DNA of 60,812 bases, filler included. It is 6 parts of 6 records of this genome, joined end to end, with 100 filler letters (N's around TTAATTAATTAA, not from the genome) between each part and the next. Parts side by side here need not be neighbours in the genome. Positions count along the whole stretch, not along the records: positions 48,847 to 54,083 come from SRR31156797_7632; 5 more parts are not named here. One strand, written 5' to 3'. Made by a program: the position numbers and the translations under genes. This document shows positions 1 to 60,812 of the stretch, piece after piece. Every line of letters begins with the position of its first letter. The first letter of the stretch is position 1. The notes under the pieces are model-generated. The model saw only the letters and a list, made by a program, of their open reading frames with translations. It had not been told where the DNA came from and ran no database searches.

Positions 1-153
1 CATGAAAGAAACTAATCGGTTAGTTCAGTTTTTTCATATAAATACTAACAGGCAGGATGAATATGTATATATGACTATCCTATAAAGAAATTCTACTAAA
101 AAACGGTATTGTAAAGGTACGATAAAAACGATTGACATAAACTTAGGAGGAAT

Positions 154-1287
154 GTGATGAGAACCAAAACAATAGGGTATATAATCGTTGGATCCTGCCT
201 TTTGATAATATTGTCATCAATCTCATTTTCATTCGCAAAAAGCACGCCAAGACTGAATAAAGGAAAAAAATGGCGTATTGCTTATTTTGAGGGTGGTCCT
301 TATTCCGACTATACCCAAGTGATGAGAACGCTTGTTGATGGTTTGATTGATTTAGGTTGGATTTCCGATACCAATCCGCCTGAATATCATGGCGATATGC
401 CCAAGCCCTATTGGGATTGGCTGGATAAAAACAGCGGTTCCTATCTGTCATTTAACGAGGAAGATTGTTACACCTCCAACTGGGATAAGCAACTCAGGGC
501 AAAGAATAAAACCAAACTGCTAAGAAAACTGAAGAACCGTGACGTCGATCTGGTTATTGCAATGGGCACCTGGGCAGGTATGGATTTGGCAAACAATGAA
601 CACAATGTTCCCGTGTTAGTGTTATCGACTTCCGATCCGATAGGTGCCGGTATAATAAAAAGCGTGGAAGATTCAGGGTTTGGTCATGTTACAGCAAGAG
701 TTGATCCACACCGTTATCTTCGGCAGATAAGGATGTTCAAGAGAATTGTCGGGTTTAATAAACTCGGTATTACGTTCGAAGATACACCTGACGGTAGAAT
801 TTATTCAGCAATCAACGAAGCACAGAAAGTTGCCAAGGAAAAAAATTTTACAATTATAACCTGCAAGGTCCTTGACACAATACCGGATACTAAAAAATCT
901 GACCAATCCTGTTTGGACTGCTTTCGTGAGCTTTCGAAAAAAGTTGATGCAGTATATGTTACAGCTCTGACGTGTGCAGACAGAAAAACAAGAGAAATTG
1001 CTGACATTTTTATCGAAAATCAAATTCCTTCATTTTCCATGGTGGGCTCAACATTTGTAAAGGAAGGGATCTTATTGAGTATTTCAAGTGATTCTGGTTA
1101 TGCCGCGCTGGCTGAATACAATGCCAATAAATTTGGTGAAATTTTAAACGGCACTCTGCCAAGAACACTGAACCAGATGTTCGAGGACCCCTTAAAAGTA
1201 GCCATCAACATGAAAACAGCTGAAGATATCAATTTTGACATCCCTGGTGGTCTTTTGAAAATCGCCAGTGAGATTTATGGAGAATAG
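154..1287 (+). CDS. ABC-type substrate-binding protein (ABC_sub_bind-like), periplasmic
   Basis: Signal peptide; 'VDLVIAMGTWAG', 'PVLVLSTSDPIGAGII' and C-terminal 'VAINMKTAEDINFDIP' motifs; RBS AGGAGG upstream. Confidence 0.8.
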   Translation: MMRTKTIGYIIVGSCLLIILSSISFSFAKSTPRLNKGKKWRIAYFEGGPYSDYTQVMRTLVDGLIDLGWISDTNPPEYHGDMPKPYWDWLDKNSGSYLSFNEEDCYTSNWDKQLRAKNKTKLLRKLKNRDVDLVIAMGTWAGMDLANNEHNVPVLVLSTSDPIGAGIIKSVEDSGFGHVTARVDPHRYLRQIRMFKRIVGFNKLGITFEDTPDGRIYSAINEAQKVAKEKNFTIITCKVLDTIPDTKKSDQSCLDCFRELSKKVDAVYVTALTCADRKTREIADIFIENQIPSFSMVGSTFVKEGILLSISSDSGYAALAEYNANKFGEILNGTLPRTLNQMFEDPLKVAINMKTAEDINFDIPGGLLKIASEIYGE

Positions 1288-1290
1288 ATA

Positions 1291-3066
1291 GTGCATCAGA
1301 GAAAAGGTTACGCGTTTTTAGCAGTTGTTTGCTTCTTTTACTGGATTGTTGACAGTGTCTGGTCATTTTTGTCTTTTGAAAACAACCTGAAAAATATGAT
1401 ATTCAGCGAACCCACGTCCTTGGTTGATACATTGCTCCTAAGGGTTCCTCCCTATCAAACGGTTTCCCGGATAATGGTTGTTTTTCTGTTCATAATCCTT
1501 GGAATTCTTATTATCGAGTTCATGAAAAAAATGCGGGAGTCTGACAAAAAGCGTAAAGAGGCACACGATACTTTTTTAATGGTTTTAAACAGTATTGATG
1601 CAACGGTTTATGTTTCTGATATGCAGACTTATGAAATTCTTTTCATGAATCAATATATGATCAAAAGCTTTGGCAGAGATATGACCGGTGATGTGTGCTG
1701 GGATGTTTTCACGGGAGGTCCGGGTCAATGTCCTCACTGTCCCATTGAGCAATTGATTGATGATGATGGACAACCGACTGGGGTTTATACCTGGCAAGGC
1801 CAAAATCCAGTTACAGGAAAGTGGTATGTAAATTATGACCGGGCAATAGAGTGGACAGACGGACGTATGGTAAAAATTCAAATTGCTACTGATATTTCTG
1901 AAATGAAACATATGGAAAATCAGCTCCGTCAGGCGCACAAAATGGAATCCATTGGAACTTTGGCTGGAGGAATTGCCCATGAATTCAACAATGTCCTCAG
2001 CATCATCATTGGCAATAATGAGCTGGTCATGGAAGATCTGCCCGAATGGAGTCTCACCAGAGAAAGCGCCGAAGAGATCAGAATCGCAAGTATGAGAGCC
2101 AGGGACGTTGTTAAGCAGCTCCTGACTTTCAGCAGGCAGGATAACGCAGCTAAAACGGTTCTAAATATCAGATCCGTTGTACATGAATCCATGAAGCTGA
2201 TCCGGTCATCCATTCCGGCAAATATAGAAATTCGGGAGAATTTGTCCGATGATGTTTCTCCGGTTCTGGGAAATGCTACCCAGATTAATCAAGTGCTTAT
2301 CAATCTTTGCGCCAATGCCGTGGATGCAATGCCAGGTTCGGGAGGGGTACTGACTGTTAACCTGTCCAACGACACACTTGATCAAGAAAAATCAAGACGC
2401 CATAAAACCTTAAAAGCCGGTCAATATGTCAGTATGGAGATTAGCGATAATGGTGTCGGGATGGATGAGGGGGTACTTGATAAGATGTTTGAACCTTACT
2501 ATACAACCAAAGAAATCGGAAAAGGAACAGGCATTGGTCTGGCTGTTGTCCATGGTATCGTTGAAAAGCATGGTGGCGCTATCAGCGCAGATAGCAACCC
2601 TGGTCAAGGCACCAAATTTACAATCTATCTGCCGGCCCATGAAAGCTTGCCTGAGATTGAGAACGATGAGCCAATTGAATTACCTGCTGGTAAGGAAAGG
2701 GTGTTGTATATTGATGATGAACCATCAATAGCAAAACTGGGTAAACGCCACCTGGAAAGCCTTGGTTACGCTGCTGAATCAACAACAGATCCGTTACAGG
2801 CATTGGAAATTGTTACAGCGAATCCGGATAAATTCGATCTGATAATTTCAGATATGGCCATGCCGGAAATGACCGGTGACCACCTGATTGCTGAAGTTTT
2901 GAAAATTCGCCCTGATATGCCAACGATTATTTGCACAGGTTACAGTGTTACAATATCTGAAAAAGAGGCTGCAAAAATTGGTGTAGCTTCGTTTGTAATG
3001 AAACCTCTGGACAAGGCTGATTTGGCAAAAATCGTCCGAAAAGTGTTGGATGAGGCCAAACGGTGA
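1291..3066 (+). CDS. Membrane hybrid sensor histidine kinase (2 TM, PAS, HisKA, HATPase, REC)
   Basis: H-box 'LAGGIAHEFNN', N-box 'QVLINLCANAVDA', G-boxes 'DNGVGM' and 'GTGIGL', receiver 'YIDDE...ISDMAMP...KP'. Confidence 0.93.
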   Translation: MHQRKGYAFLAVVCFFYWIVDSVWSFLSFENNLKNMIFSEPTSLVDTLLLRVPPYQTVSRIMVVFLFIILGILIIEFMKKMRESDKKRKEAHDTFLMVLNSIDATVYVSDMQTYEILFMNQYMIKSFGRDMTGDVCWDVFTGGPGQCPHCPIEQLIDDDGQPTGVYTWQGQNPVTGKWYVNYDRAIEWTDGRMVKIQIATDISEMKHMENQLRQAHKMESIGTLAGGIAHEFNNVLSIIIGNNELVMEDLPEWSLTRESAEEIRIASMRARDVVKQLLTFSRQDNAAKTVLNIRSVVHESMKLIRSSIPANIEIRENLSDDVSPVLGNATQINQVLINLCANAVDAMPGSGGVLTVNLSNDTLDQEKSRRHKTLKAGQYVSMEISDNGVGMDEGVLDKMFEPYYTTKEIGKGTGIGLAVVHGIVEKHGGAISADSNPGQGTKFTIYLPAHESLPEIENDEPIELPAGKERVLYIDDEPSIAKLGKRHLESLGYAAESTTDPLQALEIVTANPDKFDLIISDMAMPEMTGDHLIAEVLKIRPDMPTIICTGYSVTISEKEAAKIGVASFVMKPLDKADLAKIVRKVLDEAKR

Positions 3067-3070
3067 AGTT

Positions 3071-3131
3071 GCAATTCAGGGGACATCTTACCTAATTGTT
3101 TGGAATTATGTAAAGTGTCACCCCGAATTGC
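3071..3131. repeat. Imperfect ~27-bp inverted repeat (REP-like palindrome)
   Basis: gcaattcaggggacatcttacctaatt - gtttgg - aattatgtaaagtgtcaccccgaattgc. Confidence 0.7.
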
Positions 3132-3327
3132 GTATGAAATCAGAGGCGACATTGCCAGAATCCATTTTTACATGGAAGCCGCTTATCCCGGGCACGGGAT
3201 TATTTCAAGAAAAAACCGGAAATTATTTAAGGCTTGGGCCAAGGCTGATCCGGTGGGCGATTGGGAACGGGAACAGGCCAAATGGATTGAAGCAATTCAA
3301 GGTACCCACAATAAATTTACCGAGTAA
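3131..3327 (+). pseudogene. C-terminal fragment of endonuclease I (EndA/Vvn family)
   Basis: 'RGDIARIHFYM...AW...DPVGDWERE...IEAIQG.HNKF' matches the EndA C-terminus; N-terminal part is missing. Confidence 0.75.
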
Positions 3328-3450
3328 ACGCTATCGGGAGTACCTGATTTTTAATCTATTTGGCTATCAATAGAACAGATATGCCTATCACCATATTGGC
3401 TATTCTGCCTGATTTATGTTAGGCTTTATACATCAATTAGGAGGTATTCA

Positions 3451-3774
3451 ATGTCATATACACCCATTACCGTGCAGCTTCCGGGATGTTGTCAAATGCG
3501 TTTACGGGAAATTTCTCGAATCCTTGATGCTTGGGCAACTGCGCATAGGACCATACAGTTATCAATTTGGCAGGTGGTTTCTGATCCACCTACGGCCTTG
3601 GTCGCTCTTGCAACTACTGACTGGACGTTGTGGCACCAAGCCTTAAGATCTTGTAATCAGATCGCACGTTCACGTTGCATCACTATATGCGAACTTGAGT
3701 TTGCGCATCATGCTATCCGACGAAACGTTAATTTAGAGCGATTTTGGACACAAATGCGTCAGTCATTCGAGTAA
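3451..3774 (+). CDS. Hypothetical protein (107 aa)
   Basis: ATG preceded by a strong RBS (AGGAGG); no recognisable family. Confidence 0.45.
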   Translation: MSYTPITVQLPGCCQMRLREISRILDAWATAHRTIQLSIWQVVSDPPTALVALATTDWTLWHQALRSCNQIARSRCITICELEFAHHAIRRNVNLERFWTQMRQSFE

Positions 3775-3816
3775 CTCAAGTCAACGCCCCACCTGGGGGT
3801 CCGGATCAGGTTTTAA

Positions 3817-3900
3817 AAGGTTGTTTTCCAGGCCGATAAATTTTCTCCATCAACAAAATACCGGAAACGGGCAGACCGGATTGAATGGGAGCATGTTGTT
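3817..3900 (+). pseudogene. N-terminal/internal fragment of endonuclease I
   Basis: Frame reads KVVFQADKFSPSTKYRKRADRIEWEHVV, which contains the EndA 'RIEWEHVV' His-Me active-site motif; homology breaks at 3900. Confidence 0.65.
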
Positions 3901-3989
3901 AATGCCGTCACCTTATTATCCATATGTGCTTTGAAAATGGGCTTGAATATTCCTGTGTCTGAAAAATGGACTGATTTCAGGAATTGATA

Positions 3990-6026
3990 TCATTCAACTC
4001 CCAAAGCCTTATAAACAGCGTCAACAGGGTCCGAATAAAAGCTGGTCTGAAATTTGGCAAATAATTCACCTGGGATGGACGGGATGTCCCCCACGCTACT
4101 CATGGGGATTAGAATCCGCTTTGCTCCGGCATCAAATCCCACCTGGAGGGTTTCAGCAAGATTGGAGGCTTTTTCGATTGTGCCGCCTAAACTCATATCA
4201 CCCAGGATAATCATCTGGCTTTGAATGGGTCTGCCCATCAACCCAGAGCAAAATGTAATAAAACTGCAAAGTGTTATGTTATTGGTTGGGCCGGTGCTTT
4301 GCATTTCAACGATATGAAGATGATAATCGTGGTCTGTGACCTTTGCCATGGAACTGACCCGGGACATGTTGGCTTTAAAATAGTCGTAACCTATTTTTAT
4401 GGCTTCCTTGGATTTGCTGTCGGTACCTGAACCGGAGACGGATAACTTACCGTTCCCGGCGGTCACCTGAAGCTCTAACCGATATAACCCGAGATGACCG
4501 GATGTCCCCGGCATTACGGTATGCATTGTGCCCGGATTCATGGGGCCTTCGGGGATAAGAGAACCGCCGCCCTGTTCCGGCAGGCTTACAAATTTTTCTT
4601 CCAGCGTTTCATTATCAATGTAGCTGAAATGGACATCGTAAAATTCCATCCCACCTATTTTTTTAAGCTGCTCCTTGACCCGCCGTCTGCTTTCCAATGC
4701 GTAAATCAGGCATTTTTCAACAGCATCTTTATCAAAATCACCATGGGGATATATAATTTTTAAAAGACCTGATACGGTTTTCCTGACAGCGATGATGTCC
4801 CTTTGATTCAGGTTGTTGCCGATCTTAAAATATTGATCAATGGCATCGGAAAAGCTTCTTTTACGCATCTCCCTTAAAAATTCAGCAAGGAAGTCAACGA
4901 TCAATCCATATTGATTAGTTAGGAATTCCGGCCTCATCTTTGGAATCTCCCAGCCCGGCAGATAGGTGTGCATCCGGTCAAAAAACGCTGAATCTATCAT
5001 CTCTTCAGGGAAGGGTGCGAACAAGTGGCTGGTTTTGACAAGGGTATCAACGCTTTGATTAATATTTCCCACAAAAACCATGGCGGCATTGGCATTAATG
5101 ACATCCCGTCCCCTGGAAAAAGACCCGGACGCCATAAAGTCTTTCATGATCTGGACACCGTCTTTATCCTTGAATCGAATGCCGGCAACCTCATCAAAGG
5201 CAACCGTGTCCCAGACACCAACGAGCCCCACCTTTCTGCTGCTCATGTTATAAAACAGGTTGGCTACCGTTGTCTGGCCGCCGGATACAAGGATGGAATT
5301 GGGGCTGATCTCTTTGTAAATATGGCTTTTCCCGGTTCCCCTGGGTCCCAGTTCGCAAAGGTTATAATTGTTTTCAACCAGGGGAATCAACCGGGTCAGA
5401 AAGTGCCATTTTACACGCTCTTCAAAAAGGGTTGGCTCAAGTCCCGTGGACCTGAGTATCATGTCAATCCACTGAGTTTCGGTAAATTCTTTACGCCCTT
5501 CAAAAATCGACTCCATATCCAGATTGGGCATCTGGATGGGTTTCAGTTCTGATATCAGGAACGGGGAATCCTTGGAACCCTCTTCATAGTAGTAATTCAA
5601 GTTTAAGATGCACCATATGCCGCCAACCAAAAGCTTTTCATACTGTTTAACGATGTCACTGCCGACTGACAGGCCTTTTACACCGAGATTGGATAAAACG
5701 GCTTCGTAAACATCCCGTTTTTCATTGAGTTTAACCGTGACCTTATCAATGATTTTGAAACTTCCGATCTCCTTGATTCTGGATTTAACTTTTTCAGCTT
5801 CATCCGGGCGGACATAATTATCCGCCAGAATCTGTTTTACTGTTTTAAGACCTTCCTGGATGGTTTCTTCATCATCCACCGCACAATACATTCCTAAAAG
5901 GTATTCCAGCACATACACCGGAACATTAGCCCCTTCTTTAAGAAGTTTTGTCAGGTCTTTTCGAACGACACGGCCTGCAAAATGAATATTTAATAAAACG
6001 TCAATGCCGACTTCTTCTTTTTCCAT
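3990..6026 (-). CDS. brxL: BREX Lon-like protein BrxL
   Basis: 'GRVVRKDLT', 'ANVPVYVLEYLLGMYC', Walker A 'GPRGTGKS', C-terminal Lon-like domain ending 'FYSDPVDAVYKALG'. Confidence 0.95.
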   Translation of the reverse strand: MEKEEVGIDVLLNIHFAGRVVRKDLTKLLKEGANVPVYVLEYLLGMYCAVDDEETIQEGLKTVKQILADNYVRPDEAEKVKSRIKEIGSFKIIDKVTVKLNEKRDVYEAVLSNLGVKGLSVGSDIVKQYEKLLVGGIWCILNLNYYYEEGSKDSPFLISELKPIQMPNLDMESIFEGRKEFTETQWIDMILRSTGLEPTLFEERVKWHFLTRLIPLVENNYNLCELGPRGTGKSHIYKEISPNSILVSGGQTTVANLFYNMSSRKVGLVGVWDTVAFDEVAGIRFKDKDGVQIMKDFMASGSFSRGRDVINANAAMVFVGNINQSVDTLVKTSHLFAPFPEEMIDSAFFDRMHTYLPGWEIPKMRPEFLTNQYGLIVDFLAEFLREMRKRSFSDAIDQYFKIGNNLNQRDIIAVRKTVSGLLKIIYPHGDFDKDAVEKCLIYALESRRRVKEQLKKIGGMEFYDVHFSYIDNETLEEKFVSLPEQGGGSLIPEGPMNPGTMHTVMPGTSGHLGLYRLELQVTAGNGKLSVSGSGTDSKSKEAIKIGYDYFKANMSRVSSMAKVTDHDYHLHIVEMQSTGPTNNITLCSFITFCSGLMGRPIQSQMIILGDMSLGGTIEKASNLAETLQVGFDAGAKRILIPMSSVGDIPSIPGELFAKFQTSFYSDPVDAVYKALGVE

Positions 6027-6034
6027 AAATCCGC

Positions 6035-8653
6035 CTAAAAATCGTTTGCAAATGCAATGTCTATCATTAAGGGCAGCCGCTCATACTCGGTCTCATCTTC
6101 TGCATTTCTTAAAACCAGGGCATATTCTTTTTTATTGTCAAAGGGGCCTGATTTTAATCCAAGCTTCACCGCTTTTTTCCTGTCATCCATGGATGAAGAA
6201 CTGCTGTCAAATGTGATGGTTTCTTCACTGCTGATCAGTTCGTTGCCATCCCTAAGTGAAATTTTTAACGTCCTGGGTTTCATACGGTTTGACACGGCAT
6301 CGGTCTGGATGAACTCAAATCGTGGAATGTTGGTCACAATTTTTTTCATTGACCCCAACATGGAGACGCTCACCTTGCTGATCTGGGATTTTTCCTTGTG
6401 GATGCCTTTCATTTCAGAAGCGGTGACAAGGGGAATAACAATCTCCTGAAGCATTGCCCCACCATGGAAAAATTTGGCACCCCCTACAAAATTAAATCGA
6501 TTTGTAGCCTTTGGCAGCCAGAAGGTCATATCGGTATCGGTATGAGCTGTCTGCCGGGTATTACCTGAAAAGACCTTATCCGATGCGCCCAAATTCTTTC
6601 CCATGAGGAACCGCTTGTGTTTTTTAACCAAACCTTCCGGTTCCATTTCTAAAATACTCTTATCCAGGTTATCCGGTTTTTTATCCTGGTAAATAAAACC
6701 GTGGTCCGCCGTTATCATCACATGGGTTCCGTTCAGGCTGTTGATGATGAATCCCACAAGTGCCGTCAGTTCATCAATGGCGGTTCTGACGGCTTCAAAG
6801 GTCTTATCTTCAGAAACGGCTTTATCCCCAACGGCATCTATCTGATCGTGATAAATATAAATGACCTTATGGGGTTTTACGAATTCACGGCCTTTATCTT
6901 TGCTCATGGCCGACAGATCCGACGCCTTAATGGCCGTTCCCTCAACTCCTTCCAAGATGGCTGCACGCTGTTCCAAAGAGCCGCAGGGCTTGCCGTCAAT
7001 CAACGGGGTTGCAGATTCTGCCTTAAACGACAGTGTGTTATAGGGAAGAAGACAGGCCATGCCAAGGGCCGTATAACCCGGCAGCATGCCGAGCATGGGC
7101 TCAATTTGCGCCTTTAACCGATATTTGCCGTTTATCCGGTCGGCGATCTCTTTTCCGGCCTCATACCGTAATGCATCGCTGATGATGACAAAAATTCGTT
7201 TTCTGTCGGACTTCACATAATCAGACTTTATTTTATGTTTGAAAAAATTGTACTGATTGCGGATATTGGGCAGATGCCAATGTTGAAGCAGGCCGTGATC
7301 CGATTCCAGAAACTCACCCCAGCAAAGGCTGAGTCTGTCCATGAACCAGTTGCTGTAACAGTCTTCGACACTTAAACGAAGCTGTTTTAAAATGTCCCAC
7401 CCGGCCTGTTCCGTTGTATCGGCCAGTTCATTAAAGTGCCTGTAGTATTGATCAAAACAAAAGAGTTCTCCGGTGTATGCGTTGAACATATCCTCGGCAG
7501 ACTTGTAACTGAATCCTGTGTCATATTTCTTTCGAAGTTCAAACAGGTTGATGGATGTGATTAATGCCTGATATGCGGTTTTATAAAGGTTGTCTTTAAT
7601 GTCACCATCAAAGGTGGCATTGGTCCAGTAACCGTCCAGGCGTTTTTTAACCGCATCCTTAATGACTGAAAACTCTTTTTCGGTGTCATTGATGATTTGA
7701 TCTCGAAAAGAGCTTATAATCCGTCTTTCAACATTTTCAAATGTCATGACATCGACAAGATCTTCAATTTGAAGTGTTGCAAGGATCTGGTCCATATTTA
7801 GCTTTTGGGCAAAAAACTTTGACACCCGGTTAAAATTTTTGCAGTGAATGGTATGGGTCTGCCACTGGCTGATGAATACCGATGCATTCATTGGCTTGGC
7901 AGAACCTGTCAGCCTGAAATGCTCAAGAGATACTGGAAGGTCCTTTTTATACTGGTTGGCAAAGTCCGTAACAAAAATTTTGATCAGCAGATCGGATAAG
8001 GCTTGTGTGGATTCAGTCACAACCCCAAAGGTTTTAGCCATAAATTTCCAGAATGAAGGCGCTAACCCAAGTGTTTCAATATCTTTCCAGGGTTTTGAAT
8101 CTTCATCAGGAATAAAAGAACCTGATTTGCATAAAGATTCCAAAAGTTTCATGAGTATGGCAAAGGGGTCGGGCTGTTCCGCCCTTGCCAGGACCGTTAT
8201 CATTTTCAGGTCGATATCATCTTCCCTGTCATCGGGGTCAATCCATTTTTTCAACCGGTCCAGTCGGTCCTGATTCTTGAAAAAGGCTTTGCGCTCTTTT
8301 ATGAACGGCCTTAAACTCTGGTTTTCAAGACTTAGGTCACCCATCAGGATGGATGCTTTGTCGGCGTGGAAGGTGTATGAGTATAATTTTATATCAAAAA
8401 GCCAGTCTTTTTCAGGCTCAGGTTCATACCAAGGTGCATACAGCAGATATTGACTGTTATTGCCCTGTGCTTCGATCCGGATTTTGAGATCCAAGGCGCC
8501 GATTTCATCAAGCCGAATCAAAGCGGCGTCCCCGGCATGGATTGATGACAGACTCTCTTCAAACTCTTTTTCACCGTCGTACCAGAAGACAATCCTCTTT
8601 TTTTCTTCCTTGAAAATCCGGGTCAGCTTCTGATTGATCTGTTTTACATCCAT
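6035..8653 (-). CDS. pglZ: BREX-1 phosphatase/nuclease PglZ (type A)
   Basis: 'RIVFWYD', 'IISDALRYE', 'ITADHGF', 'FFHGGAMLQE' PglZ motifs; 872 aa. Confidence 0.95.
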   Translation of the reverse strand: MDVKQINQKLTRIFKEEKKRIVFWYDGEKEFEESLSSIHAGDAALIRLDEIGALDLKIRIEAQGNNSQYLLYAPWYEPEPEKDWLFDIKLYSYTFHADKASILMGDLSLENQSLRPFIKERKAFFKNQDRLDRLKKWIDPDDREDDIDLKMITVLARAEQPDPFAILMKLLESLCKSGSFIPDEDSKPWKDIETLGLAPSFWKFMAKTFGVVTESTQALSDLLIKIFVTDFANQYKKDLPVSLEHFRLTGSAKPMNASVFISQWQTHTIHCKNFNRVSKFFAQKLNMDQILATLQIEDLVDVMTFENVERRIISSFRDQIINDTEKEFSVIKDAVKKRLDGYWTNATFDGDIKDNLYKTAYQALITSINLFELRKKYDTGFSYKSAEDMFNAYTGELFCFDQYYRHFNELADTTEQAGWDILKQLRLSVEDCYSNWFMDRLSLCWGEFLESDHGLLQHWHLPNIRNQYNFFKHKIKSDYVKSDRKRIFVIISDALRYEAGKEIADRINGKYRLKAQIEPMLGMLPGYTALGMACLLPYNTLSFKAESATPLIDGKPCGSLEQRAAILEGVEGTAIKASDLSAMSKDKGREFVKPHKVIYIYHDQIDAVGDKAVSEDKTFEAVRTAIDELTALVGFIINSLNGTHVMITADHGFIYQDKKPDNLDKSILEMEPEGLVKKHKRFLMGKNLGASDKVFSGNTRQTAHTDTDMTFWLPKATNRFNFVGGAKFFHGGAMLQEIVIPLVTASEMKGIHKEKSQISKVSVSMLGSMKKIVTNIPRFEFIQTDAVSNRMKPRTLKISLRDGNELISSEETITFDSSSSSMDDRKKAVKLGLKSGPFDNKKEYALVLRNAEDETEYERLPLMIDIAFANDF

Positions 8654-9582
8654 TGCCGTCCTTTTGTCGTGAGCCGGTATTTTTGTGTGGGGCTTCTGGG
8701 GGAGTCCGGTTGGGTCATTTCCACCAGGCCCGATTTTAATGCCGGTTGAAGGTAAGTGTATAAAAATGTGGGGCGATGGTTCAAGCCCAGGCGCTTCATG
8801 GCTTCCCTGGCCCCCAGGGGGGATTCTTCAAGATGCTTAAGGAAGTTGATTACTTGTTCGGTTACTTGTTCGGTTACTTGTTCGGTTGGCGTCTCTTCTT
8901 TAATATGTATCCGGTTTGCCAGAAACACGATAAAGCGCAGGCGCATGCCGATCTCCCGGATTTCGGGTTCGGCAAGCCCCTGTTCCTTTGCCTGGCTGAA
9001 GATCCGGGGCACGCCGGTTCCCCATTGTTCGATCAGGTTCGCCTCCCGGAAAAAGCGGGCAATGACCGGGTTCCTGATTTTTGATATCCCCTGTTTCATA
9101 TCTTCCACCGTCATTCCGGGCAAAAGGATGCCGGGGTTTTCGATTTCAATGCGGTCATCAAAAAAGGCGATCCTGACCGGACCACCTCTTTGGGAATAAT
9201 CTGCATGGATCAGGGCGTTAATCACGGCTTCCCGCAGGATGCCAAGGGGGATGCTCCAGATGTCTTTTCGCCGGATATCCGAAAGATCCGCCCCCCGCAT
9301 GGCGTGTTTTTTCAAAAAAAGCATAATACTGTCCACGGCCATGGGCAGGTGGTCGTACAGCTCAATATGGTCAAAAATGTCTGTTTTGGTCAAACCTGTA
9401 AACCGCCCGCACTGGACCCAGACATCTGAAAAATGTTCCTGCCGGTTTTTACCGAACAAAATCACCGCGCCCCTTGAGGGAACAAGTTTTCCCTGGTGGG
9501 GGACCAGCAGTTTAAGTGTTTGAAGTTTGGCCTCGTCCAGGTGAAATTTTTCCCGAACGCTTTGTGCTGCGGCATTAATAGC
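8644..9582 (-). pseudogene. 5'-truncated 'RecG C-terminal-like' ATP-binding protein (HATPase_c_4 + wHTH/Fic-C-like; N-terminal AlbA_2 domain absent)
   Basis: 'LREAVINALIHADYS', 'FDDRIEIENPG', 'SKIRNPVIA', 'IEQWGTG', 'SPRSPTQKYRLT'. Homology runs upstream of the called GTG (LDEAKLQTLKLL...) up to the brxC stop, with no proper start. Confidence 0.75.
8850..8885. repeat. 3 x 12-bp tandem repeat encoding TEQV linker
   Basis: (ttacttgttcgg)x3. Confidence 0.9.
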
Positions 9583-12500
9583 TTACTGAATCCGTATTCT
9601 TAAATTATCCTGTATGGCCTTGAGCAGTTCGGATCTGACCATTTCCAGATATTCCATGACATCCTCTTCGGTATCAAAGTATGCTTTATGTTTAAAGCTG
9701 GCCGGTTTAATCGTTGTAGTTTTCTTAACCGGTTTATCTGGTTCGGTGTCTGGTTTGAATTTCTCTTCTATGGTTTCAAGGGCGTCTTCAAAGGCTTCCT
9801 GGGATTCGCTGACACTGTATGAAATTTCAGGGATGCTGTACTCATATTCAATTTTTTTCTTGAAGTTTTGCAGCGGATAGAGCGTCTTGTTTTTAAAATC
9901 ATCAGCCGCCTGTTTTTCATTTAACAGTTTGGATACCTGTTGGATTTTGGCATTTATTTCGTCATACGCAAATTGGCGTTTTTCGGTCAGGATTTTGTCA
10001 TTGAACTGCTGAACAATTGAGGTCAAGCCGGTTACGTCTTTGAGCATGGCATAGGGATGGGGCGCTGCAATGATCTTTTCCATTTTTTTCAATGCTGCAC
10101 TGGCCGCATCATCTTTTTCAATGGCCGTTTTATTGGGAAGAAGCTGGTTCAGGGCGCCTTGCAGTTGCTCCCATGTCTGTTTCTGGTTATTGTAAAAATC
10201 CTGAAGATCCAAAAGGTCGTCATGGGAATCTAAAAGGTCGTCTTTTTATGCATTGAACTTTTTGATCAACTCAAAGGCATCGTGGATATCAAGTACAGCG
10301 TTCGCTGTTTTCAGGCAGGTATCAATCTCTTTTTTGCCCGGGTAGTTCCCTGTATCTGCCAGGGTTTTGTGTTTTTCCAAAGGTTCTTTCCATTTTGTTA
10401 ACCCATCACGGATATACCGACTGATCTTCTCCTGGCCGTCGGGTGCCAGGGAACCGAATAACTCTTTGCCCAGATTTTGTGCTTTTTGAAGATCATGACT
10501 TGAAAGATTGGCCTTGACGATAATCTGTACATTTTTCCACTGAGAGGTTTTGGAAAGAAGGGGAATCGCATCTTTGGGAGAAAGCTTGGCTTTATCTTCC
10601 AGCAAACTGATTTTTCCGCCCACAAAAAGCTTGGCAACAAGAATTACGATTTGAAATTCAGGCCAGCCATAGGGCCGCTTTGCAAAATGTTTGACCAGTT
10701 CATCCTGAACAATGGCTTTGTTGGCCGCCTGTTTTAACTCTATAAAGGCCTTGATCTCCTTAAGATCCCGGGTTTCTCCTTTGGCAAAGTCAAATACCAG
10801 TTGCTGCTGGCCGATATCATCGGACAAAAGGATCTGCTTGATCTCTTTTATGGGGTCATCATGGACTTTGGCCAGATAATCATACTTGCTAAAGGTATTT
10901 TGAACCAGATAATCAAAGGCTTCATCCAGGGCTTTTAATGAGGTTGTTGCTTTAATTTCCAGGGGTTTGCCCAGGGTATAACTTTGTGCTTTCAATATCA
11001 GGTCATCCACCTTTAAAATCAGTCGTTCCCGTCTTCCCCGGTTTTCATCGGCCCTGTCCCTTAAAATCTGCTTCAGGCTGATGGATGCTGCTGCATCGCT
11101 TTTATCTGTAATGTATTTATTCGTCTGGATATAGGTCCTGATTTCAGAAAAAAGATCCGGGTCATTATCAAGTTTTAAAAGAACTGTGCCCTCATTATTC
11201 AGGCTGTGCATGTTGCATTTACCGGGGTTGAAAACGGGATACTGGTCATGCATGGGGCTGATAATTTCAAGAAGCAGGTCATCCTCCACCCTTTTTTTCC
11301 AGGGTTTTTCATCACAAATTCTGTTAAATGCATAGTCCCTTTTAAAGGGCAGATACCGATGCTTGGATTTGCTTTTCAGGATGTCTTCAAAAATGATTTC
11401 GGCCAGAAGGTCTGTTTCTGCATGGGAGGAAATCTCAATACTTTTGATCTCCCTTGAGACCTCTCTCTCTTCATTTGTCAGGAAAAAATAAAGATCCCCG
11501 TTCCTGTTAATCAGGTTCTCTTTTTCCAGCCGCAGCAAAGCGTCATCGATGTTTTGATTTAAAATGATCCGGTCTGCATCCACCTGATAAATGGAAAGCG
11601 TGACCAGGTTGTCAATATTGGGTTTAATGATATCCACATACCGTATCAAAAACAGGGTTTGCAGGATTTGAATGTCAAACGGGGTATCCAGCCCCTTATT
11701 GTCTTTAGCCTGTTCAATACTTCTTTTAACGGAAGTGTCCAGAAAACTTTCAATGCAGGGGAAAAACTCATACAAAGGTACCAGCGCATTGATCTCTTTG
11801 GAGGCGATATTGATGGCAGCCGACTGAAATGCATCCAGCATGGATCGTTCTCCACGGCTTAAATGAAGTCCTGTGGCGCCTGCTTTTCTGATGGATTCAA
11901 ATATTTTTTGAACCAGTTGAAAATGATACGGGGTAAAAGGGTAGTTAGCGGCAAAATCCCCAGCAGTTGTATAATTCTTTAATGTGGATGTGTCATGGGT
12001 AAAACTGAGCTGGTTTTTAAGGATATCGCCTTTTTGGCTGAACAGGTTTTCAAGTTCAAGTTTCGCATCGGTCTGTTTTTCCAGAAGCCTTGCCTGGATC
12101 ACCTCATCTGTATTGGCACTGGACAGTGACAGCCGTGTATTAAACCGGCCCTGGATTTTAGAAAAGTCGTTTGCCTTTGAAGATTTGATATCCCCGATCA
12201 CCGCATCTATGTCTTCCTGGGATGTCACCACCACCCAGGCCCGGCCATTGCAGATTCGTCCTAAGTCTTCAACAATGGTTTGAAGGTTTAACATCAGGTG
12301 GGTATCACTGCCGATGAACTGGCCGATTTCATCCACCAGAAATATGATTCTGTGGTTGGGTGCTTTTGAATCCAGATATTCTTTTACCCTTTTGGCAAAG
12401 TGTTCCACCGTCAGGCTGAAATTGGTTTCATATTTTTCAAACCATTCCCTTGTGGCATCGGGGTTTTTATCAAGAACCACGGATAGGGCTTCTACGATTT

Positions 12501-13143
12501 CATCCTGGAGCAGGGAATAGGCATCGCGCTCGGTTTCCCACTCTGAACCGTAGATCTCTTTGAATTTTTCTTTAAACACCTGGTAATGGCCTTTGTGTGC
12601 CAGGTATCTTTCAATCTCTGCCAAGTGTAATGAGTCAGAGCAAAATCCCTGGCTTTCATTGAACAGCCGCCAGAATACGGAAAGAATGGCTGACCGGCCA
12701 TCTGTTGCATCGGCCCGGCTGTCAATATTAAAAAGGATGACATCCGCTTCGATATTGGAGATCCGTTTGATGTCTGCTAACAGCATGGCGTCTTTGATCT
12801 TGTCGGTAAAAAACTCAACAGCCCGTTTCAAAGATCCGGTGTCCGGGCAACACGCTTCTTTATTTTCCAGCAGATAAGAAAGTATTTTTATAAAATGAGA
12901 TTTACCGGAGCCAAAAAAGCCGGATATCCACACCGCCATTCTGCCTGCAATGATGGGATCATTCTGGTTGTCCACGGCGCCAAGATATGATTTTAAAAAT
13001 GTTTTGAAATGCTGGTCAAGTTCCCGTGTGACCACGTATTCATCAAGTTCCTGCCATACAACCGATTCAGTGAGTTGGTCTGCTTTAACAACCCCGTTGA
13101 TGGGTCTTGAGATATTCTTTTTGAATGTATTCCGGATCTGCAT
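9583..13143 (-). pseudogene. brxC: BREX ATPase BrxC interrupted by an in-frame TAA at 10246-10248
   Basis: 'RPINGVVKADQ', Walker A 'GFFGSGKS', 'VDEIGQF', 'TSQE'. Reads ...KKFNA*KDDLLDSHDDLLDLQDFY... in one frame, ~1186 aa in total. Confidence 0.9.
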
Positions 13144-13173
13144 TGAAAGCTGTCCTTTATGCGTTGACGTTAT

Positions 13174-13746
13174 CTATACAACCAGTTGAAACGCTCTGTA
13201 ATAATTTGTCTCTTTTAACTTGCCGAACAGCCTTAACCCCTGACCGGTATAGACGCCTGGATAAAACATCACCAATGGGGTGTCTTCCATGAGGTGGTGC
13301 AGATTGTTTAACAGATTGTGACTTCTTAACATTGGGTATGCGCTGCCGATACCGGATACCAATACCAGATCATTATCCTCAGGTGGCGCAAGGGTTATGA
13401 ACTCTTTGGCGATTTTTTTTGCATCCAGCGGACCTTTCAAAGAGTTGAGAAGCGCCTCATTACCCTTTTTCAACTCAATGTCCAGGACCCGATCAAGAAG
13501 ATTTCTGCTTTTTAGATAAACAAGGATCAGGTCAAACAGGTTGATATGCGTGAATCTTAAGTCAGGCTTTTTTTGGGGAAGCTGCCTTAAAATAAACTGG
13601 ATATGGTCCCTGATCTGCTCTTCAAATTCAGGAGGGTAATCAAAAATATAAAAACCGATTTCATTTCCGAGTCCCGAGTTTGAAAGAAGTTCCTCAGATG
13701 TCAATCGATCAAGAATTTTGTCCAGACGTTTTTTAAATGGTGTCAT
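13174..13746 (-). CDS. brxB: BREX protein BrxB (DUF1788)
   Basis: 'GLGNEIGFYIFDYPP', 'PLVMFYPGVYTGQGLRLF', 'NYYRAF'. Start reassigned to ATG 13746 with AAGGA RBS. Confidence 0.92.
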   Translation of the reverse strand: MTPFKKRLDKILDRLTSEELLSNSGLGNEIGFYIFDYPPEFEEQIRDHIQFILRQLPQKKPDLRFTHINLFDLILVYLKSRNLLDRVLDIELKKGNEALLNSLKGPLDAKKIAKEFITLAPPEDNDLVLVSGIGSAYPMLRSHNLLNNLHHLMEDTPLVMFYPGVYTGQGLRLFGKLKETNYYRAFQLVV

Positions 13747-13763
13747 ATGAATCCTTAAGAGGG

Positions 13764-14369
13764 CTATGTAATATCCATACAACGTAAGACATAGTCTTCC
13801 TTGTTTTTGACAAGATATGATTTTATCTCCGGCGTTAAGGAAACCGGTATTAATTTGCATGATTTTGTATTTTCAATGTACTTTGCTTCTGCAAGTATTC
13901 TGAAAACAATCTGCTTCAATTTTGACCGGGTTGTGTCTTTCCATGTATCAATTTCCGGATCAATTTGAGCGCATTGTTCCAAGTAAAGATTCCAGTCTTT
14001 AAGGTCAATCCTTTTGGTAAATGTCTGCCAATGCTGTCGCAGAACGGTACTCATAAAATCGCCGATGAGCCTGCTGTGTTTTATAGCTGCCGATAACAGG
14101 GCTTGGGATGCTACCTGCGCTGATCCATCTCTCACCAGCAGCCATAAGGCCCTGTCCATGAGAATAAGGCGATTTTTTATTAACCGGGCCTGCTTTTTTG
14201 CGGTTACAGGGCTTCTCTTTTGAAGTATATTGTCAACGACAATGGCTTGATACCATTGATCGGAATCTATATTTTTAAGTAATAAATCAGCAATTTTTCG
14301 ACTTTCTTCTATAAGCAAAGAGCCTGAGACAATCGAACTATTATACTTTTTATCGGTGATACTATCCAT
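13764..14369 (-). CDS. brxA: BREX protein BrxA (DUF1819)
   Basis: 'SLLIEESRKIADLLL', 'NILQKRS', 'KLKQIVFRILAEA'; first gene of the operon. Confidence 0.9.
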   Translation of the reverse strand: MDSITDKKYNSSIVSGSLLIEESRKIADLLLKNIDSDQWYQAIVVDNILQKRSPVTAKKQARLIKNRLILMDRALWLLVRDGSAQVASQALLSAAIKHSRLIGDFMSTVLRQHWQTFTKRIDLKDWNLYLEQCAQIDPEIDTWKDTTRSKLKQIVFRILAEAKYIENTKSCKLIPVSLTPEIKSYLVKNKEDYVLRCMDIT

Positions 14370-14544
14370 CTCTTCTTTTTAAAGTTATTCCACCATTGGC
14401 ATCTCTATCACGCGGATTTGTAACATTCAAGAAATAAGCCGGAATCAATTTCTTTTAGATTTTCACTGAGGACTACATCAATATCGAACTCTTCCCAACG
14501 GAAAATTCAAAAAACGGCGGGGTAGAATTTTTTAAATAGGGCGG

Positions 14545-14644
14545 NNNNNNNNNNNNNNNNNNNNNNNNNNNNNNNNNNNNNNNNNNNNTTAATTAATTAA
14601 NNNNNNNNNNNNNNNNNNNNNNNNNNNNNNNNNNNNNNNNNNNN
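14545..14644. other. Artificial contig linker
   Basis: N44-TTAATTAATTAA-N44; stops in all six frames. Confidence 0.98.
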
Positions 14645-15001
<357 letters not shown>

Positions 15002-15061
15002 TTAATTTAATTGAGTTGCAAAAGTAATAAAATAAGTGCGTGTTAACTAATTGGGTAAATT

Positions 15062-15997
15062 CTAAATCAGTTCAAGGATATGTTTAGCAGCGGATTCGTC
15101 TTTTTTTAGTTGTAGTTTGAGATCTTCAATGCTATTAAATTTCATTTCTTCCCTGATTTTATCAACAAAAAATACTTCAATCTCTTCAGAGTATATGTCT
15201 TGATTGAAGTTGAAAATATGTACTTCAATTGAAATTTCGTCAGTATTATCTACCGTTGGCCTCTTTCCTATGTTAATCATACCTTTAAAGTTTTGTCCTA
15301 TTACATGAACTTTACAGGCGTAAACACCAATAGCAGGGATGAGTTTGTATTGTTCGTTGGGTTTAATGTTGGCGGTAGGGTATCCTAATCTTCGTCCAAG
15401 CTTTTGACCTCCTGTTACAGTTCCAAAGATTGAAAACTGATAGCCTAACATTTGATTCGCATTTTTTACCTGCCCCAGATTAAGTTGATTTCGAATATAG
15501 GTAGAACTGATTTCTTTATCATCAAATAAGGCTGCATCTACTTTTGAAACAGAAAAACCTAGTTTTTCTCCAATTTGTAAATACTGTTCATAATCACCTA
15601 CCCTATCCTTGCCAAACCGATGATTATATCCTACAACTAAATGTTTCATACCGAGTTTATTTATCAAAACATCTTGAATAAATTTCTCAGCGGTGAGGTT
15701 GGCAATTTCTCTACTAAAAGGTAAAAGAATTAAAGCGTCAATATTTTTCTCACTAATTAGTTTTGTTTTTTCATCTAGTGTTGTAATGAATTGAAGTTCT
15801 CCCGGATTAGCTTTGTTTAATACAATTCGGGGATGAGGCCAAAAGGTTAAAACTACCGATTTAGCATTTAACGCGTTCGCTTTTTGCATAGTATGTTCAA
15901 GTAGCTTACTGTGACCTAAATGTACGCCATCAAACATCCCAATGGTTAACACCACATTTGAATCATTAAATGTATTCGGATCAGAATATACCTTCAT
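15062..15997 (-). CDS. ribF: Bifunctional riboflavin kinase/FAD synthetase
   Basis: 'IGMFDGVHLGH', 'GRRLGYPTAN', 'EVHIFNF'. Confidence 0.95.
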   Translation of the reverse strand: MKVYSDPNTFNDSNVVLTIGMFDGVHLGHSKLLEHTMQKANALNAKSVVLTFWPHPRIVLNKANPGELQFITTLDEKTKLISEKNIDALILLPFSREIANLTAEKFIQDVLINKLGMKHLVVGYNHRFGKDRVGDYEQYLQIGEKLGFSVSKVDAALFDDKEISSTYIRNQLNLGQVKNANQMLGYQFSIFGTVTGGQKLGRRLGYPTANIKPNEQYKLIPAIGVYACKVHVIGQNFKGMINIGKRPTVDNTDEISIEVHIFNFNQDIYSEEIEVFFVDKIREEMKFNSIEDLKLQLKKDESAAKHILELI

Positions 15998-16046
15998 GCT
16001 TCGTTTTACTTTTAGAGGACAAAAGTAACTTTAAAACCTGAATTCC

Positions 16047-19000
16047 TTAAACTTTGTTTTCATGAAGTTTAAAAGCCTTTCTTAATCTGAACTTTTCAAA
16101 GTATCTAATAGCTTGGCTTAGAATATCAAAGTAAAGTGTTAAATAAAGAATAAAGGTAGACAACCATATGGTAATCACATTAAATAAAGGTGTTGGAATC
16201 TTTATTCCTGCGAATTGTTTGGTTGGTGCCAAAAAGTGTGCACGTCCCCACTTTGAACTTCCATCTCTTAAAACAGGATCTTTTTTAGAAATATATTCAT
16301 CACCCTTAAATTGAATCTGTTTTAAGTTACCTTTATTTAATAATTGTGCAGTAAGTTTAGTATTACTATACTCCTGTTTTAATTTAAATACTTGATCTGC
16401 TGAACCAAGTGTTTTTACTAGTTCTTTATAAACCTGATCTTTTTGCGATTTACCTTCTTTGTAAATAGATTGAAAATAAGTAGTCAGCGAATCTAATATA
16501 ACTTCAGTCCGTTTAATGTTGATCTGATTAACACTATTTGGTTTTGATGCAATAAATGCAGCAAGGCCAGGTGTGGTTTTTTCAACCAACTTATTTAATT
16601 CTTTATTTATTATGGCGTCATGAAGTTCTGCTTCTTCTGTATTGCCCTTTTCCAATAATCTTTGACAAGAGATATTATGTTGTTTCAGTTTGGGAATGAG
16701 AAGACTTGAATAATAAGAAGCGTTACTTATTTTTTGCTCAAACTCGAAAAAGTGCTTTTCGTACTCATTGTTTGCAAATTGGTTAACAGCTAATGCTTCG
16801 TATGCCCATCTCGAAGTCATTATATCTCCTATTCTAGGAACAAACTCTTTAGGTGCAATGGAGTTATGTAGTTTGTCGAAATTTACAATTACTCCACTGA
16901 ATAATAGTTGAGGAACTAAAATAAGAGGTATCAGAATATAAATGGCCACAACAGATTTTAACCCACTACTGATATTAAGTCCAAGCATATTCGAAAAACA
17001 AGCTGTTGAAAATAATATCATCCAATAGCTAAAAGTTAGTCCTTTAATCTCAAGTATATAATTTCCAATCAAAACCAGAGAAAGCGTTTGAATAGCAGAT
17101 ATCCCAAAAAGTATCATTATTTTACTGTTCAAATAGCTGGATCGACTAAGGTTAAGGAATTTTTCCCTTTGTAGTAACTTGCGATCTTTAATGATTTCTT
17201 CTGCACTTACGTTTAAGCCTAAAAATAGAGCAACAACAACAGCCATAAATAAATAGGCTGGGATATTATCGTTTTGACTGAAAATATATTGGTTAATGTC
17301 AGTCTCGCTTCCGGCTATATATTTGGTAAAGAAACCCAGTATCAGAGCTAAAACAGGAGCCTCTAAAAAATTAATCATCATATACTGACGATCTTTCCAT
17401 TTTGATAAACTGTCCCTATAGCTGTAAATTAGAAACTGTTTTATTCTTCCCGGAATATTATATAAGTTGTGAGGAAGCTTTTCTATCGTTTCAGGCTCTG
17501 TATTGTTTTTCCATTCAAACTGACTTTCTATGTCATTTTGATATAATTCGTACCATTCTGCGGGTTTAACCTTTCGTTCACGAATTAAGCGACCGTTAGG
17601 ATCAACCATTCTGGCTTCGATGATTCTGAGAGGTTGTTCTACTTTAACATTACCGCATAAGTAACATTCGCTGTCTTCAGGGTTTACATAGTTAGCTTTT
17701 TGCTTAAAGTATACAATGGCATCCATCGGATTTCCATTGTAGATAATGTAACCTCCTTTGTCTATTATTAATAATTTATCCAGTAATTTATATAAGTCAG
17801 AAGAGGGTTGATGAATATTAATGATGACCAACTTTCCTTTTAAAGTTTGTCTTTTTAGTAAAACCATTACCTTTTCTGAATCCATTGAAGATAAGCCGGA
17901 TGTAGGTTCGTCCACAAAAAGAATAGAAGGTTCTCTGATTAACTCAAGTGCAATGTTTAATCGCTTACGTTGTCCACCGCTTAAAATTTTATTTAACGGA
18001 CTTCCAACCACTAAATCTCTTGCCTCAATTAAATCAAAATCTTTAATAGCAGTTTCAACTAGTTCCTGAATTTTTTCGACTGAGGAATCGCTAAAGCAAA
18101 GCTTGGCATTGAAGAACAGGTTTTCATAAACAGTTAGTTCTTCTATTAATAAATCCTCTTGAGGAACGTATCCAATAACCCCTTTTAATTCTTCTTTATG
18201 TTCATGAATATTGAGGCCATTGATATGTATTGAACCGTTTGATAATTTGTAGCTACCGTTTAGAACATTTAATAAGGTTGATTTTCCGGTGCCACTCCCT
18301 CCCATTATTCCAACCAATTGTCCGGAACGGCCTGTAAAGCTAAAAGGATGTATTCCTGTTTGTTTGTCGTTAAATTTGTACGTCACATCTTTTGCTTTCA
18401 GCATAATGCGACCCATTTCTGTTTTTTGAACAAACACTTCAGCCACTCTTCCATAATATACAGGAGACATACGCGAGGTTTTGATCACTGAACCAACAGA
18501 AAGGATATACGAGTTATTTCGCTCTACCTTGTGACCATTTAAATACAAGTTACGATCTCCGGAATATCTGAAAATAAAGGTATGCGTGCTTTTAATATAT
18601 AGAACCCAAACATAAACCTGTTGTTTATCGTTATACAGATGTTTAAAGTTGGGTAGAGGAGGCTCTTTTTGTCCACTAATAACCAAAACCTTTTCAGGAT
18701 CCGAAATCTCCATAGGACCTTTCAGAATAAATGATTTGAGTAGTTCATAATCTACCGGGTTAATCATCATTCCTCTGGAAAGCTTATCTACAACATCGTA
18801 GGCTATAGTGCTGATTTTTTCCTCTTTGCGCATAAATTCAAAAAGTTGCACAAAGAGCCATATTTTAGATTCGCTTTGGAGTTCTTTATTTAGTTCATCG
18901 CAAATATTGTTGAGTTGGTTGTAATTGTCAGATGATTGTTGCTCTACTTTTGATTTTATTGGACTATAAGTATGTTTGTGAAAAGATTGAATATAGTAAT

Positions 19001-19157
19001 TAAACCTTTCCAAATATTGGTCAACATATTCTTTATTAAAGTTACGTTGAAGCTCTTGTTCAATCAGTTTTCGTGCACTGTCTAATCGGCTCTCCTTTCT
19101 TACATTTGTAAGAAGAGCATATAATTTCATAAGTGCATCTAATAACGTCTCGCTCAT
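16047..19157 (-). CDS. Large fused ABC exporter (N-terminal extension + NBD + ABC-2 membrane domain)
   Basis: Walker A 'GGSGTGKS', signature 'LSGGQ', 'LFVDEPTSGL', 'IHQPS' (ABCG-like), C-terminal TM helices. Confidence 0.85.
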   Translation of the reverse strand: MSETLLDALMKLYALLTNVRKESRLDSARKLIEQELQRNFNKEYVDQYLERFNYYIQSFHKHTYSPIKSKVEQQSSDNYNQLNNICDELNKELQSESKIWLFVQLFEFMRKEEKISTIAYDVVDKLSRGMMINPVDYELLKSFILKGPMEISDPEKVLVISGQKEPPLPNFKHLYNDKQQVYVWVLYIKSTHTFIFRYSGDRNLYLNGHKVERNNSYILSVGSVIKTSRMSPVYYGRVAEVFVQKTEMGRIMLKAKDVTYKFNDKQTGIHPFSFTGRSGQLVGIMGGSGTGKSTLLNVLNGSYKLSNGSIHINGLNIHEHKEELKGVIGYVPQEDLLIEELTVYENLFFNAKLCFSDSSVEKIQELVETAIKDFDLIEARDLVVGSPLNKILSGGQRKRLNIALELIREPSILFVDEPTSGLSSMDSEKVMVLLKRQTLKGKLVIINIHQPSSDLYKLLDKLLIIDKGGYIIYNGNPMDAIVYFKQKANYVNPEDSECYLCGNVKVEQPLRIIEARMVDPNGRLIRERKVKPAEWYELYQNDIESQFEWKNNTEPETIEKLPHNLYNIPGRIKQFLIYSYRDSLSKWKDRQYMMINFLEAPVLALILGFFTKYIAGSETDINQYIFSQNDNIPAYLFMAVVVALFLGLNVSAEEIIKDRKLLQREKFLNLSRSSYLNSKIMILFGISAIQTLSLVLIGNYILEIKGLTFSYWMILFSTACFSNMLGLNISSGLKSVVAIYILIPLILVPQLLFSGVIVNFDKLHNSIAPKEFVPRIGDIMTSRWAYEALAVNQFANNEYEKHFFEFEQKISNASYYSSLLIPKLKQHNISCQRLLEKGNTEEAELHDAIINKELNKLVEKTTPGLAAFIASKPNSVNQINIKRTEVILDSLTTYFQSIYKEGKSQKDQVYKELVKTLGSADQVFKLKQEYSNTKLTAQLLNKGNLKQIQFKGDEYISKKDPVLRDGSSKWGRAHFLAPTKQFAGIKIPTPLFNVITIWLSTFILYLTLYFDILSQAIRYFEKFRLRKAFKLHENKV

Positions 19158-19272
19158 AACCTTTTGTGTACTTTTTTAGCCAATGTGTGAAATGTAAATT
19201 CAAATATTTACTGTATAAAAATACAATTTACTAATTAAACCAACCTTCAATTATGGTATGTTTATCATAAAT

Positions 19273-19306
19273 AAAAAAAGCGATCCTGATGACAGTGACC
19301 GCTTTT
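19273..19306 (-). terminator. Probable intrinsic terminator
   Basis: aaaagcg...cgctttt hairpin with an A-tract (U-tract on the minus strand). Confidence 0.5.
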
Positions 19307-19330
19307 AAATGTTTTTCAGGTTATTATATC

Positions 19331-20161
19331 TTATTCTGTAGCCACAAATTTTTTGCGAATAGTTAAGGACTCTTCTGCAATTTGTATCATTTGCTCCTGA
19401 GTTATTGCAGTACTCTCAATACTTGCATAAATATTAGCCATGTTTGATAGATCATCAATGGTTTCAGCAATGGCTTCATTACTTTTATATTCTGAAAGAA
19501 TTTCCATCAGTTTTAGTAAAGGTTCTTTTTGTTTTAGAACAATCTCAACCATTTCTTTACTATTAAATGTTTCTTCGGAAATGTGAGTTGCTATATAAAG
19601 ACCTTCTACCCACGCGCCTGCCATTACTAATGCTGATACAGGTGCTCTGTTATTAGCGTGAAGAAAATCGTAGGTATCGTAGAATGAGTTGGTAATTAAC
19701 TCAACTAATGCTTCTTTGTTATCTTCGTTAGCTTCAATTTGCTCTGGTAAATCTTCTCTAACAGCTCCTGTTAAATCTAAACCTTCCAATAGTTTTCTGG
19801 AAGCATCAATAAAATTAATAGTTTCTTGTTTTTGATTGTATGTACTGGCATAACTTAAATCACCACCATATATTCCAAGGTTAAGCGCTTTTGCTTTTTC
19901 AGTAAAATATTTATCTGAATTGGCAGGATTGTTAGCTAAATCAAAAATATATGCAGCTTCAATTTTATTTAACATTTCCACAATTTCGTACGAAGTCGGA
20001 AGTGGATAAACAAATTCTCTAACTTTTGTTTCTACTTCGTCTTTCTCAATCTGAACAGTTTCTTTTTGTTTTTCTTTTTTAGATGAACTGTTACAAGATG
20101 CAATAACAACTGCAAGTACAAGAACTGAGGCTAAGCCTAATAGTTTTAAATTTTTTATCAT
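19331..20161 (-). CDS. Conserved Bacteroidota lipoprotein, helical, function unknown
   Basis: Lipobox 'IASC'; 'ALNLGIYGGDLSY', 'GAWVEGLYI'. Confidence 0.75.
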   Translation of the reverse strand: MIKNLKLLGLASVLVLAVVIASCNSSSKKEKQKETVQIEKDEVETKVREFVYPLPTSYEIVEMLNKIEAAYIFDLANNPANSDKYFTEKAKALNLGIYGGDLSYASTYNQKQETINFIDASRKLLEGLDLTGAVREDLPEQIEANEDNKEALVELITNSFYDTYDFLHANNRAPVSALVMAGAWVEGLYIATHISEETFNSKEMVEIVLKQKEPLLKLMEILSEYKSNEAIAETIDDLSNMANIYASIESTAITQEQMIQIAEESLTIRKKFVATE

Positions 20162-20364
20162 TTGTTTAGTTTTTATTTTATCATGTCAGATGAAACGTTC
20201 AACAAAAACTTAAATAAATTTAAATTAATCATATCCGTTTCATGTGTTAATTAATAGATGTAATTAACATTTGCTACAAATATAATTTATTTCAAAAACA
20301 AATTGATTTTTGTTCTTTTATTTTTATAACAAATTGAAGTTTACGATAGAATAGTCTTATTTAT

Positions 20365-21671
20365 TTAATCGGCATATTCTTCATCATATGGAAATTTCAT
20401 ATCCTTAAGCATCATTTGAATTGTAGATCTGCCATTGTACACGTTTTCTTCAATGGTGTAACAAATGTCAAAAGGATTTCCTGTTTGAAGTTTATCTAAA
20501 TAGTCGCCCATTGAAAAGGCTATACCTTGCTTTATGGAACCTGACTTTTCTTCGATGAGTTCCACTTTTAAGTGATCCTGATCTTTACCTACTTTTTTAC
20601 TGGTGCCATAATCAAATACTCTTTTGGTTACAAAAACAGGTTTAAGATTACCTGGGCCAAAAGGTCTGAACTGTTTGAGTATTCTAAAGAATTTATCATT
20701 AATATCTGTTAGACCAATTTCTTCATCCACCTCTATCTGCGGAATGAGTTGATCTGGTGTGATGTTGGCGGTTACAAACTCCTCAAATCGTTGTTTGAAA
20801 GCTGGGATATTTTCAACCTTTAGTGTTAATCCGGCAGCATACATATGGCCTCCAAAATTTTCCAGCAAATCGCTACAAGAATCGATGGCTTTATATAAAT
20901 CAAATCCTTCAACGGAACGAGCCGAGCCAGTTGCAAACCCTTTTGATTCGGTTAGTATAACAGTAGGACGATAGTAGTACTCAGTTAATCTGGACGCTAC
21001 GATGCCAATTACCCCTTTGTGCCATTCGGGCTCAAACAGAACAGTTGATTTTTTATTTTTTAAATCTTCGTTTGTACTAATCAAGTCCAAAGCTTGCTGC
21101 GTGATGTCTCTATCAAATCCTTTTCTCGTATCGTTACATTTATCAATATCGATACTCATATTGGATGCTTGTTCTTCGTTTTTACTAATTAACAAGTCAA
21201 CAGCATCGCCGCCGGAATCAATTCTGCCTGCAGCATTAATTCGAGGGCCAATTTTAAAAACTATATCGCTAATGGTTATTTCGCGACCTTGTAAACCAGC
21301 TACTTTTATGATGTGCTTCAACCCTATGCCGGGATTGGTATTTAATTTCTCTAAACCAAAAAAGGCCATCACCCTGTTCTCACCTATAATCGGTACGATA
21401 TCAGAAGCAATACTTACCACAACCAAATCAAGGTAATCGTAAAGCTGACTTTCGTCGATTTTCTGTCTTCTACAAAAAGCTTGTAAAAACTTAAATCCTA
21501 CACCGCAACCCGATAGATTTTCATCAGGATAAGTGCAGTCGCTTCTTTTAGGATCAAGGCAAGCAGCAGCATCAGGCAACGAGTCTCCCGGTGTATGGTG
21601 ATCACAAATAATAAACTCAATACCCTTTTCTTTTGCGTACTCAATTTTCTCAACTGCTTTAATTCCGCAAT
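20365..21671 (-). CDS. recJ: ssDNA exonuclease RecJ (5' end cut by contig end)
   Basis: Frame open to the contig edge through 'IICDHHTPG'; 'GPRINAAGR', 'GSARS', 'FGGHMYAAG'. Confidence 0.95.
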
Positions 21672-21771
21672 NNNNNNNNNNNNNNNNNNNNNNNNNNNNN
21701 NNNNNNNNNNNNNNNTTAATTAATTAANNNNNNNNNNNNNNNNNNNNNNNNNNNNNNNNNNNNNNNNNNNN
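21672..21771. other. Artificial contig linker
   Basis: N-TTAATTAATTAA-N. Confidence 0.98.
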
Positions 21772-22608
21772 GGAGAATACACCGCGGGCAACACCCATGC
21801 GGATAGCCAGCATTACGGTTGCGCCTGCAAAGCCGCCAACTGCGGAAGTGGGGTTGAAAGCCTGTTCGAAAATGAGAGCAAAGGCTGCGGGTACACCGGA
21901 GAGGTTGGTAATAATAATGTATGCTGCGCCTGCCATGTAGAAAACGATCATGATGGGTACGAGCATTCCGGTTACTTTACCGATTTTCTTGATGCCGCCG
22001 AGGATAACTGCAGCGGTCAGGATCATCAGCAGTCCGCCGGTGACGTATGGAGAAACACCGTAGGTTGCTTCGACAGCGTCGGCAACGGAGTTGGACTGAA
22101 CCATATTACCGATACCGAAGGCAGCGATGGATGCGAAGATTGCGAAGAGGGTGCCAAGCCAGGGCATGTTAAGACCCTTGGAAATGTAGTACATGGGGCC
22201 ACCGCTCATTTCGCCGTTTTCATCAACTTCTCTGTATTTAACAGCCAGAACAGCTTCGGCGTATTTGGTGGCCATACCTACGAGTCCGGTGATCCACATC
22301 CAGAAAAGTGCGCCCGGTCCACCAACAGCAACTGCGGTAGCAACACCTGCAATGTTACCGGTACCGACTGTGGCGGAAAGAGCGGTCATCAGGGCCTGGA
22401 AGTGAGTGATGTCGCCGGGTTCGTCTGTATCTTCCTTGCGTTTAATAAGTGCAAGGTACAATGCGTAGAACAATTTGCTGAACTGAACGCCGCGAAGCGC
22501 GAGGGTCAGCCAGAAGCCTGTTCCGACCAGAAGAATAAGCATAGGCGGTCCCCATGCAAATGCGCCGATTTTACCAACAATTGCGTCCAGTGAAGTCATG
22601 AAATCCAT
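21772..22608 (-). CDS. Sodium:alanine/glycine symporter (AGCS family), 3' end cut by contig end
   Basis: '[12 protein letters not shown]', '[10 protein letters not shown]', 'GGPMYY'. Confidence 0.92.
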
Positions 22609-23208
22609 AAATAATCCCTTGTTTTTTTTAGCACCAAATTTCCGCGAAATAATTGCACAAGTTCGCAGAATTACCCCTTTGCAAAATAATGTTCTGAACT
22701 ACGTACATAAAGCAGAAGAAATGGGCAAGAAATTTATTGTGAATTTTTATTTGGCTCAAAATAATCTGTGTTTTTGATGCAAAACGATAAAGTGTTTCTT
22801 TTTTTGCTGTTGTTGTTTGTTTGGTTTTGCATTTAAAAACTACATTTATGTAGTCTGTATTTGCGGTTTTGTATAAGTTAAAAATCTTTCTGAATAGATA
22901 AAATAAAATGTTACACATTTCGTTTTGGTAAAAATAAGGGCTTAATTTTGAGAAATAGTTAAATTTGGCGAATGAGATTGTTCTAGAATAATCTTTTTTG
23001 TCATAAATGGCCGGAGAAATGGTATTGGCGGATACTGGTATGGCTATTGCTGATTAATGCAGAAAATTATGAGTGGCGGTTGTTTTTATGGGTTTTGTGT
23101 AGAAATGTACGCAATTTTGCACAAAGCGGTAATTTGTTGCACTTTAATTGTGCAATTTACATGAAGAGCACTCCGGAATTTGAGGCCGGAAGTGACAGGG
23201 AGATAGGT

Positions 23209-23820
23209 TTGGGAAAGAAAAGAAAAGTGAGAAAGTCCCCGGCAAAGGGGAAGCATTCCTCAGGTGGTAGCGGCAAAAATAGTAATATGGTCATTGTGGT
23301 GATTGCTGCTCTGGCTGTGGGGTTATTCTTCGGTGGGGTGTTCATGCCTGCTTTGAAGGATTCTTCAACACCGCAGTCAACCGGCGCATCTGGTGGTTCA
23401 GCCGGATTTGCTCAGCAGATTGAAGAAACAAAAAAACTTCTGGAATCACAGCCGGGATCTGTAAACTTGTGGACCAAGCTCGGCAACCTGTATTTTGATA
23501 CAGATCAGTACGCCAAGGCGATTGATGCATATAGCAAATCACTTGCTATAGATCCTGATAATTCGCATGTGCTTACTGATTTGGGAGTAATGTACCGTCG
23601 CAGCGGCAATCCGCAAAAGGCTGTAGAAAGTTTTGATAAAGCAATTCTTGTTTCCCCAAAGCATGAAACCGCGCGGTTCAATAAAGGGATAGTTCTTTAC
23701 TACGATCTCAAGGATAAGGCCGGTGCTCTTCAGGCTTGGAACGGATTGATTCAGATGAATCCCGGAGCACGGACTCCCAACGGTAAGCTGATTAAAGATA
23801 TGATCAGGGATATGTCTTAA
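23209..23820 (+). CDS. Membrane-anchored TPR protein
   Basis: One TM segment then TPRs ('WTKLGNLYFD', 'LTDLGVMYRR'). Likely TTG start at 23209 after GGGAG. Confidence 0.8.
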   Translation: MGKKRKVRKSPAKGKHSSGGSGKNSNMVIVVIAALAVGLFFGGVFMPALKDSSTPQSTGASGGSAGFAQQIEETKKLLESQPGSVNLWTKLGNLYFDTDQYAKAIDAYSKSLAIDPDNSHVLTDLGVMYRRSGNPQKAVESFDKAILVSPKHETARFNKGIVLYYDLKDKAGALQAWNGLIQMNPGARTPNGKLIKDMIRDMS

Positions 23821-23852
23821 TATTCTTGTTTCGTGCTTTGCTTTTTCTAAGT

Positions 23853-23893
23853 AATAAAGCCGTACTGCAGTAATTTTGCAGTACGGCTTTATT
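23853..23893. terminator. Bidirectional intrinsic terminator
   Basis: 17-bp perfect stem aataaagccgtactgca/tgcagtacggctttatt between convergent genes. Confidence 0.85.
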
Positions 23894-23901
23894 TTTTGTC
23901 T

Positions 23902-24741
23902 TTATTTCTTAAGAAAGCCGGGAAGAGTTGTTTCAATCAGCAGGGCAGCCTTTTCGAATCCACGCTCACTGCCTGGGTGGAATTCTGTTATGCCCAGCCC
24001 ACAGATATCCAGCCTCTTGCCAACTTCTTCGATGATTCTAAGAACATTGCTGAAATGAAGTCCTGCAGGGGGAGATGGCTTGCTATGGGCAAAGCCGATG
24101 GGATTGACTGCGTCCACATCAAGATGGATGTAAATCTTGCTGAATCCGGCCTCTTTGATTTGTTTTGCCAGCCATGCCGGGTCCCGTTCAAGTTCTCCGG
24201 GACCGTAAAAGGGCATCTTGTTGCGGGCAATAAATTCCAGTTCCGGCGGGTCGAAAGTTCTGGCTCCGGCACAGAAAACCTGTCCGGGGTGGAGCGGGCT
24301 AAACATTGTCTCTGTTACTTCCCTTCCTGCATTGCCCAGAATAGCGGAAAGGGACATTCCTTGAAAACGGCCTGATTGCGAAGTCTCCGGGGTGTTCAGG
24401 TCCGGATGGGCGTCAAACCAGATCAGGGCCATTTTTTCACCGTGCTTGCGGGACATCCATGAAACCGGTCCTACTTCCGTTCCGCAATCCCCGCCCAGCA
24501 GGAGAATGCGCTCCGGCTTTTCCTGTTCAAGTATGGAGAGAGTGTTTTGCAGTTGCTGGATAATGTCATCCCTGCCCGCAATGGGACCGCCGGGTTCAAG
24601 TTTCCTGAAAGGAGCTGTTTCCACTGTCTTGGTAAACGGAAGGTTGTCTATACCTTCTGCCAGTGTAAAAGCTCCTTCATGGAGAGCCTCATTATTAATT
24701 GAACCCTGCCATTGCGGGAAAACAAGGGTGATGTCTTTCAA
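23902..24741 (-). CDS. Arginase/ureohydrolase family protein
   Basis: 'GGDC', 'WFDAHPDLN', 'HLDVD' metal-binding motifs. Confidence 0.85.
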   Translation of the reverse strand: MKDITLVFPQWQGSINNEALHEGAFTLAEGIDNLPFTKTVETAPFRKLEPGGPIAGRDDIIQQLQNTLSILEQEKPERILLLGGDCGTEVGPVSWMSRKHGEKMALIWFDAHPDLNTPETSQSGRFQGMSLSAILGNAGREVTETMFSPLHPGQVFCAGARTFDPPELEFIARNKMPFYGPGELERDPAWLAKQIKEAGFSKIYIHLDVDAVNPIGFAHSKPSPPAGLHFSNVLRIIEEVGKRLDICGLGITEFHPGSERGFEKAALLIETTLPGFLKK

Positions 24742-24742
24742 A

Positions 24743-27229
24743 TTAATCTTCCGGTTTAAAGAATTTCAGTCTCAGGGCATTGCTGACCACAGTCACTGAG
24801 CTTAAGGACATGGCGGCCGCAGCAAACATAGGTGAAAGGGTCGGCCCGCCGAATACATGGAGCAGGCCTGCTGCAACCGGAATTCCCAGCACGTTGAAGG
24901 CAAAGGCCCAGAACAGGTTCTGCTTGATATTGCGAACTGTTGCCCTGCTCAATGATAGTGCAGTGAGTACTCCGCTCAAATCGCCTTTCATCAGTACTAC
25001 GTCTCCTGATTCAATTGCAACATCAATTCCGGTGCCCATTGCAATGCCAAGGTCGGCAGAGGCAAGGGCCGGGGCATCGTTGATTCCGTCCCCGATCATT
25101 GCCACTTTGCGTCCTTCCCCTTTTTCCTTGTTGACTACTTCGGCCTTACGGTCAGGCATGACCTGCGCAATGACTTTATCGATACCGGCCTCGTCGGCAA
25201 TAGCGTGAGCTACTTTTTCATTGTCCCCGGTGAGCATGACTGTTTGTACTCCAAGATTATGGAGTTTGCTGATGGTTTGTGGGGTTTCATCTTTGATGCG
25301 GTCGGCAATGGCCAGAATCCCGGCCAGCTTACCGTTCCTGGCAATGTAGAGCGGGCTTTGTCCGGAAGCTGCAAAACGCAGGGCTGCTTCATTGGCGGCA
25401 ACATTATCCAGACCGCCGATAAAACTTTGTTCAAGGAACTTACGGTTGCCCAGCAGCATGGAGTGTCCTGCTGTTTCGGTATTGATGCCAAGTCCTGCAA
25501 CAGCCTGAAAAGAGCTTGTTTCAGGGAGCGGGGAACCTATTTCTTCGGCTGCGCGGACAACTGCTTTTGCTAGCGGGTGTTCGGATTGCTTTTCTGCAGA
25601 TCCGGCGAGCAGAATAAGTTCCTGCGAATTTTCTCCGCCCACAGTGAAGGTCTCGGCAACTTCGGGTTTGCCGTAAGTCAGGGTTCCGGTTTTGTCGAAT
25701 ATCATGGTTTCGATTTTTCCGGCGGTCTCAAGGGCTTCACCTGATTTAACCAGCACTCCCAATTGTGCACCGCGTCCGGTGCCGACCATGATGGCGGTGG
25801 GGGTTGCCAGACCCATGGCGCAGGGGCAGGCAATGACCATTACGCTGATGAAGATGCGCAGGGCAAAGGTGAACGGCTCCTCGCTGAAGAATAACCAGCC
25901 TAGAGCGGCGGCACTGCCGATAGCCATAACAGTAGGCACAAAATAGAAGCTCACCGTATCCGCGAGGCTGGAAATGGGAGCCTTGGACCCCTGTGCCTCC
26001 TGCACAAGGCGGATGATGCGTGCAAGTACAGTGTTTTCGCCAACATTGGTGACCTGCACTTTCAGTGCTCCTCCTCCGGTATTGACTGTTCCCCCGGCTA
26101 CATCGTCGCCAGTGCTTTTGGAAACGGGCATGGATTCTCCGGTGAGCATGGATTCATCAACATCGGAATGTCCTTCGGCAATTTTGCCATCTGCAGCTAC
26201 CCGGTCGCCGGGACGGATAAGAATCAGGTCGCCGGGGCCGATTTCTTCTGCCGGGGTGGGAATCTGGTCTCCGTTCTGCAACAGGATTGCCTGAGCCGGG
26301 GTTAGGTCCATGAGTTTTTCGATAGCGTCGGAAGTGCGTGAACGAGCACGGGCTTCCTGGAATTTACCAAGGAGGATCAGGGCAATAATGGTAGCCGCTG
26401 ATTCATAGTAAAGGTCCATGGCCCGGGCGTGGGCGTCAATGCCCAGTGCAATTTCAATGGTATTCCACAGGGAGTAAATCACTGCCGCCGAGGTTCCCAC
26501 GGCAATGAGGGAATCCATGTTCGGCGCGCGGCGCAGCAGGTTGGGGAAACCATGCAGGTAAAAGTTGCGTCCGAACCAGAGTACCGGGCCGGTCAGGAGT
26601 AACTGGATCAGGGCGAACCCCAGTGGAGAACTGTGCGGTTCGATGGTTGCAGGCAGAGGCATGCCGATCATGTGCCCCATGGTGATGGTCAAAAGCGGGA
26701 CGGTGAAGGTGAGGGCTGAAATGAGTCGATTTTTCATTTCGCCCAGTTTGGCTTCGTTCTCGGTTTTTCTTTTTTCGTAATTTTCCTTGGCATTGTGAGC
26801 AGACTGAATTTGCCCGGACTCAAACCCTGCGTCACTAATAATCTGCCTGATGTCGCGAAGTGAGATTGTTGTTGGATCAAAGTTTAAAGTGGCTGTTTCT
26901 GATGCAAGGCTGACCTGTGCATTTATGACTCCCCCCGTCGCATTTAATATCCGTTCCAGACGGGATGAACATGCAGAGCAGGCCATGCCCGAGACCGGCA
27001 GGGTCAACTCCGTGCCTTCGATTTTTTTTACTGCTTCAAATCCGGCCATTTCCACTGAAGCAATAATTTCTTCAGAGGAAATCTGTTCTGGATCGTAATC
27101 TACAGCCAATGATTCCGCTGCAAGATTGACTGTTGCACTATTAACACCGTCCAAATTACCGATGACTCGTTCAAGACGTGCTGAGCACGCGGAACAGGTC
27201 ATACCCTTGATTTCAAATGTGCTGTGCAT
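24743..27229 (-). CDS. copA: Cu(I)-translocating P1B ATPase
   Basis: Two GMxCxxC HMA domains, TGES, CPC, DKTGT, HP, GDGINDAP. Start taken at MHSTF with RBS. Confidence 0.93.
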   Translation of the reverse strand: MHSTFEIKGMTCSACSARLERVIGNLDGVNSATVNLAAESLAVDYDPEQISSEEIIASVEMAGFEAVKKIEGTELTLPVSGMACSACSSRLERILNATGGVINAQVSLASETATLNFDPTTISLRDIRQIISDAGFESGQIQSAHNAKENYEKRKTENEAKLGEMKNRLISALTFTVPLLTITMGHMIGMPLPATIEPHSSPLGFALIQLLLTGPVLWFGRNFYLHGFPNLLRRAPNMDSLIAVGTSAAVIYSLWNTIEIALGIDAHARAMDLYYESAATIIALILLGKFQEARARSRTSDAIEKLMDLTPAQAILLQNGDQIPTPAEEIGPGDLILIRPGDRVAADGKIAEGHSDVDESMLTGESMPVSKSTGDDVAGGTVNTGGGALKVQVTNVGENTVLARIIRLVQEAQGSKAPISSLADTVSFYFVPTVMAIGSAAALGWLFFSEEPFTFALRIFISVMVIACPCAMGLATPTAIMVGTGRGAQLGVLVKSGEALETAGKIETMIFDKTGTLTYGKPEVAETFTVGGENSQELILLAGSAEKQSEHPLAKAVVRAAEEIGSPLPETSSFQAVAGLGINTETAGHSMLLGNRKFLEQSFIGGLDNVAANEAALRFAASGQSPLYIARNGKLAGILAIADRIKDETPQTISKLHNLGVQTVMLTGDNEKVAHAIADEAGIDKVIAQVMPDRKAEVVNKEKGEGRKVAMIGDGINDAPALASADLGIAMGTGIDVAIESGDVVLMKGDLSGVLTALSLSRATVRNIKQNLFWAFAFNVLGIPVAAGLLHVFGGPTLSPMFAAAAMSLSSVTVVSNALRLKFFKPED

Positions 27230-27369
27230 AAATATATCCTTGTTCGCCGGAAAGGGAGGGATTGCATTGCCCGCATACATTACTTATAGCTAGTTCCGGC
27301 AGGTTGTTTTAAAAAAGTGATTTGAACAGATTTGATATTAAGAATCAACTTCTTTTAAGATGGGATATT

Positions 27370-27906
27370 ATGAAGGAACAGAAGATTATACTTTCGGAAA
27401 AGGCCATGGCCCGTACTCTGGATCGTCTTGCTTCAGAAGTTACTGAACGGCGCGGTGATGGTGAGAATCTTGCTATTATCGGTATTCAACGTCGCGGCGC
27501 TGACCTTGCAGAGCGTTTGAAGCTTATTCTGGATGAAAAGCTGGGACGTAAGATTCCCCTCGGTAAGCTGGACATCAACCTTTACCGCGATGACTGGACC
27601 AATCTGACCCGACAGCCGAGTATCAATTGTACTGAGATCCCTTTTGATATTGAATCCGCCTCTATTATTCTGGTGGATGACGTGCTTTTTTCTGGTCGTA
27701 CCGTACGGGCAGCCCTTGAGGCCGTGCTTGATTTTGGACGTCCGCGCCGGGTGGAATTGCTCGTGCTGGTAGATCGAGGTCATCGTGAACTGCCCATCAG
27801 AGCAGACTATGTGGGTAAGGAAGTGGTTACCTTTGAAGATCAGCACGTAAATGTTCTGGTCAAGGAACGGGATGATGAAGACAAGGTTGTCATTATTCGT
27901 TCCTAG
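27370..27906 (+). CDS. pyrR: PyrR regulator / uracil phosphoribosyltransferase
   Basis: 'LDINLYRDD', 'LVDDVLFSGRT', 'DRGHRELPIRADYVG'. Confidence 0.95.
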   Translation: MKEQKIILSEKAMARTLDRLASEVTERRGDGENLAIIGIQRRGADLAERLKLILDEKLGRKIPLGKLDINLYRDDWTNLTRQPSINCTEIPFDIESASIILVDDVLFSGRTVRAALEAVLDFGRPRRVELLVLVDRGHRELPIRADYVGKEVVTFEDQHVNVLVKERDDEDKVVIIRS

Positions 27907-27959
27907 TTTTTCTGTCTCAGCAGCGGAGCGCTTTGCGCCCGAAAGGTTTGATATTTTTT

Positions 27960-28514
27960 ATGCAAGAATGGAGTAATGAATTTTCAGAGGATTGCTCTGT
28001 TATCCTGATCGGTATGGCCGGGGCTGGAAAGTCTACGCTTTCACCGCTTCTGGCTGAAAAGCTTGGTTGGGAACATATGGATACCGATGCTGTCATTGAG
28101 AGCTATTATGGCCGTCCTTTGCAGGATATTGTGGACCATCTCGGTGTGCCGGAATTCCGTAAGGCCGAGGAATATGTTGTTTCCGGTCTCGGAGTGATTC
28201 GCACGGTTATTTCTACCGGTGGGAGTGTTATTTACGGTCCCAAGGCCATGGGAAGGCTTAAAGGACTTGGTCCGGTTATTTATCTTCGTATATCCAGTGA
28301 AACCTGTCTTAAGCGAGTCGGTGGCGGAGAGAACCGCGGGCTGGCCATTGTTCCGGGGCAGTCTTTGGAGAGCCTTTATGAGGAGCGCATTCCCCTTTAC
28401 GAGGAATACGCAGATTTCGTTGTTGATACGGACCAGTTTTCCCCGAACGAGTGCGTTGAGCAGATCTATAGTTGGCTCAAGTCAAAAGAAGCAAAAAAAG
28501 TTAAGGATATATAA
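27960..28514 (+). CDS. Shikimate-kinase-family small-molecule kinase
   Basis: Walker A 'GMAGAGKST', 'DTD', 'STGGS', 'ERIPLY'. Confidence 0.8.
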   Translation: MQEWSNEFSEDCSVILIGMAGAGKSTLSPLLAEKLGWEHMDTDAVIESYYGRPLQDIVDHLGVPEFRKAEEYVVSGLGVIRTVISTGGSVIYGPKAMGRLKGLGPVIYLRISSETCLKRVGGGENRGLAIVPGQSLESLYEERIPLYEEYADFVVDTDQFSPNECVEQIYSWLKSKEAKKVKDI

Positions 28515-29110
28515 TGAAAAAAATGACCAGACAGGCCGTGTTCCGCAAGCTCGGTGCACTTTATGAGCGCATGGCCTCTGTGTACGCCGACACTTCTGCT
28601 AAAATTGGACTTTCCTGCGAAGGGTGTGAAGAAAATTGCTGCACCAGTTATTTTCAGCACCACACTTACGTGGAGTGGACCTATCTCTGGCAGGGGCTGA
28701 ACAAGCTTCCTGAAGACAAACGCAACATGTATGTCCAGCGCTCAGAAGATTATGTGCGCAATGCCCAGGCCATGATGGAAAACGGTATGCGCCCCAAGAT
28801 TATGTGTCCGCTTAATGATGACGGCCTCTGCGGTGTTTACAAGCACAGGCTGATGATCTGTCGCATGCATGGGGTAGTCAATACTCTGCGCCAGCCTAAC
28901 GGACGTCAGCTTTCTTTCCCCGGTTGTTTCAAGTGTCAGGACTTGACCAAGGATATGGAAAACGTTCCGGTGGTGGATCGTACTCCGCTTTATAAGGAAC
29001 TTGTGGGTCTTGAAATGGGACTGCTCGGCAACAAGATCCGCACCATGCCTAAGGTTGACCTGACCCTTGCTGAAATGATCGTCATGGGGCCGCCTAACTT
29101 GAATGGTTAA
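28514..29110 (+). CDS. Cys-rich YkgJ-like Zn/Fe-S protein
   Basis: CxxCxxxCC, 'CPL...CGVY..R..ICR.HG'. Confidence 0.75.
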   Translation: MKKMTRQAVFRKLGALYERMASVYADTSAKIGLSCEGCEENCCTSYFQHHTYVEWTYLWQGLNKLPEDKRNMYVQRSEDYVRNAQAMMENGMRPKIMCPLNDDGLCGVYKHRLMICRMHGVVNTLRQPNGRQLSFPGCFKCQDLTKDMENVPVVDRTPLYKELVGLEMGLLGNKIRTMPKVDLTLAEMIVMGPPNLNG

Positions 29111-29946
29111 TTCCTTTGAATCCGTGCGGCGGCCATGAGGAAAGTTATGAAGTCGTCAATGTTGTTTTTGCGGCATTTGATGTAGCGCATAGCGTATTCT
29201 TCAAAGGTCAGCTCTGCTCCGTAAACATGGTAGCGATGTTGCGGCCCGCCGAATTCAAGGCCGAGTAATTCGGCCACCTGTGGGTGAATGGGTTGCTCAA
29301 AGTCGGTAAAGGGCGGCGGAAATTTTTGCAAAGCCTGTTTGCTTAGCCTATCTATACCCAGCTCTTCCAGAATTGTGTTTGCACTTATGGTCAGAAGTTC
29401 TGTTCGTGGATGATTTATGGTGTTGAAAAGGGGTTTATGCTTGTAATTTTCAAGGACCCAATTCACGTATCTGACTGGAGTCTGGGCTTCCTTTTGCCTT
29501 TCAATTTTTAAAGAGTTGGCAAAGATTTCTGTGAAATTGTAGAGCTTGTCCAGTCTGGTCTTCATGAACAGATGTAGGACTTGAGACTCCTCCAAGTTTC
29601 GTTCAAGCAGGGAGTCTAGAAATATGTCCCGGTAGTCAAATCCGGATTCTTTGGACCACAATGGCCAGTAGTGCTTGAACAGCATACTTGGGAAAGCAAT
29701 TGAGCGGGCTGTGCTTTTGAGTTTCGGAATAATTTCAAAAGAGGCCAGTTCTCCCCATACTTCACCAAACAGGGGTTGGTAGAGGAACAGGTCACATTTG
29801 GCAATGAGTTCCGCCGGGATGGGTTCACGGGTATAGTTGGTGAAGCGATGGATTTCGTATTTTGCGCTGAATTCTTCACTCAGCAGCAGTAGTTTTTCCA
29901 TGGGGTCGCCTTGACAATTGGCATGTAATATACAGATTTTCTTCAT
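29107..29946 (-). CDS. WcbI-family polysaccharide biosynthesis protein
   Basis: 'ANCQG', 'DLFLYQP', 'LFNTINHP', 'PIHPQVA'. Confidence 0.75.
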   Translation of the reverse strand: MKKICILHANCQGDPMEKLLLLSEEFSAKYEIHRFTNYTREPIPAELIAKCDLFLYQPLFGEVWGELASFEIIPKLKSTARSIAFPSMLFKHYWPLWSKESGFDYRDIFLDSLLERNLEESQVLHLFMKTRLDKLYNFTEIFANSLKIERQKEAQTPVRYVNWVLENYKHKPLFNTINHPRTELLTISANTILEELGIDRLSKQALQKFPPPFTDFEQPIHPQVAELLGLEFGGPQHRYHVYGAELTFEEYAMRYIKCRKNNIDDFITFLMAAARIQRN

Positions 29947-30018
29947 TTCGAGACAGACTTTAGCATATACGTTTATGGTTTCTCAATACGGCAGGGCCGT
30001 TAATATGAGGTTAAAGTA

Positions 30019-31098
30019 GTGAATAGAATTACCGCAAAAGAATTACAGCGCATTGTCGCAGCTGTACAGCCTGTTGATTTATCTCTTGAAAAACAGGCCC
30101 GTGCTCATCTGGATAGGCTGACCAAGCCTTTAGGCAGTCTGGGAAGGCTTGAAGATCTTGCGGTGAAGATGTTCGTGGCTTCCGGCGGTCAACCTCCGCA
30201 GGCCGATCCGGCCCGCATATATACCATTGCCGGCGATCATGGGGTTAATGAAGAAGATGTTAGCTACTTTCCCCAGGAAGTGACCCGCCAGATGGTAGAG
30301 AATTTTTTGGACGGGGGTGCGGGCATAAATGTTCTGGCTCGAACTTCCGGGGTGGAGCTTGTTGTTGTTGATGCCGGGTGCAAAGGTGGACCTTTTCCGG
30401 AACACCCCGGATTGATTCAGCGTAAGATAGCTTGCGGGACGAATAATATTTCCAAGGGTCCGGCCATGGACGAGGATTGCTGCCTGCGGGCCATGGAACT
30501 TGGTGTTGAGCTTGCTGATGAAGCACATGCTCAGGGTATTAAAGTTCTTGGTACCGGGGAAATGGGGGTTTCAAACACAACTCCTTCAACAGCTCTCTAT
30601 TGTGCATATTTTGATCTGGACCCTGCAGATGTGACCGGTCCGGGCGGTGGGATTGATGCTGCCGGGGTGGTCCGTAAAACAGAAGTCGTCCGCCGTGCTC
30701 TGGAAGCTAACGCTGAAACTGTGCGTTCGGCTGATCCTTTTACGATTCTTTCTGCCCTAGGTGGATATGAGATTGCAGCACTGACAGGGTTGATTCTTGG
30801 TGGGGCCAAGAATAGGCAGGTTGTTTGCATTGACGGATTTATTTCCACTGCCGCCTATGCTGCGGCTGCTAAAATTTGTCCGGCCGTGGGCGGCTATTGC
30901 GTACTCAGCCATGCTTCTGCCGAACCGGGGTATGCAAAAGTTATCATGTCCCTCGGGCGTAGGCCGCTGCTGCATCTGGATATGCGACTTGGCGAGGGGT
31001 CTGGTGCGGCTTTGTCTATGTTTATGCTGCGTGCTGCCGCAAATATTTATAATGAAATGGCAACGTATGACGATGCCGGAGTTCATGCAGGAGGTTAG
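30019..31098 (+). CDS. cobT: Nicotinate-nucleotide:dimethylbenzimidazole phosphoribosyltransferase
   Basis: 'TKPLGSLGRLE', 'AGDHGV', 'GEMGVSNTT', 'MRLGEGSG'. Confidence 0.95.
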   Translation: MNRITAKELQRIVAAVQPVDLSLEKQARAHLDRLTKPLGSLGRLEDLAVKMFVASGGQPPQADPARIYTIAGDHGVNEEDVSYFPQEVTRQMVENFLDGGAGINVLARTSGVELVVVDAGCKGGPFPEHPGLIQRKIACGTNNISKGPAMDEDCCLRAMELGVELADEAHAQGIKVLGTGEMGVSNTTPSTALYCAYFDLDPADVTGPGGGIDAAGVVRKTEVVRRALEANAETVRSADPFTILSALGGYEIAALTGLILGGAKNRQVVCIDGFISTAAYAAAAKICPAVGGYCVLSHASAEPGYAKVIMSLGRRPLLHLDMRLGEGSGAALSMFMLRAAANIYNEMATYDDAGVHAGG

Positions 31099-31101
31099 GT
31101 C

Positions 31102-32142
31102 ATGCCAAAAGAATTGGTGAAGACAGTTAAAGCTGCCGGTTGAGCAGCCAAGATCGCTCCGGGGGACCTGGAGCAGGTTTTGTGCGGACTGGCCGTGGAG
31201 GACGAGCGTCTTCTTACCGGACTGGGGGGGAACGAAGATTCCGCCATAGTCTCTTTTCCTGCGGGTAAGGCATTGGTCCAGACCTTGGATTTTTTCACTC
31301 CGGTGGTCAATGATCCTTACTGGTTTGGGCAGATTGCTGCCGCAAATTCACTTTCTGATGTTTACGCCATGGGTGGTGAACCTTGGACAGCCATGAATAT
31401 TGTCTGTTACCCCATGAAAGAAATGGGGCCGGAGATTCTACGTGAAATCCTCAAGGGCGGCATGGATAAGATACGTGAATCCGGGGCAGTGCTTGCTGGC
31501 GGACATAGCGTAGAGGACGATGAGATCAAGTATGGTCTTTCGGTGACCGGAATGGTTGATCCTGATGGGTTCGCTTCCAATAAAGGATTACGAGAAGGTG
31601 ATCATCTGTTGCTGACCAAGCCTCTTGGGACCGGAGTGTTAGCAACGGCTCTCAAGGCTGACTGGGACGGAGCTGAGCGCTTTGAGAAGGATGTTTACAA
31701 GTGGGCTTCCAAGCTGAACACCGCTGGTGGAAAGGTTATCCGTGATCTGGGCTTGAAAGGTGCCACTGATGTGACCGGGTTCGGTCTTGGCGGGCATGTG
31801 CTGGAAATGGCTGATGCTTCCTGCGTGGCCGTGGAATTGTGGCTTGATAAAGTGCCTTTCATGGAAGATGTGGTCGAGCTGGCTTCCATGGGTATGATCC
31901 CGGCTGGCAGTTTCGCTAATCGTAACTATTGCAGCTCACAAGTGCATGCAGCAGCAGATGCTGACAGTATTATGACTGATCTTGTTTTTGACGCCCAGAC
32001 TTCTGGTGGACTTGTGCTGGCTGTGCCTGAAGATAAATTGCAGCAAGCCAAGGATATGCTTCTCGAAGCAGATGATCTTGCCGCTCATGTGGGGCAGGTT
32101 AAAGCTTATGGAGATGAGGGTGTCCGGCTACGGATTGTTTAA
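31102..32142 (+). CDS. selD: Selenide,water dikinase; selenoprotein (UGA = Sec at 31141-31143)
   Basis: ATG 31102 gives MPKELVKTVKAAG-U-AAKIAPGDL, in frame with the 31180 ORF; 'DFFTPVV', 'GGHS', 'DVTGFGL', 'DAQTSGGL'. Confidence 0.93.
31156..31174 (+). promoter_or_regulatory. Bacterial SECIS hairpin
   Basis: GCTCCGGG-GGA-CCTGGAGC stem-loop starting 12 nt after the UGA, with G in the apical loop. Confidence 0.75.
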
Positions 32143-32166
32143 GGTGTATTCTTTTTTGAAAAGACA

Positions 32167-32205
32167 AAAGGCGCAGGTTGTCGCAAACCTGCGCCTTTCT
32201 TTTTT
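32167..32205. terminator. Intrinsic terminator after selD
   Basis: aaaggcgcaggtt/aacctgcgccttt stem plus T-tract. Confidence 0.8.
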
Positions 32206-32242
32206 ATGAGGAGGAATTGGCGATTCCTTTATATGAAATTTT

Positions 32243-32464
32243 TTAAGCAGACCCCCGGCTGTTGGTAACAGCTTGAATAAGCTCCGCATTGGCATTGTAG
32301 ACAGGTGAAGAAATTATCCTCACCAGCTCACGGTGCATGTCTGGGTCCGCAAATGCCTTTCGCTGCAGTCTTTTCTTCTGCAGGTTCTTCATAGAGTTCG
32401 CAAGATCATCGTCCTTTACGGGCGGTGCCTGTGAAACCTTGTTGAGTTCGGTTCCGTTTGACAT
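32243..32464 (-). CDS. Hypothetical protein (73 aa)
   Basis: GGAGG RBS upstream; no family recognised. Confidence 0.6.
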   Translation of the reverse strand: MSNGTELNKVSQAPPVKDDDLANSMKNLQKKRLQRKAFADPDMHRELVRIISSPVYNANAELIQAVTNSRGSA

Positions 32465-32580
32465 TGTATACCTCCATCCTTGGAAGTTATAAATGATAGT
32501 TTATAAAAGAACATGATTCCTGTTTATAACTCTTATCGGACAGCGGAAGGTTTACTTTAGGGGCTTAATGCAGAAATAAT

Positions 32581-32622
32581 AAAAAAGCCCGGAGCATGAT
32601 GCATGCTCCGGGCTTAATTTTT
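32581..32622. terminator. Intrinsic terminator after hemC
   Basis: aagcccggagcatg/catgctccgggctt stem with A/T tracts. Confidence 0.8.
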
Positions 32623-32642
32623 TATATTCGTTTAACTTGTGC

Positions 32643-33569
32643 TTAGCACTTGTCATAGACGCGATCGAGAATTTCCTTGGCTCCTGCGGCCAGAACTTCC
32701 TCTGCAAGGGCAAGGCCGATATTCCATGCATCATCAGCAGGGCCTGTTTTTTCCATGCGGATGGGGCTGGAACCATCAATATCGGCAACAAATCCGGTCA
32801 ATTTGACCTGATCTCCCTCAAGCTGGGACCATGCTGCGATGGGAACCTGACAGCCGCCGTCAAGGCCGGTCAGGAAGCCTCGTTCGGCTTTAACCTGACG
32901 AGCAGTTATTCCGTCATGCAGGAAGGCGAGAATATCCTGAATCTCAGTGTCCTCAATACGGTATTCAATGCCCAGCGCACCCTGCGCTACTGCGGGCAGG
33001 AAGGTCGGGGGACCGAGGATTTCGCTTTTGGGAGCGGAAAGATTGAGCCTGTTCAGTCCGGCTGTTGCAACCACGATGGCGTCGAATTCGCCGTCGAGAA
33101 GTTTGCGTACGCGGGTATCAAGGTTGCCGCGCAGAGATTCGATTTTCAGGTCATTGCGAAGGGCCAGAACTTGAGATTGGCGCCGTAGGCTGCTGGTACC
33201 CACGACAGCTCCGGCGGGCAGATCCTTGAGGGAATCGTATTTCACGGAAAGTAGGGTGTCGGTTTCTGCTTCGCGCGGAGGAATGATGCCTACTTCAAGC
33301 CCCTCAGGAAGTTCGGTGGGAACGTCCTTCATGCTGTGTACGGCGAGGTCGGCACGTCCATCAAGCAGTGCTTCTTCGATTTCTTTTACGAAAAGGCCTT
33401 TGCCGCCCACTTTTGCCAGCGGAACGTCCAGAATCTTGTCGCCCTTGGTTTTGATCTTGAGCAGTTGAACTTCGATTCCGGGATACTCTTCACGCAGAAG
33501 GTCGGAAATATGGTTGGCCTGCCAGAGGGCAAGTTTGCTGCCGCGTGTTGCGATGGTAATTTTTCTCAT
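32643..33569 (-). CDS. hemC: Hydroxymethylbilane synthase
   Basis: '[12 protein letters not shown]', '[10 protein letters not shown]', 'AVHSMKD', 'GTSSLRR'. Confidence 0.97.
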
Positions 33570-33602
33570 TGTTCCGCCGTTATGTTTGAAATTTATAATG
33601 AT

Positions 33603-33857
33603 CTAACTGCCGCAGGAAGAACAGTCGCCGCCGGAGCATCCGGCACATGCACTGCTGGAAGATGTGCTCGGAGCTGGAGCGGCTCCGAAATCGGCCATGT
33701 CCGGTGCTCCGCCGCCGGTCTTGAATTTACAGGCGGACATGAGTTTGTCGGTGTTCTCGGATTTACATTCCGGGCAAGGGGGGCATTCGTCGCGGTTGAA
33801 AACCAGTTCCTCGAATTCCTTGCCGCAGTCAGCGCATTTATATTCGAAAATAGGCAT
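33603..33857 (-). CDS. FmdB-family zinc-ribbon protein
   Basis: 'MPIFEYKCADCG..FE...CPEC.S', Cys-rich tail. Confidence 0.88.
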   Translation of the reverse strand: MPIFEYKCADCGKEFEELVFNRDECPPCPECKSENTDKLMSACKFKTGGGAPDMADFGAAPAPSTSSSSACAGCSGGDCSSCGS

Positions 33858-33988
33858 TTATTCTTTACTCCGTGCTTTGAAATATCATGTGCGAAAAATT
33901 GCATAGCCCAAATTGTCAGGCGGGGCAATGTCTCGGCTACATATAAGTACGCTTGGAGATATGGCAAGACTCACTGAGTAGGCCGTAG

Positions 33989-34978
33989 TTAATTATTCAA
34001 TAAATTTCTGATGGACTCCATGATTTCCTTTCGGGCATGAGAAGCAATGATGATTACATTAGCTCTATCCTGTGCACAAGTTAGTGGGCTCATGACCGGG
34101 TAACCATCGAGTTTTGTACCCTGCATTGCGGGATTGCTGTCCAGAAAGCCTAGAAAATGTCGTGGTTTAGTTCTTTGTACCAAATGCTGGTAATGGAGTT
34201 CATATTGACCTCCGGTTCCCCAGATATAAAAACGGTCATCAGGCAAGGCCCAGAGATTAACCATTTCCAGTTGTTTCAGTTCGTGAAGGGTTCCGCTGCC
34301 GTCAATACTAACCGCAAACATGTCGTAGTAGACCTGATTTTCGTAATTGTCGGGAATAAATTTGCTGCGCATCTTCACAAGATCGGGCTTTTCAAAGACG
34401 TAATTTTCCACATCCAGCGGTTTATGATTGGCATCTTTACGGGCAATCAGGAAACTGTCCCGGGTTTCATACCAGACATCCGGGGCATTGGCTGGGGCTG
34501 CGGCAGATGAAGCATGGAGCACTTCAAGTCCGGCATAGCGGGCCATGGCAGCCATGCCGTCGGCAAAGAAGCGGTAACAGTCCACCGGGCAGGCATGATA
34601 GGCAACTCCGAAGGGGCCGGGGACGACGATTGAAAGCAGTCCACCGGGTTTGAGCACCCGTGCTATTTCTTTCATTGTTTCCCAGAAAAATTCAATATGC
34701 TCAAAGACTTGCCCGGAAATAGCCACATCAAAAGAATTGTCTCCCAGTTCCCGCCAGCAGTACGGATTTTTCACCGCAATATCCACGTTGGGCCCTGCGA
34801 TCATGTCCAGACCAGTATAGCTGAAGTTGCCTTCTACAAACAATGGGCGGTAGGTTTGTAACGGATCGTCTTTGTTGACTGCGCAGCTGCCGATATCCAA
34901 CACGGACAAATTCCGTTCTGGGGAGTTGCAGTAGTTTTCAACAAACCATTGCATGCGGGCATAGGAACTTTTGTGCAT
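33989..34978 (-). CDS. Class I SAM methyltransferase with C-terminal Rossmann-like domain
   Basis: 'VLDIGS', 'GLDMIAGPNVD', 'SGQVFEHI', 'RVLKPGG'; C-terminal 'IWGTG...GFLDSN'. Confidence 0.8.
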   Translation of the reverse strand: MHKSSYARMQWFVENYCNSPERNLSVLDIGSCAVNKDDPLQTYRPLFVEGNFSYTGLDMIAGPNVDIAVKNPYCWRELGDNSFDVAISGQVFEHIEFFWETMKEIARVLKPGGLLSIVVPGPFGVAYHACPVDCYRFFADGMAAMARYAGLEVLHASSAAAPANAPDVWYETRDSFLIARKDANHKPLDVENYVFEKPDLVKMRSKFIPDNYENQVYYDMFAVSIDGSGTLHELKQLEMVNLWALPDDRFYIWGTGGQYELHYQHLVQRTKPRHFLGFLDSNPAMQGTKLDGYPVMSPLTCAQDRANVIIIASHARKEIMESIRNLLNN

Positions 34979-35045
34979 GGCTTCTCCATTTTAAATTATA
35001 TTCAACTTTGCGTTTATATTGCACTCTCCGAATGATGTCGATGGC

Positions 35046-35083
35046 AAAAAAAAGTCCCGCAAGCTATTTGCTTGCGGGGCTTT
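35046..35083 (-). terminator. Intrinsic terminator after lon
   Basis: aaagtcccgcaagc/gcttgcggggcttt stem with an A-tract. Confidence 0.75.
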
Positions 35084-35104
35084 GATTTAATCATCATCGA
35101 TTGA

Positions 35105-37624
35105 TTACTTTGTCTTGGCAATAGGCCAGACTTCATCAATACGTTCGATGGGGGTGATCTCAATTTTTTTCAGAAGTTCTTCGGGAATGTCTTCAAGATC
35201 CTTCTGGTTTTGGGAGGGAATAAGTACCCGTTTCATACCCAGAGATACGGCAGCAAGGATTTTTTCCTTGATACCGCCAACAGGCAGCACGCGACCGCGC
35301 AGGGATATTTCCCCGGTCATGGCCAGTTCCGGGTCCGCCGGGGTTCCGGTCAGAGCGGAAACAAGAGCGGTGACCAAGGTTACACCTGCCGACGGGCCGT
35401 CCTTGGGAGTAGCTCCGTCGGGTACGTGGATGTGCAGATCCTGCTCTTCGTGGAATTTGGAACTGATACCGTATTCTTCAGCATGGCGGCGGGCAAAGGA
35501 TACCGCAGCCTGTGCAGATTCCTTCATAACATCACCGAGCTGGCCGGTCAGAAGCTGCTTGCCTTTACCGGGCATGGCTGAGACTTCGACATGCAGCACT
35601 GTGCCGCCGACAGGAGTCCATGCAAGGCCTAGGGCCACACCTGCGGGAAGTTCGTTTTCCTTCTCATCTTCAAGATGTTTGGGAATACCGAGGTATTTGT
35701 GCAGGTTGTCAGCGGTGACTTCAAATGGGCCGTTTTCGCCTTCAGCCTTTTTACGGGCCAGTTTGCGGCATACGGAACCTACCTCACGTTCAAGGTTACG
35801 CAGCCCGGCTTCACGGGTGTATTCTTTGATGATCTTGCCGATGATTTCATCAGCCATGATCATTTCGTCTTCCTTGAGACCGTTTTCCTTGCACTGGCGT
35901 CCGAGAATGTAACGCTTGGCAATATTGATCTTATCGTATTCTGTGTAGCCGGGAATGCGGATAACTTCCATGCGGTCCAGCAGGGGACGGGGAATGGAAT
36001 CCAGCACGTTGGCGGTGCAGATGAACATGACCTTGGAAAGATCGTAAGGTACGTTCAGGTAATGGTCGGTAAAGGAGTTATTCTGTTCCGGGTCCAGTAC
36101 TTCCAGCAGAGCAGAAGAAGGATCACCGCGGAAATCGGAACCAAGCTTGTCGATCTCATCGAGCATGATCACCGGGTTGCGGGTGCCGCACTGTTTGATG
36201 CCCTGAATGATGCGTCCGGGCATGGAACCGATGTAGGTCCGACGGTGTCCGCGAATTTCGGCTTCATCGCGCATACCGCCAAGGGACATGCGATGGAACT
36301 TGCGTTTCAGGCTGCGCGCAATGGAGCGTCCCAGCGAAGTTTTACCGACACCCGGAGGGCCCACAAAGCAGAGGATGGGGCCTTTCATGGACGGGTTCAG
36401 CTTGCGCACACTCAGGTATTCGAGGATGCGTTCCTTGACCTTTTCAAGATCGTAGTGGTCTTCATCGAGAATCTTCTTGGCGTCGATGATGTCGAGACGG
36501 TCTCGGGACTGCTTGGTCCACGGAATTTCGATCATCCAGTCAAGATAAGTGCGGATGACTGTGGCCTCGGATGCTTCAGGGTGCATGGCTTCAAGGCGGC
36601 GGAGCTGTTTCTCAGCTTCCTTGCGTACTTCCTTGGGCATCTTGGCTTTAGCGATGGCTGCGCGGATTTCTTCGGCTTCCTCAGCTTCATCTGTAGATTC
36701 GCCAAGTTCTTTCTTGATGGCCTTGAGCTGTTCGCGCAGGTAGAAATCTTTTTGAGCCTTGTCCATACCTTCTTTAGCCATGGACTGGATTTTGTTCTGC
36801 ATGGAAGCTACTTCCACTTCCTGAGTGAGCTGTGTGTTGACCAGTGTCAGCCGTTCAACAGGCTCACCGCACTCAAGGATGGACTGGGCCACATCAACTT
36901 TCATGCGCAGGTTGGAAGCGATAAGGTCCGCAAGACGGCCCGGTTCGTCAACGCTGTTGAGTACACTCATGATGTCAGCAGATGAGATGCCGCGCAGGGT
37001 CAGTATTTTTTCGCTCTGCTCACGGGAGGAGCGAACCAGTGCTTCCTGAGTGGCATCCAATTCGCCTGATTCTGCTTCGGGAATAGCTTCAATCTCAGCG
37101 ATATGGAAAGGCTCGGAGCCGATGAATCTTTTGATCCTGGCTCGGGAAACACCCTGCACCAGCACTTTCAAGCGGCCGTCAGGCATCTTGAGCATGCGCA
37201 TGATCATACATACTGTTCCAGTCAGGTAAAGGTCTTCGTGTTCGGGGTTTTCAACGCTCTCGTCCTTCTGGGTCAGGACCATGACATAGCGATTGCCGGT
37301 CATGGCTGCTTCTACTGCGTTGACGGATTTTTCACGGCCCACGAAAAGCGGCAGGATCATGTAGTTGAAGACAACAATATCACGGACAGCCAGCACCGGA
37401 AGGGTGGTGGGAATATCCACATGGGCATCTTCAGGGATAGAGCCTGCATCTTCCAGCAGGTCGGCTGCATCATGCAGTACGTTCAGCGGGGAAACCGGGG
37501 GTTTATTGAGGCCCTGATCATTGCCAGCGTCAGGAGTGGAGTCCTGTGGCACTTTTTTTTGAGCTTCCGCTTTGTCTTTCTTGTTCAACTTCAGCGGCTT
37601 GATGGGTGATTTCTTTTTCTTCAA
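35105..37624 (-). CDS. lon: ATP-dependent protease La
   Basis: 'GPPGVGKTS', '[10 protein letters not shown]', catalytic 'PKDGPSAG'. Confidence 0.97.
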
Positions 37625-37809
37625 CGCAAAATCCTTTCGTTCAGAAGTGGTTCGTTCTCTATTTAAAAAGCATCAAATTTCCGGCCCCGTACCGAAATGG
37701 CCAGGGCCGGAAAGCTTATTAATCTGTTTTATCAGATCCGGACTGTACTTTGTCCGTGAATCTGATGTGGTCTTTGCCAAAATAAACAAGATTATTTTGG
37801 GGTGTCCCA

Positions 37810-38082
37810 CTAGCGAATTTCAAATCCCTTATGCTCGGTATCGTAATCCATCCATTCGCACTTCACATCAGTAACCTGTGAAAGAGGAGGACCGACCAGC
37901 AGACGGGTTCGCATTTCAGCAACTTTTGTTTCGTCGCCCTGCAGTAGTACTTCAATCTTGCCGTCGTCCAGATTTCGCACCCAGCCGTTGAGGTTTAGCG
38001 CTGCAGCCTGGTCGTTTACCCAGGCCCGGAAGAATACTCCCTGCACCTTGCCGGTAACAACACAATGATAGCTTCTGGTCAT
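37810..38082 (-). CDS. acyP: Acylphosphatase
   Basis: 'GKVQGVFFR', 'GWVRN'. Confidence 0.92.
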   Translation of the reverse strand: MTRSYHCVVTGKVQGVFFRAWVNDQAAALNLNGWVRNLDDGKIEVLLQGDETKVAEMRTRLLVGPPLSQVTDVKCEWMDYDTEHKGFEIR

Positions 38083-38109
38083 AGGCCCCTCCTTTTAAGT
38101 TGAGGTGAA

Positions 38110-38787
38110 CTACAAATATCCTGCTTCCTTGAAGCTGTGGAACCTGTCTGCGGTCACGATGACGTGGTCCAGCAGGCGTATTTCCATATCCTGACAGAGG
38201 GCGGCTATTTCCATAGTTCTCTCTGTGTCTTCTGGAGATGGAGATGGGTCCCCGCCGGGATGGTTATGAGTCAGAATTACTCCGCTGGCATTGTGGCGCA
38301 GGGCAAGTGCCACAATCTCTCGCGGATATACTGCGGTCTTGTCCACAGTGCCTTCCGACAGCCTTTCCCAGCATATCACTTTGTTACGGTTGTTGACCAG
38401 TGCAATCCAGAATTCCTCTTTGGATAAATTACCTATCCGGGCCATGGCTGCTTTGAAGACAATATCCGGTGAGGATATCGGCTCCTTGCCGTTCATGGGT
38501 TCCTCGGCAATTCTGGTCCAGAATTCACGCATAAGCGTGAAAAATATCAAAACCCCTGGTCCAATACCCTTGAACTTTTTAAGTTGTTCTTCAGGTGCTC
38601 TGAACACTCCGCCTAGACTTCCGAACTCAACTAGGAGTTCCTTAGCAAGAGGCTTGGTATCCTGCCTTGGCAGAACCTGCCCAAGGAGTAGTTCCAGAAT
38701 CTCATAATCAGCAAGACTGGTTGCGTCTTTGCCTAGTTTTTCTTTCAGCCGCTGACGGTGACCGTGGTAATGAGGTTTATCCTTCAT
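38110..38787 (-). CDS. radC: RadC-family JAB-domain protein
   Basis: 'HYHGHRQRL', 'VYPRE', 'HNHPGGDPSPS..D', 'LLDHVIV'. Confidence 0.92.
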   Translation of the reverse strand: MKDKPHYHGHRQRLKEKLGKDATSLADYEILELLLGQVLPRQDTKPLAKELLVEFGSLGGVFRAPEEQLKKFKGIGPGVLIFFTLMREFWTRIAEEPMNGKEPISSPDIVFKAAMARIGNLSKEEFWIALVNNRNKVICWERLSEGTVDKTAVYPREIVALALRHNASGVILTHNHPGGDPSPSPEDTERTMEIAALCQDMEIRLLDHVIVTADRFHSFKEAGYL

Positions 38788-39013
38788 AATAAATAGTAAG
38801 TATGCTTTGGCAAGTAGTACAGTTCCGATCGGGGCCTGAATCAGATAAAAGGATGAGAAACCGACGGACGGAATTTCTTCTTGAAGAGATAAACCGGATG
38901 CAGGTGCAAAGCAACCTGTTTAACGTCTAAAATGATGTAAAACAGGCTCAAAAACACAAAAAACGTGCAAAAATGATCGTTTTACACGGTTTAAAAGTTC
39001 TTTTTTGATTGAG

Positions 39014-39994
39014 TCAGCGTCTGCGTTGTGGAGGAGCGAAAAGGGAGGTTAGAGAGGCCACCAGCAGTTCAAGGGCTTGTTCCGGCTTGCGCTGCCCGGT
39101 CTTGATGCCTATTTCAGCTTCCATGACAATGTCAAAAAGTCTGGCAATGCGGGTCGGACCTAAGCGCTGGGCAAGTGCCTGTTTCTGTTTCTTCACGAAA
39201 GGAGGCAAACGTACCTCTGATTCCTCTCCATGGATCATCATCCACAAGGTGCGTGCTTCGCGGGTCAGGGATGCGGTCAGCATGAAGATCATGGAATCTT
39301 TTTCGCTATGGTTGGTCAGCACTCTGCGCCAGATTTCTACCGGGTCACCGCCTTCAGACATGGAACGCATGAAGGCGAAGAAGTCCATCTCTTCGGAATG
39401 GGCGATCAGTCCCACGTGTTCCATGAGAATTTTACGTTCAGGACCGGCAGCCAAGTCCAGTTTGTCCAGCTCAAGCCTTGCCGCGCGGGCATCTTTAGGC
39501 AGGGCTTGGGAGAGAGCGTTCAGGACCGGACTGTCAATGTGCAGTCCGTTGGCTCTGGCCCATTTGCCCACAAAGCCGGAAATGGATTTTTGATCCAGAC
39601 CTGCTGACTTCCAGAACCATTTCTGTTTATCAGCAAATTTCCAGCATTTACGCTTCTTGAGCACTGCCGGCACAGGCGGTGTTTTGCTTTTCCATTGGCT
39701 TTCAAGGCAGATGAAAAGAAATGATGAGCTTGCAAGGGAAGCAACTGTTTTATCAATATTATCCCAGACCGCAGCCTTGAGTTTATGTGCACGACGCAGG
39801 ATAACAACCTTGCTGGACCCGAAAAGGGTCTGCAAAGTCAGGTCGTCCCAGAATTGTGGGGGCAGGTCTTCGTCCGCCCAATATACTTTTTTCTCGTAAT
39901 CAGTGGCCCCGTGCTTTTCTTGCAGTTCGGCAATGTTGGCATGGAGCAGTTCTGCATCAGGGCAGATGAGAAACATGTATCCGGGTCTGGACAT
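39014..39994 (-). CDS. holA: DNA polymerase III subunit delta
   Basis: Position after leuS-lptE; 'LQTLFGS', 'ELDKL', 'EIGIKTG'. Confidence 0.8.
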   Translation of the reverse strand: MSRPGYMFLICPDAELLHANIAELQEKHGATDYEKKVYWADEDLPPQFWDDLTLQTLFGSSKVVILRRAHKLKAAVWDNIDKTVASLASSSFLFICLESQWKSKTPPVPAVLKKRKCWKFADKQKWFWKSAGLDQKSISGFVGKWARANGLHIDSPVLNALSQALPKDARAARLELDKLDLAAGPERKILMEHVGLIAHSEEMDFFAFMRSMSEGGDPVEIWRRVLTNHSEKDSMIFMLTASLTREARTLWMMIHGEESEVRLPPFVKKQKQALAQRLGPTRIARLFDIVMEAEIGIKTGQRKPEQALELLVASLTSLFAPPQRRR

Positions 39995-40015
39995 GGAATT
40001 CCTTAAAAGAAAAAA

Positions 40016-40513
40016 TTAATAAGCCTGATTCATGCGGTCTACGAGACGACGGACCATGAGTTTGGTGACCAGCTGCTGGGTCTCGTCTTCCTGGCCGGTG
40101 TAGTAGGACTCGGTCACTTCAATGGGGCCGGAGCTCCAGATCAGGGCTCCATCGGATGAGCTGGTGACAGTCATCTGCACCTTGAGGGTCATGTCATATT
40201 TCAGGGTCACGTCCTGGTCGCCGAGAATACGGCTGCCGTCGGAAAGTTCCAGAATCCTGATGTTGATGAGCGCCTCGGCTTTGGACTTATCTGTCCAGGC
40301 CAGCTGTCCGCGGCGGGTAATCTCATCACGGAGCATGGAGCGGATCTTAGGCTCCAGCCAGCGTTCGAGGGTGGGGTTTTCCACTTTAGCAATGGCAACT
40401 TCGCGAAATTGTTCACTGACCCTGTTAGGTTCAGTGGCAGAGTTATGGTAGCCGCAGGCGGAGATAGCAAAAACAACACAGAGAAGTAACATCAAATTTT
40501 TAACAGATTTCAT
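40016..40513 (-). CDS. lptE: LPS assembly lipoprotein LptE
   Basis: Lipobox 'ISACGY'; conserved leuS-lptE-holA order. Confidence 0.8.
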   Translation of the reverse strand: MKSVKNLMLLLCVVFAISACGYHNSATEPNRVSEQFREVAIAKVENPTLERWLEPKIRSMLRDEITRRGQLAWTDKSKAEALINIRILELSDGSRILGDQDVTLKYDMTLKVQMTVTSSSDGALIWSSGPIEVTESYYTGQEDETQQLVTKLMVRRLVDRMNQAY

Positions 40514-40592
40514 AACAACCACAGTCCTATCTCCTTGTCTCAGCTTTAATAAACGAAGCGGCGAAGCCATAATAAAAAGTTTGGAAGGGAGA

Positions 40593-40635
40593 GACCAGAG
40601 AGGGAAACTTTTTCCAAAAGTTTCCCTCTCTGGTC
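40593..40635. repeat. Perfect 20-bp hairpin (REP-like)
   Basis: gaccagagagggaaactttt-tcc-aaaagtttccctctctggtc. Confidence 0.85.
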
Positions 40636-40644
40636 CCAGAAGGG

Positions 40645-41653
40645 CTAATTTGCAACAATATTAATCAACTTACCGGGGACTACGATAACCTTGCGGATGG
40701 TCTTGCCATCAGTGTGCTTGGTCACGTTTTCGTGGGCAAGTGCAGTCTTTTCGATTTCTTCTTTGGAAGCGGCAGCAGGCACGGAGAGTTTTCCGCGCAT
40801 TTTGCCGTTCACCTGAATGATGATCAGGATTTCGTCGGTTACAAGCGCATTTTCATCATGCTCGGGCCATGCTGCTTCAGCGATGTAGCCTTCGTAACCC
40901 ATGGCTGCCCAGAGTTCTTCGCAGATGTGCGGGGCAATGGGGGAAAGCACGGTAAGTACTGTGCTGTATGCTGAAGATAGTGCGAAACGGCCGTCTTCGC
41001 TTTCCATGAGTTTGTCTTTGAGAGAGTACATCTCGTTGACCAGTTCCATGGTGGCGGCAATGACGGTGTTGAACTGGAATTTATTTTCCATGTCACGGCT
41101 GGCGCGCTTGACGGTCTCATGTTCTTTGAGGCGCAGTTTCTTGGCATCGGAAGAGAGTTCCATGGAAGGTTTGGCACATGCGCCTGTTGCGCTGAGCTTA
41201 CCTTCGAACTCTTCTGCCAGCCTCCAGATTCTGTTCAGAAAGCGGTGCGCTCCTTCCAGACCCTGATCAGACCATTCGAGGTCTTTTTCAGGCGGGGAGG
41301 CAAAGAGGATGAACAATCTGGTAGCATCAGCACCATATTTATTGATCATGGCATTGGGGTCGACCACGTTGCCCTTGGATTTGGACATCTTTGCGCCGTC
41401 TTTGAGAACCATGCCCTGAGTGAGCAGATTCTTGAACGGTTCGCTGAGCTGGGTGTAACCTTCGTCGCGCAGTATCTTGGTGAAGAATCTTGCGTAGAGC
41501 AGGTGCAGGATGGCGTGCTCGATTCCGCCGATGTACTGGTCAACGGGTGTCCAGTATTCGAGAGATTTGCTGTCAAAAGGAGCATCTGCCTTGCGGGAAT
41601 CGGTGTAGCGCATGAAGTACCATGAGGATTCCACAAAGGTATCCATGGTATCG
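40645..41653 (-). CDS. leuS: Leucine--tRNA ligase, 3' part
   Basis: 'DTMDTFVESSWY', 'GGIEHAILHLLYARF', KMSKS. Confidence 0.97.
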
Positions 41654-41753
41654 NNNNNNNNNNNNNNNNNNNNNNNNNNNNNNNNNNNNNNNNNNNNTTA
41701 ATTAATTAANNNNNNNNNNNNNNNNNNNNNNNNNNNNNNNNNNNNNNNNNNNN
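41654..41753. other. Artificial contig linker
   Basis: N-TTAATTAATTAA-N. Confidence 0.98.
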
Positions 41754-41788
41754 CCCTTTATCAAAGGGGATTTAGGGGATTTCATGTT

Positions 41789-42820
41789 CTAATCTCTCTT
41801 TTGCACAGATTCTCTCTCTATTAATATTGGATCGATTTTTATTTGATAATTTTCTGATGTTTTTTTGTCTTTGATATACTCTAATAGTTTTTCAACAGCT
41901 GAATCAACCAGTTTTTCTATAGGTTGCTCTATTGTAGTTAAATAAGGATGGTAATATGTACCCAGTTCAAGATTATCATAACCAATAATTGATAAATCAT
42001 CAGGCAGATTATAATCTAATTCGTGTAGGGCCTTTATGGCACCTAATGCAATAATATCAGTATGAAAAAATATAGCACTAACCTCTTTTATCAAATCTAT
42101 GTTTTCCATAACCAGATCATAACCGGCATGAAAATTTGTAGCACAATCAAGGAATAAGTTTTTATCAAGTTTCATATTATTAGCTTTATATGCTCTAATA
42201 TAACCTTCAGTTCTTTCTCTAAACTCTAAGTTATGCTCCTCCTCTTCCACGAGAAGAATTTTATTATGTCCGTTTTTAATCAAATAATCTACAGCTTTAA
42301 AACCGCCCTCCACATGATCACAAAAAACCTGTAGTGATTCAACGTTGAAATATTGTGGTCTGTTATGTAGAAAAACATGCGGAATATTATTCTTAACTAT
42401 ATATTCATAATCACTGTGTGTGAAATATGGAGTTGCAATTATTAATCCATCGATCTTTTTTCTATCGATTAATCTCTGAATATTACTCTTCTGGTTAAAT
42501 CTATTCTCGGGGAAATCAATAATAGTATCATACGAAAACTTCTCTATTTTATATTGTACTTTTTTCATTAATGTATTAAGAAATAATCCTGAAACTACTT
42601 CTTCAAAAGTTTTAGCGAAGATAACACCGATAGTTTCTGTTTTGTTGGACATACTTAGTCCTCTTGCATTTGAGTTAAACTCAAAACCTACTTCTTCTGC
42701 TATTTTTTTAATTCTCTCTTTAGTTGCCTGTGAAATTCTGGGATGATCATTTAGACTTCTCGAAACAGTTGAATGACTAACCCCTGCAATTTTGGCAATA
42801 TCCTTTATTGTTACACTCAT
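41789..42820 (-). CDS. LacI-family transcriptional regulator
   Basis: 'TIKDIAKIAGVSHSTVSRSLN', hinge 'NARGL', 'LSIIGYD', 'LTTIEQP'. Confidence 0.95.
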   Translation of the reverse strand: MSVTIKDIAKIAGVSHSTVSRSLNDHPRISQATKERIKKIAEEVGFEFNSNARGLSMSNKTETIGVIFAKTFEEVVSGLFLNTLMKKVQYKIEKFSYDTIIDFPENRFNQKSNIQRLIDRKKIDGLIIATPYFTHSDYEYIVKNNIPHVFLHNRPQYFNVESLQVFCDHVEGGFKAVDYLIKNGHNKILLVEEEEHNLEFRERTEGYIRAYKANNMKLDKNLFLDCATNFHAGYDLVMENIDLIKEVSAIFFHTDIIALGAIKALHELDYNLPDDLSIIGYDNLELGTYYHPYLTTIEQPIEKLVDSAVEKLLEYIKDKKTSENYQIKIDPILIERESVQKRD

Positions 42821-42953
42821 CTACATACCTCTCTTATATATCAGATTCTTGTCTGATCTCTTATCAACTACTATTTTAAATGATGCCGGTAGAAATCGCA
42901 ATATGTTTCTATATTTCTTGTAATAATTCTTTATATAAAAAACATAATTTTTT

Positions 42954-42971
42954 TGTGCACAAGTGTGCACT
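42954..42971. promoter_or_regulatory. Putative LacI operator O1
   Basis: TGTGCACAAGTGTGCACT, just downstream of the regulator promoter. Confidence 0.75.
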
Positions 42972-42977
42972 ACTATA

Positions 42978-43006
42978 AGTTTAGTACAAAAAGTTCTAAA
43001 AGTCAA
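42978..43006 (-). promoter_or_regulatory. Sigma70 promoter of the LacI regulator
   Basis: TTGACT-17 nt-TAAACT on the minus strand. Confidence 0.65.
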
Positions 43007-43186
43007 ATGAAATCAATGTTTCGATGATGAAAATTAATTAAACAACTTTATTAATGTTGGGTGTTGGTTAATTAATAGTATCTTGTTTAATAGCTACTAT
43101 TTCCACTAATGGTTTTACTTAAAAGCATTGATTTGATATATAGAGTGCTTATAAAGAGTAGTTCTTCTAAGACTAATAAAATCAAT

Positions 43187-43204
43187 TGAATTCACGTGTG
43201 CACA
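43187..43204. promoter_or_regulatory. Putative auxiliary LacI operator O2
   Basis: TGAATTCACGTGTGCACA. Confidence 0.6.
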
Positions 43205-43322
43205 AATTTATTAAAAAATATTTTTTTGATGAAGAGTTCAATAAACTCAATAAAAACAACAATAACCAACTGAATCAGAACTAAAAATACTATTTAAGAA
43301 CAAATAACTTATAAAAAAACTG

Positions 43323-43351
43323 TTGACTTTTAATTCCAGATAGTGTATAAC
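43323..43351 (+). promoter_or_regulatory. Sigma70 promoter of the ABC operon
   Basis: TTGACT-17 nt-TATAAC. Confidence 0.75.
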
Positions 43352-43364
43352 TTTACTACAAGGT

Positions 43365-43392
43365 TGCGCTAACGTGTGCACAGGTTGCGCAA
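43365..43392. promoter_or_regulatory. Putative LacI operator O3 (overlapping pair)
   Basis: TGCGCTAACGTGTGCACA overlapping TGTGCACAGGTTGCGCAA. Confidence 0.7.
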
Positions 43393-43482
43393 GATGAATA
43401 CAGTTTATCATTTCAGAAAAGATTCGAATAATACAAAACTCGAAAGCTTTTTAGATTAGAAATAATGTATGGAGGTGTAGTA

Positions 43483-44397
43483 ATGAGTGAAGTCTTAGCA
43501 CAAACTCAGAAAAGAAGGTCAAAGTGGGAGGAATTTCTTATCAATTTTAAAGGGCTTAAAAAGTACAAGCTGGAAATAGCAATGATTCTACCTTTAATTA
43601 TTTACATAATCAGTTTTACTTTAGTTCCTTTACTAAATACAATTTCACTTGGATTTAAAGACATTGATACTGGAAATTTTACATTAGCAAATTATACTTA
43701 CATATTTGAGCAAAGTGATTTTATAGCAGCATTAAGAAATACTTTAATAATCACATTTATGGGTCTGATTATCCAGATGACTACTGGATTAACACTTGCT
43801 CTTATATTAAACAAGATTAAAATGTTCAAAGGATTTTTTAGAACAATATTCCTTATTCCGATGGGAGTACCTACAATCGTAGCTGGTGTAGTTATGTCAT
43901 ATGTATTTAGTAGTACTGGATACTTAAATGAATTTCTATACAGATTAGGAGTTATCAAAGTGCCTATTGATTGGGCAAGTGGCGGAATTAGAAGTTTAAT
44001 GACAATTGCTTTTGCAGATACGTGGAAAGTAACACCGTTCATTACACTGATTCTTTTAGCAGGATTACAGTCGATTCCTAAGACAGTATATGAAGCAGCA
44101 GATATTGATGGTGCATCTACATGGAAAACATTCATTAATATTACGTTACCATTACTTAAGCCTGCAATTACAATGGCTTTAGTACTTAGATCAATTGATC
44201 TGTTTAGAATATTTGAGATTGTTATGACATTAACTGGTCAAACAGTACCTGTACTTGGTACATATGCTTATAATGAGTATAACCTGTACAACAATTCAAA
44301 TACATCAGGAGCGGCAGCAACAATATTATTAGTTATTATATTAGTATTTGTTACAACTTACCTTAAGTTATCAAGTAAAGGCGGTGATGTTGAATAA
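43483..44397 (+). CDS. Carbohydrate ABC permease (MalF-like)
   Basis: EAA loop 'YEAADIDGAS'; GGAGG RBS before MSEVL. Confidence 0.92.
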   Translation: MSEVLAQTQKRRSKWEEFLINFKGLKKYKLEIAMILPLIIYIISFTLVPLLNTISLGFKDIDTGNFTLANYTYIFEQSDFIAALRNTLIITFMGLIIQMTTGLTLALILNKIKMFKGFFRTIFLIPMGVPTIVAGVVMSYVFSSTGYLNEFLYRLGVIKVPIDWASGGIRSLMTIAFADTWKVTPFITLILLAGLQSIPKTVYEAADIDGASTWKTFINITLPLLKPAITMALVLRSIDLFRIFEIVMTLTGQTVPVLGTYAYNEYNLYNNSNTSGAAATILLVIILVFVTTYLKLSSKGGDVE

Positions 44398-45227
44398 TGG
44401 CTAAAACAACAGACTTATCAGGAAGAATCGCAAAATATTCATATTTTCCTGTATTAATAATAGCAGTTATTGTAATGATATTCCCTGTATATCTAATGTT
44501 CAAAATATCAGTAAGTGGACCGGCAGGAGTACTTACTCAACATCCTACTTTTTTAATCAAAGATTTTACATGGAAGCACTGGAATGACATATTTAGTTCA
44601 GGAAACCTATGGGGACCTTTATTTAAGAGTTTATCTGTAGCTACTACAGCAACAATTATCGCAGTAATAGTTGCATCACCGGCAGCATATGTAATATCGA
44701 GAATGGGTAAAACAATGAAATACCTTACTGTAATGATGTTATTCTTCACTAGAATGATGCCGGAAGTAGGAATTGCACTACCTATCTCAATCAAATTTAT
44801 TGAACTTAACTTATTAGATACAAATATGGGACTTGTTCTTGCTCACCTAATTAAAGTTATGCCATTCTTAGCATGGATACTTATAGGAACATTTGAAACA
44901 ATACCTAGAGATTTAGAAAAAGCAGCAGAGGTAGATGGAGCAACGAAATTGGGAGCATTACTACATGTAGTTTTACCAATATCAGCACCGGGAATCGCTG
45001 TAGGAGCAATGTTTGTTTGGCTAGAATCATGGAATGAATTTACATACGCACTATATATGACAATGGCTGAAACGACTCTGCCAGTTCAAATTTATTATTA
45101 TATAACAAGAGGTGGAATCTTCGCATCGTCAGCATATGCAACTATATTAACAGTTCCGGTAATTATTATCACTTTATTCTTACAGAAATATCTAAAAGAA
45201 GGATCTTTATCGGGTGCTATTAAGTAG
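44397..45227 (+). CDS. Carbohydrate ABC permease (MalG-like)
   Basis: 'LEKAAEVDGA', 'SWNEF', C-terminal 'GAIK'. Confidence 0.92.
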   Translation: MAKTTDLSGRIAKYSYFPVLIIAVIVMIFPVYLMFKISVSGPAGVLTQHPTFLIKDFTWKHWNDIFSSGNLWGPLFKSLSVATTATIIAVIVASPAAYVISRMGKTMKYLTVMMLFFTRMMPEVGIALPISIKFIELNLLDTNMGLVLAHLIKVMPFLAWILIGTFETIPRDLEKAAEVDGATKLGALLHVVLPISAPGIAVGAMFVWLESWNEFTYALYMTMAETTLPVQIYYYITRGGIFASSAYATILTVPVIIITLFLQKYLKEGSLSGAIK

Positions 45228-45405
45228 TAATAAATAATCACTAATATTAAATAAAATTATCAAGAAATAAATGAGGGTTTGTAAGAAATGTCTGTCACGA
45301 GATACTCTCCTAAAAATTTAATAAACTTAACTTTATATAAATCACCAGAGAGTATCTCTTTAAAATAGGAATTTATTTCCAAAATATTAAAAACGGAGGA
45401 AAGCT

Positions 45406-46638
45406 ATGAAAAAAGGATTACTATTGGTATTATTGGTTGGATTATTATCAACTACGGCTTTTGGAGGATTATTTGATATGTTCAAAAAGAACAAAAAGCC
45501 TAAAATGACTGAATTAAAAGTTGTAATGGGACTTGGTGAAAGTGAGTGGAAAGTTCTAAAAGAAGAGATCTTCCCGGCTTTCGAAGAAGAACATAATGTA
45601 AAAGTTGTACCTTATCAAATTGAAGCAGGAAATGTTATCAAGAAATTAGAAGCATTAGCAAAAGCAGGAAAATCAGATATCGATCTGATTGCACAAGATA
45701 ACATGGCATTAGCGCCACTTGTAGATAAAGGATTAGTAGAAGATTTAACAGGATACAAAAATATGGTTCCTGATAAAGTAATCCCTGCATTATTAAAAGT
45801 AGGAACTTTTAACAACAGATTATATTTCTTACCATTCAGACCAAATGTTGAAATCACTCTATATAATGAGAATAAATTCAACGAATATGGTTTAACTCCA
45901 CCTACAACATGGGACGAGTTATTAGAAGTAGCTAAAGTTTTCAAAGAAAAAGAAGGTGTTGGAAGAGTATTAGGAATTAAAGCAGGAGGAGCTGGAGATA
46001 CTACAGTTCACTTATTCGACTACATCAGATCAGCTGGTGGAGATCCATTAGTTCTTAATGACGCTGGAAGTGTAAAAGCATTTGAATTCTTAAAAGAATT
46101 ACAACCATACATGTCACCTGATTTCAAACAATCAACTTGGGATACAACTAACAAATTTACTGCAACTGAGTCTATGTACTTATCTCAGAACTGGCCATTT
46201 GCTGTAAACGTAATCGTAAAAGATGGTGGAAAGAAAGAAATTAAAGCATATGGTGGATGGCAAGGTCCTGAAAAAGCTTCACACGTATTAGGTGGAGATG
46301 TATTCGGAATTCCTATGAACAGTCCTAACAAAGAATTAGCTATGAAATTCATCGCTCATATGATGAGAAAAGATACTCAGGAAATATTAGTATCTAAATT
46401 AGGATGGTCTTCATCTAGATCAGATGCATATGGAACAGTTGAAGAGTGGCAAAAACCATACTTCAAAGCTGTAAACGATGCAATGGCATCTGCTGAACCT
46501 AGACCAAACGTTACTTACTGGACAACTGTTGATAAGTCATTAAACGGAGCATTCAAAGAAATTATGTTCAATGATGCACCTATCAAAGCGACTCTTGATA
46601 AGTATGCAGCTATGATTGAAAAAGCTAAAAATAAATAA
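45406..46638 (+). CDS. Sugar ABC substrate-binding protein
   Basis: SPase I-type signal peptide, 'PPTTWDEL', 'LGGDVFGI'. Confidence 0.9.
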   Translation: MKKGLLLVLLVGLLSTTAFGGLFDMFKKNKKPKMTELKVVMGLGESEWKVLKEEIFPAFEEEHNVKVVPYQIEAGNVIKKLEALAKAGKSDIDLIAQDNMALAPLVDKGLVEDLTGYKNMVPDKVIPALLKVGTFNNRLYFLPFRPNVEITLYNENKFNEYGLTPPTTWDELLEVAKVFKEKEGVGRVLGIKAGGAGDTTVHLFDYIRSAGGDPLVLNDAGSVKAFEFLKELQPYMSPDFKQSTWDTTNKFTATESMYLSQNWPFAVNVIVKDGGKKEIKAYGGWQGPEKASHVLGGDVFGIPMNSPNKELAMKFIAHMMRKDTQEILVSKLGWSSSRSDAYGTVEEWQKPYFKAVNDAMASAEPRPNVTYWTTVDKSLNGAFKEIMFNDAPIKATLDKYAAMIEKAKNK

Positions 46639-46710
46639 TCAATAATTTAATTAAAAACTTATATAACTCAGTGTTATCAACAAACACTACATTCCATAAA
46701 CTCTAAACTC

Positions 46711-46759
46711 GGGCTTTGCATAACGAACGTTCCCCGACAGAAGTAATTATGCAAAGCCC
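46711..46759. repeat. 13-bp inverted repeat after the SBP gene
   Basis: gggctttgcataa ... ttatgcaaagccc. Confidence 0.75.
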
Positions 46760-46883
46760 TAAAAATACAATCAAGATTTAATACAAAAATAGAACGCTAC
46801 TTAACAGAATTTTGAAGAGCAATATGAGATTCTGTTTTTTTATTAAAATTTGATAATAAAAACTACAAATTTTGGAGGATAAA

Positions 46884-48641
46884 ATGAAATATAATTTCAC
46901 TATTTTATCATTAGATAAAGAGATCGATCTTCAATACAGAATTGAGAGTAGAGACAATATTGACTATATATATTTTGAGATTAAAAGTGAAACTATCAGA
47001 ATTTTTCCTGAAGTAGAGCTAAGAATAGATGATTTTGATCTGCTTGATACACATTTTATGTGGCAAGCAACAGCGTATAGAGAGAAGCATTTTGAAATTT
47101 GCTGGGGAGATGAGGATAGAGGAGAGTTTATAAAGGGAACTTTATCAGCTCCAATAGCACAATTGGCGAGTAATAACTCCAGAAACAGATTAACTGTTGC
47201 TTATTCGGAAGTACTTGAAACTATTCAGTTTAAACCGGGAATCAAAGAAGAGGATGCTACAGGAGTAATTAAATTCAGACTATTTGTATCTGAAGAAAAA
47301 GCAAGAAATAAATTCTCAGGAGTTTTGAGGATTGATACCAGAGATATCAGAATGGAAGATTCAATTAGAGAGTGTGCAATGTGGTATGAAGATAAAGGTT
47401 ATAAGGTTATGCAGGTGCCTGAATCAGCTAAAGAGCCAATGTACTCAACATGGTACAGTTATCATCAAAAATTTACTGCTGAAGAAATAGAAATAGAATG
47501 TTTGAAAGCTAAAGCCTTGGGATGTAAGGCAGTAATAGTTGATGATGGATGGCAGACAGAGGATGGTAATAGAGGCTATGCATATACCGGAGACTGGGAA
47601 GTATGTGTCAATAAGATGGGGTCTATGAAGGAGCATGTTGGCAGAGTACATGATATGGGTATGAAATATCTGCTCTGGTACAGCGTGCCCTTTGTAGGAG
47701 TGTATGCCAAAGTTTGGGAAAGATTCCAAGATAAACTTCTTTATAAACTACCGGAATTAAAGTGTGGTGTTTTAGATCCCAGATATAGGGAAGTAAGAGA
47801 TTATCTTGTAGAAACATATAAAAAGGCACTGCTGGAATGGGACTTAGATGGTTTCAAATTAGATTTTATAGATGAATTTGATATTCAGCGAGCTCAGGGT
47901 AAAGCACTGGAAGATGACAAAAACAGAGACTTTTCATCTGTGCAGGAAGCTGTGGAAGCATTACTTAGATCAATAAGAGATGAACTGCAAAATATCAAAG
48001 CAGACATTATGCTGGAATTTAGGCAAAAATATATAGGGCCTTTTGTGAGACAGTTTGGAAATATCCTGCGTGTAGCGGATTGCCCAATGGATTATATAGC
48101 TAATAGAAATGGAATAGTTGATTTGAGATTATTCTCAGGCGAGACAGCAGTTCATTCAGATATGATCATGTGGAACTATAATGATACTACGGAGAGTGCA
48201 GCACTGCAATTTATAAATATCTTGTTTGGAGTCCCTCAGATATCTATTAAATTAGAAAAGATTCCGGATGAACACTATAAAATGTTAAGTCACTATATGA
48301 AATTTTGGCAAGAGAATAAAGAGTTGCTCCTAAACGGGAAACTTTATACAAAATCAATGGATTGTAATAATTTAGCAATAAGTTCAATAAAAGATAATAA
48401 AAACATAACAGCAATTTACAGTGATACAGTATTTGAATTAGATCATGAATATAATGAAATAATTCTGATTAACGGTAAGCTAACAGAGAATTTAATTATA
48501 AAAATGAACAAAGAGATGATATATAAATATGAAAGTTTTGATTGCAAAGGCGAGATAACAGGAGAAGGTTTGGTTGGCACTGAGTTAGCGATACTTGAAG
48601 TAAAAAAATCAGGGTACGTTAAGTTGGGAATTCAGGGATAA
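46884..48641 (+). CDS. GH36-like alpha-galactosidase
   Basis: 'YSTWYS', 'IVDDGWQ', 'DGFKLDF' clan GH-D motifs. Confidence 0.85.
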   Translation: MKYNFTILSLDKEIDLQYRIESRDNIDYIYFEIKSETIRIFPEVELRIDDFDLLDTHFMWQATAYREKHFEICWGDEDRGEFIKGTLSAPIAQLASNNSRNRLTVAYSEVLETIQFKPGIKEEDATGVIKFRLFVSEEKARNKFSGVLRIDTRDIRMEDSIRECAMWYEDKGYKVMQVPESAKEPMYSTWYSYHQKFTAEEIEIECLKAKALGCKAVIVDDGWQTEDGNRGYAYTGDWEVCVNKMGSMKEHVGRVHDMGMKYLLWYSVPFVGVYAKVWERFQDKLLYKLPELKCGVLDPRYREVRDYLVETYKKALLEWDLDGFKLDFIDEFDIQRAQGKALEDDKNRDFSSVQEAVEALLRSIRDELQNIKADIMLEFRQKYIGPFVRQFGNILRVADCPMDYIANRNGIVDLRLFSGETAVHSDMIMWNYNDTTESAALQFINILFGVPQISIKLEKIPDEHYKMLSHYMKFWQENKELLLNGKLYTKSMDCNNLAISSIKDNKNITAIYSDTVFELDHEYNEIILINGKLTENLIIKMNKEMIYKYESFDCKGEITGEGLVGTELAILEVKKSGYVKLGIQG

Positions 48642-48746
48642 AATTAGAGTATAAAATAATAAATATAATATTTCAGTGTTTTCAAAATATTTTAAAATAT
48701 TTTTTAGAACAATTCAAAAAAAGAATCAATTTTGAATTAAGAAATA

Positions 48747-48846
48747 NNNNNNNNNNNNNNNNNNNNNNNNNNNNNNNNNNNNNNNNNNNNTTAATTAATT
48801 AANNNNNNNNNNNNNNNNNNNNNNNNNNNNNNNNNNNNNNNNNNNN
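48747..48846. other. Artificial contig linker
   Basis: N-TTAATTAATTAA-N. Confidence 0.98.
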
Positions 48847-49139
48847 GCTCAAAGATCACAAAAGAAAGGAGACTTTGTTTAATATATAGGGCAAGATGAA
48901 GGCGTTGTTATGAGGGAAAATCTAAAACTGTACGAACTATTGTTGGAAAAGCATCATCAATAGCTATGAAGCTGATTCGATACTTTGAATTGCTGTATTT
49001 TGATTGACAAAAAGCAAGTTCCTATCCTATATCTTATACTTACTGGTTACATCGCAGCCTTCCATGACATCCCGGAGCCACGATGGTGTAGAATCGGTCC
49101 CAGTGGCAGAGTGCGGAGATCGTGCTATATTCGTTCAGG

Positions 49140-49355
49140 GTTAGACAGATCGCTTTGATTCACGCATTTGGGCATATGATCGGACTTGGAGACGAATACA
49201 CCTCAAGGACCAGGGGCGTTCCGCTGGGAGCCTGTACTGGTCATGTAGAGTGACAGTGTGATGAGCGTAGGCGAAGTGATTCACCTGGCATTGCGCCACC
49301 TTTTTGGAGGCGCTGGAGATAATACCCAGAATTTGAGGCGATTGGACGGTGGGCC
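49140..49355 (+). pseudogene. Degenerate zinc-metallopeptidase (metzincin-like) domain remnant
   Basis: QIALIHAFGHMIGLGDEY at 49146-49199, then after frameshifts DSVMSVGEVI and HCATFLEAL; contains stops. Confidence 0.6.
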
Positions 49356-49560
49356 GGGAATCTCATTCTGCGCACTTTTTCAGGAATCGGATAGGCCGGA
49401 GACAAAGTAGCAGTTCTTAATATTGCTCCGGCAATTAAATATATTATTGTTTGTAATCCCTACAGATTCAAGACCTATATAATACAGGGGACTCAAGGAC
49501 CATAGGCCCTAAATTGGGTCTCGTATTAAATTGCCGGATTAATATTAAACGGGGATATCC

Positions 49561-52500
49561 ATGGGGACAACATACGCCTTACAAAAAAAAGAACTTCAGA
49601 AGGAACCTTCGCCATCGTCTCCGAATGTGGAGAAGAAATCCGGCGAGATCCTTAAGGTTCAGGCACCTGAATCAGGTGTGCCGGTTTTCCTGCAGAATAT
49701 GGCGTTGTCGTCCCCGCCTCCTTCGGTTCAGCGGAAATTTTTCGATGATGAAACGGAAGATGAAGGTGTGCAGGCAAAACTCACGGTGGGTAATCCTGAT
49801 GACGAGTATGAACGGGAAGCGAACCGCGTTGCCGATACTGTGATGCGCATGCCCGAGGCATCGGATCGAGATATCCTTGACGAGGGGCAGGAACCGGTTG
49901 AAAAAGATTCCGTTATTCAGGCAAAGATATTTGAATCTGAGACTGTCCAGGCAAAAAACAAACAGTCTGTCATCGGTTCCGATGATATGAGCCGGCCCGC
50001 TGAAAATTCCGATGGGGGGACCTCTCTTCCCGAAAGCACCCGCTTACGTATCGAACCGGTTCTGGGAACAAGCCTTAACCATGTGGCCGTTCATGATACC
50101 CCGAGTTCGCGTAAGGCGGCCCGGTCCATTCAAGCTAAGGCTTTTACCCATCGTAACCATATATATCTGGGTGAAGGACAAAGTGCCCATGATGTTTCTC
50201 TTATGGCCCATGAAGCCGCCCATACGGTTCAGCAGTCTTATGGGATGATTCAGCATCTTCAGCGTGTGGATGAAGACGATGTTTCCGGTGAAGGAGGGGC
50301 GAATCAGGCGGGCAATGCCAATCCGCATCCGCTTTCGTCTTACTATTTGTTGCTTTTCATCCTGCCGGCTGAAGAGATGGATGCATTGGAACAGGCTGCG
50401 TTGCGGCGTGAAGCCGTCAGGCGTGGCGAAACTTATGATGGACCTTTGGGAATCACCAAAACATCATCCTATCCATTGGCTGATTTTCTTCCTGATTCGG
50501 CGTCGTTTGAAAGCCGGGAGGCTATTCTCGGCCAATATTTCTCCGGACTGGGTACGCCCCATGGACCCAGCGGCGGTGCAGGAATCGCCGCCCGTGAAAT
50601 CGCCCGGAATGAGACCCTGCGCCATTATTTGGGACATTTTGAGGATAGCCAGGTTGAAGTGGAACTTGTTGATCCGGACGGCCTTGAAGATACACCGACC
50701 CGTCTGCGTTTTTTTGTCGACGGTATGGAAGTTCAGGACCGGGCCGGTGAAATTTCCGTGGAAAGCTTGGACGATTTTGCCCCTGAACCACTTTTTGTTG
50801 TGGCGGACAATCAAGGCCTGGCCGTTGAACAATTGATTCACATTGCCGTTGCCCTTGAACAGGGCCGCGAGGCACTTCCTGAAGTCCGAGTCCTCAACGA
50901 TCAGATCAGGTGTGACCCGGGGCAAACCAGCGTCAATGGCGCAAGGTCTCTTGTCAATGCAATTAACCAGTTTTCTTCCCGTGTTGTTCAGTTAAGAGAC
51001 GGCATATACGACGAAAATCTGGATAAGCTTGATGCGATGACGAGTCTTGCAACGGAAAGCATTGAGGTTCGGGACCTTGTTGCCGACCTGCCGCGATGGC
51101 TCAGGCAGTGGCAGGGGCCGAGTATACCGGAAGAGACGGCCGGTGAATTCTGGATGAATGAAGAGGCCTCCATTGAACGCACCATGGCCGCCAATGCGGA
51201 GGCAGGGGGCATATACTATGCGGCCATTGGCGTGAATGCATTAGAATGGGCATCGGTTCAGATTTATAGGCTCTGCGGGAATTTTATGACTCTCGGCTAT
51301 ATGGATCGCGAAGCCAGGAATGCCATGGCCTATCGCCGGGGGGAAATTTCAAATTCGGCTTATGCGGAGAATATCTGGTGGAACATGGGAGCATCCGCTC
51401 TCACGGCTGTGGTGATTGTTTTGACCGCAGGTTGGGGGGGACGGCTGGCAGGATTTTTGGGCGCCGATTTAACGACCGGTGCGGGAATGATGACTGCCGG
51501 AACTGTTGAAGGCGTTACAATCGGTATGAGCACGGCGGTTGGGGCTGATGCTTACAGTGCTATTATCGGGGCTACGCGGGATGATCCTTATGTCAGCGGG
51601 TATCACGAAAGCGCCGTTATGGGGCCGGAGGGCTGGATCGAGGCGGGTCTGGCCGGCGGTCTGTTCGGTGGTGTCCTCACATGGGGGGCTTTGAGGTCTG
51701 CCGGGCCGGGTCCCATAGCTTTTGTTCGCCCCCGTTCCGAAGGTGGGATCGAAGTTATACCCGCTGAACTTGAGGCCGGGGCAGCAGCAGATTTTGTGGA
51801 ATCTGCCGTCGGTACTCGGGCAACAGCGATTCCGGAATACACTGGTTCCAGGATTACGGCGGTGCCGGAATACTTCGGTTCCAGTTCAACGGCGATACCG
51901 GAATATGTCGGAACTAGAGCGACTGCGGTCCCCGAAGGTGCTGGCCCGAGAATAAGAGTTGTTCCCGAAGGTGTCCCCGAAGTTTCAACCATTCTTGATC
52001 CGACGGGAACTCCGTTCGGCGCGGCGGAATATGTGGCCGCCGGAGGTATGGTTTACGAACCGGCTATCTATGGTGAAGTCGGAGGACGTATTGTACGAAT
52101 CAATCCCCGTACCCCACCCGACGTGACCCTATACGGCCCCCATGGTCAAGTGGTCGCAGGAAGGGGCGCTGGTGCAGTTGAACCGGAATTGTTTGGGCCT
52201 CGGGGAGAGCCCGTTACCGGCCCCAGGGCTCCGATTGATCCCTCCCGGGAGATTGTCGTCTGGGGAGATGCCGGATGGGAAGCCGTACCGGGAAATGCAC
52301 CAATCACAAGCCGAAGTACCGGCCGTACGGCTTTGCAATGGCAGCATTATGAATCTCAAGTAGAGGCCCATTTGGGGGCGGGGCCGGGGGAACGTCAGGT
52401 TTCAGTGGCTCTTCCCCGTCCCATGAGATTTTCCGGGCGACAAGGCCCACAGACCTCTATCGAGGCAGATGTTGCTTTAGCGGACAGATCCGTGTATGGA

Positions 52501-52794
52501 GAGAGCAAATGCAGAAACTATGAACACTCGCGTTTCGGAGAGGTAAATGCGGTGGACATGGCAGGTTCCCTTGAACGGCTGTATGTGGCGTCTGGCATTG
52601 AGGCCAGGGTCATTCCTGCGGCGTCCTCGGCTGATTTTGTTGTGGTCTCAAGCCGTCCCATTCCTGCAGCCACAACCCGTATCGTTATGCGGACCATTGG
52701 TGAATGGATGCAGGGGAACGGCTACAGTACGTCGGCTATATACGATTTCCTCTCTCGGATACGATTTGTTCATTTACGGCCCAGCCGGCCATAA
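49561..52794 (+). CDS. DUF4157 (eCIS core) domain protein with putative C-terminal PD-(D/E)XK nuclease toxin
   Basis: 'QAKLTVGNPDDEYEREANRVAD', 'AKAFTHRNHIYLG', 'LMAHEAAHTVQQ'; Gly/Ala-rich hydrophobic helices; C-terminal YE...EAD...GESK. Confidence 0.85.
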   Translation: MGTTYALQKKELQKEPSPSSPNVEKKSGEILKVQAPESGVPVFLQNMALSSPPPSVQRKFFDDETEDEGVQAKLTVGNPDDEYEREANRVADTVMRMPEASDRDILDEGQEPVEKDSVIQAKIFESETVQAKNKQSVIGSDDMSRPAENSDGGTSLPESTRLRIEPVLGTSLNHVAVHDTPSSRKAARSIQAKAFTHRNHIYLGEGQSAHDVSLMAHEAAHTVQQSYGMIQHLQRVDEDDVSGEGGANQAGNANPHPLSSYYLLLFILPAEEMDALEQAALRREAVRRGETYDGPLGITKTSSYPLADFLPDSASFESREAILGQYFSGLGTPHGPSGGAGIAAREIARNETLRHYLGHFEDSQVEVELVDPDGLEDTPTRLRFFVDGMEVQDRAGEISVESLDDFAPEPLFVVADNQGLAVEQLIHIAVALEQGREALPEVRVLNDQIRCDPGQTSVNGARSLVNAINQFSSRVVQLRDGIYDENLDKLDAMTSLATESIEVRDLVADLPRWLRQWQGPSIPEETAGEFWMNEEASIERTMAANAEAGGIYYAAIGVNALEWASVQIYRLCGNFMTLGYMDREARNAMAYRRGEISNSAYAENIWWNMGASALTAVVIVLTAGWGGRLAGFLGADLTTGAGMMTAGTVEGVTIGMSTAVGADAYSAIIGATRDDPYVSGYHESAVMGPEGWIEAGLAGGLFGGVLTWGALRSAGPGPIAFVRPRSEGGIEVIPAELEAGAAADFVESAVGTRATAIPEYTGSRITAVPEYFGSSSTAIPEYVGTRATAVPEGAGPRIRVVPEGVPEVSTILDPTGTPFGAAEYVAAGGMVYEPAIYGEVGGRIVRINPRTPPDVTLYGPHGQVVAGRGAGAVEPELFGPRGEPVTGPRAPIDPSREIVVWGDAGWEAVPGNAPITSRSTGRTALQWQHYESQVEAHLGAGPGERQVSVALPRPMRFSGRQGPQTSIEADVALADRSVYGESKCRNYEHSRFGEVNAVDMAGSLERLYVASGIEARVIPAASSADFVVVSSRPIPAATTRIVMRTIGEWMQGNGYSTSAIYDFLSRIRFVHLRPSRP
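51808..51972 (+). repeat. 5 x 33-nt degenerate coding tandem repeat
   Basis: VGTRATAIPEY / TGSRITAVPEY / FGSSSTAIPEY / VGTRATAVPEG / AGPRIRVVPEG. Confidence 0.9.
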
Positions 52795-52809
52795 TATAAG
52801 GACCGTTGA

Positions 52810-53970
52810 ATGGTTAACAGCAAGAAAAATGAAGACCACTGGTTAGGAGCGGTGGTTAATGTTGTCACCCGGGATACCGGGGTAATGTCAGGGTTGATGA
52901 GGGCATTTAAATCAGCGGGACTTGAGCCTGATTATTATACTGTGGTACCCGTCACATCCGAAATTGCAAAACGATCCTTGACCGATACCCTTTCCGGCTT
53001 TCTTCGCGAAAGCGCAAAGGCCCCTGAAAACATACGGAAGCCTTTTGATTGGCGAGCATTCATGTCTTCTTTGGCGCATGAAGGTACGGCATGGATCGAA
53101 TTGGGCAACCGCGCATCGGACTGGATGATCCGGGTGCCCATGGAGCCCGGGTTTATTGCCGGACGATTCAACCCCGGGTTCATGGATATTTTGGGTAAAC
53201 CGTTTATCGAAGCGGCAAGTCATGTGTTTGACATGTGCCTTACCGATTGGGGGCTTTGCGGTCCGAGATCAATTCTTGAAAAATTTTTTGCACATATTCA
53301 TTATACCGAAATCGATACCCCCGTAAAACTCCCGGGTACGGGCTGGCTGAATTATCTGTCCACGGATTTCGCTTACCAGGAAGATGTCATGCGATTACGG
53401 GATATTAAGGGTTGGCGTATTATTCGAACCTATTCCGGGGCAACGGTGTTTGTTCTCAGGTCAACGGGTGATGACGGAGACATTGGCCGTTTTCGTTCCG
53501 ATGCGTCAAATTATTTTAAACCCTGGGCAAGACCGCTCGTCGATGTTTACCCGCTTCCTGACCGTACCCTGCTGCTTCGGGATGTTTCACCCGGATTTGC
53601 TGATTTTCAAAAATATATTTCCGGTGCGGCTTTTGAACATGCTGCAAATAAGGGATGCTTAAACCTGAGGTTCGATCTCCCAAGTCTTGAAAAGATTGAC
53701 GCCTGCCTTGGAACGGAAGGACGTTTCCTCCCGTTTTATGTTCTTGAAGGCTGGAGTGCGATCGCCGGTGAAGTGGCTGTGGCTTTTTGCGGTAAATGGC
53801 GAAGAATTTTGAATCCTAAATTGGGATTCCCGGAAAATTTTCTGGTTGAACTTCCGGGGGGAATAACCTTCCAACCCCATGTTTCACTAATGGATTATTT
53901 GGAAAATAGAATCGAATTAACCCCTGCGCAGGTTCTTCGTATGCGGCTGCAACAAATCGGTGCCGCATGA
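52810..53970 (+). CDS. Hypothetical protein, candidate immunity protein
   Basis: 15 nt downstream of the toxin-like gene, same strand; 'GWLNYLS' and 'FDLPSLEKID...GEV...GKW' motifs. Confidence 0.6.
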   Translation: MVNSKKNEDHWLGAVVNVVTRDTGVMSGLMRAFKSAGLEPDYYTVVPVTSEIAKRSLTDTLSGFLRESAKAPENIRKPFDWRAFMSSLAHEGTAWIELGNRASDWMIRVPMEPGFIAGRFNPGFMDILGKPFIEAASHVFDMCLTDWGLCGPRSILEKFFAHIHYTEIDTPVKLPGTGWLNYLSTDFAYQEDVMRLRDIKGWRIIRTYSGATVFVLRSTGDDGDIGRFRSDASNYFKPWARPLVDVYPLPDRTLLLRDVSPGFADFQKYISGAAFEHAANKGCLNLRFDLPSLEKIDACLGTEGRFLPFYVLEGWSAIAGEVAVAFCGKWRRILNPKLGFPENFLVELPGGITFQPHVSLMDYLENRIELTPAQVLRMRLQQIGAA

Positions 53971-54083
53971 AACGGAATGCTTATAAGGGTGCCACCCATA
54001 TTCGCGCGTAAATATACGCTAAGGATTTTTCATAAAAAATATGGCAAAAAATAAGCCCTTTGAATTCCAGCCCTCATCGAGGT

Positions 54084-54183
54084 NNNNNNNNNNNNNNNNN
54101 NNNNNNNNNNNNNNNNNNNNNNNNNNNTTAATTAATTAANNNNNNNNNNNNNNNNNNNNNNNNNNNNNNNNNNNNNNNNNNNN
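54084..54183. other. Artificial contig linker
   Basis: N-TTAATTAATTAA-N. Confidence 0.98.
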
Positions 54184-56589
54184 ATTGAATCTTTAGAAGT
54201 TTTGAAAGATGCTTCTGCTACTGCAATTTATGGATCAAGAGGAGCTAATGGCGTAATTTTAGTTTCAACCAAACGAGGACGAGATGGTAAAATTCAGGTA
54301 GCCTATAATGCATATATGGGAATTCAGAAATTGGCGAATAAGATGGATTTGTTGGATGCTGTTACTTATGCTGAAACGATCAATGAAAAACGCTTGTTAA
54401 CAGGAGGATCTGCAGAATATACAGAAGAACAAATAAAGAACTTTAAAGAAAATGGTGGAACAGATTGGCAAGATGAAGTTTATCGTACAGCAATTACTCA
54501 AAGTCACGATTTGTCTGTAAGTGGTAAAAAGGATGGATTTAATTTTCTTTTTTCAGGTCAATATTTAAATCAAGAAGGAATTCTGAAGAATTCTAAATTT
54601 GAACGATTTAGTTATAGAGCCAACGTTGACGTTGATCTTACTGAGAAATTAAAAATGGGTGTACGCATTAATGGAATTATAAGTAAAGATCGTCCGCATA
54701 AACTGAGTTGGCCGAATGGATCTATATCGAACGATGCAATTACAATGGAACCTACTTTACCAGTTTTTGATGAAGAAGGAAATTATACTCGTTCATCATT
54801 TGCAACGGTATCAAATCCTGTAGCTGATTATATGGAGCAGAATCATTATATAGATAATGTGAAGCAAAATTTAAATGCATATTTTGATTACCAAATCTCT
54901 GAAAAATGGAATTTACGTGTTTCAGGTGGATTCAATACAAGAGATTATGTGTCCAACCAATATTCTAGTGTGGACTTGTATGCAGGAGAAGGTGATAATG
55001 GTCGTGCAAGTATTTCCAATAAGAAATACTATATATGGCAGAATACGAATATTTTAAGCTATAAGAACAAAGTTGGGAAACACAAACTTGATTTTACTTT
55101 TGTGAACGAACAAACAGGTTCTAAAACTCAAGGATCAAGTTTATCTACGAAGAACTTTGATGTTGAAAACGGATACTATGATGTTTCGTTAGGTAAAGAG
55201 CCTTTAGCTCCTTCATCGTCTTTTGTAGATTGGCAATTGATGTCTTTTTTAGGACGTTTCAATTATGTGTACAATGATAAGTATTTATTAACTGTGGCAA
55301 TGAGAGCCGATGGTTCCTCTAAGTTTGCAGAGAATGAAAAATGGGGTTATTTTCCAAGTGGATCTTTGGCATGGCGCATATCAGAAGAGGATTTCATGAA
55401 AAATCTTACTTTTCTGGATAATTTAAAATTGCGTTCCAGTTTCGGTATTACAGGTTCTCAAGCTACAAATCCATATCAATCTAAAGGATTAATGAGCACT
55501 GGTGTTAATTATGCAGTTGATGGATCTTCAGTTAGTGTAGGTATTGCTCCAGCCCGTTCCGCAAATCCAAATTTGTCATGGGAAAAAACATCGCAAATCG
55601 ATTTGGGTTTTGATATGACCATTTTAGATGGGAAATTCACTTTTACAGCAGATTATTACTATAAAAAAACAACTGACTTATTACTAGAAGTTGCTGTTCC
55701 TTATTATACCGGATTTAAATCAGAATTTAAAAATTTAGGTGAGGTAGAAAATAAAGGGGTTGAATTCAGCTTGGAAAGTAATTTAAGTCATGGTGAACTT
55801 AATTGGAACTCTAATGTAACGTTCTCTCTTAATAGAAACAAAGTATTAGATCTTGGTGATGTTGATAAGATTTTAATGGGAGATAATAATGCGATTTCGA
55901 TGATTCAAAAAGGTGAATCTTTGGGGTTAATTTATGGATATAAATTTGATGGGATTTGGCAACAAAATCAAGCCAATGAAGCTGCTGTTTATGGGAATAA
56001 ACCTGGAGATGCAAGATTTGTAGATGTTAATGGAGACAATACTATAACGGCTGATGACAGAACAATTATTGGTCATGGATATCCTAAGTGGAGTATGGGT
56101 TGGTCTAATTCTTTAAGTTACAAGAATTTTGATATGAATATTCTATTTACAGGAATCTTTGGTAATGAAGTTATGAATGAAGTTTATAGTCGTACCATGG
56201 GATGGGGAAATCAGGATCCGACCAATAAGGATATTTTGAAAAGATGGACTCCTGAAAACGAAAGTAATTCGATTCCAGCCTTTAGTAACACTTATAAAAC
56301 TTCGTATTTAAATAACTCTTCAGCTACCGTTGAAGATGCATCTTTTATCAGATTAAGTAATATCTCTTTAGGCTATACATTCAGTCAATCTTGGTTGAAA
56401 AAATGTAACATTAGTAAGCTGAGAGTTTATGCAAGTGGTCAAAACTTATGGACATCAACGGATTATAAGGGATACGATCCTGAAGTAAATAATGCAGGAG
56501 GATCTCAAGCCGATTATCGTGTTGGTTTTGATAGAGCACCTTATCCTAAAGCAAGAATCATAACTGTAGGTTTAAATCTTACATTTTGA
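54184..56589 (+). CDS. susC: SusC/RagA TonB-dependent transporter (5' end cut by contig end)
   Basis: 'LKDASATAIYGSRGANGVI', 'RADGSSKF', 'NPNLSWE', C-terminal 'GLNLTF'. Confidence 0.95.
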   Translation: MESLEVLKDASATAIYGSRGANGVILVSTKRGRDGKIQVAYNAYMGIQKLANKMDLLDAVTYAETINEKRLLTGGSAEYTEEQIKNFKENGGTDWQDEVYRTAITQSHDLSVSGKKDGFNFLFSGQYLNQEGILKNSKFERFSYRANVDVDLTEKLKMGVRINGIISKDRPHKLSWPNGSISNDAITMEPTLPVFDEEGNYTRSSFATVSNPVADYMEQNHYIDNVKQNLNAYFDYQISEKWNLRVSGGFNTRDYVSNQYSSVDLYAGEGDNGRASISNKKYYIWQNTNILSYKNKVGKHKLDFTFVNEQTGSKTQGSSLSTKNFDVENGYYDVSLGKEPLAPSSSFVDWQLMSFLGRFNYVYNDKYLLTVAMRADGSSKFAENEKWGYFPSGSLAWRISEEDFMKNLTFLDNLKLRSSFGITGSQATNPYQSKGLMSTGVNYAVDGSSVSVGIAPARSANPNLSWEKTSQIDLGFDMTILDGKFTFTADYYYKKTTDLLLEVAVPYYTGFKSEFKNLGEVENKGVEFSLESNLSHGELNWNSNVTFSLNRNKVLDLGDVDKILMGDNNAISMIQKGESLGLIYGYKFDGIWQQNQANEAAVYGNKPGDARFVDVNGDNTITADDRTIIGHGYPKWSMGWSNSLSYKNFDMNILFTGIFGNEVMNEVYSRTMGWGNQDPTNKDILKRWTPENESNSIPAFSNTYKTSYLNNSSATVEDASFIRLSNISLGYTFSQSWLKKCNISKLRVYASGQNLWTSTDYKGYDPEVNNAGGSQADYRVGFDRAPYPKARIITVGLNLTF

Positions 56590-56643
56590 TTTATTGATAA
56601 CTAATGTAAAGTCGTTATTAACAATCTAAATTTGGAATCAAAA

Positions 56644-58173
56644 ATGAATAATATATTAAATAAAGTTACGATTGGACTTAGCCTTTTGTTGGGATTCGGT
56701 CTTATCACATCTTGTGATCTACTGGATGAAGAGGATACTTACCTTATGAGTCCTGATAATTATTTTTCAACGGAACAAGAGTTAGATGCCGCAATCTATC
56801 CTATATACAATTACATTTTTAAAGATGACAGCCGTTTGAATGGCTTAAGTGGACGTGGCTGGGGATTAAATTGTGGAGCAGATGATATTACATCAACAAG
56901 AGGATTGAATAAGCAGCGATTATTGGAATTTGATGATTTTGAAGTTTCGACCGAAAACAATGATTTGGAGATGGTGTGGAAAGCTTTGTACAGATCTATT
57001 GGAGCTGCTAATAATATTCTTCAAAATATTGAACAAATTCAGGAAATTCCTATGTCTGATGATACGCGAAATGAGAGAATTGGAGAAGTTCGATTTTTAC
57101 GTTCACTGTCTTATTTTTATCTTGTTAGATTCTGGGGAGAAGTGCCTATTATAGATGAACTAATGAATGGAGAACAGGCTCAATCTGCCAGAAAAGCTTC
57201 TATTCAAGATGTATATGATTTTATTCTTGCCGATGCTTTGGACGCTGAAAAGTTACTACCTGTTCAACAAATGGATAAAGGGCGTCCGACTCAAGATGCA
57301 GCGAAAACTTTACTTTCGTATGTTTACTTGCACATGGCAGGTTGGCCTTTAGAGAAAGGAACAGAGTACTATCAAAAATCAGCCGATAAGGCAAAAGAGA
57401 TAATTGATGCAGCCAATTATCAATTAGAATCGGAATTTGCTACACTTTGGTCTTTTGAAAAACGATTGTCAGAAAAGGAACATATTTTTGCTTTTTATCC
57501 TGATTTTTCTTCAAATAGAAATTATGGTTCTTTTGGAAATAAAGCATTTAGAGGTAAAGATGAAGGTGGATGGAGAGAGGTACTTGTTGAAAAGGAATTC
57601 GCTCGCAATTACCCACTTGATAATCGAAGAGAATGGACTATTTATGATACTCTTAAATATGACAAAAAAGGGAAACTTCTTCCAGAGTCGAAATGGAAAT
57701 CTTGGGATAAATCGGTAGAGGCTCATCCATTTATTGCAAAATATAGAGATATAGGAGGAGCTGTCTGGAAAGAAGCGACTTCAAATGCTTTATATCCTAT
57801 TTTTAGATTCGCAGATGTTCTGTTAATTTATGCAGAAGCATCTAATTTAGCGGAAGGATCTCCTTCATCAAGCGCATATGCAGCATTATGGGCAGTGCAG
57901 GATAGAGCTTACCTGGGAAGTGCAGCAGAAGCTAATAGACTGAATGCAGGAGCAACAAGTGAGGAATTTGATTCAGCAGTTCTTTCGGAGAGATCCTGGG
58001 AGTTTGCATTTGAATTAAAGCGTTGGCACGATTTGGTTCGTAGAAAAAAAGTAAAAGAGGCAAATTTAAACCATATGGATGAAAGAAGCGATTTTGATCC
58101 TTCAAGAATAACGGAATTGAATTATCTATTTCCAATTCCTGCTCGAGAGAAACTAATTAATCCAAATCTATAA
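56644..58173 (+). CDS. susD: SusD/RagB lipoprotein
   Basis: Lipobox 'ITSC', 'FRFADVLLIYAEA', 'ER.WEFAFE..RWHDLVR', 'FPIP'. Confidence 0.95.
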   Translation: MNNILNKVTIGLSLLLGFGLITSCDLLDEEDTYLMSPDNYFSTEQELDAAIYPIYNYIFKDDSRLNGLSGRGWGLNCGADDITSTRGLNKQRLLEFDDFEVSTENNDLEMVWKALYRSIGAANNILQNIEQIQEIPMSDDTRNERIGEVRFLRSLSYFYLVRFWGEVPIIDELMNGEQAQSARKASIQDVYDFILADALDAEKLLPVQQMDKGRPTQDAAKTLLSYVYLHMAGWPLEKGTEYYQKSADKAKEIIDAANYQLESEFATLWSFEKRLSEKEHIFAFYPDFSSNRNYGSFGNKAFRGKDEGGWREVLVEKEFARNYPLDNRREWTIYDTLKYDKKGKLLPESKWKSWDKSVEAHPFIAKYRDIGGAVWKEATSNALYPIFRFADVLLIYAEASNLAEGSPSSSAYAALWAVQDRAYLGSAAEANRLNAGATSEEFDSAVLSERSWEFAFELKRWHDLVRRKKVKEANLNHMDERSDFDPSRITELNYLFPIPAREKLINPNL

Positions 58174-58177
58174 TTTT

Positions 58178-58210
58178 AACCGATCCGGTTTTCCGGATCG
58201 GTTTTTTTTT
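58178..58210 (+). terminator. Intrinsic terminator after susD
   Basis: aaccgatccgg-tttt-ccggatcggtt plus T-tract. Confidence 0.9.
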
Positions 58211-58548
58211 ATGCGATGTTAGTATATCGATTAAAAAAAGCATTGATATCATGCTCAATGTTGTTTGTCAAATTTCAACTACTCAATTTTCCTTTCCTAA
58301 TATAAAACACTTTCTGCTATTGATCTCTTTGATATTTTTGTTTCCAATATCATTCAATTATATGCTGTAATTATTCAATACAACAATTGAATTGGATGAT
58401 TTATTGGTGTTTGGACAATATTGGAGATTTTCTGAATGAATATATCATCTAGTCGTTTTGAGGCTTAGATACATTTATGCAGTCGTTTTCGGAACGATGA
58501 TGAAATTCGGAAAAAATCTAATACTAATCTTTATCAAAAAACTAATCA

Positions 58549-60144
58549 ATGAATTATTCAAACGATTGTAAAGGTAAATGGCGTTTGAGATCGAAATGGT
58601 TGGCAGTATTAATTACAATACTGGCACCTTTATCATTCTCATGTGATGACGACGATTCTGTTGGGGAAATTTTAGCTCCAAGTGGATTGCGTTATGCGTC
58701 GGTTACTGAAGTGTACGAAGGAAAAGGAATGGAATCTGCTAAACCGGTTGTTTTATCTGATACGCAACCAATTTTTGAAATTGCTGGCGGAACGGCTGAA
58801 GACAATGGTGTATATGTAGAAAATACATTTACAATTAAAGATTCGACAGGAGTTGTTAGTCTTGTAAACGAGAATATTTTAGTAGCAGGATTATATAAAC
58901 TAGATATTAAGGTTAAGAATAATTCGGGAGAGAATGTATTTCCTGCAGCTTTTGAGTTAAGAATATTACCTAGTCTGGCGGAAGACTTAGTCTTTACTCC
59001 ATCAATTCAAACGATTTCAAAAGATTTTGCAGGATCGAAAACTACAGGTCCTGTTTTTAAAGGTAGCAAACCTGCTACATACGCATTGGTAGATAACTCT
59101 CAGTTTGCAATTGATGAAAATACAGGAGAAATATCCTTGCAGGATGGAGTGGATGTTGCTGAAGGAAACTACAACCTGTCCGTTAAGGTTATTAATGCAG
59201 CTGGTGAACAAACATTCGAAGATGCACTTACCGTAAAGCTTGTAAACAAATCTTTCTCATTCACCAATCCAACAGCTAGTGTAACCGAAGGAAAAGAATT
59301 TGTATCTGAAACTCCTTCTGCATTTGGAAATGGAACATTATCTTTTGCTTTAGTCGACGATTTTGGAGCTTTTAAAATCAATGCTGAAACTGGAGTAATA
59401 TCATTAGATGCTGGAAATCCACTAACCAAAGGTGATTACAAATTATCAGTAATAATGACAAGTGATGCCGGAGATGTAACCTATAATGATGTATTGACTG
59501 TTACCATTGAAGCTCCAACTTTACAGATGGTATTCGAAGATGGATGGCAAGAATTAGGATATGCAAATGGTGAGCATCAGCTTGGTAATTTTACACAATT
59601 CGATTTAAAAAATGCGGGTTATCAGGACAGTAAATTAAGATGGGTTAATTCATGGGGATTGAATACCACATTAAGAAATATTGATGGAGAAAAAGCTCCA
59701 ACTGCCGAAATGAAAGGTAAGAAGGAAGCTGGAGTAAATACTGAGAATGATGATTGGTTGGTTTCTGGGAATATTGATTTGACAGATGTAAGCGATCCGG
59801 GTATTTTGATTCATATCTTCCAATTGTATGTTTGGGATGTAGCAAATAGTGTAGCAAAAAGAAGTGACAAAGTTACGATCAAGGTTTCTGAAGATTTCGA
59901 AGGGGATGTAACTACAGCGAATTGGAACACTTTGTATGAATTTACTCCTGAAGAAATTTATCAAGAAGCTTATAAAAGTTATGCTCAAAGAATTCCTCGA
60001 GTGTTCGATTACAATACAAAGAATGAATTGAGCTTGAAAACTTATGAAGGTAAGGTAATTACAATTGCAATTCATGTAGTTGCAGAGGATCAATCTACGG
60101 GAGATATAGGTGTTCAAAAATTCCAGGTCTTTGGATTGAAATAA
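58549..60144 (+). CDS. Surface lipoprotein with three cadherin/Ig-like repeats and a C-terminal DUF5017-like domain
   Basis: Lipobox 'SFSC'; repeated 'F.I...TG.ISL...G.Y.L.V'; 'NDDWLVSGNIDL'. Confidence 0.7.
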   Translation: MNYSNDCKGKWRLRSKWLAVLITILAPLSFSCDDDDSVGEILAPSGLRYASVTEVYEGKGMESAKPVVLSDTQPIFEIAGGTAEDNGVYVENTFTIKDSTGVVSLVNENILVAGLYKLDIKVKNNSGENVFPAAFELRILPSLAEDLVFTPSIQTISKDFAGSKTTGPVFKGSKPATYALVDNSQFAIDENTGEISLQDGVDVAEGNYNLSVKVINAAGEQTFEDALTVKLVNKSFSFTNPTASVTEGKEFVSETPSAFGNGTLSFALVDDFGAFKINAETGVISLDAGNPLTKGDYKLSVIMTSDAGDVTYNDVLTVTIEAPTLQMVFEDGWQELGYANGEHQLGNFTQFDLKNAGYQDSKLRWVNSWGLNTTLRNIDGEKAPTAEMKGKKEAGVNTENDDWLVSGNIDLTDVSDPGILIHIFQLYVWDVANSVAKRSDKVTIKVSEDFEGDVTTANWNTLYEFTPEEIYQEAYKSYAQRIPRVFDYNTKNELSLKTYEGKVITIAIHVVAEDQSTGDIGVQKFQVFGLK

Positions 60145-60233
60145 GAAATAATTGAATTAATAGAAATACGATCCTGGAAGGTTGTGAGTTGAATTGAAGG
60201 GAATTCAGGATCGTAATTCAAATATGATAGCAA

Positions 60234-60812
60234 ATGAATTATTCTAATAAAATAAAAAATGTAACGCGATTTTTACTTTTGATTGTGTTTATGTTTTCGT
60301 CCACTGTAATTTTTGCTCAAAGTAAGCAAGTTAGTGGTAAAATTGTTGATGATTCTGGGTTTGGAATGCCTGGTGTTAGCGTTCTGGAGAAGGGAACAAC
60401 TAATGGTACCATTACAGGAATGGATGGTATGTTTAAGTTGAATGTAGAAAATAAAGCGGATCTGGTAATTTCTTTTATCGGATTTAAAACACAAACAATT
60501 AGTTCTGAAGGGCAGAACGTTTTCAATATCACATTGGAAGAGGATGTACAGCAGTTGGAACAAGTTGTAGTTGTTGGATATGGTAGAAAAAGCATTAAGG
60601 ATGTTACGGGCGCAATCGCTTCTGTAAAACCTGAAGAGTTAGCGAAAGCACCGGTAGCAAATTTCGATCAGGCATTGGCAGGTCGTATGGCAGGTGTACA
60701 AGTTAACTTTACCGATGCTCAACCAGGTGAAGGAATGAATATTATTATTCGTGGTGGTAATTCAATCACAGGTAGCAATAAGCCATTGTATGTAATCGAT
60801 GGTATTCCTATG
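60234..60812 (+). CDS. susC: Second SusC/RagA transporter, 5' part (missed by the ORF track)
   Basis: MNYSNKIK...QVSGKIVDD...PGVSVLEKGTTNGT...VVVGYG...ALAGRMAGVQV...IRG..S...PLYVIDG; runs off the window. Confidence 0.92.
   Translation, partial: MNYSNKIKNVTRFLLLIVFMFSSTVIFAQSKQVSGKIVDDSGFGMPGVSVLEKGTTNGTITGMDGMFKLNVENKADLVISFIGFKTQTISSEGQNVFNITLEEDVQQLEQVVVVGYGRKSIKDVTGAIASVKPEELAKAPVANFDQALAGRMAGVQVNFTDAQPGEGMNIIIRGGNSITGSNKPLYVIDGIPM

Follow-up and report, generated by a model that had tools for sequence, protein, structure and literature searches.

The window analysed here, a stretch of 60,812 nucleotides, strings together six contigs with N..TTAATTAATTAA..N spacers between them. One of them, a metagenome contig from a marine-sediment bacterium, carries the gene for a large DUF4157 effector (P0001), closely followed by the gene for a protein of no known family (P0002). 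The features of this contig are as follows, in window coordinates.

48847-54083, no strand: contig with the toxin-partner pair, 5,237 bp, GC 0.514, with N..TTAATTAATTAA..N spacers at its bounds
49092-49410, + strand: disrupted upstream reading frames that include a remnant resembling a metallopeptidase, 'IALIHAFGHMIGLGDEY'
49561-52794, + strand: effector gene P0001, a DUF4157 carrier with a predicted C-terminal nuclease-fold toxin domain, 1077 aa, reading frame open
49561-50025, + strand: low-complexity leader at the N-terminus (residues 1-155), bearing the motif 'QAK...DDEYEREANRVAD.VMRMPE'
50026-50238, + strand: eCIS_core / DUF4157 domain (Pfam PF13699), residues 156-226
50209-50223, + strand: HEAAH (HExxH) motif, residues 217-221
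50329-51360, + strand: helical middle region, residues 257-600, common to full-length relatives with the same tail
51361-51720, + strand: Gly/Ala-rich, marginally hydrophobic segment, residues 601-720
51814-51945, + strand: 'TA(I/V)PEY.G' repeat linker, residues ~752-795
52258-52791, + strand: predicted C-terminal PD-(D/E)XK (restriction-endonuclease-fold) toxin domain, residues 900-1077, ~180 aa
52351-52353, + strand: E931 in WQHYE, helix 1, present in 17/17 tails covering the region
52468-52470, + strand: D970, end of strand 2, invariant in 18/18
52501-52509, + strand: E981-S-K983, strand 3; D/E in 18/18, K983 invariant, R985 invariant
52798-52802, + strand: AAGGA, resembling a Shine-Dalgarno motif, 7 nt ahead of the P0002 start codon (ATG)
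52810-53970, + strand: partner gene P0002, candidate cognate immunity protein, 386 aa, no known family, reading frame open
53989, no strand: downstream end of the two-gene module, 19 nt past the P0002 stop; beyond it, L001 and contigs of other runs are no longer similar

The initial annotation had described the contig as short and free of eCIS structural genes, and on both points it was right: neither the 5.2-kb contig nor the 11-kb locus L001 yielded a CIS structural gene, and none of the 38 other window ORFs, the larger ones elsewhere in the window, matched a sheath, tube or baseplate family. L001 carries the same toxin-P0002 gene pair and is an effector array: its second DUF4157 gene precedes an unrelated ORF of 252 aa, and another ORF, the third, has a HEAAH motif. 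Its copy lacks ~280 nt (49212-49492) found here upstream of the effector gene. A protein with 98% identity, P0036, is encoded on a 3.9-Mb contig.

The DUF4157 carrier

Our analysis supports P0001 as a DUF4157/eCIS_core polymorphic effector. Pfam PF13699 (eCIS_core) matched it with an E value of 3.2e-18 and 66.1 bits, the cut-off being 22 bits, and the HExxH motif lies exactly where the initial annotation had placed it. The leader motif and the repeat linker proposed there were likewise recovered: the N-terminus bears '...VQAKLTVGNPDDEYEREANRVADTVMRMPE', residues 1-226 share 46% identity with the second DUF4157 protein of L001, and Tandem Repeats Finder detected a 33-nt period with 2.6 copies at 51821-51905, corresponding to the 'TA(I/V)PEY.G' units. 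The middle of P0001 shares 35% identity over ~616-634 aa with P0005, P0021 and P0009, and seven other proteins match more weakly. The segment that had been described as Gly/Ala-rich hydrophobic helices is indeed Gly/Ala-rich over residues ~605-720 (51373-51720), but its hydrophobicity is marginal (19-residue Kyte-Doolittle maximum 1.6), with no classical strong transmembrane helix. It is the most constrained stretch of the effector gene (dN/dS 0.046), and hydrophobic windows also precede the tail in relatives of P0001. The L001 copy of P0001 has 10 additional residues, and gaps in the alignment of the two lie near residues 245 and 776; their comparison gave a dN/dS of 0.30, indicating purifying selection.

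The leader and the DUF4157 domain would mark P0001 for a phage-tail-like injection particle, judging from the published distribution of the family: in the excerpted text of Geller et al. (PMC8213781), DUF4157 is an eCIS marker that occurs with C-terminal toxins and is highly eCIS-specific, with an odds ratio of 2614. Delivery by a membrane-anchored T6SS-like CIS or another route, or without any CIS, appears unlikely. It would agree with the haloarchaeal T6SS-like CIS that secretes DUF4157 proteins according to excerpts of PMC11566945, with the occasional presence of DUF4157 in T6SS effectors (Danov et al., PMC11297309), and with the structural-gene survey above, but it sits poorly with the eCIS specificity of the domain and with P0001 itself, in which Pfam found eCIS_core alone, without PAAR, VgrG or LXG, and in which signal-peptide features are likewise absent. 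Under CIS delivery, the conserved helical and Gly/Ala-rich middle would probably aid packing into the tube or passage through a membrane of the target, for which the hydrophobic segment is the candidate.

The predicted nuclease tail

A restriction-endonuclease-type pattern, WQHYE/IEADV/YGESK, had been noted in the tail. Its positions stood, as did D970 and E981-S-K983 as key residues, but the E of 'IEADV' varies among the 18 aligned tails, in which the conserved set is E931, D970, D/E981 and K983, together with R985 and Q964. An AlphaFold2 model of the tail, computed from an 18-row alignment (pLDDT 90, pTM 0.83), predicts a helix at 47-59, strands at 66-76, 85-93 and 99-104, a helix at 114-135 and a strand at 146-151, placing E52 (tail numbering) on helix 1, D91 on strand 2 and (D/E)102-x-K104 on strand 3; D91, K104 and R106 are invariant in 18/18. 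The motif is no chance match, being conserved in 18 sequences and coinciding, in a confident model, with the secondary-structure elements expected. When the model was compared with 48,161 chains by VIA-align, the best match was 2okf (Z 8.1, rmsd 3.2, 111 aligned), followed by NucS 2vld (Z 7.3), TseT (9oz0_B, Z 6.7, and 7dym_A, Z 6.6; rmsd 4.0, 110-112 aligned) and CdiA-CT 4g6u (Z 6.7, rmsd 4.7, 131 aligned), with FokI, Can2, Card1 and NucC next and the CDI toxins 4zqu and 5j4a at Z 5.5 and 5.1, all Z values thus being ≤8.1, a range that the tool grades as middling. We take 27 of the 28 best rows to be restriction-endonuclease-fold nucleases, and a second inspection of the structural neighbours gave the same picture of PD-(D/E)XK nucleases. 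Foldseek returned no PDB match to the model at E ≤ 0.001, its best value being 0.031. The fold check by AlphaFold2 and VIA-align gives a PD-(D/E)XK core, in agreement with the type of tail originally proposed, and supports the tail as a predicted restriction-endonuclease-fold domain whose conserved catalytic set is intact.

From this model and the conserved residues, the C-terminal 180 residues are expected to act as a Mg-dependent PD-(D/E)XK phosphodiesterase. DNA is the probable substrate, with the reservation that PD-(D/E)XK CDI toxins, a group with tRNases, occur in the list of structural neighbours (4zqu and 5j4a, the latter presumably a tRNase). Nonetheless, an RNase tail, for example a tRNase, is improbable given that DNA nucleases make up most of the neighbours and that BaCT, a DUF4157-linked PD-(D/E)xK toxin, degrades DNA according to excerpts of PMC7073777. 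In the target cell, the tail would most likely act as a DNase.

The tail matched no Pfam, NCBIfam or PHROGs model, and its reported resistance to assignment to a named Tox-REase family persisted, with 0/18 tails matching any Pfam Tox-REase family at E ≤ 1. A total of 17 relatives were found among 1.84 billion cluster representatives, 14 with the tail at the C-terminus of a longer protein and three as short proteins. The carrier has eCIS_core in 8/17 and PAAR, RHS and DUF6531 in 1/17; P0009, P0014 and P0019 have no Pfam match, yet the middle region of P0001 is present in them. The tail appears to be a portable toxin module, because it is also terminal on the PAAR-RHS protein.

The partner gene and the cassette reading

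The closely spaced unknown gene reported downstream is there: P0002 starts 15 nt past the effector stop and belongs to no family in Pfam (including Imm52), PHROGs or NCBIfam. A PDB sequence search matched it to no solved structure, TsiT included, and structure prediction gave no usable fold model. Its relatives form one cluster (93%) in 5.8 billion, so that the other tail-bearing loci show no visible P0002 homologue. Compared with the L001 copy, the gene has a dN/dS of 0.35, again indicating purifying selection, and its linkage to the toxin is kept in three genomic contexts, with three different downstream sequences from 19 nt past the stop. The linkage, the ribosome-binding site of its own, the purifying selection and the co-inheritance in three contexts make an immunity role for P0002 plausible.

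We therefore favor, with a probability of roughly 0.55, a CIS toxin-immunity cassette in which P0001 is the cargo, its tail the nuclease and P0002 the blocker. From its linkage, P0002 would most likely bind and block the nuclease in the producer, and P0001 may have an antibacterial use. The cassette reading has against it that many eCIS toxins come without an immunity gene, according to excerpts of Geller et al. (PMC8213781). It is conceivable, if rather doubtful, that the toxin is correctly read and P0002 travels with the DUF4157 gene as an adaptor, a chaperone or a further cargo. P0002 is large for an immunity protein, its single relative cluster compares with 17 for the tail, and excerpts of PMC8213781 and PMC11297309 state that eCIS toxins without DUF4157 often adjoin DUF4157 genes and that the domain may serve in trans as a chaperone. 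However, P0001 appears to have an intact nuclease-type toxin domain, which producers usually must neutralise, and the short spacing and the co-inheritance reaching no more than 19 nt past the stop fit a toxin-immunity cassette. A protein-atlas search of P0002 also pointed weakly to Imm52 (0.75) and DUF5953 (0.76) clusters, which serve as leads only.

The cassette reading also has to be weighed against P0001 being a tape-measure-like CIS cargo of the Tme kind that acts on the producer's own population through cell death and DNA release. The layout is the same as that given for Tme in excerpts of PMC11126660, namely DUF4157 at the N-terminus, then predicted membrane helices, with an endonuclease at the C-terminus, but P0001 is half as long as Tme, in which the truncated C-terminal domain Tme-C covers residues 2030-2247. 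Moreover, a PHROGs search of P0001 found neither a tape-measure family nor any other, several DUF4157 genes accompanied by small partner ORFs form the array in which the effector gene occurs, the presence of this tail on a PAAR-RHS protein speaks for use between bacteria, and a linked candidate immunity gene exists. We consider such a role quite improbable.

Relation to known systems

Two structural neighbours of the tail belong to systems with other carriers. TseT-TsiT (PA3907-PA3908), a T6SS pair of Pseudomonas aeruginosa, combines a C-terminal restriction-endonuclease-fold toxin with a downstream immunity gene (PDB 7dym, 9oz0). TseT resembles the P0001 tail in structure (Z 6.6-6.7, within the middling range), and a P0001-type tail also occurs on a PAAR-RHS protein, but there is no sequence-level relation (the Tox-REase search above), P0002 matched neither Imm52 in Pfam nor TsiT in the PDB sequence search, and P0001 has a DUF4157 carrier rather than a T6SS carrier. 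We take TseT to be Tox-REase-5 and TsiT to be Imm52. CdiA-CT(EC869)/CdiI (4g6u) and other PD-(D/E)XK CDI toxins resemble P0001 as small restriction-endonuclease-fold toxins that end a polymorphic carrier and are blocked by a cognate immunity protein, as proposed for P0002, but their delivery route is a type V (CDI) filament, and they show no similarity in sequence.

Closer in organization is BaCT/BaCTic, described in excerpts of Jana, Salomon & Bosis 2020 (PMC7073777) as a C-terminal PD-(D/E)xK DNase with an invariant (D/E)xK, fused in some members to an N-terminal DUF4157, with the immunity gene BaCTic immediately downstream, the position held here by the candidate P0002. BaCT, like the P0001 tail, was missing from domain libraries when described. 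Compared by description only, it differs in having ~300 aa, in being almost confined to Bacteroidetes and in its mostly TANFOR carriers, whereas the partner of P0001 is a 386-aa orphan. Tme of Streptomyces davawensis, in excerpts of PMC11126660, shares with P0001 the N-terminal DUF4157, predicted membrane helices, a coiled/disordered middle and a C-terminal endonuclease, which in Tme causes toxicity. However, the Tme nuclease is EndA-like (DRGH, H-N-N) and not PD-(D/E)XK, and Tme is about twice as long and lies directly upstream of baseplate genes, whereas P0001 has no tape-measure similarity. The eCIS-associated toxins in excerpts of PMC8213781 and PMC11297309 have the same order of N-terminal DUF4157, long linker and variable toxin. 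Haloarchaeal CIS DUF4157 toxins, according to excerpts of PMC11566945, show toxicity when expressed, and the next gene downstream neutralises them; their toxin domains and partners are other ones, and those pairs were bench-tested whereas ours is sequence-based. The initial description of the pair as undescribed thus applies to the tail family and to P0002, and not to the kind of system, as published work already includes DUF4157-nuclease effectors followed by immunity genes (BaCT, Tme and the haloarchaeal pairs).

Fold and active site of the C-terminal domain

The initial annotation had proposed that the 1077-residue effector P0001 ends in a restriction-fold nuclease and is followed by its own immunity gene, and all the sequence elements it listed were found where it had placed them:

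49561-52794 (+): effector gene P0001, 1077 aa
50209-50223: HEAAH (HExxH), residues 217-221, inside the DUF4157 domain
51821-51905: repeat linker with a 33-nt period, 2.6 copies, encoding 'TA(I/V)PEY.G' units
Tail motifs: WQHYE, IEADV and YGESK
52468: D970
52501-52509: E981-S-K983
52810-53970 (+): partner gene P0002, 386 aa, starting 15 nt past the P0001 stop; AAGGA lies 7 nt ahead of the ATG

To find the family of the tail (residues 900-1077), we used residues 880-1077 as the query of a full HMMER scan covering 1.84 billion cluster representatives. It recovered 17 proteins at E ≤ 0.001, of which 13 also passed E ≤ 1e-10. The tail lies at the extreme C-terminus of longer proteins (446-1521 aa) in 14 of the 17, the remaining three being short (127-170 aa), and all ten relatives whose source was looked up come from metagenomes. 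By Pfam, eight of the 17 carry eCIS_core, the DUF4157 domain of extracellular contractile injection system (eCIS) effectors, and one, P0016, carries PAAR, RHS and DUF6531. P0009, P0014 and P0019 have no Pfam match but possess a P0001-like middle region, and seem to be copies of the P0001 architecture that are cut short at the N-terminus. The annotation had been unable to assign the tail to a named Tox-REase family, and this still holds, as none of the 18 tail-bearing proteins (P0001 and its 17 relatives) matched a Tox-REase or other nuclease family at E ≤ 1 in Pfam, the Tox-REase families covered being those of Pfam-A. With the tail alone as the query, neither Pfam (E ≤ 10) nor NCBIfam (E ≤ 0.1) gave a match. 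A tblastn search of the tail against plasmids gave no match; none of the stretches matched in genome contigs with a six-tail alignment (29) or with P0001 (50), or in viral contigs (23), was confirmed; a word-indexed protein search near the tail length gave 328 candidates, none scored; and PDB sequence searches with tail profiles returned designed helical repeats and chance rows only.

Across the 18 aligned tails, D970, K983 and R985 never vary, nor does one Gly, and every tail has D or E at position 981. E931 is present in all 17 tails covering the position, Q964 in at least 90%, and a Pro precedes D970 in 11 of the 18. The annotated restriction-endonuclease pattern was right in the placement of its three motifs but not in all its residues, since the E of 'IEADV' is not conserved among the 18 tails; the catalytic quartet predicted from the alignment is E931...(P)D970...(D/E)981-x-K983.

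An AlphaFold2 model of the tail, built on the 18-tail alignment, reached a mean pLDDT of 90.0 and a pTM of 0.83, with disorder limited to the first 20 residues. Its order is helix 47-59, strands 66-76, 85-93 and 99-104, helix 114-135 and strand 146-151, then further helices, and the alpha-beta-beta-beta-alpha-beta core required for the PD-(D/E)XK superfamily is present. The textbook PD-(D/E)XK layout calls for an acidic side chain in helix 1, a D that ends strand 2 and (D/E)xK in strand 3; in the model, E931 lies on the first helix, D970 ends the second strand and ExK lies on the third. Foldseek of the model against the PDB gave nothing at E ≤ 0.001 (best 0.031), its weak rows including LmuA, Cap4, Avs3, Can2, PspGI, CdiA-CT and NucS. 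We also compared the model with 48,161 chains by VIA-align.

VIA-align rows for the tail model
2okf (top row): Z 8.1, rmsd 3.2, 111 aligned
NucS 2vld: Z 7.3
AF1548: Z 6.7
T6SS effector TseT, 9oz0_B / 7dym_A: Z 6.7 / 6.6
N.BspD6I: Z 6.7
CdiA-CT 4g6u: Z 6.7
Lower rows: Card1, Can2, FokI, NucC, McrC, BglII, Avs3, Avs4

Judging by their titles, we take 27 of the 28 top rows to be nucleases of restriction-endonuclease fold (9wuf was not placed), and the first clearly unrelated row stands at rank 29. A second pass over the top 1000 of Foldseek agrees with this result. By the scale of the tool itself these Z values are middling, so the case for the fold rests jointly on the conservation, the placement of the motifs and the one-sidedness of the match list. 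With a PD-(D/E)XK core in the model, conserved E931, D970 and (D/E)981-K983, and structural neighbours that are nearly all nucleases, the proposed restriction fold is upheld: the tail is a restriction-endonuclease-fold domain with an intact, conserved active site, and nuclease activity is predicted.

Carrier domain, middle region and hydrophobic segment

The only Pfam family found on P0001 is eCIS_core/DUF4157 (PF13699; residues 156-226, E 3.2e-18), which scores 66.1 bits against a gathering cut-off of 22 and encloses the HEAAH motif, corroborating the annotated DUF4157 domain with HExxH; the annotated repeat linker is likewise borne out by the 33-nt repeat. The claim of hydrophobic helices survives in part: residues ~605-720 are indeed Gly/Ala-rich, but with a 19-residue hydropathy peak (KD) of just 1.6 the stretch is marginal and no classical membrane anchor.

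The middle of P0001 (~257-710) can be aligned over 616-634 residues with the tail-bearing relatives P0005, P0021 and P0009, which are 35% identical to it (blastp, E 1e-93 to 1e-97), and, more weakly, with seven other tail-bearing proteins, and most middle-sharing relatives have a hydrophobic window 200-300 residues ahead of the tail. A second DUF4157 protein on L001, an ~11-kb metagenome contig that also holds a second copy of the P0001-P0002 pair, has only its first 226 residues in common with P0001 (46% identity), and the PAAR-RHS protein P0016 has only the tail in common with it. The leader with DUF4157 is thus one exchangeable unit and the nuclease tail a second, portable one, as in polymorphic toxins. 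Comparison of P0001 with its L001 copy gave a dN/dS of 0.30 over the gene as a whole. By region, the ratio was 0.48 in the N-terminus, 0.40 in the tail and 0.046 in the hydrophobic segment (1.5 non-synonymous vs 10.5 synonymous differences), so no other part of the gene is as strongly constrained as this segment. The L001 copy has 1087 aa vs 1077 aa in the window, with alignment gaps near residues 245 and 776; the latter falls within the PEY repeat linker (51814-51945), which may vary by slippage or recombination.

A word-indexed search with the P0001 middle returned only P0036, a 1077-aa protein on a 3.9-Mb contig that is 98% identical over residues 234-879; it missed P0005 (blastp E 2e-97), so the index is insensitive here. 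An atlas search with residues 234-760 gave 0.79 at best and 0.77 to PT-TG and eCIS_core clusters, which are leads only. For tape-measure similarity, a PHROGs hmmscan of the whole of P0001 and of residues 234-879 found 0 families at E ≤ 0.1, the authors of the Tme study having used more sensitive profile-profile methods.

The partner gene and its genomic setting

The closely spaced unknown gene of the initial annotation is P0002, which follows after the 15-nt gap and indeed matched no family in Pfam (E ≤ 10), PHROGs or NCBIfam, and nothing among PDB sequences. For Imm52, the immunity family of TsiT, P0002 gave 0 Pfam families at E ≤ 10, and TsiT was absent from its PDB sequence matches at the same threshold. 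A 5.8-billion word-indexed collection offered 3,068 candidates; scoring all of them left a single cluster, 93% identical to P0002. In the protein atlas, three unnamed clusters of 409-448 aa, with Myxococcota as their commonest phylum, scored 0.91, a cluster that is partly DUF5953 scored 0.76 and one with 18% Imm52 members scored 0.75; by the calibration of the tool itself, such scores are leads and not evidence. The AlphaFold2 model of P0002 (three-row alignment) was unusable at a pLDDT of 30.7, and the complex prediction of the tail with P0002 scored 0.00 without controls, which counts neither for nor against binding.

The same gene pair, with the same spacing, lies on L001 at 94% identity, the only locus from the metagenome scan with P0002, and dN/dS of P0002 between the two copies is 0.35. 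When the window is compared with L001 and with contigs from other runs, similarity ends at 53989, 19 nt past the P0002 stop, and beyond that point three different sequences are found in three contexts. P0002 lies immediately 3' of the toxin module and is co-inherited with it, which is the position expected of an immunity gene. The linkage, the dN/dS and the shared module end provide genetic support for what is probably a functional link between P0001 and P0002, and P0002 is a plausible immunity protein.

Parts of the stretch are present in 18 public runs from 9 studies; wherever a label can be read, it names marine sediment or a sediment metagenome. In the four runs that we compared, variants ~97% alike extend over the full set of 30 bins, and one DNA run has the stretch on a single contig of 5,285 nt. 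Metatranscriptome contigs (runs X10 and X14, one marine-sediment study) cover 49400-53989 and bridge the gene junction; since DNA can be present in RNA libraries and a contig across two genes does not show a single transcript, we make no claim of expression or co-transcription. Promoter and terminator scans gave 6 and 5 sites vs 5.4 and 6.2 expected and were not informative.

At L001 7065-10761 (minus strand), the second DUF4157 effector (973 aa, eCIS_core E 3e-23) is convergent to the pair. Its C-terminal half has no clear family, with a weak DUF6861 match (E 0.0023), and an unrelated 252-aa ORF lies 3' of it; the two could be a second toxin-partner pair. A divergent 587-aa ORF at L001 170-1933 (minus strand) has the HExxH motif 'AGHEAAHQLQ' near its N-terminus and no Pfam match at E ≤ 5, and is possibly a diverged third DUF4157-type effector. 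L001 thus carries an array of effectors, each large gene being accompanied by a small unrelated neighbor. In the window, broken frames at 49092-49410, 5' of the P0001 gene, include a remnant that resembles a metallopeptidase ('IALIHAFGHMIGLGDEY') and may derive from the decayed end of a further effector; the L001 copy is without ~280 nt corresponding to 49212-49492.

The window (1-60812) is six contigs, not one molecule (1-14544, 14645-21671, 21772-41653, 41754-48746, 48847-54083 and 54184-60812), and its joints are N..TTAATTAATTAA..N spacers (14545-14644, 21672-21771, 41654-41753, 48747-48846 and 54084-54183). Their GC ranges from 0.32 to 0.51; the fifth contig (5,237 bp), on which the pair lies, is at 0.514, and with such a mixture the six need not share one organism. 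Both the 5.2-kb contig and the 11-kb L001 contain effector-like genes only, in line with the remark of the annotation that the short contig has no eCIS structural genes, and sheath, tube, baseplate or DUF4255 families were found in 0 of the 38 larger ORFs on the other contigs of the window. Truncated genes at the joints, such as a 132-aa AdoHcyase fragment, a 333-aa LeuRS fragment and a SusC-like ORF lacking its plug, owe their truncation to a contig end and are no pseudogenes. A BREX locus at 3990-14369 (minus strand) has BrxA, BrxB, BrxC, PglZ and BrxL and no PglX methyltransferase. Its BrxC has 965 aa, and its last domain breaks off at 82 of the 123 profile positions. The only genes between BrxC and PglZ are a 209-aa ORF with no family and a 273-aa protein with HATPase_c_4 and Fic-like_C.

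Proposed mechanism and comparison with known systems

In the proposed mechanism, the leader and DUF4157 would attach P0001 to a contractile injection particle, as published studies of the family suggest (PMC8213781, PMC11297309, PMC11126660). After injection, the tail would degrade nucleic acid, most likely DNA, while P0002 would protect the producer; more speculatively, the hydrophobic segment might help the toxin to cross a membrane. The carrier and nuclease-fold readings are supported, and immunity, substrate, delivery route and translocation are plausible. Such a membrane-crossing role has been proposed for the T6SS effector Tse6. We give roughly one chance in four to the fuller reading, in which the constrained hydrophobic module that full-length relatives also conserve would be a built-in translocation device that takes an eCIS-injected nuclease across the bacterial cytoplasmic membrane, and P0002 an immunity protein of unseen fold, the two jointly forming a new effector-immunity family of marine-sediment bacteria.

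Danov et al. (PMC11297309) report that most predicted DUF4157 effectors, 983 of 1130, lack an annotated second domain. In P0001, an unannotated end of this sort is resolved into a rare, well-defined family of predicted PD-(D/E)XK toxins (17 representatives in 1.84 billion) with clear catalytic residues, two different delivery carriers and an orphan partner as candidate immunity, and the conserved hydrophobic module offers a handle on how contractile injection system (CIS) cargo might reach the target cytoplasm.

The kind of system, a DUF4157-nuclease effector with a downstream immunity gene, is already in print. BaCT (Jana et al., PMC7073777) is a PD-(D/E)xK DNase toxin family absent from domain libraries, with a DUF4157 fusion in some members and a cognate immunity gene directly downstream; it shares with P0001 the PD-(D/E)xK end, the DUF4157 fusion and the downstream gene. 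Tme (Nagakubo et al. 2024, PMC11126660) combines DUF4157, membrane helices and a C-terminal endonuclease, and membrane crossing by its hydrophobic part was proposed; P0001 shares the N-terminal DUF4157 and membrane-helix layout, although its own hydrophobicity is marginal (KD 1.6). Haloarchaeal CIS have DUF4157 toxins that are neutralised by their downstream genes (PMC11566945). In the usage of Geller 2021 and Danov 2024, an eCIS-associated toxin lies inside an eCIS structural operon (sheath, tube, baseplate, DUF4255, AAA+) or at most ten genes away from it, and Tme-like effectors are the largest ORF of their cluster, directly upstream of baseplate genes (Nagakubo 2024). The word 'undescribed' in the initial annotation has to be narrowed from the kind of system, published with BaCT, Tme and the haloarchaeal pairs, to the tail family and the partner protein. 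Geller 2021 and Danov 2024 list many predicted toxins in their supplements, and relatives of P0001 may already be among them. If confirmed, the pair adds a family, not a new principle. What is new beside the published systems is a tail family that appears new by Pfam, NCBIfam and PHROGs, none of which has a model of it, together with the orphan partner and the conserved middle module.
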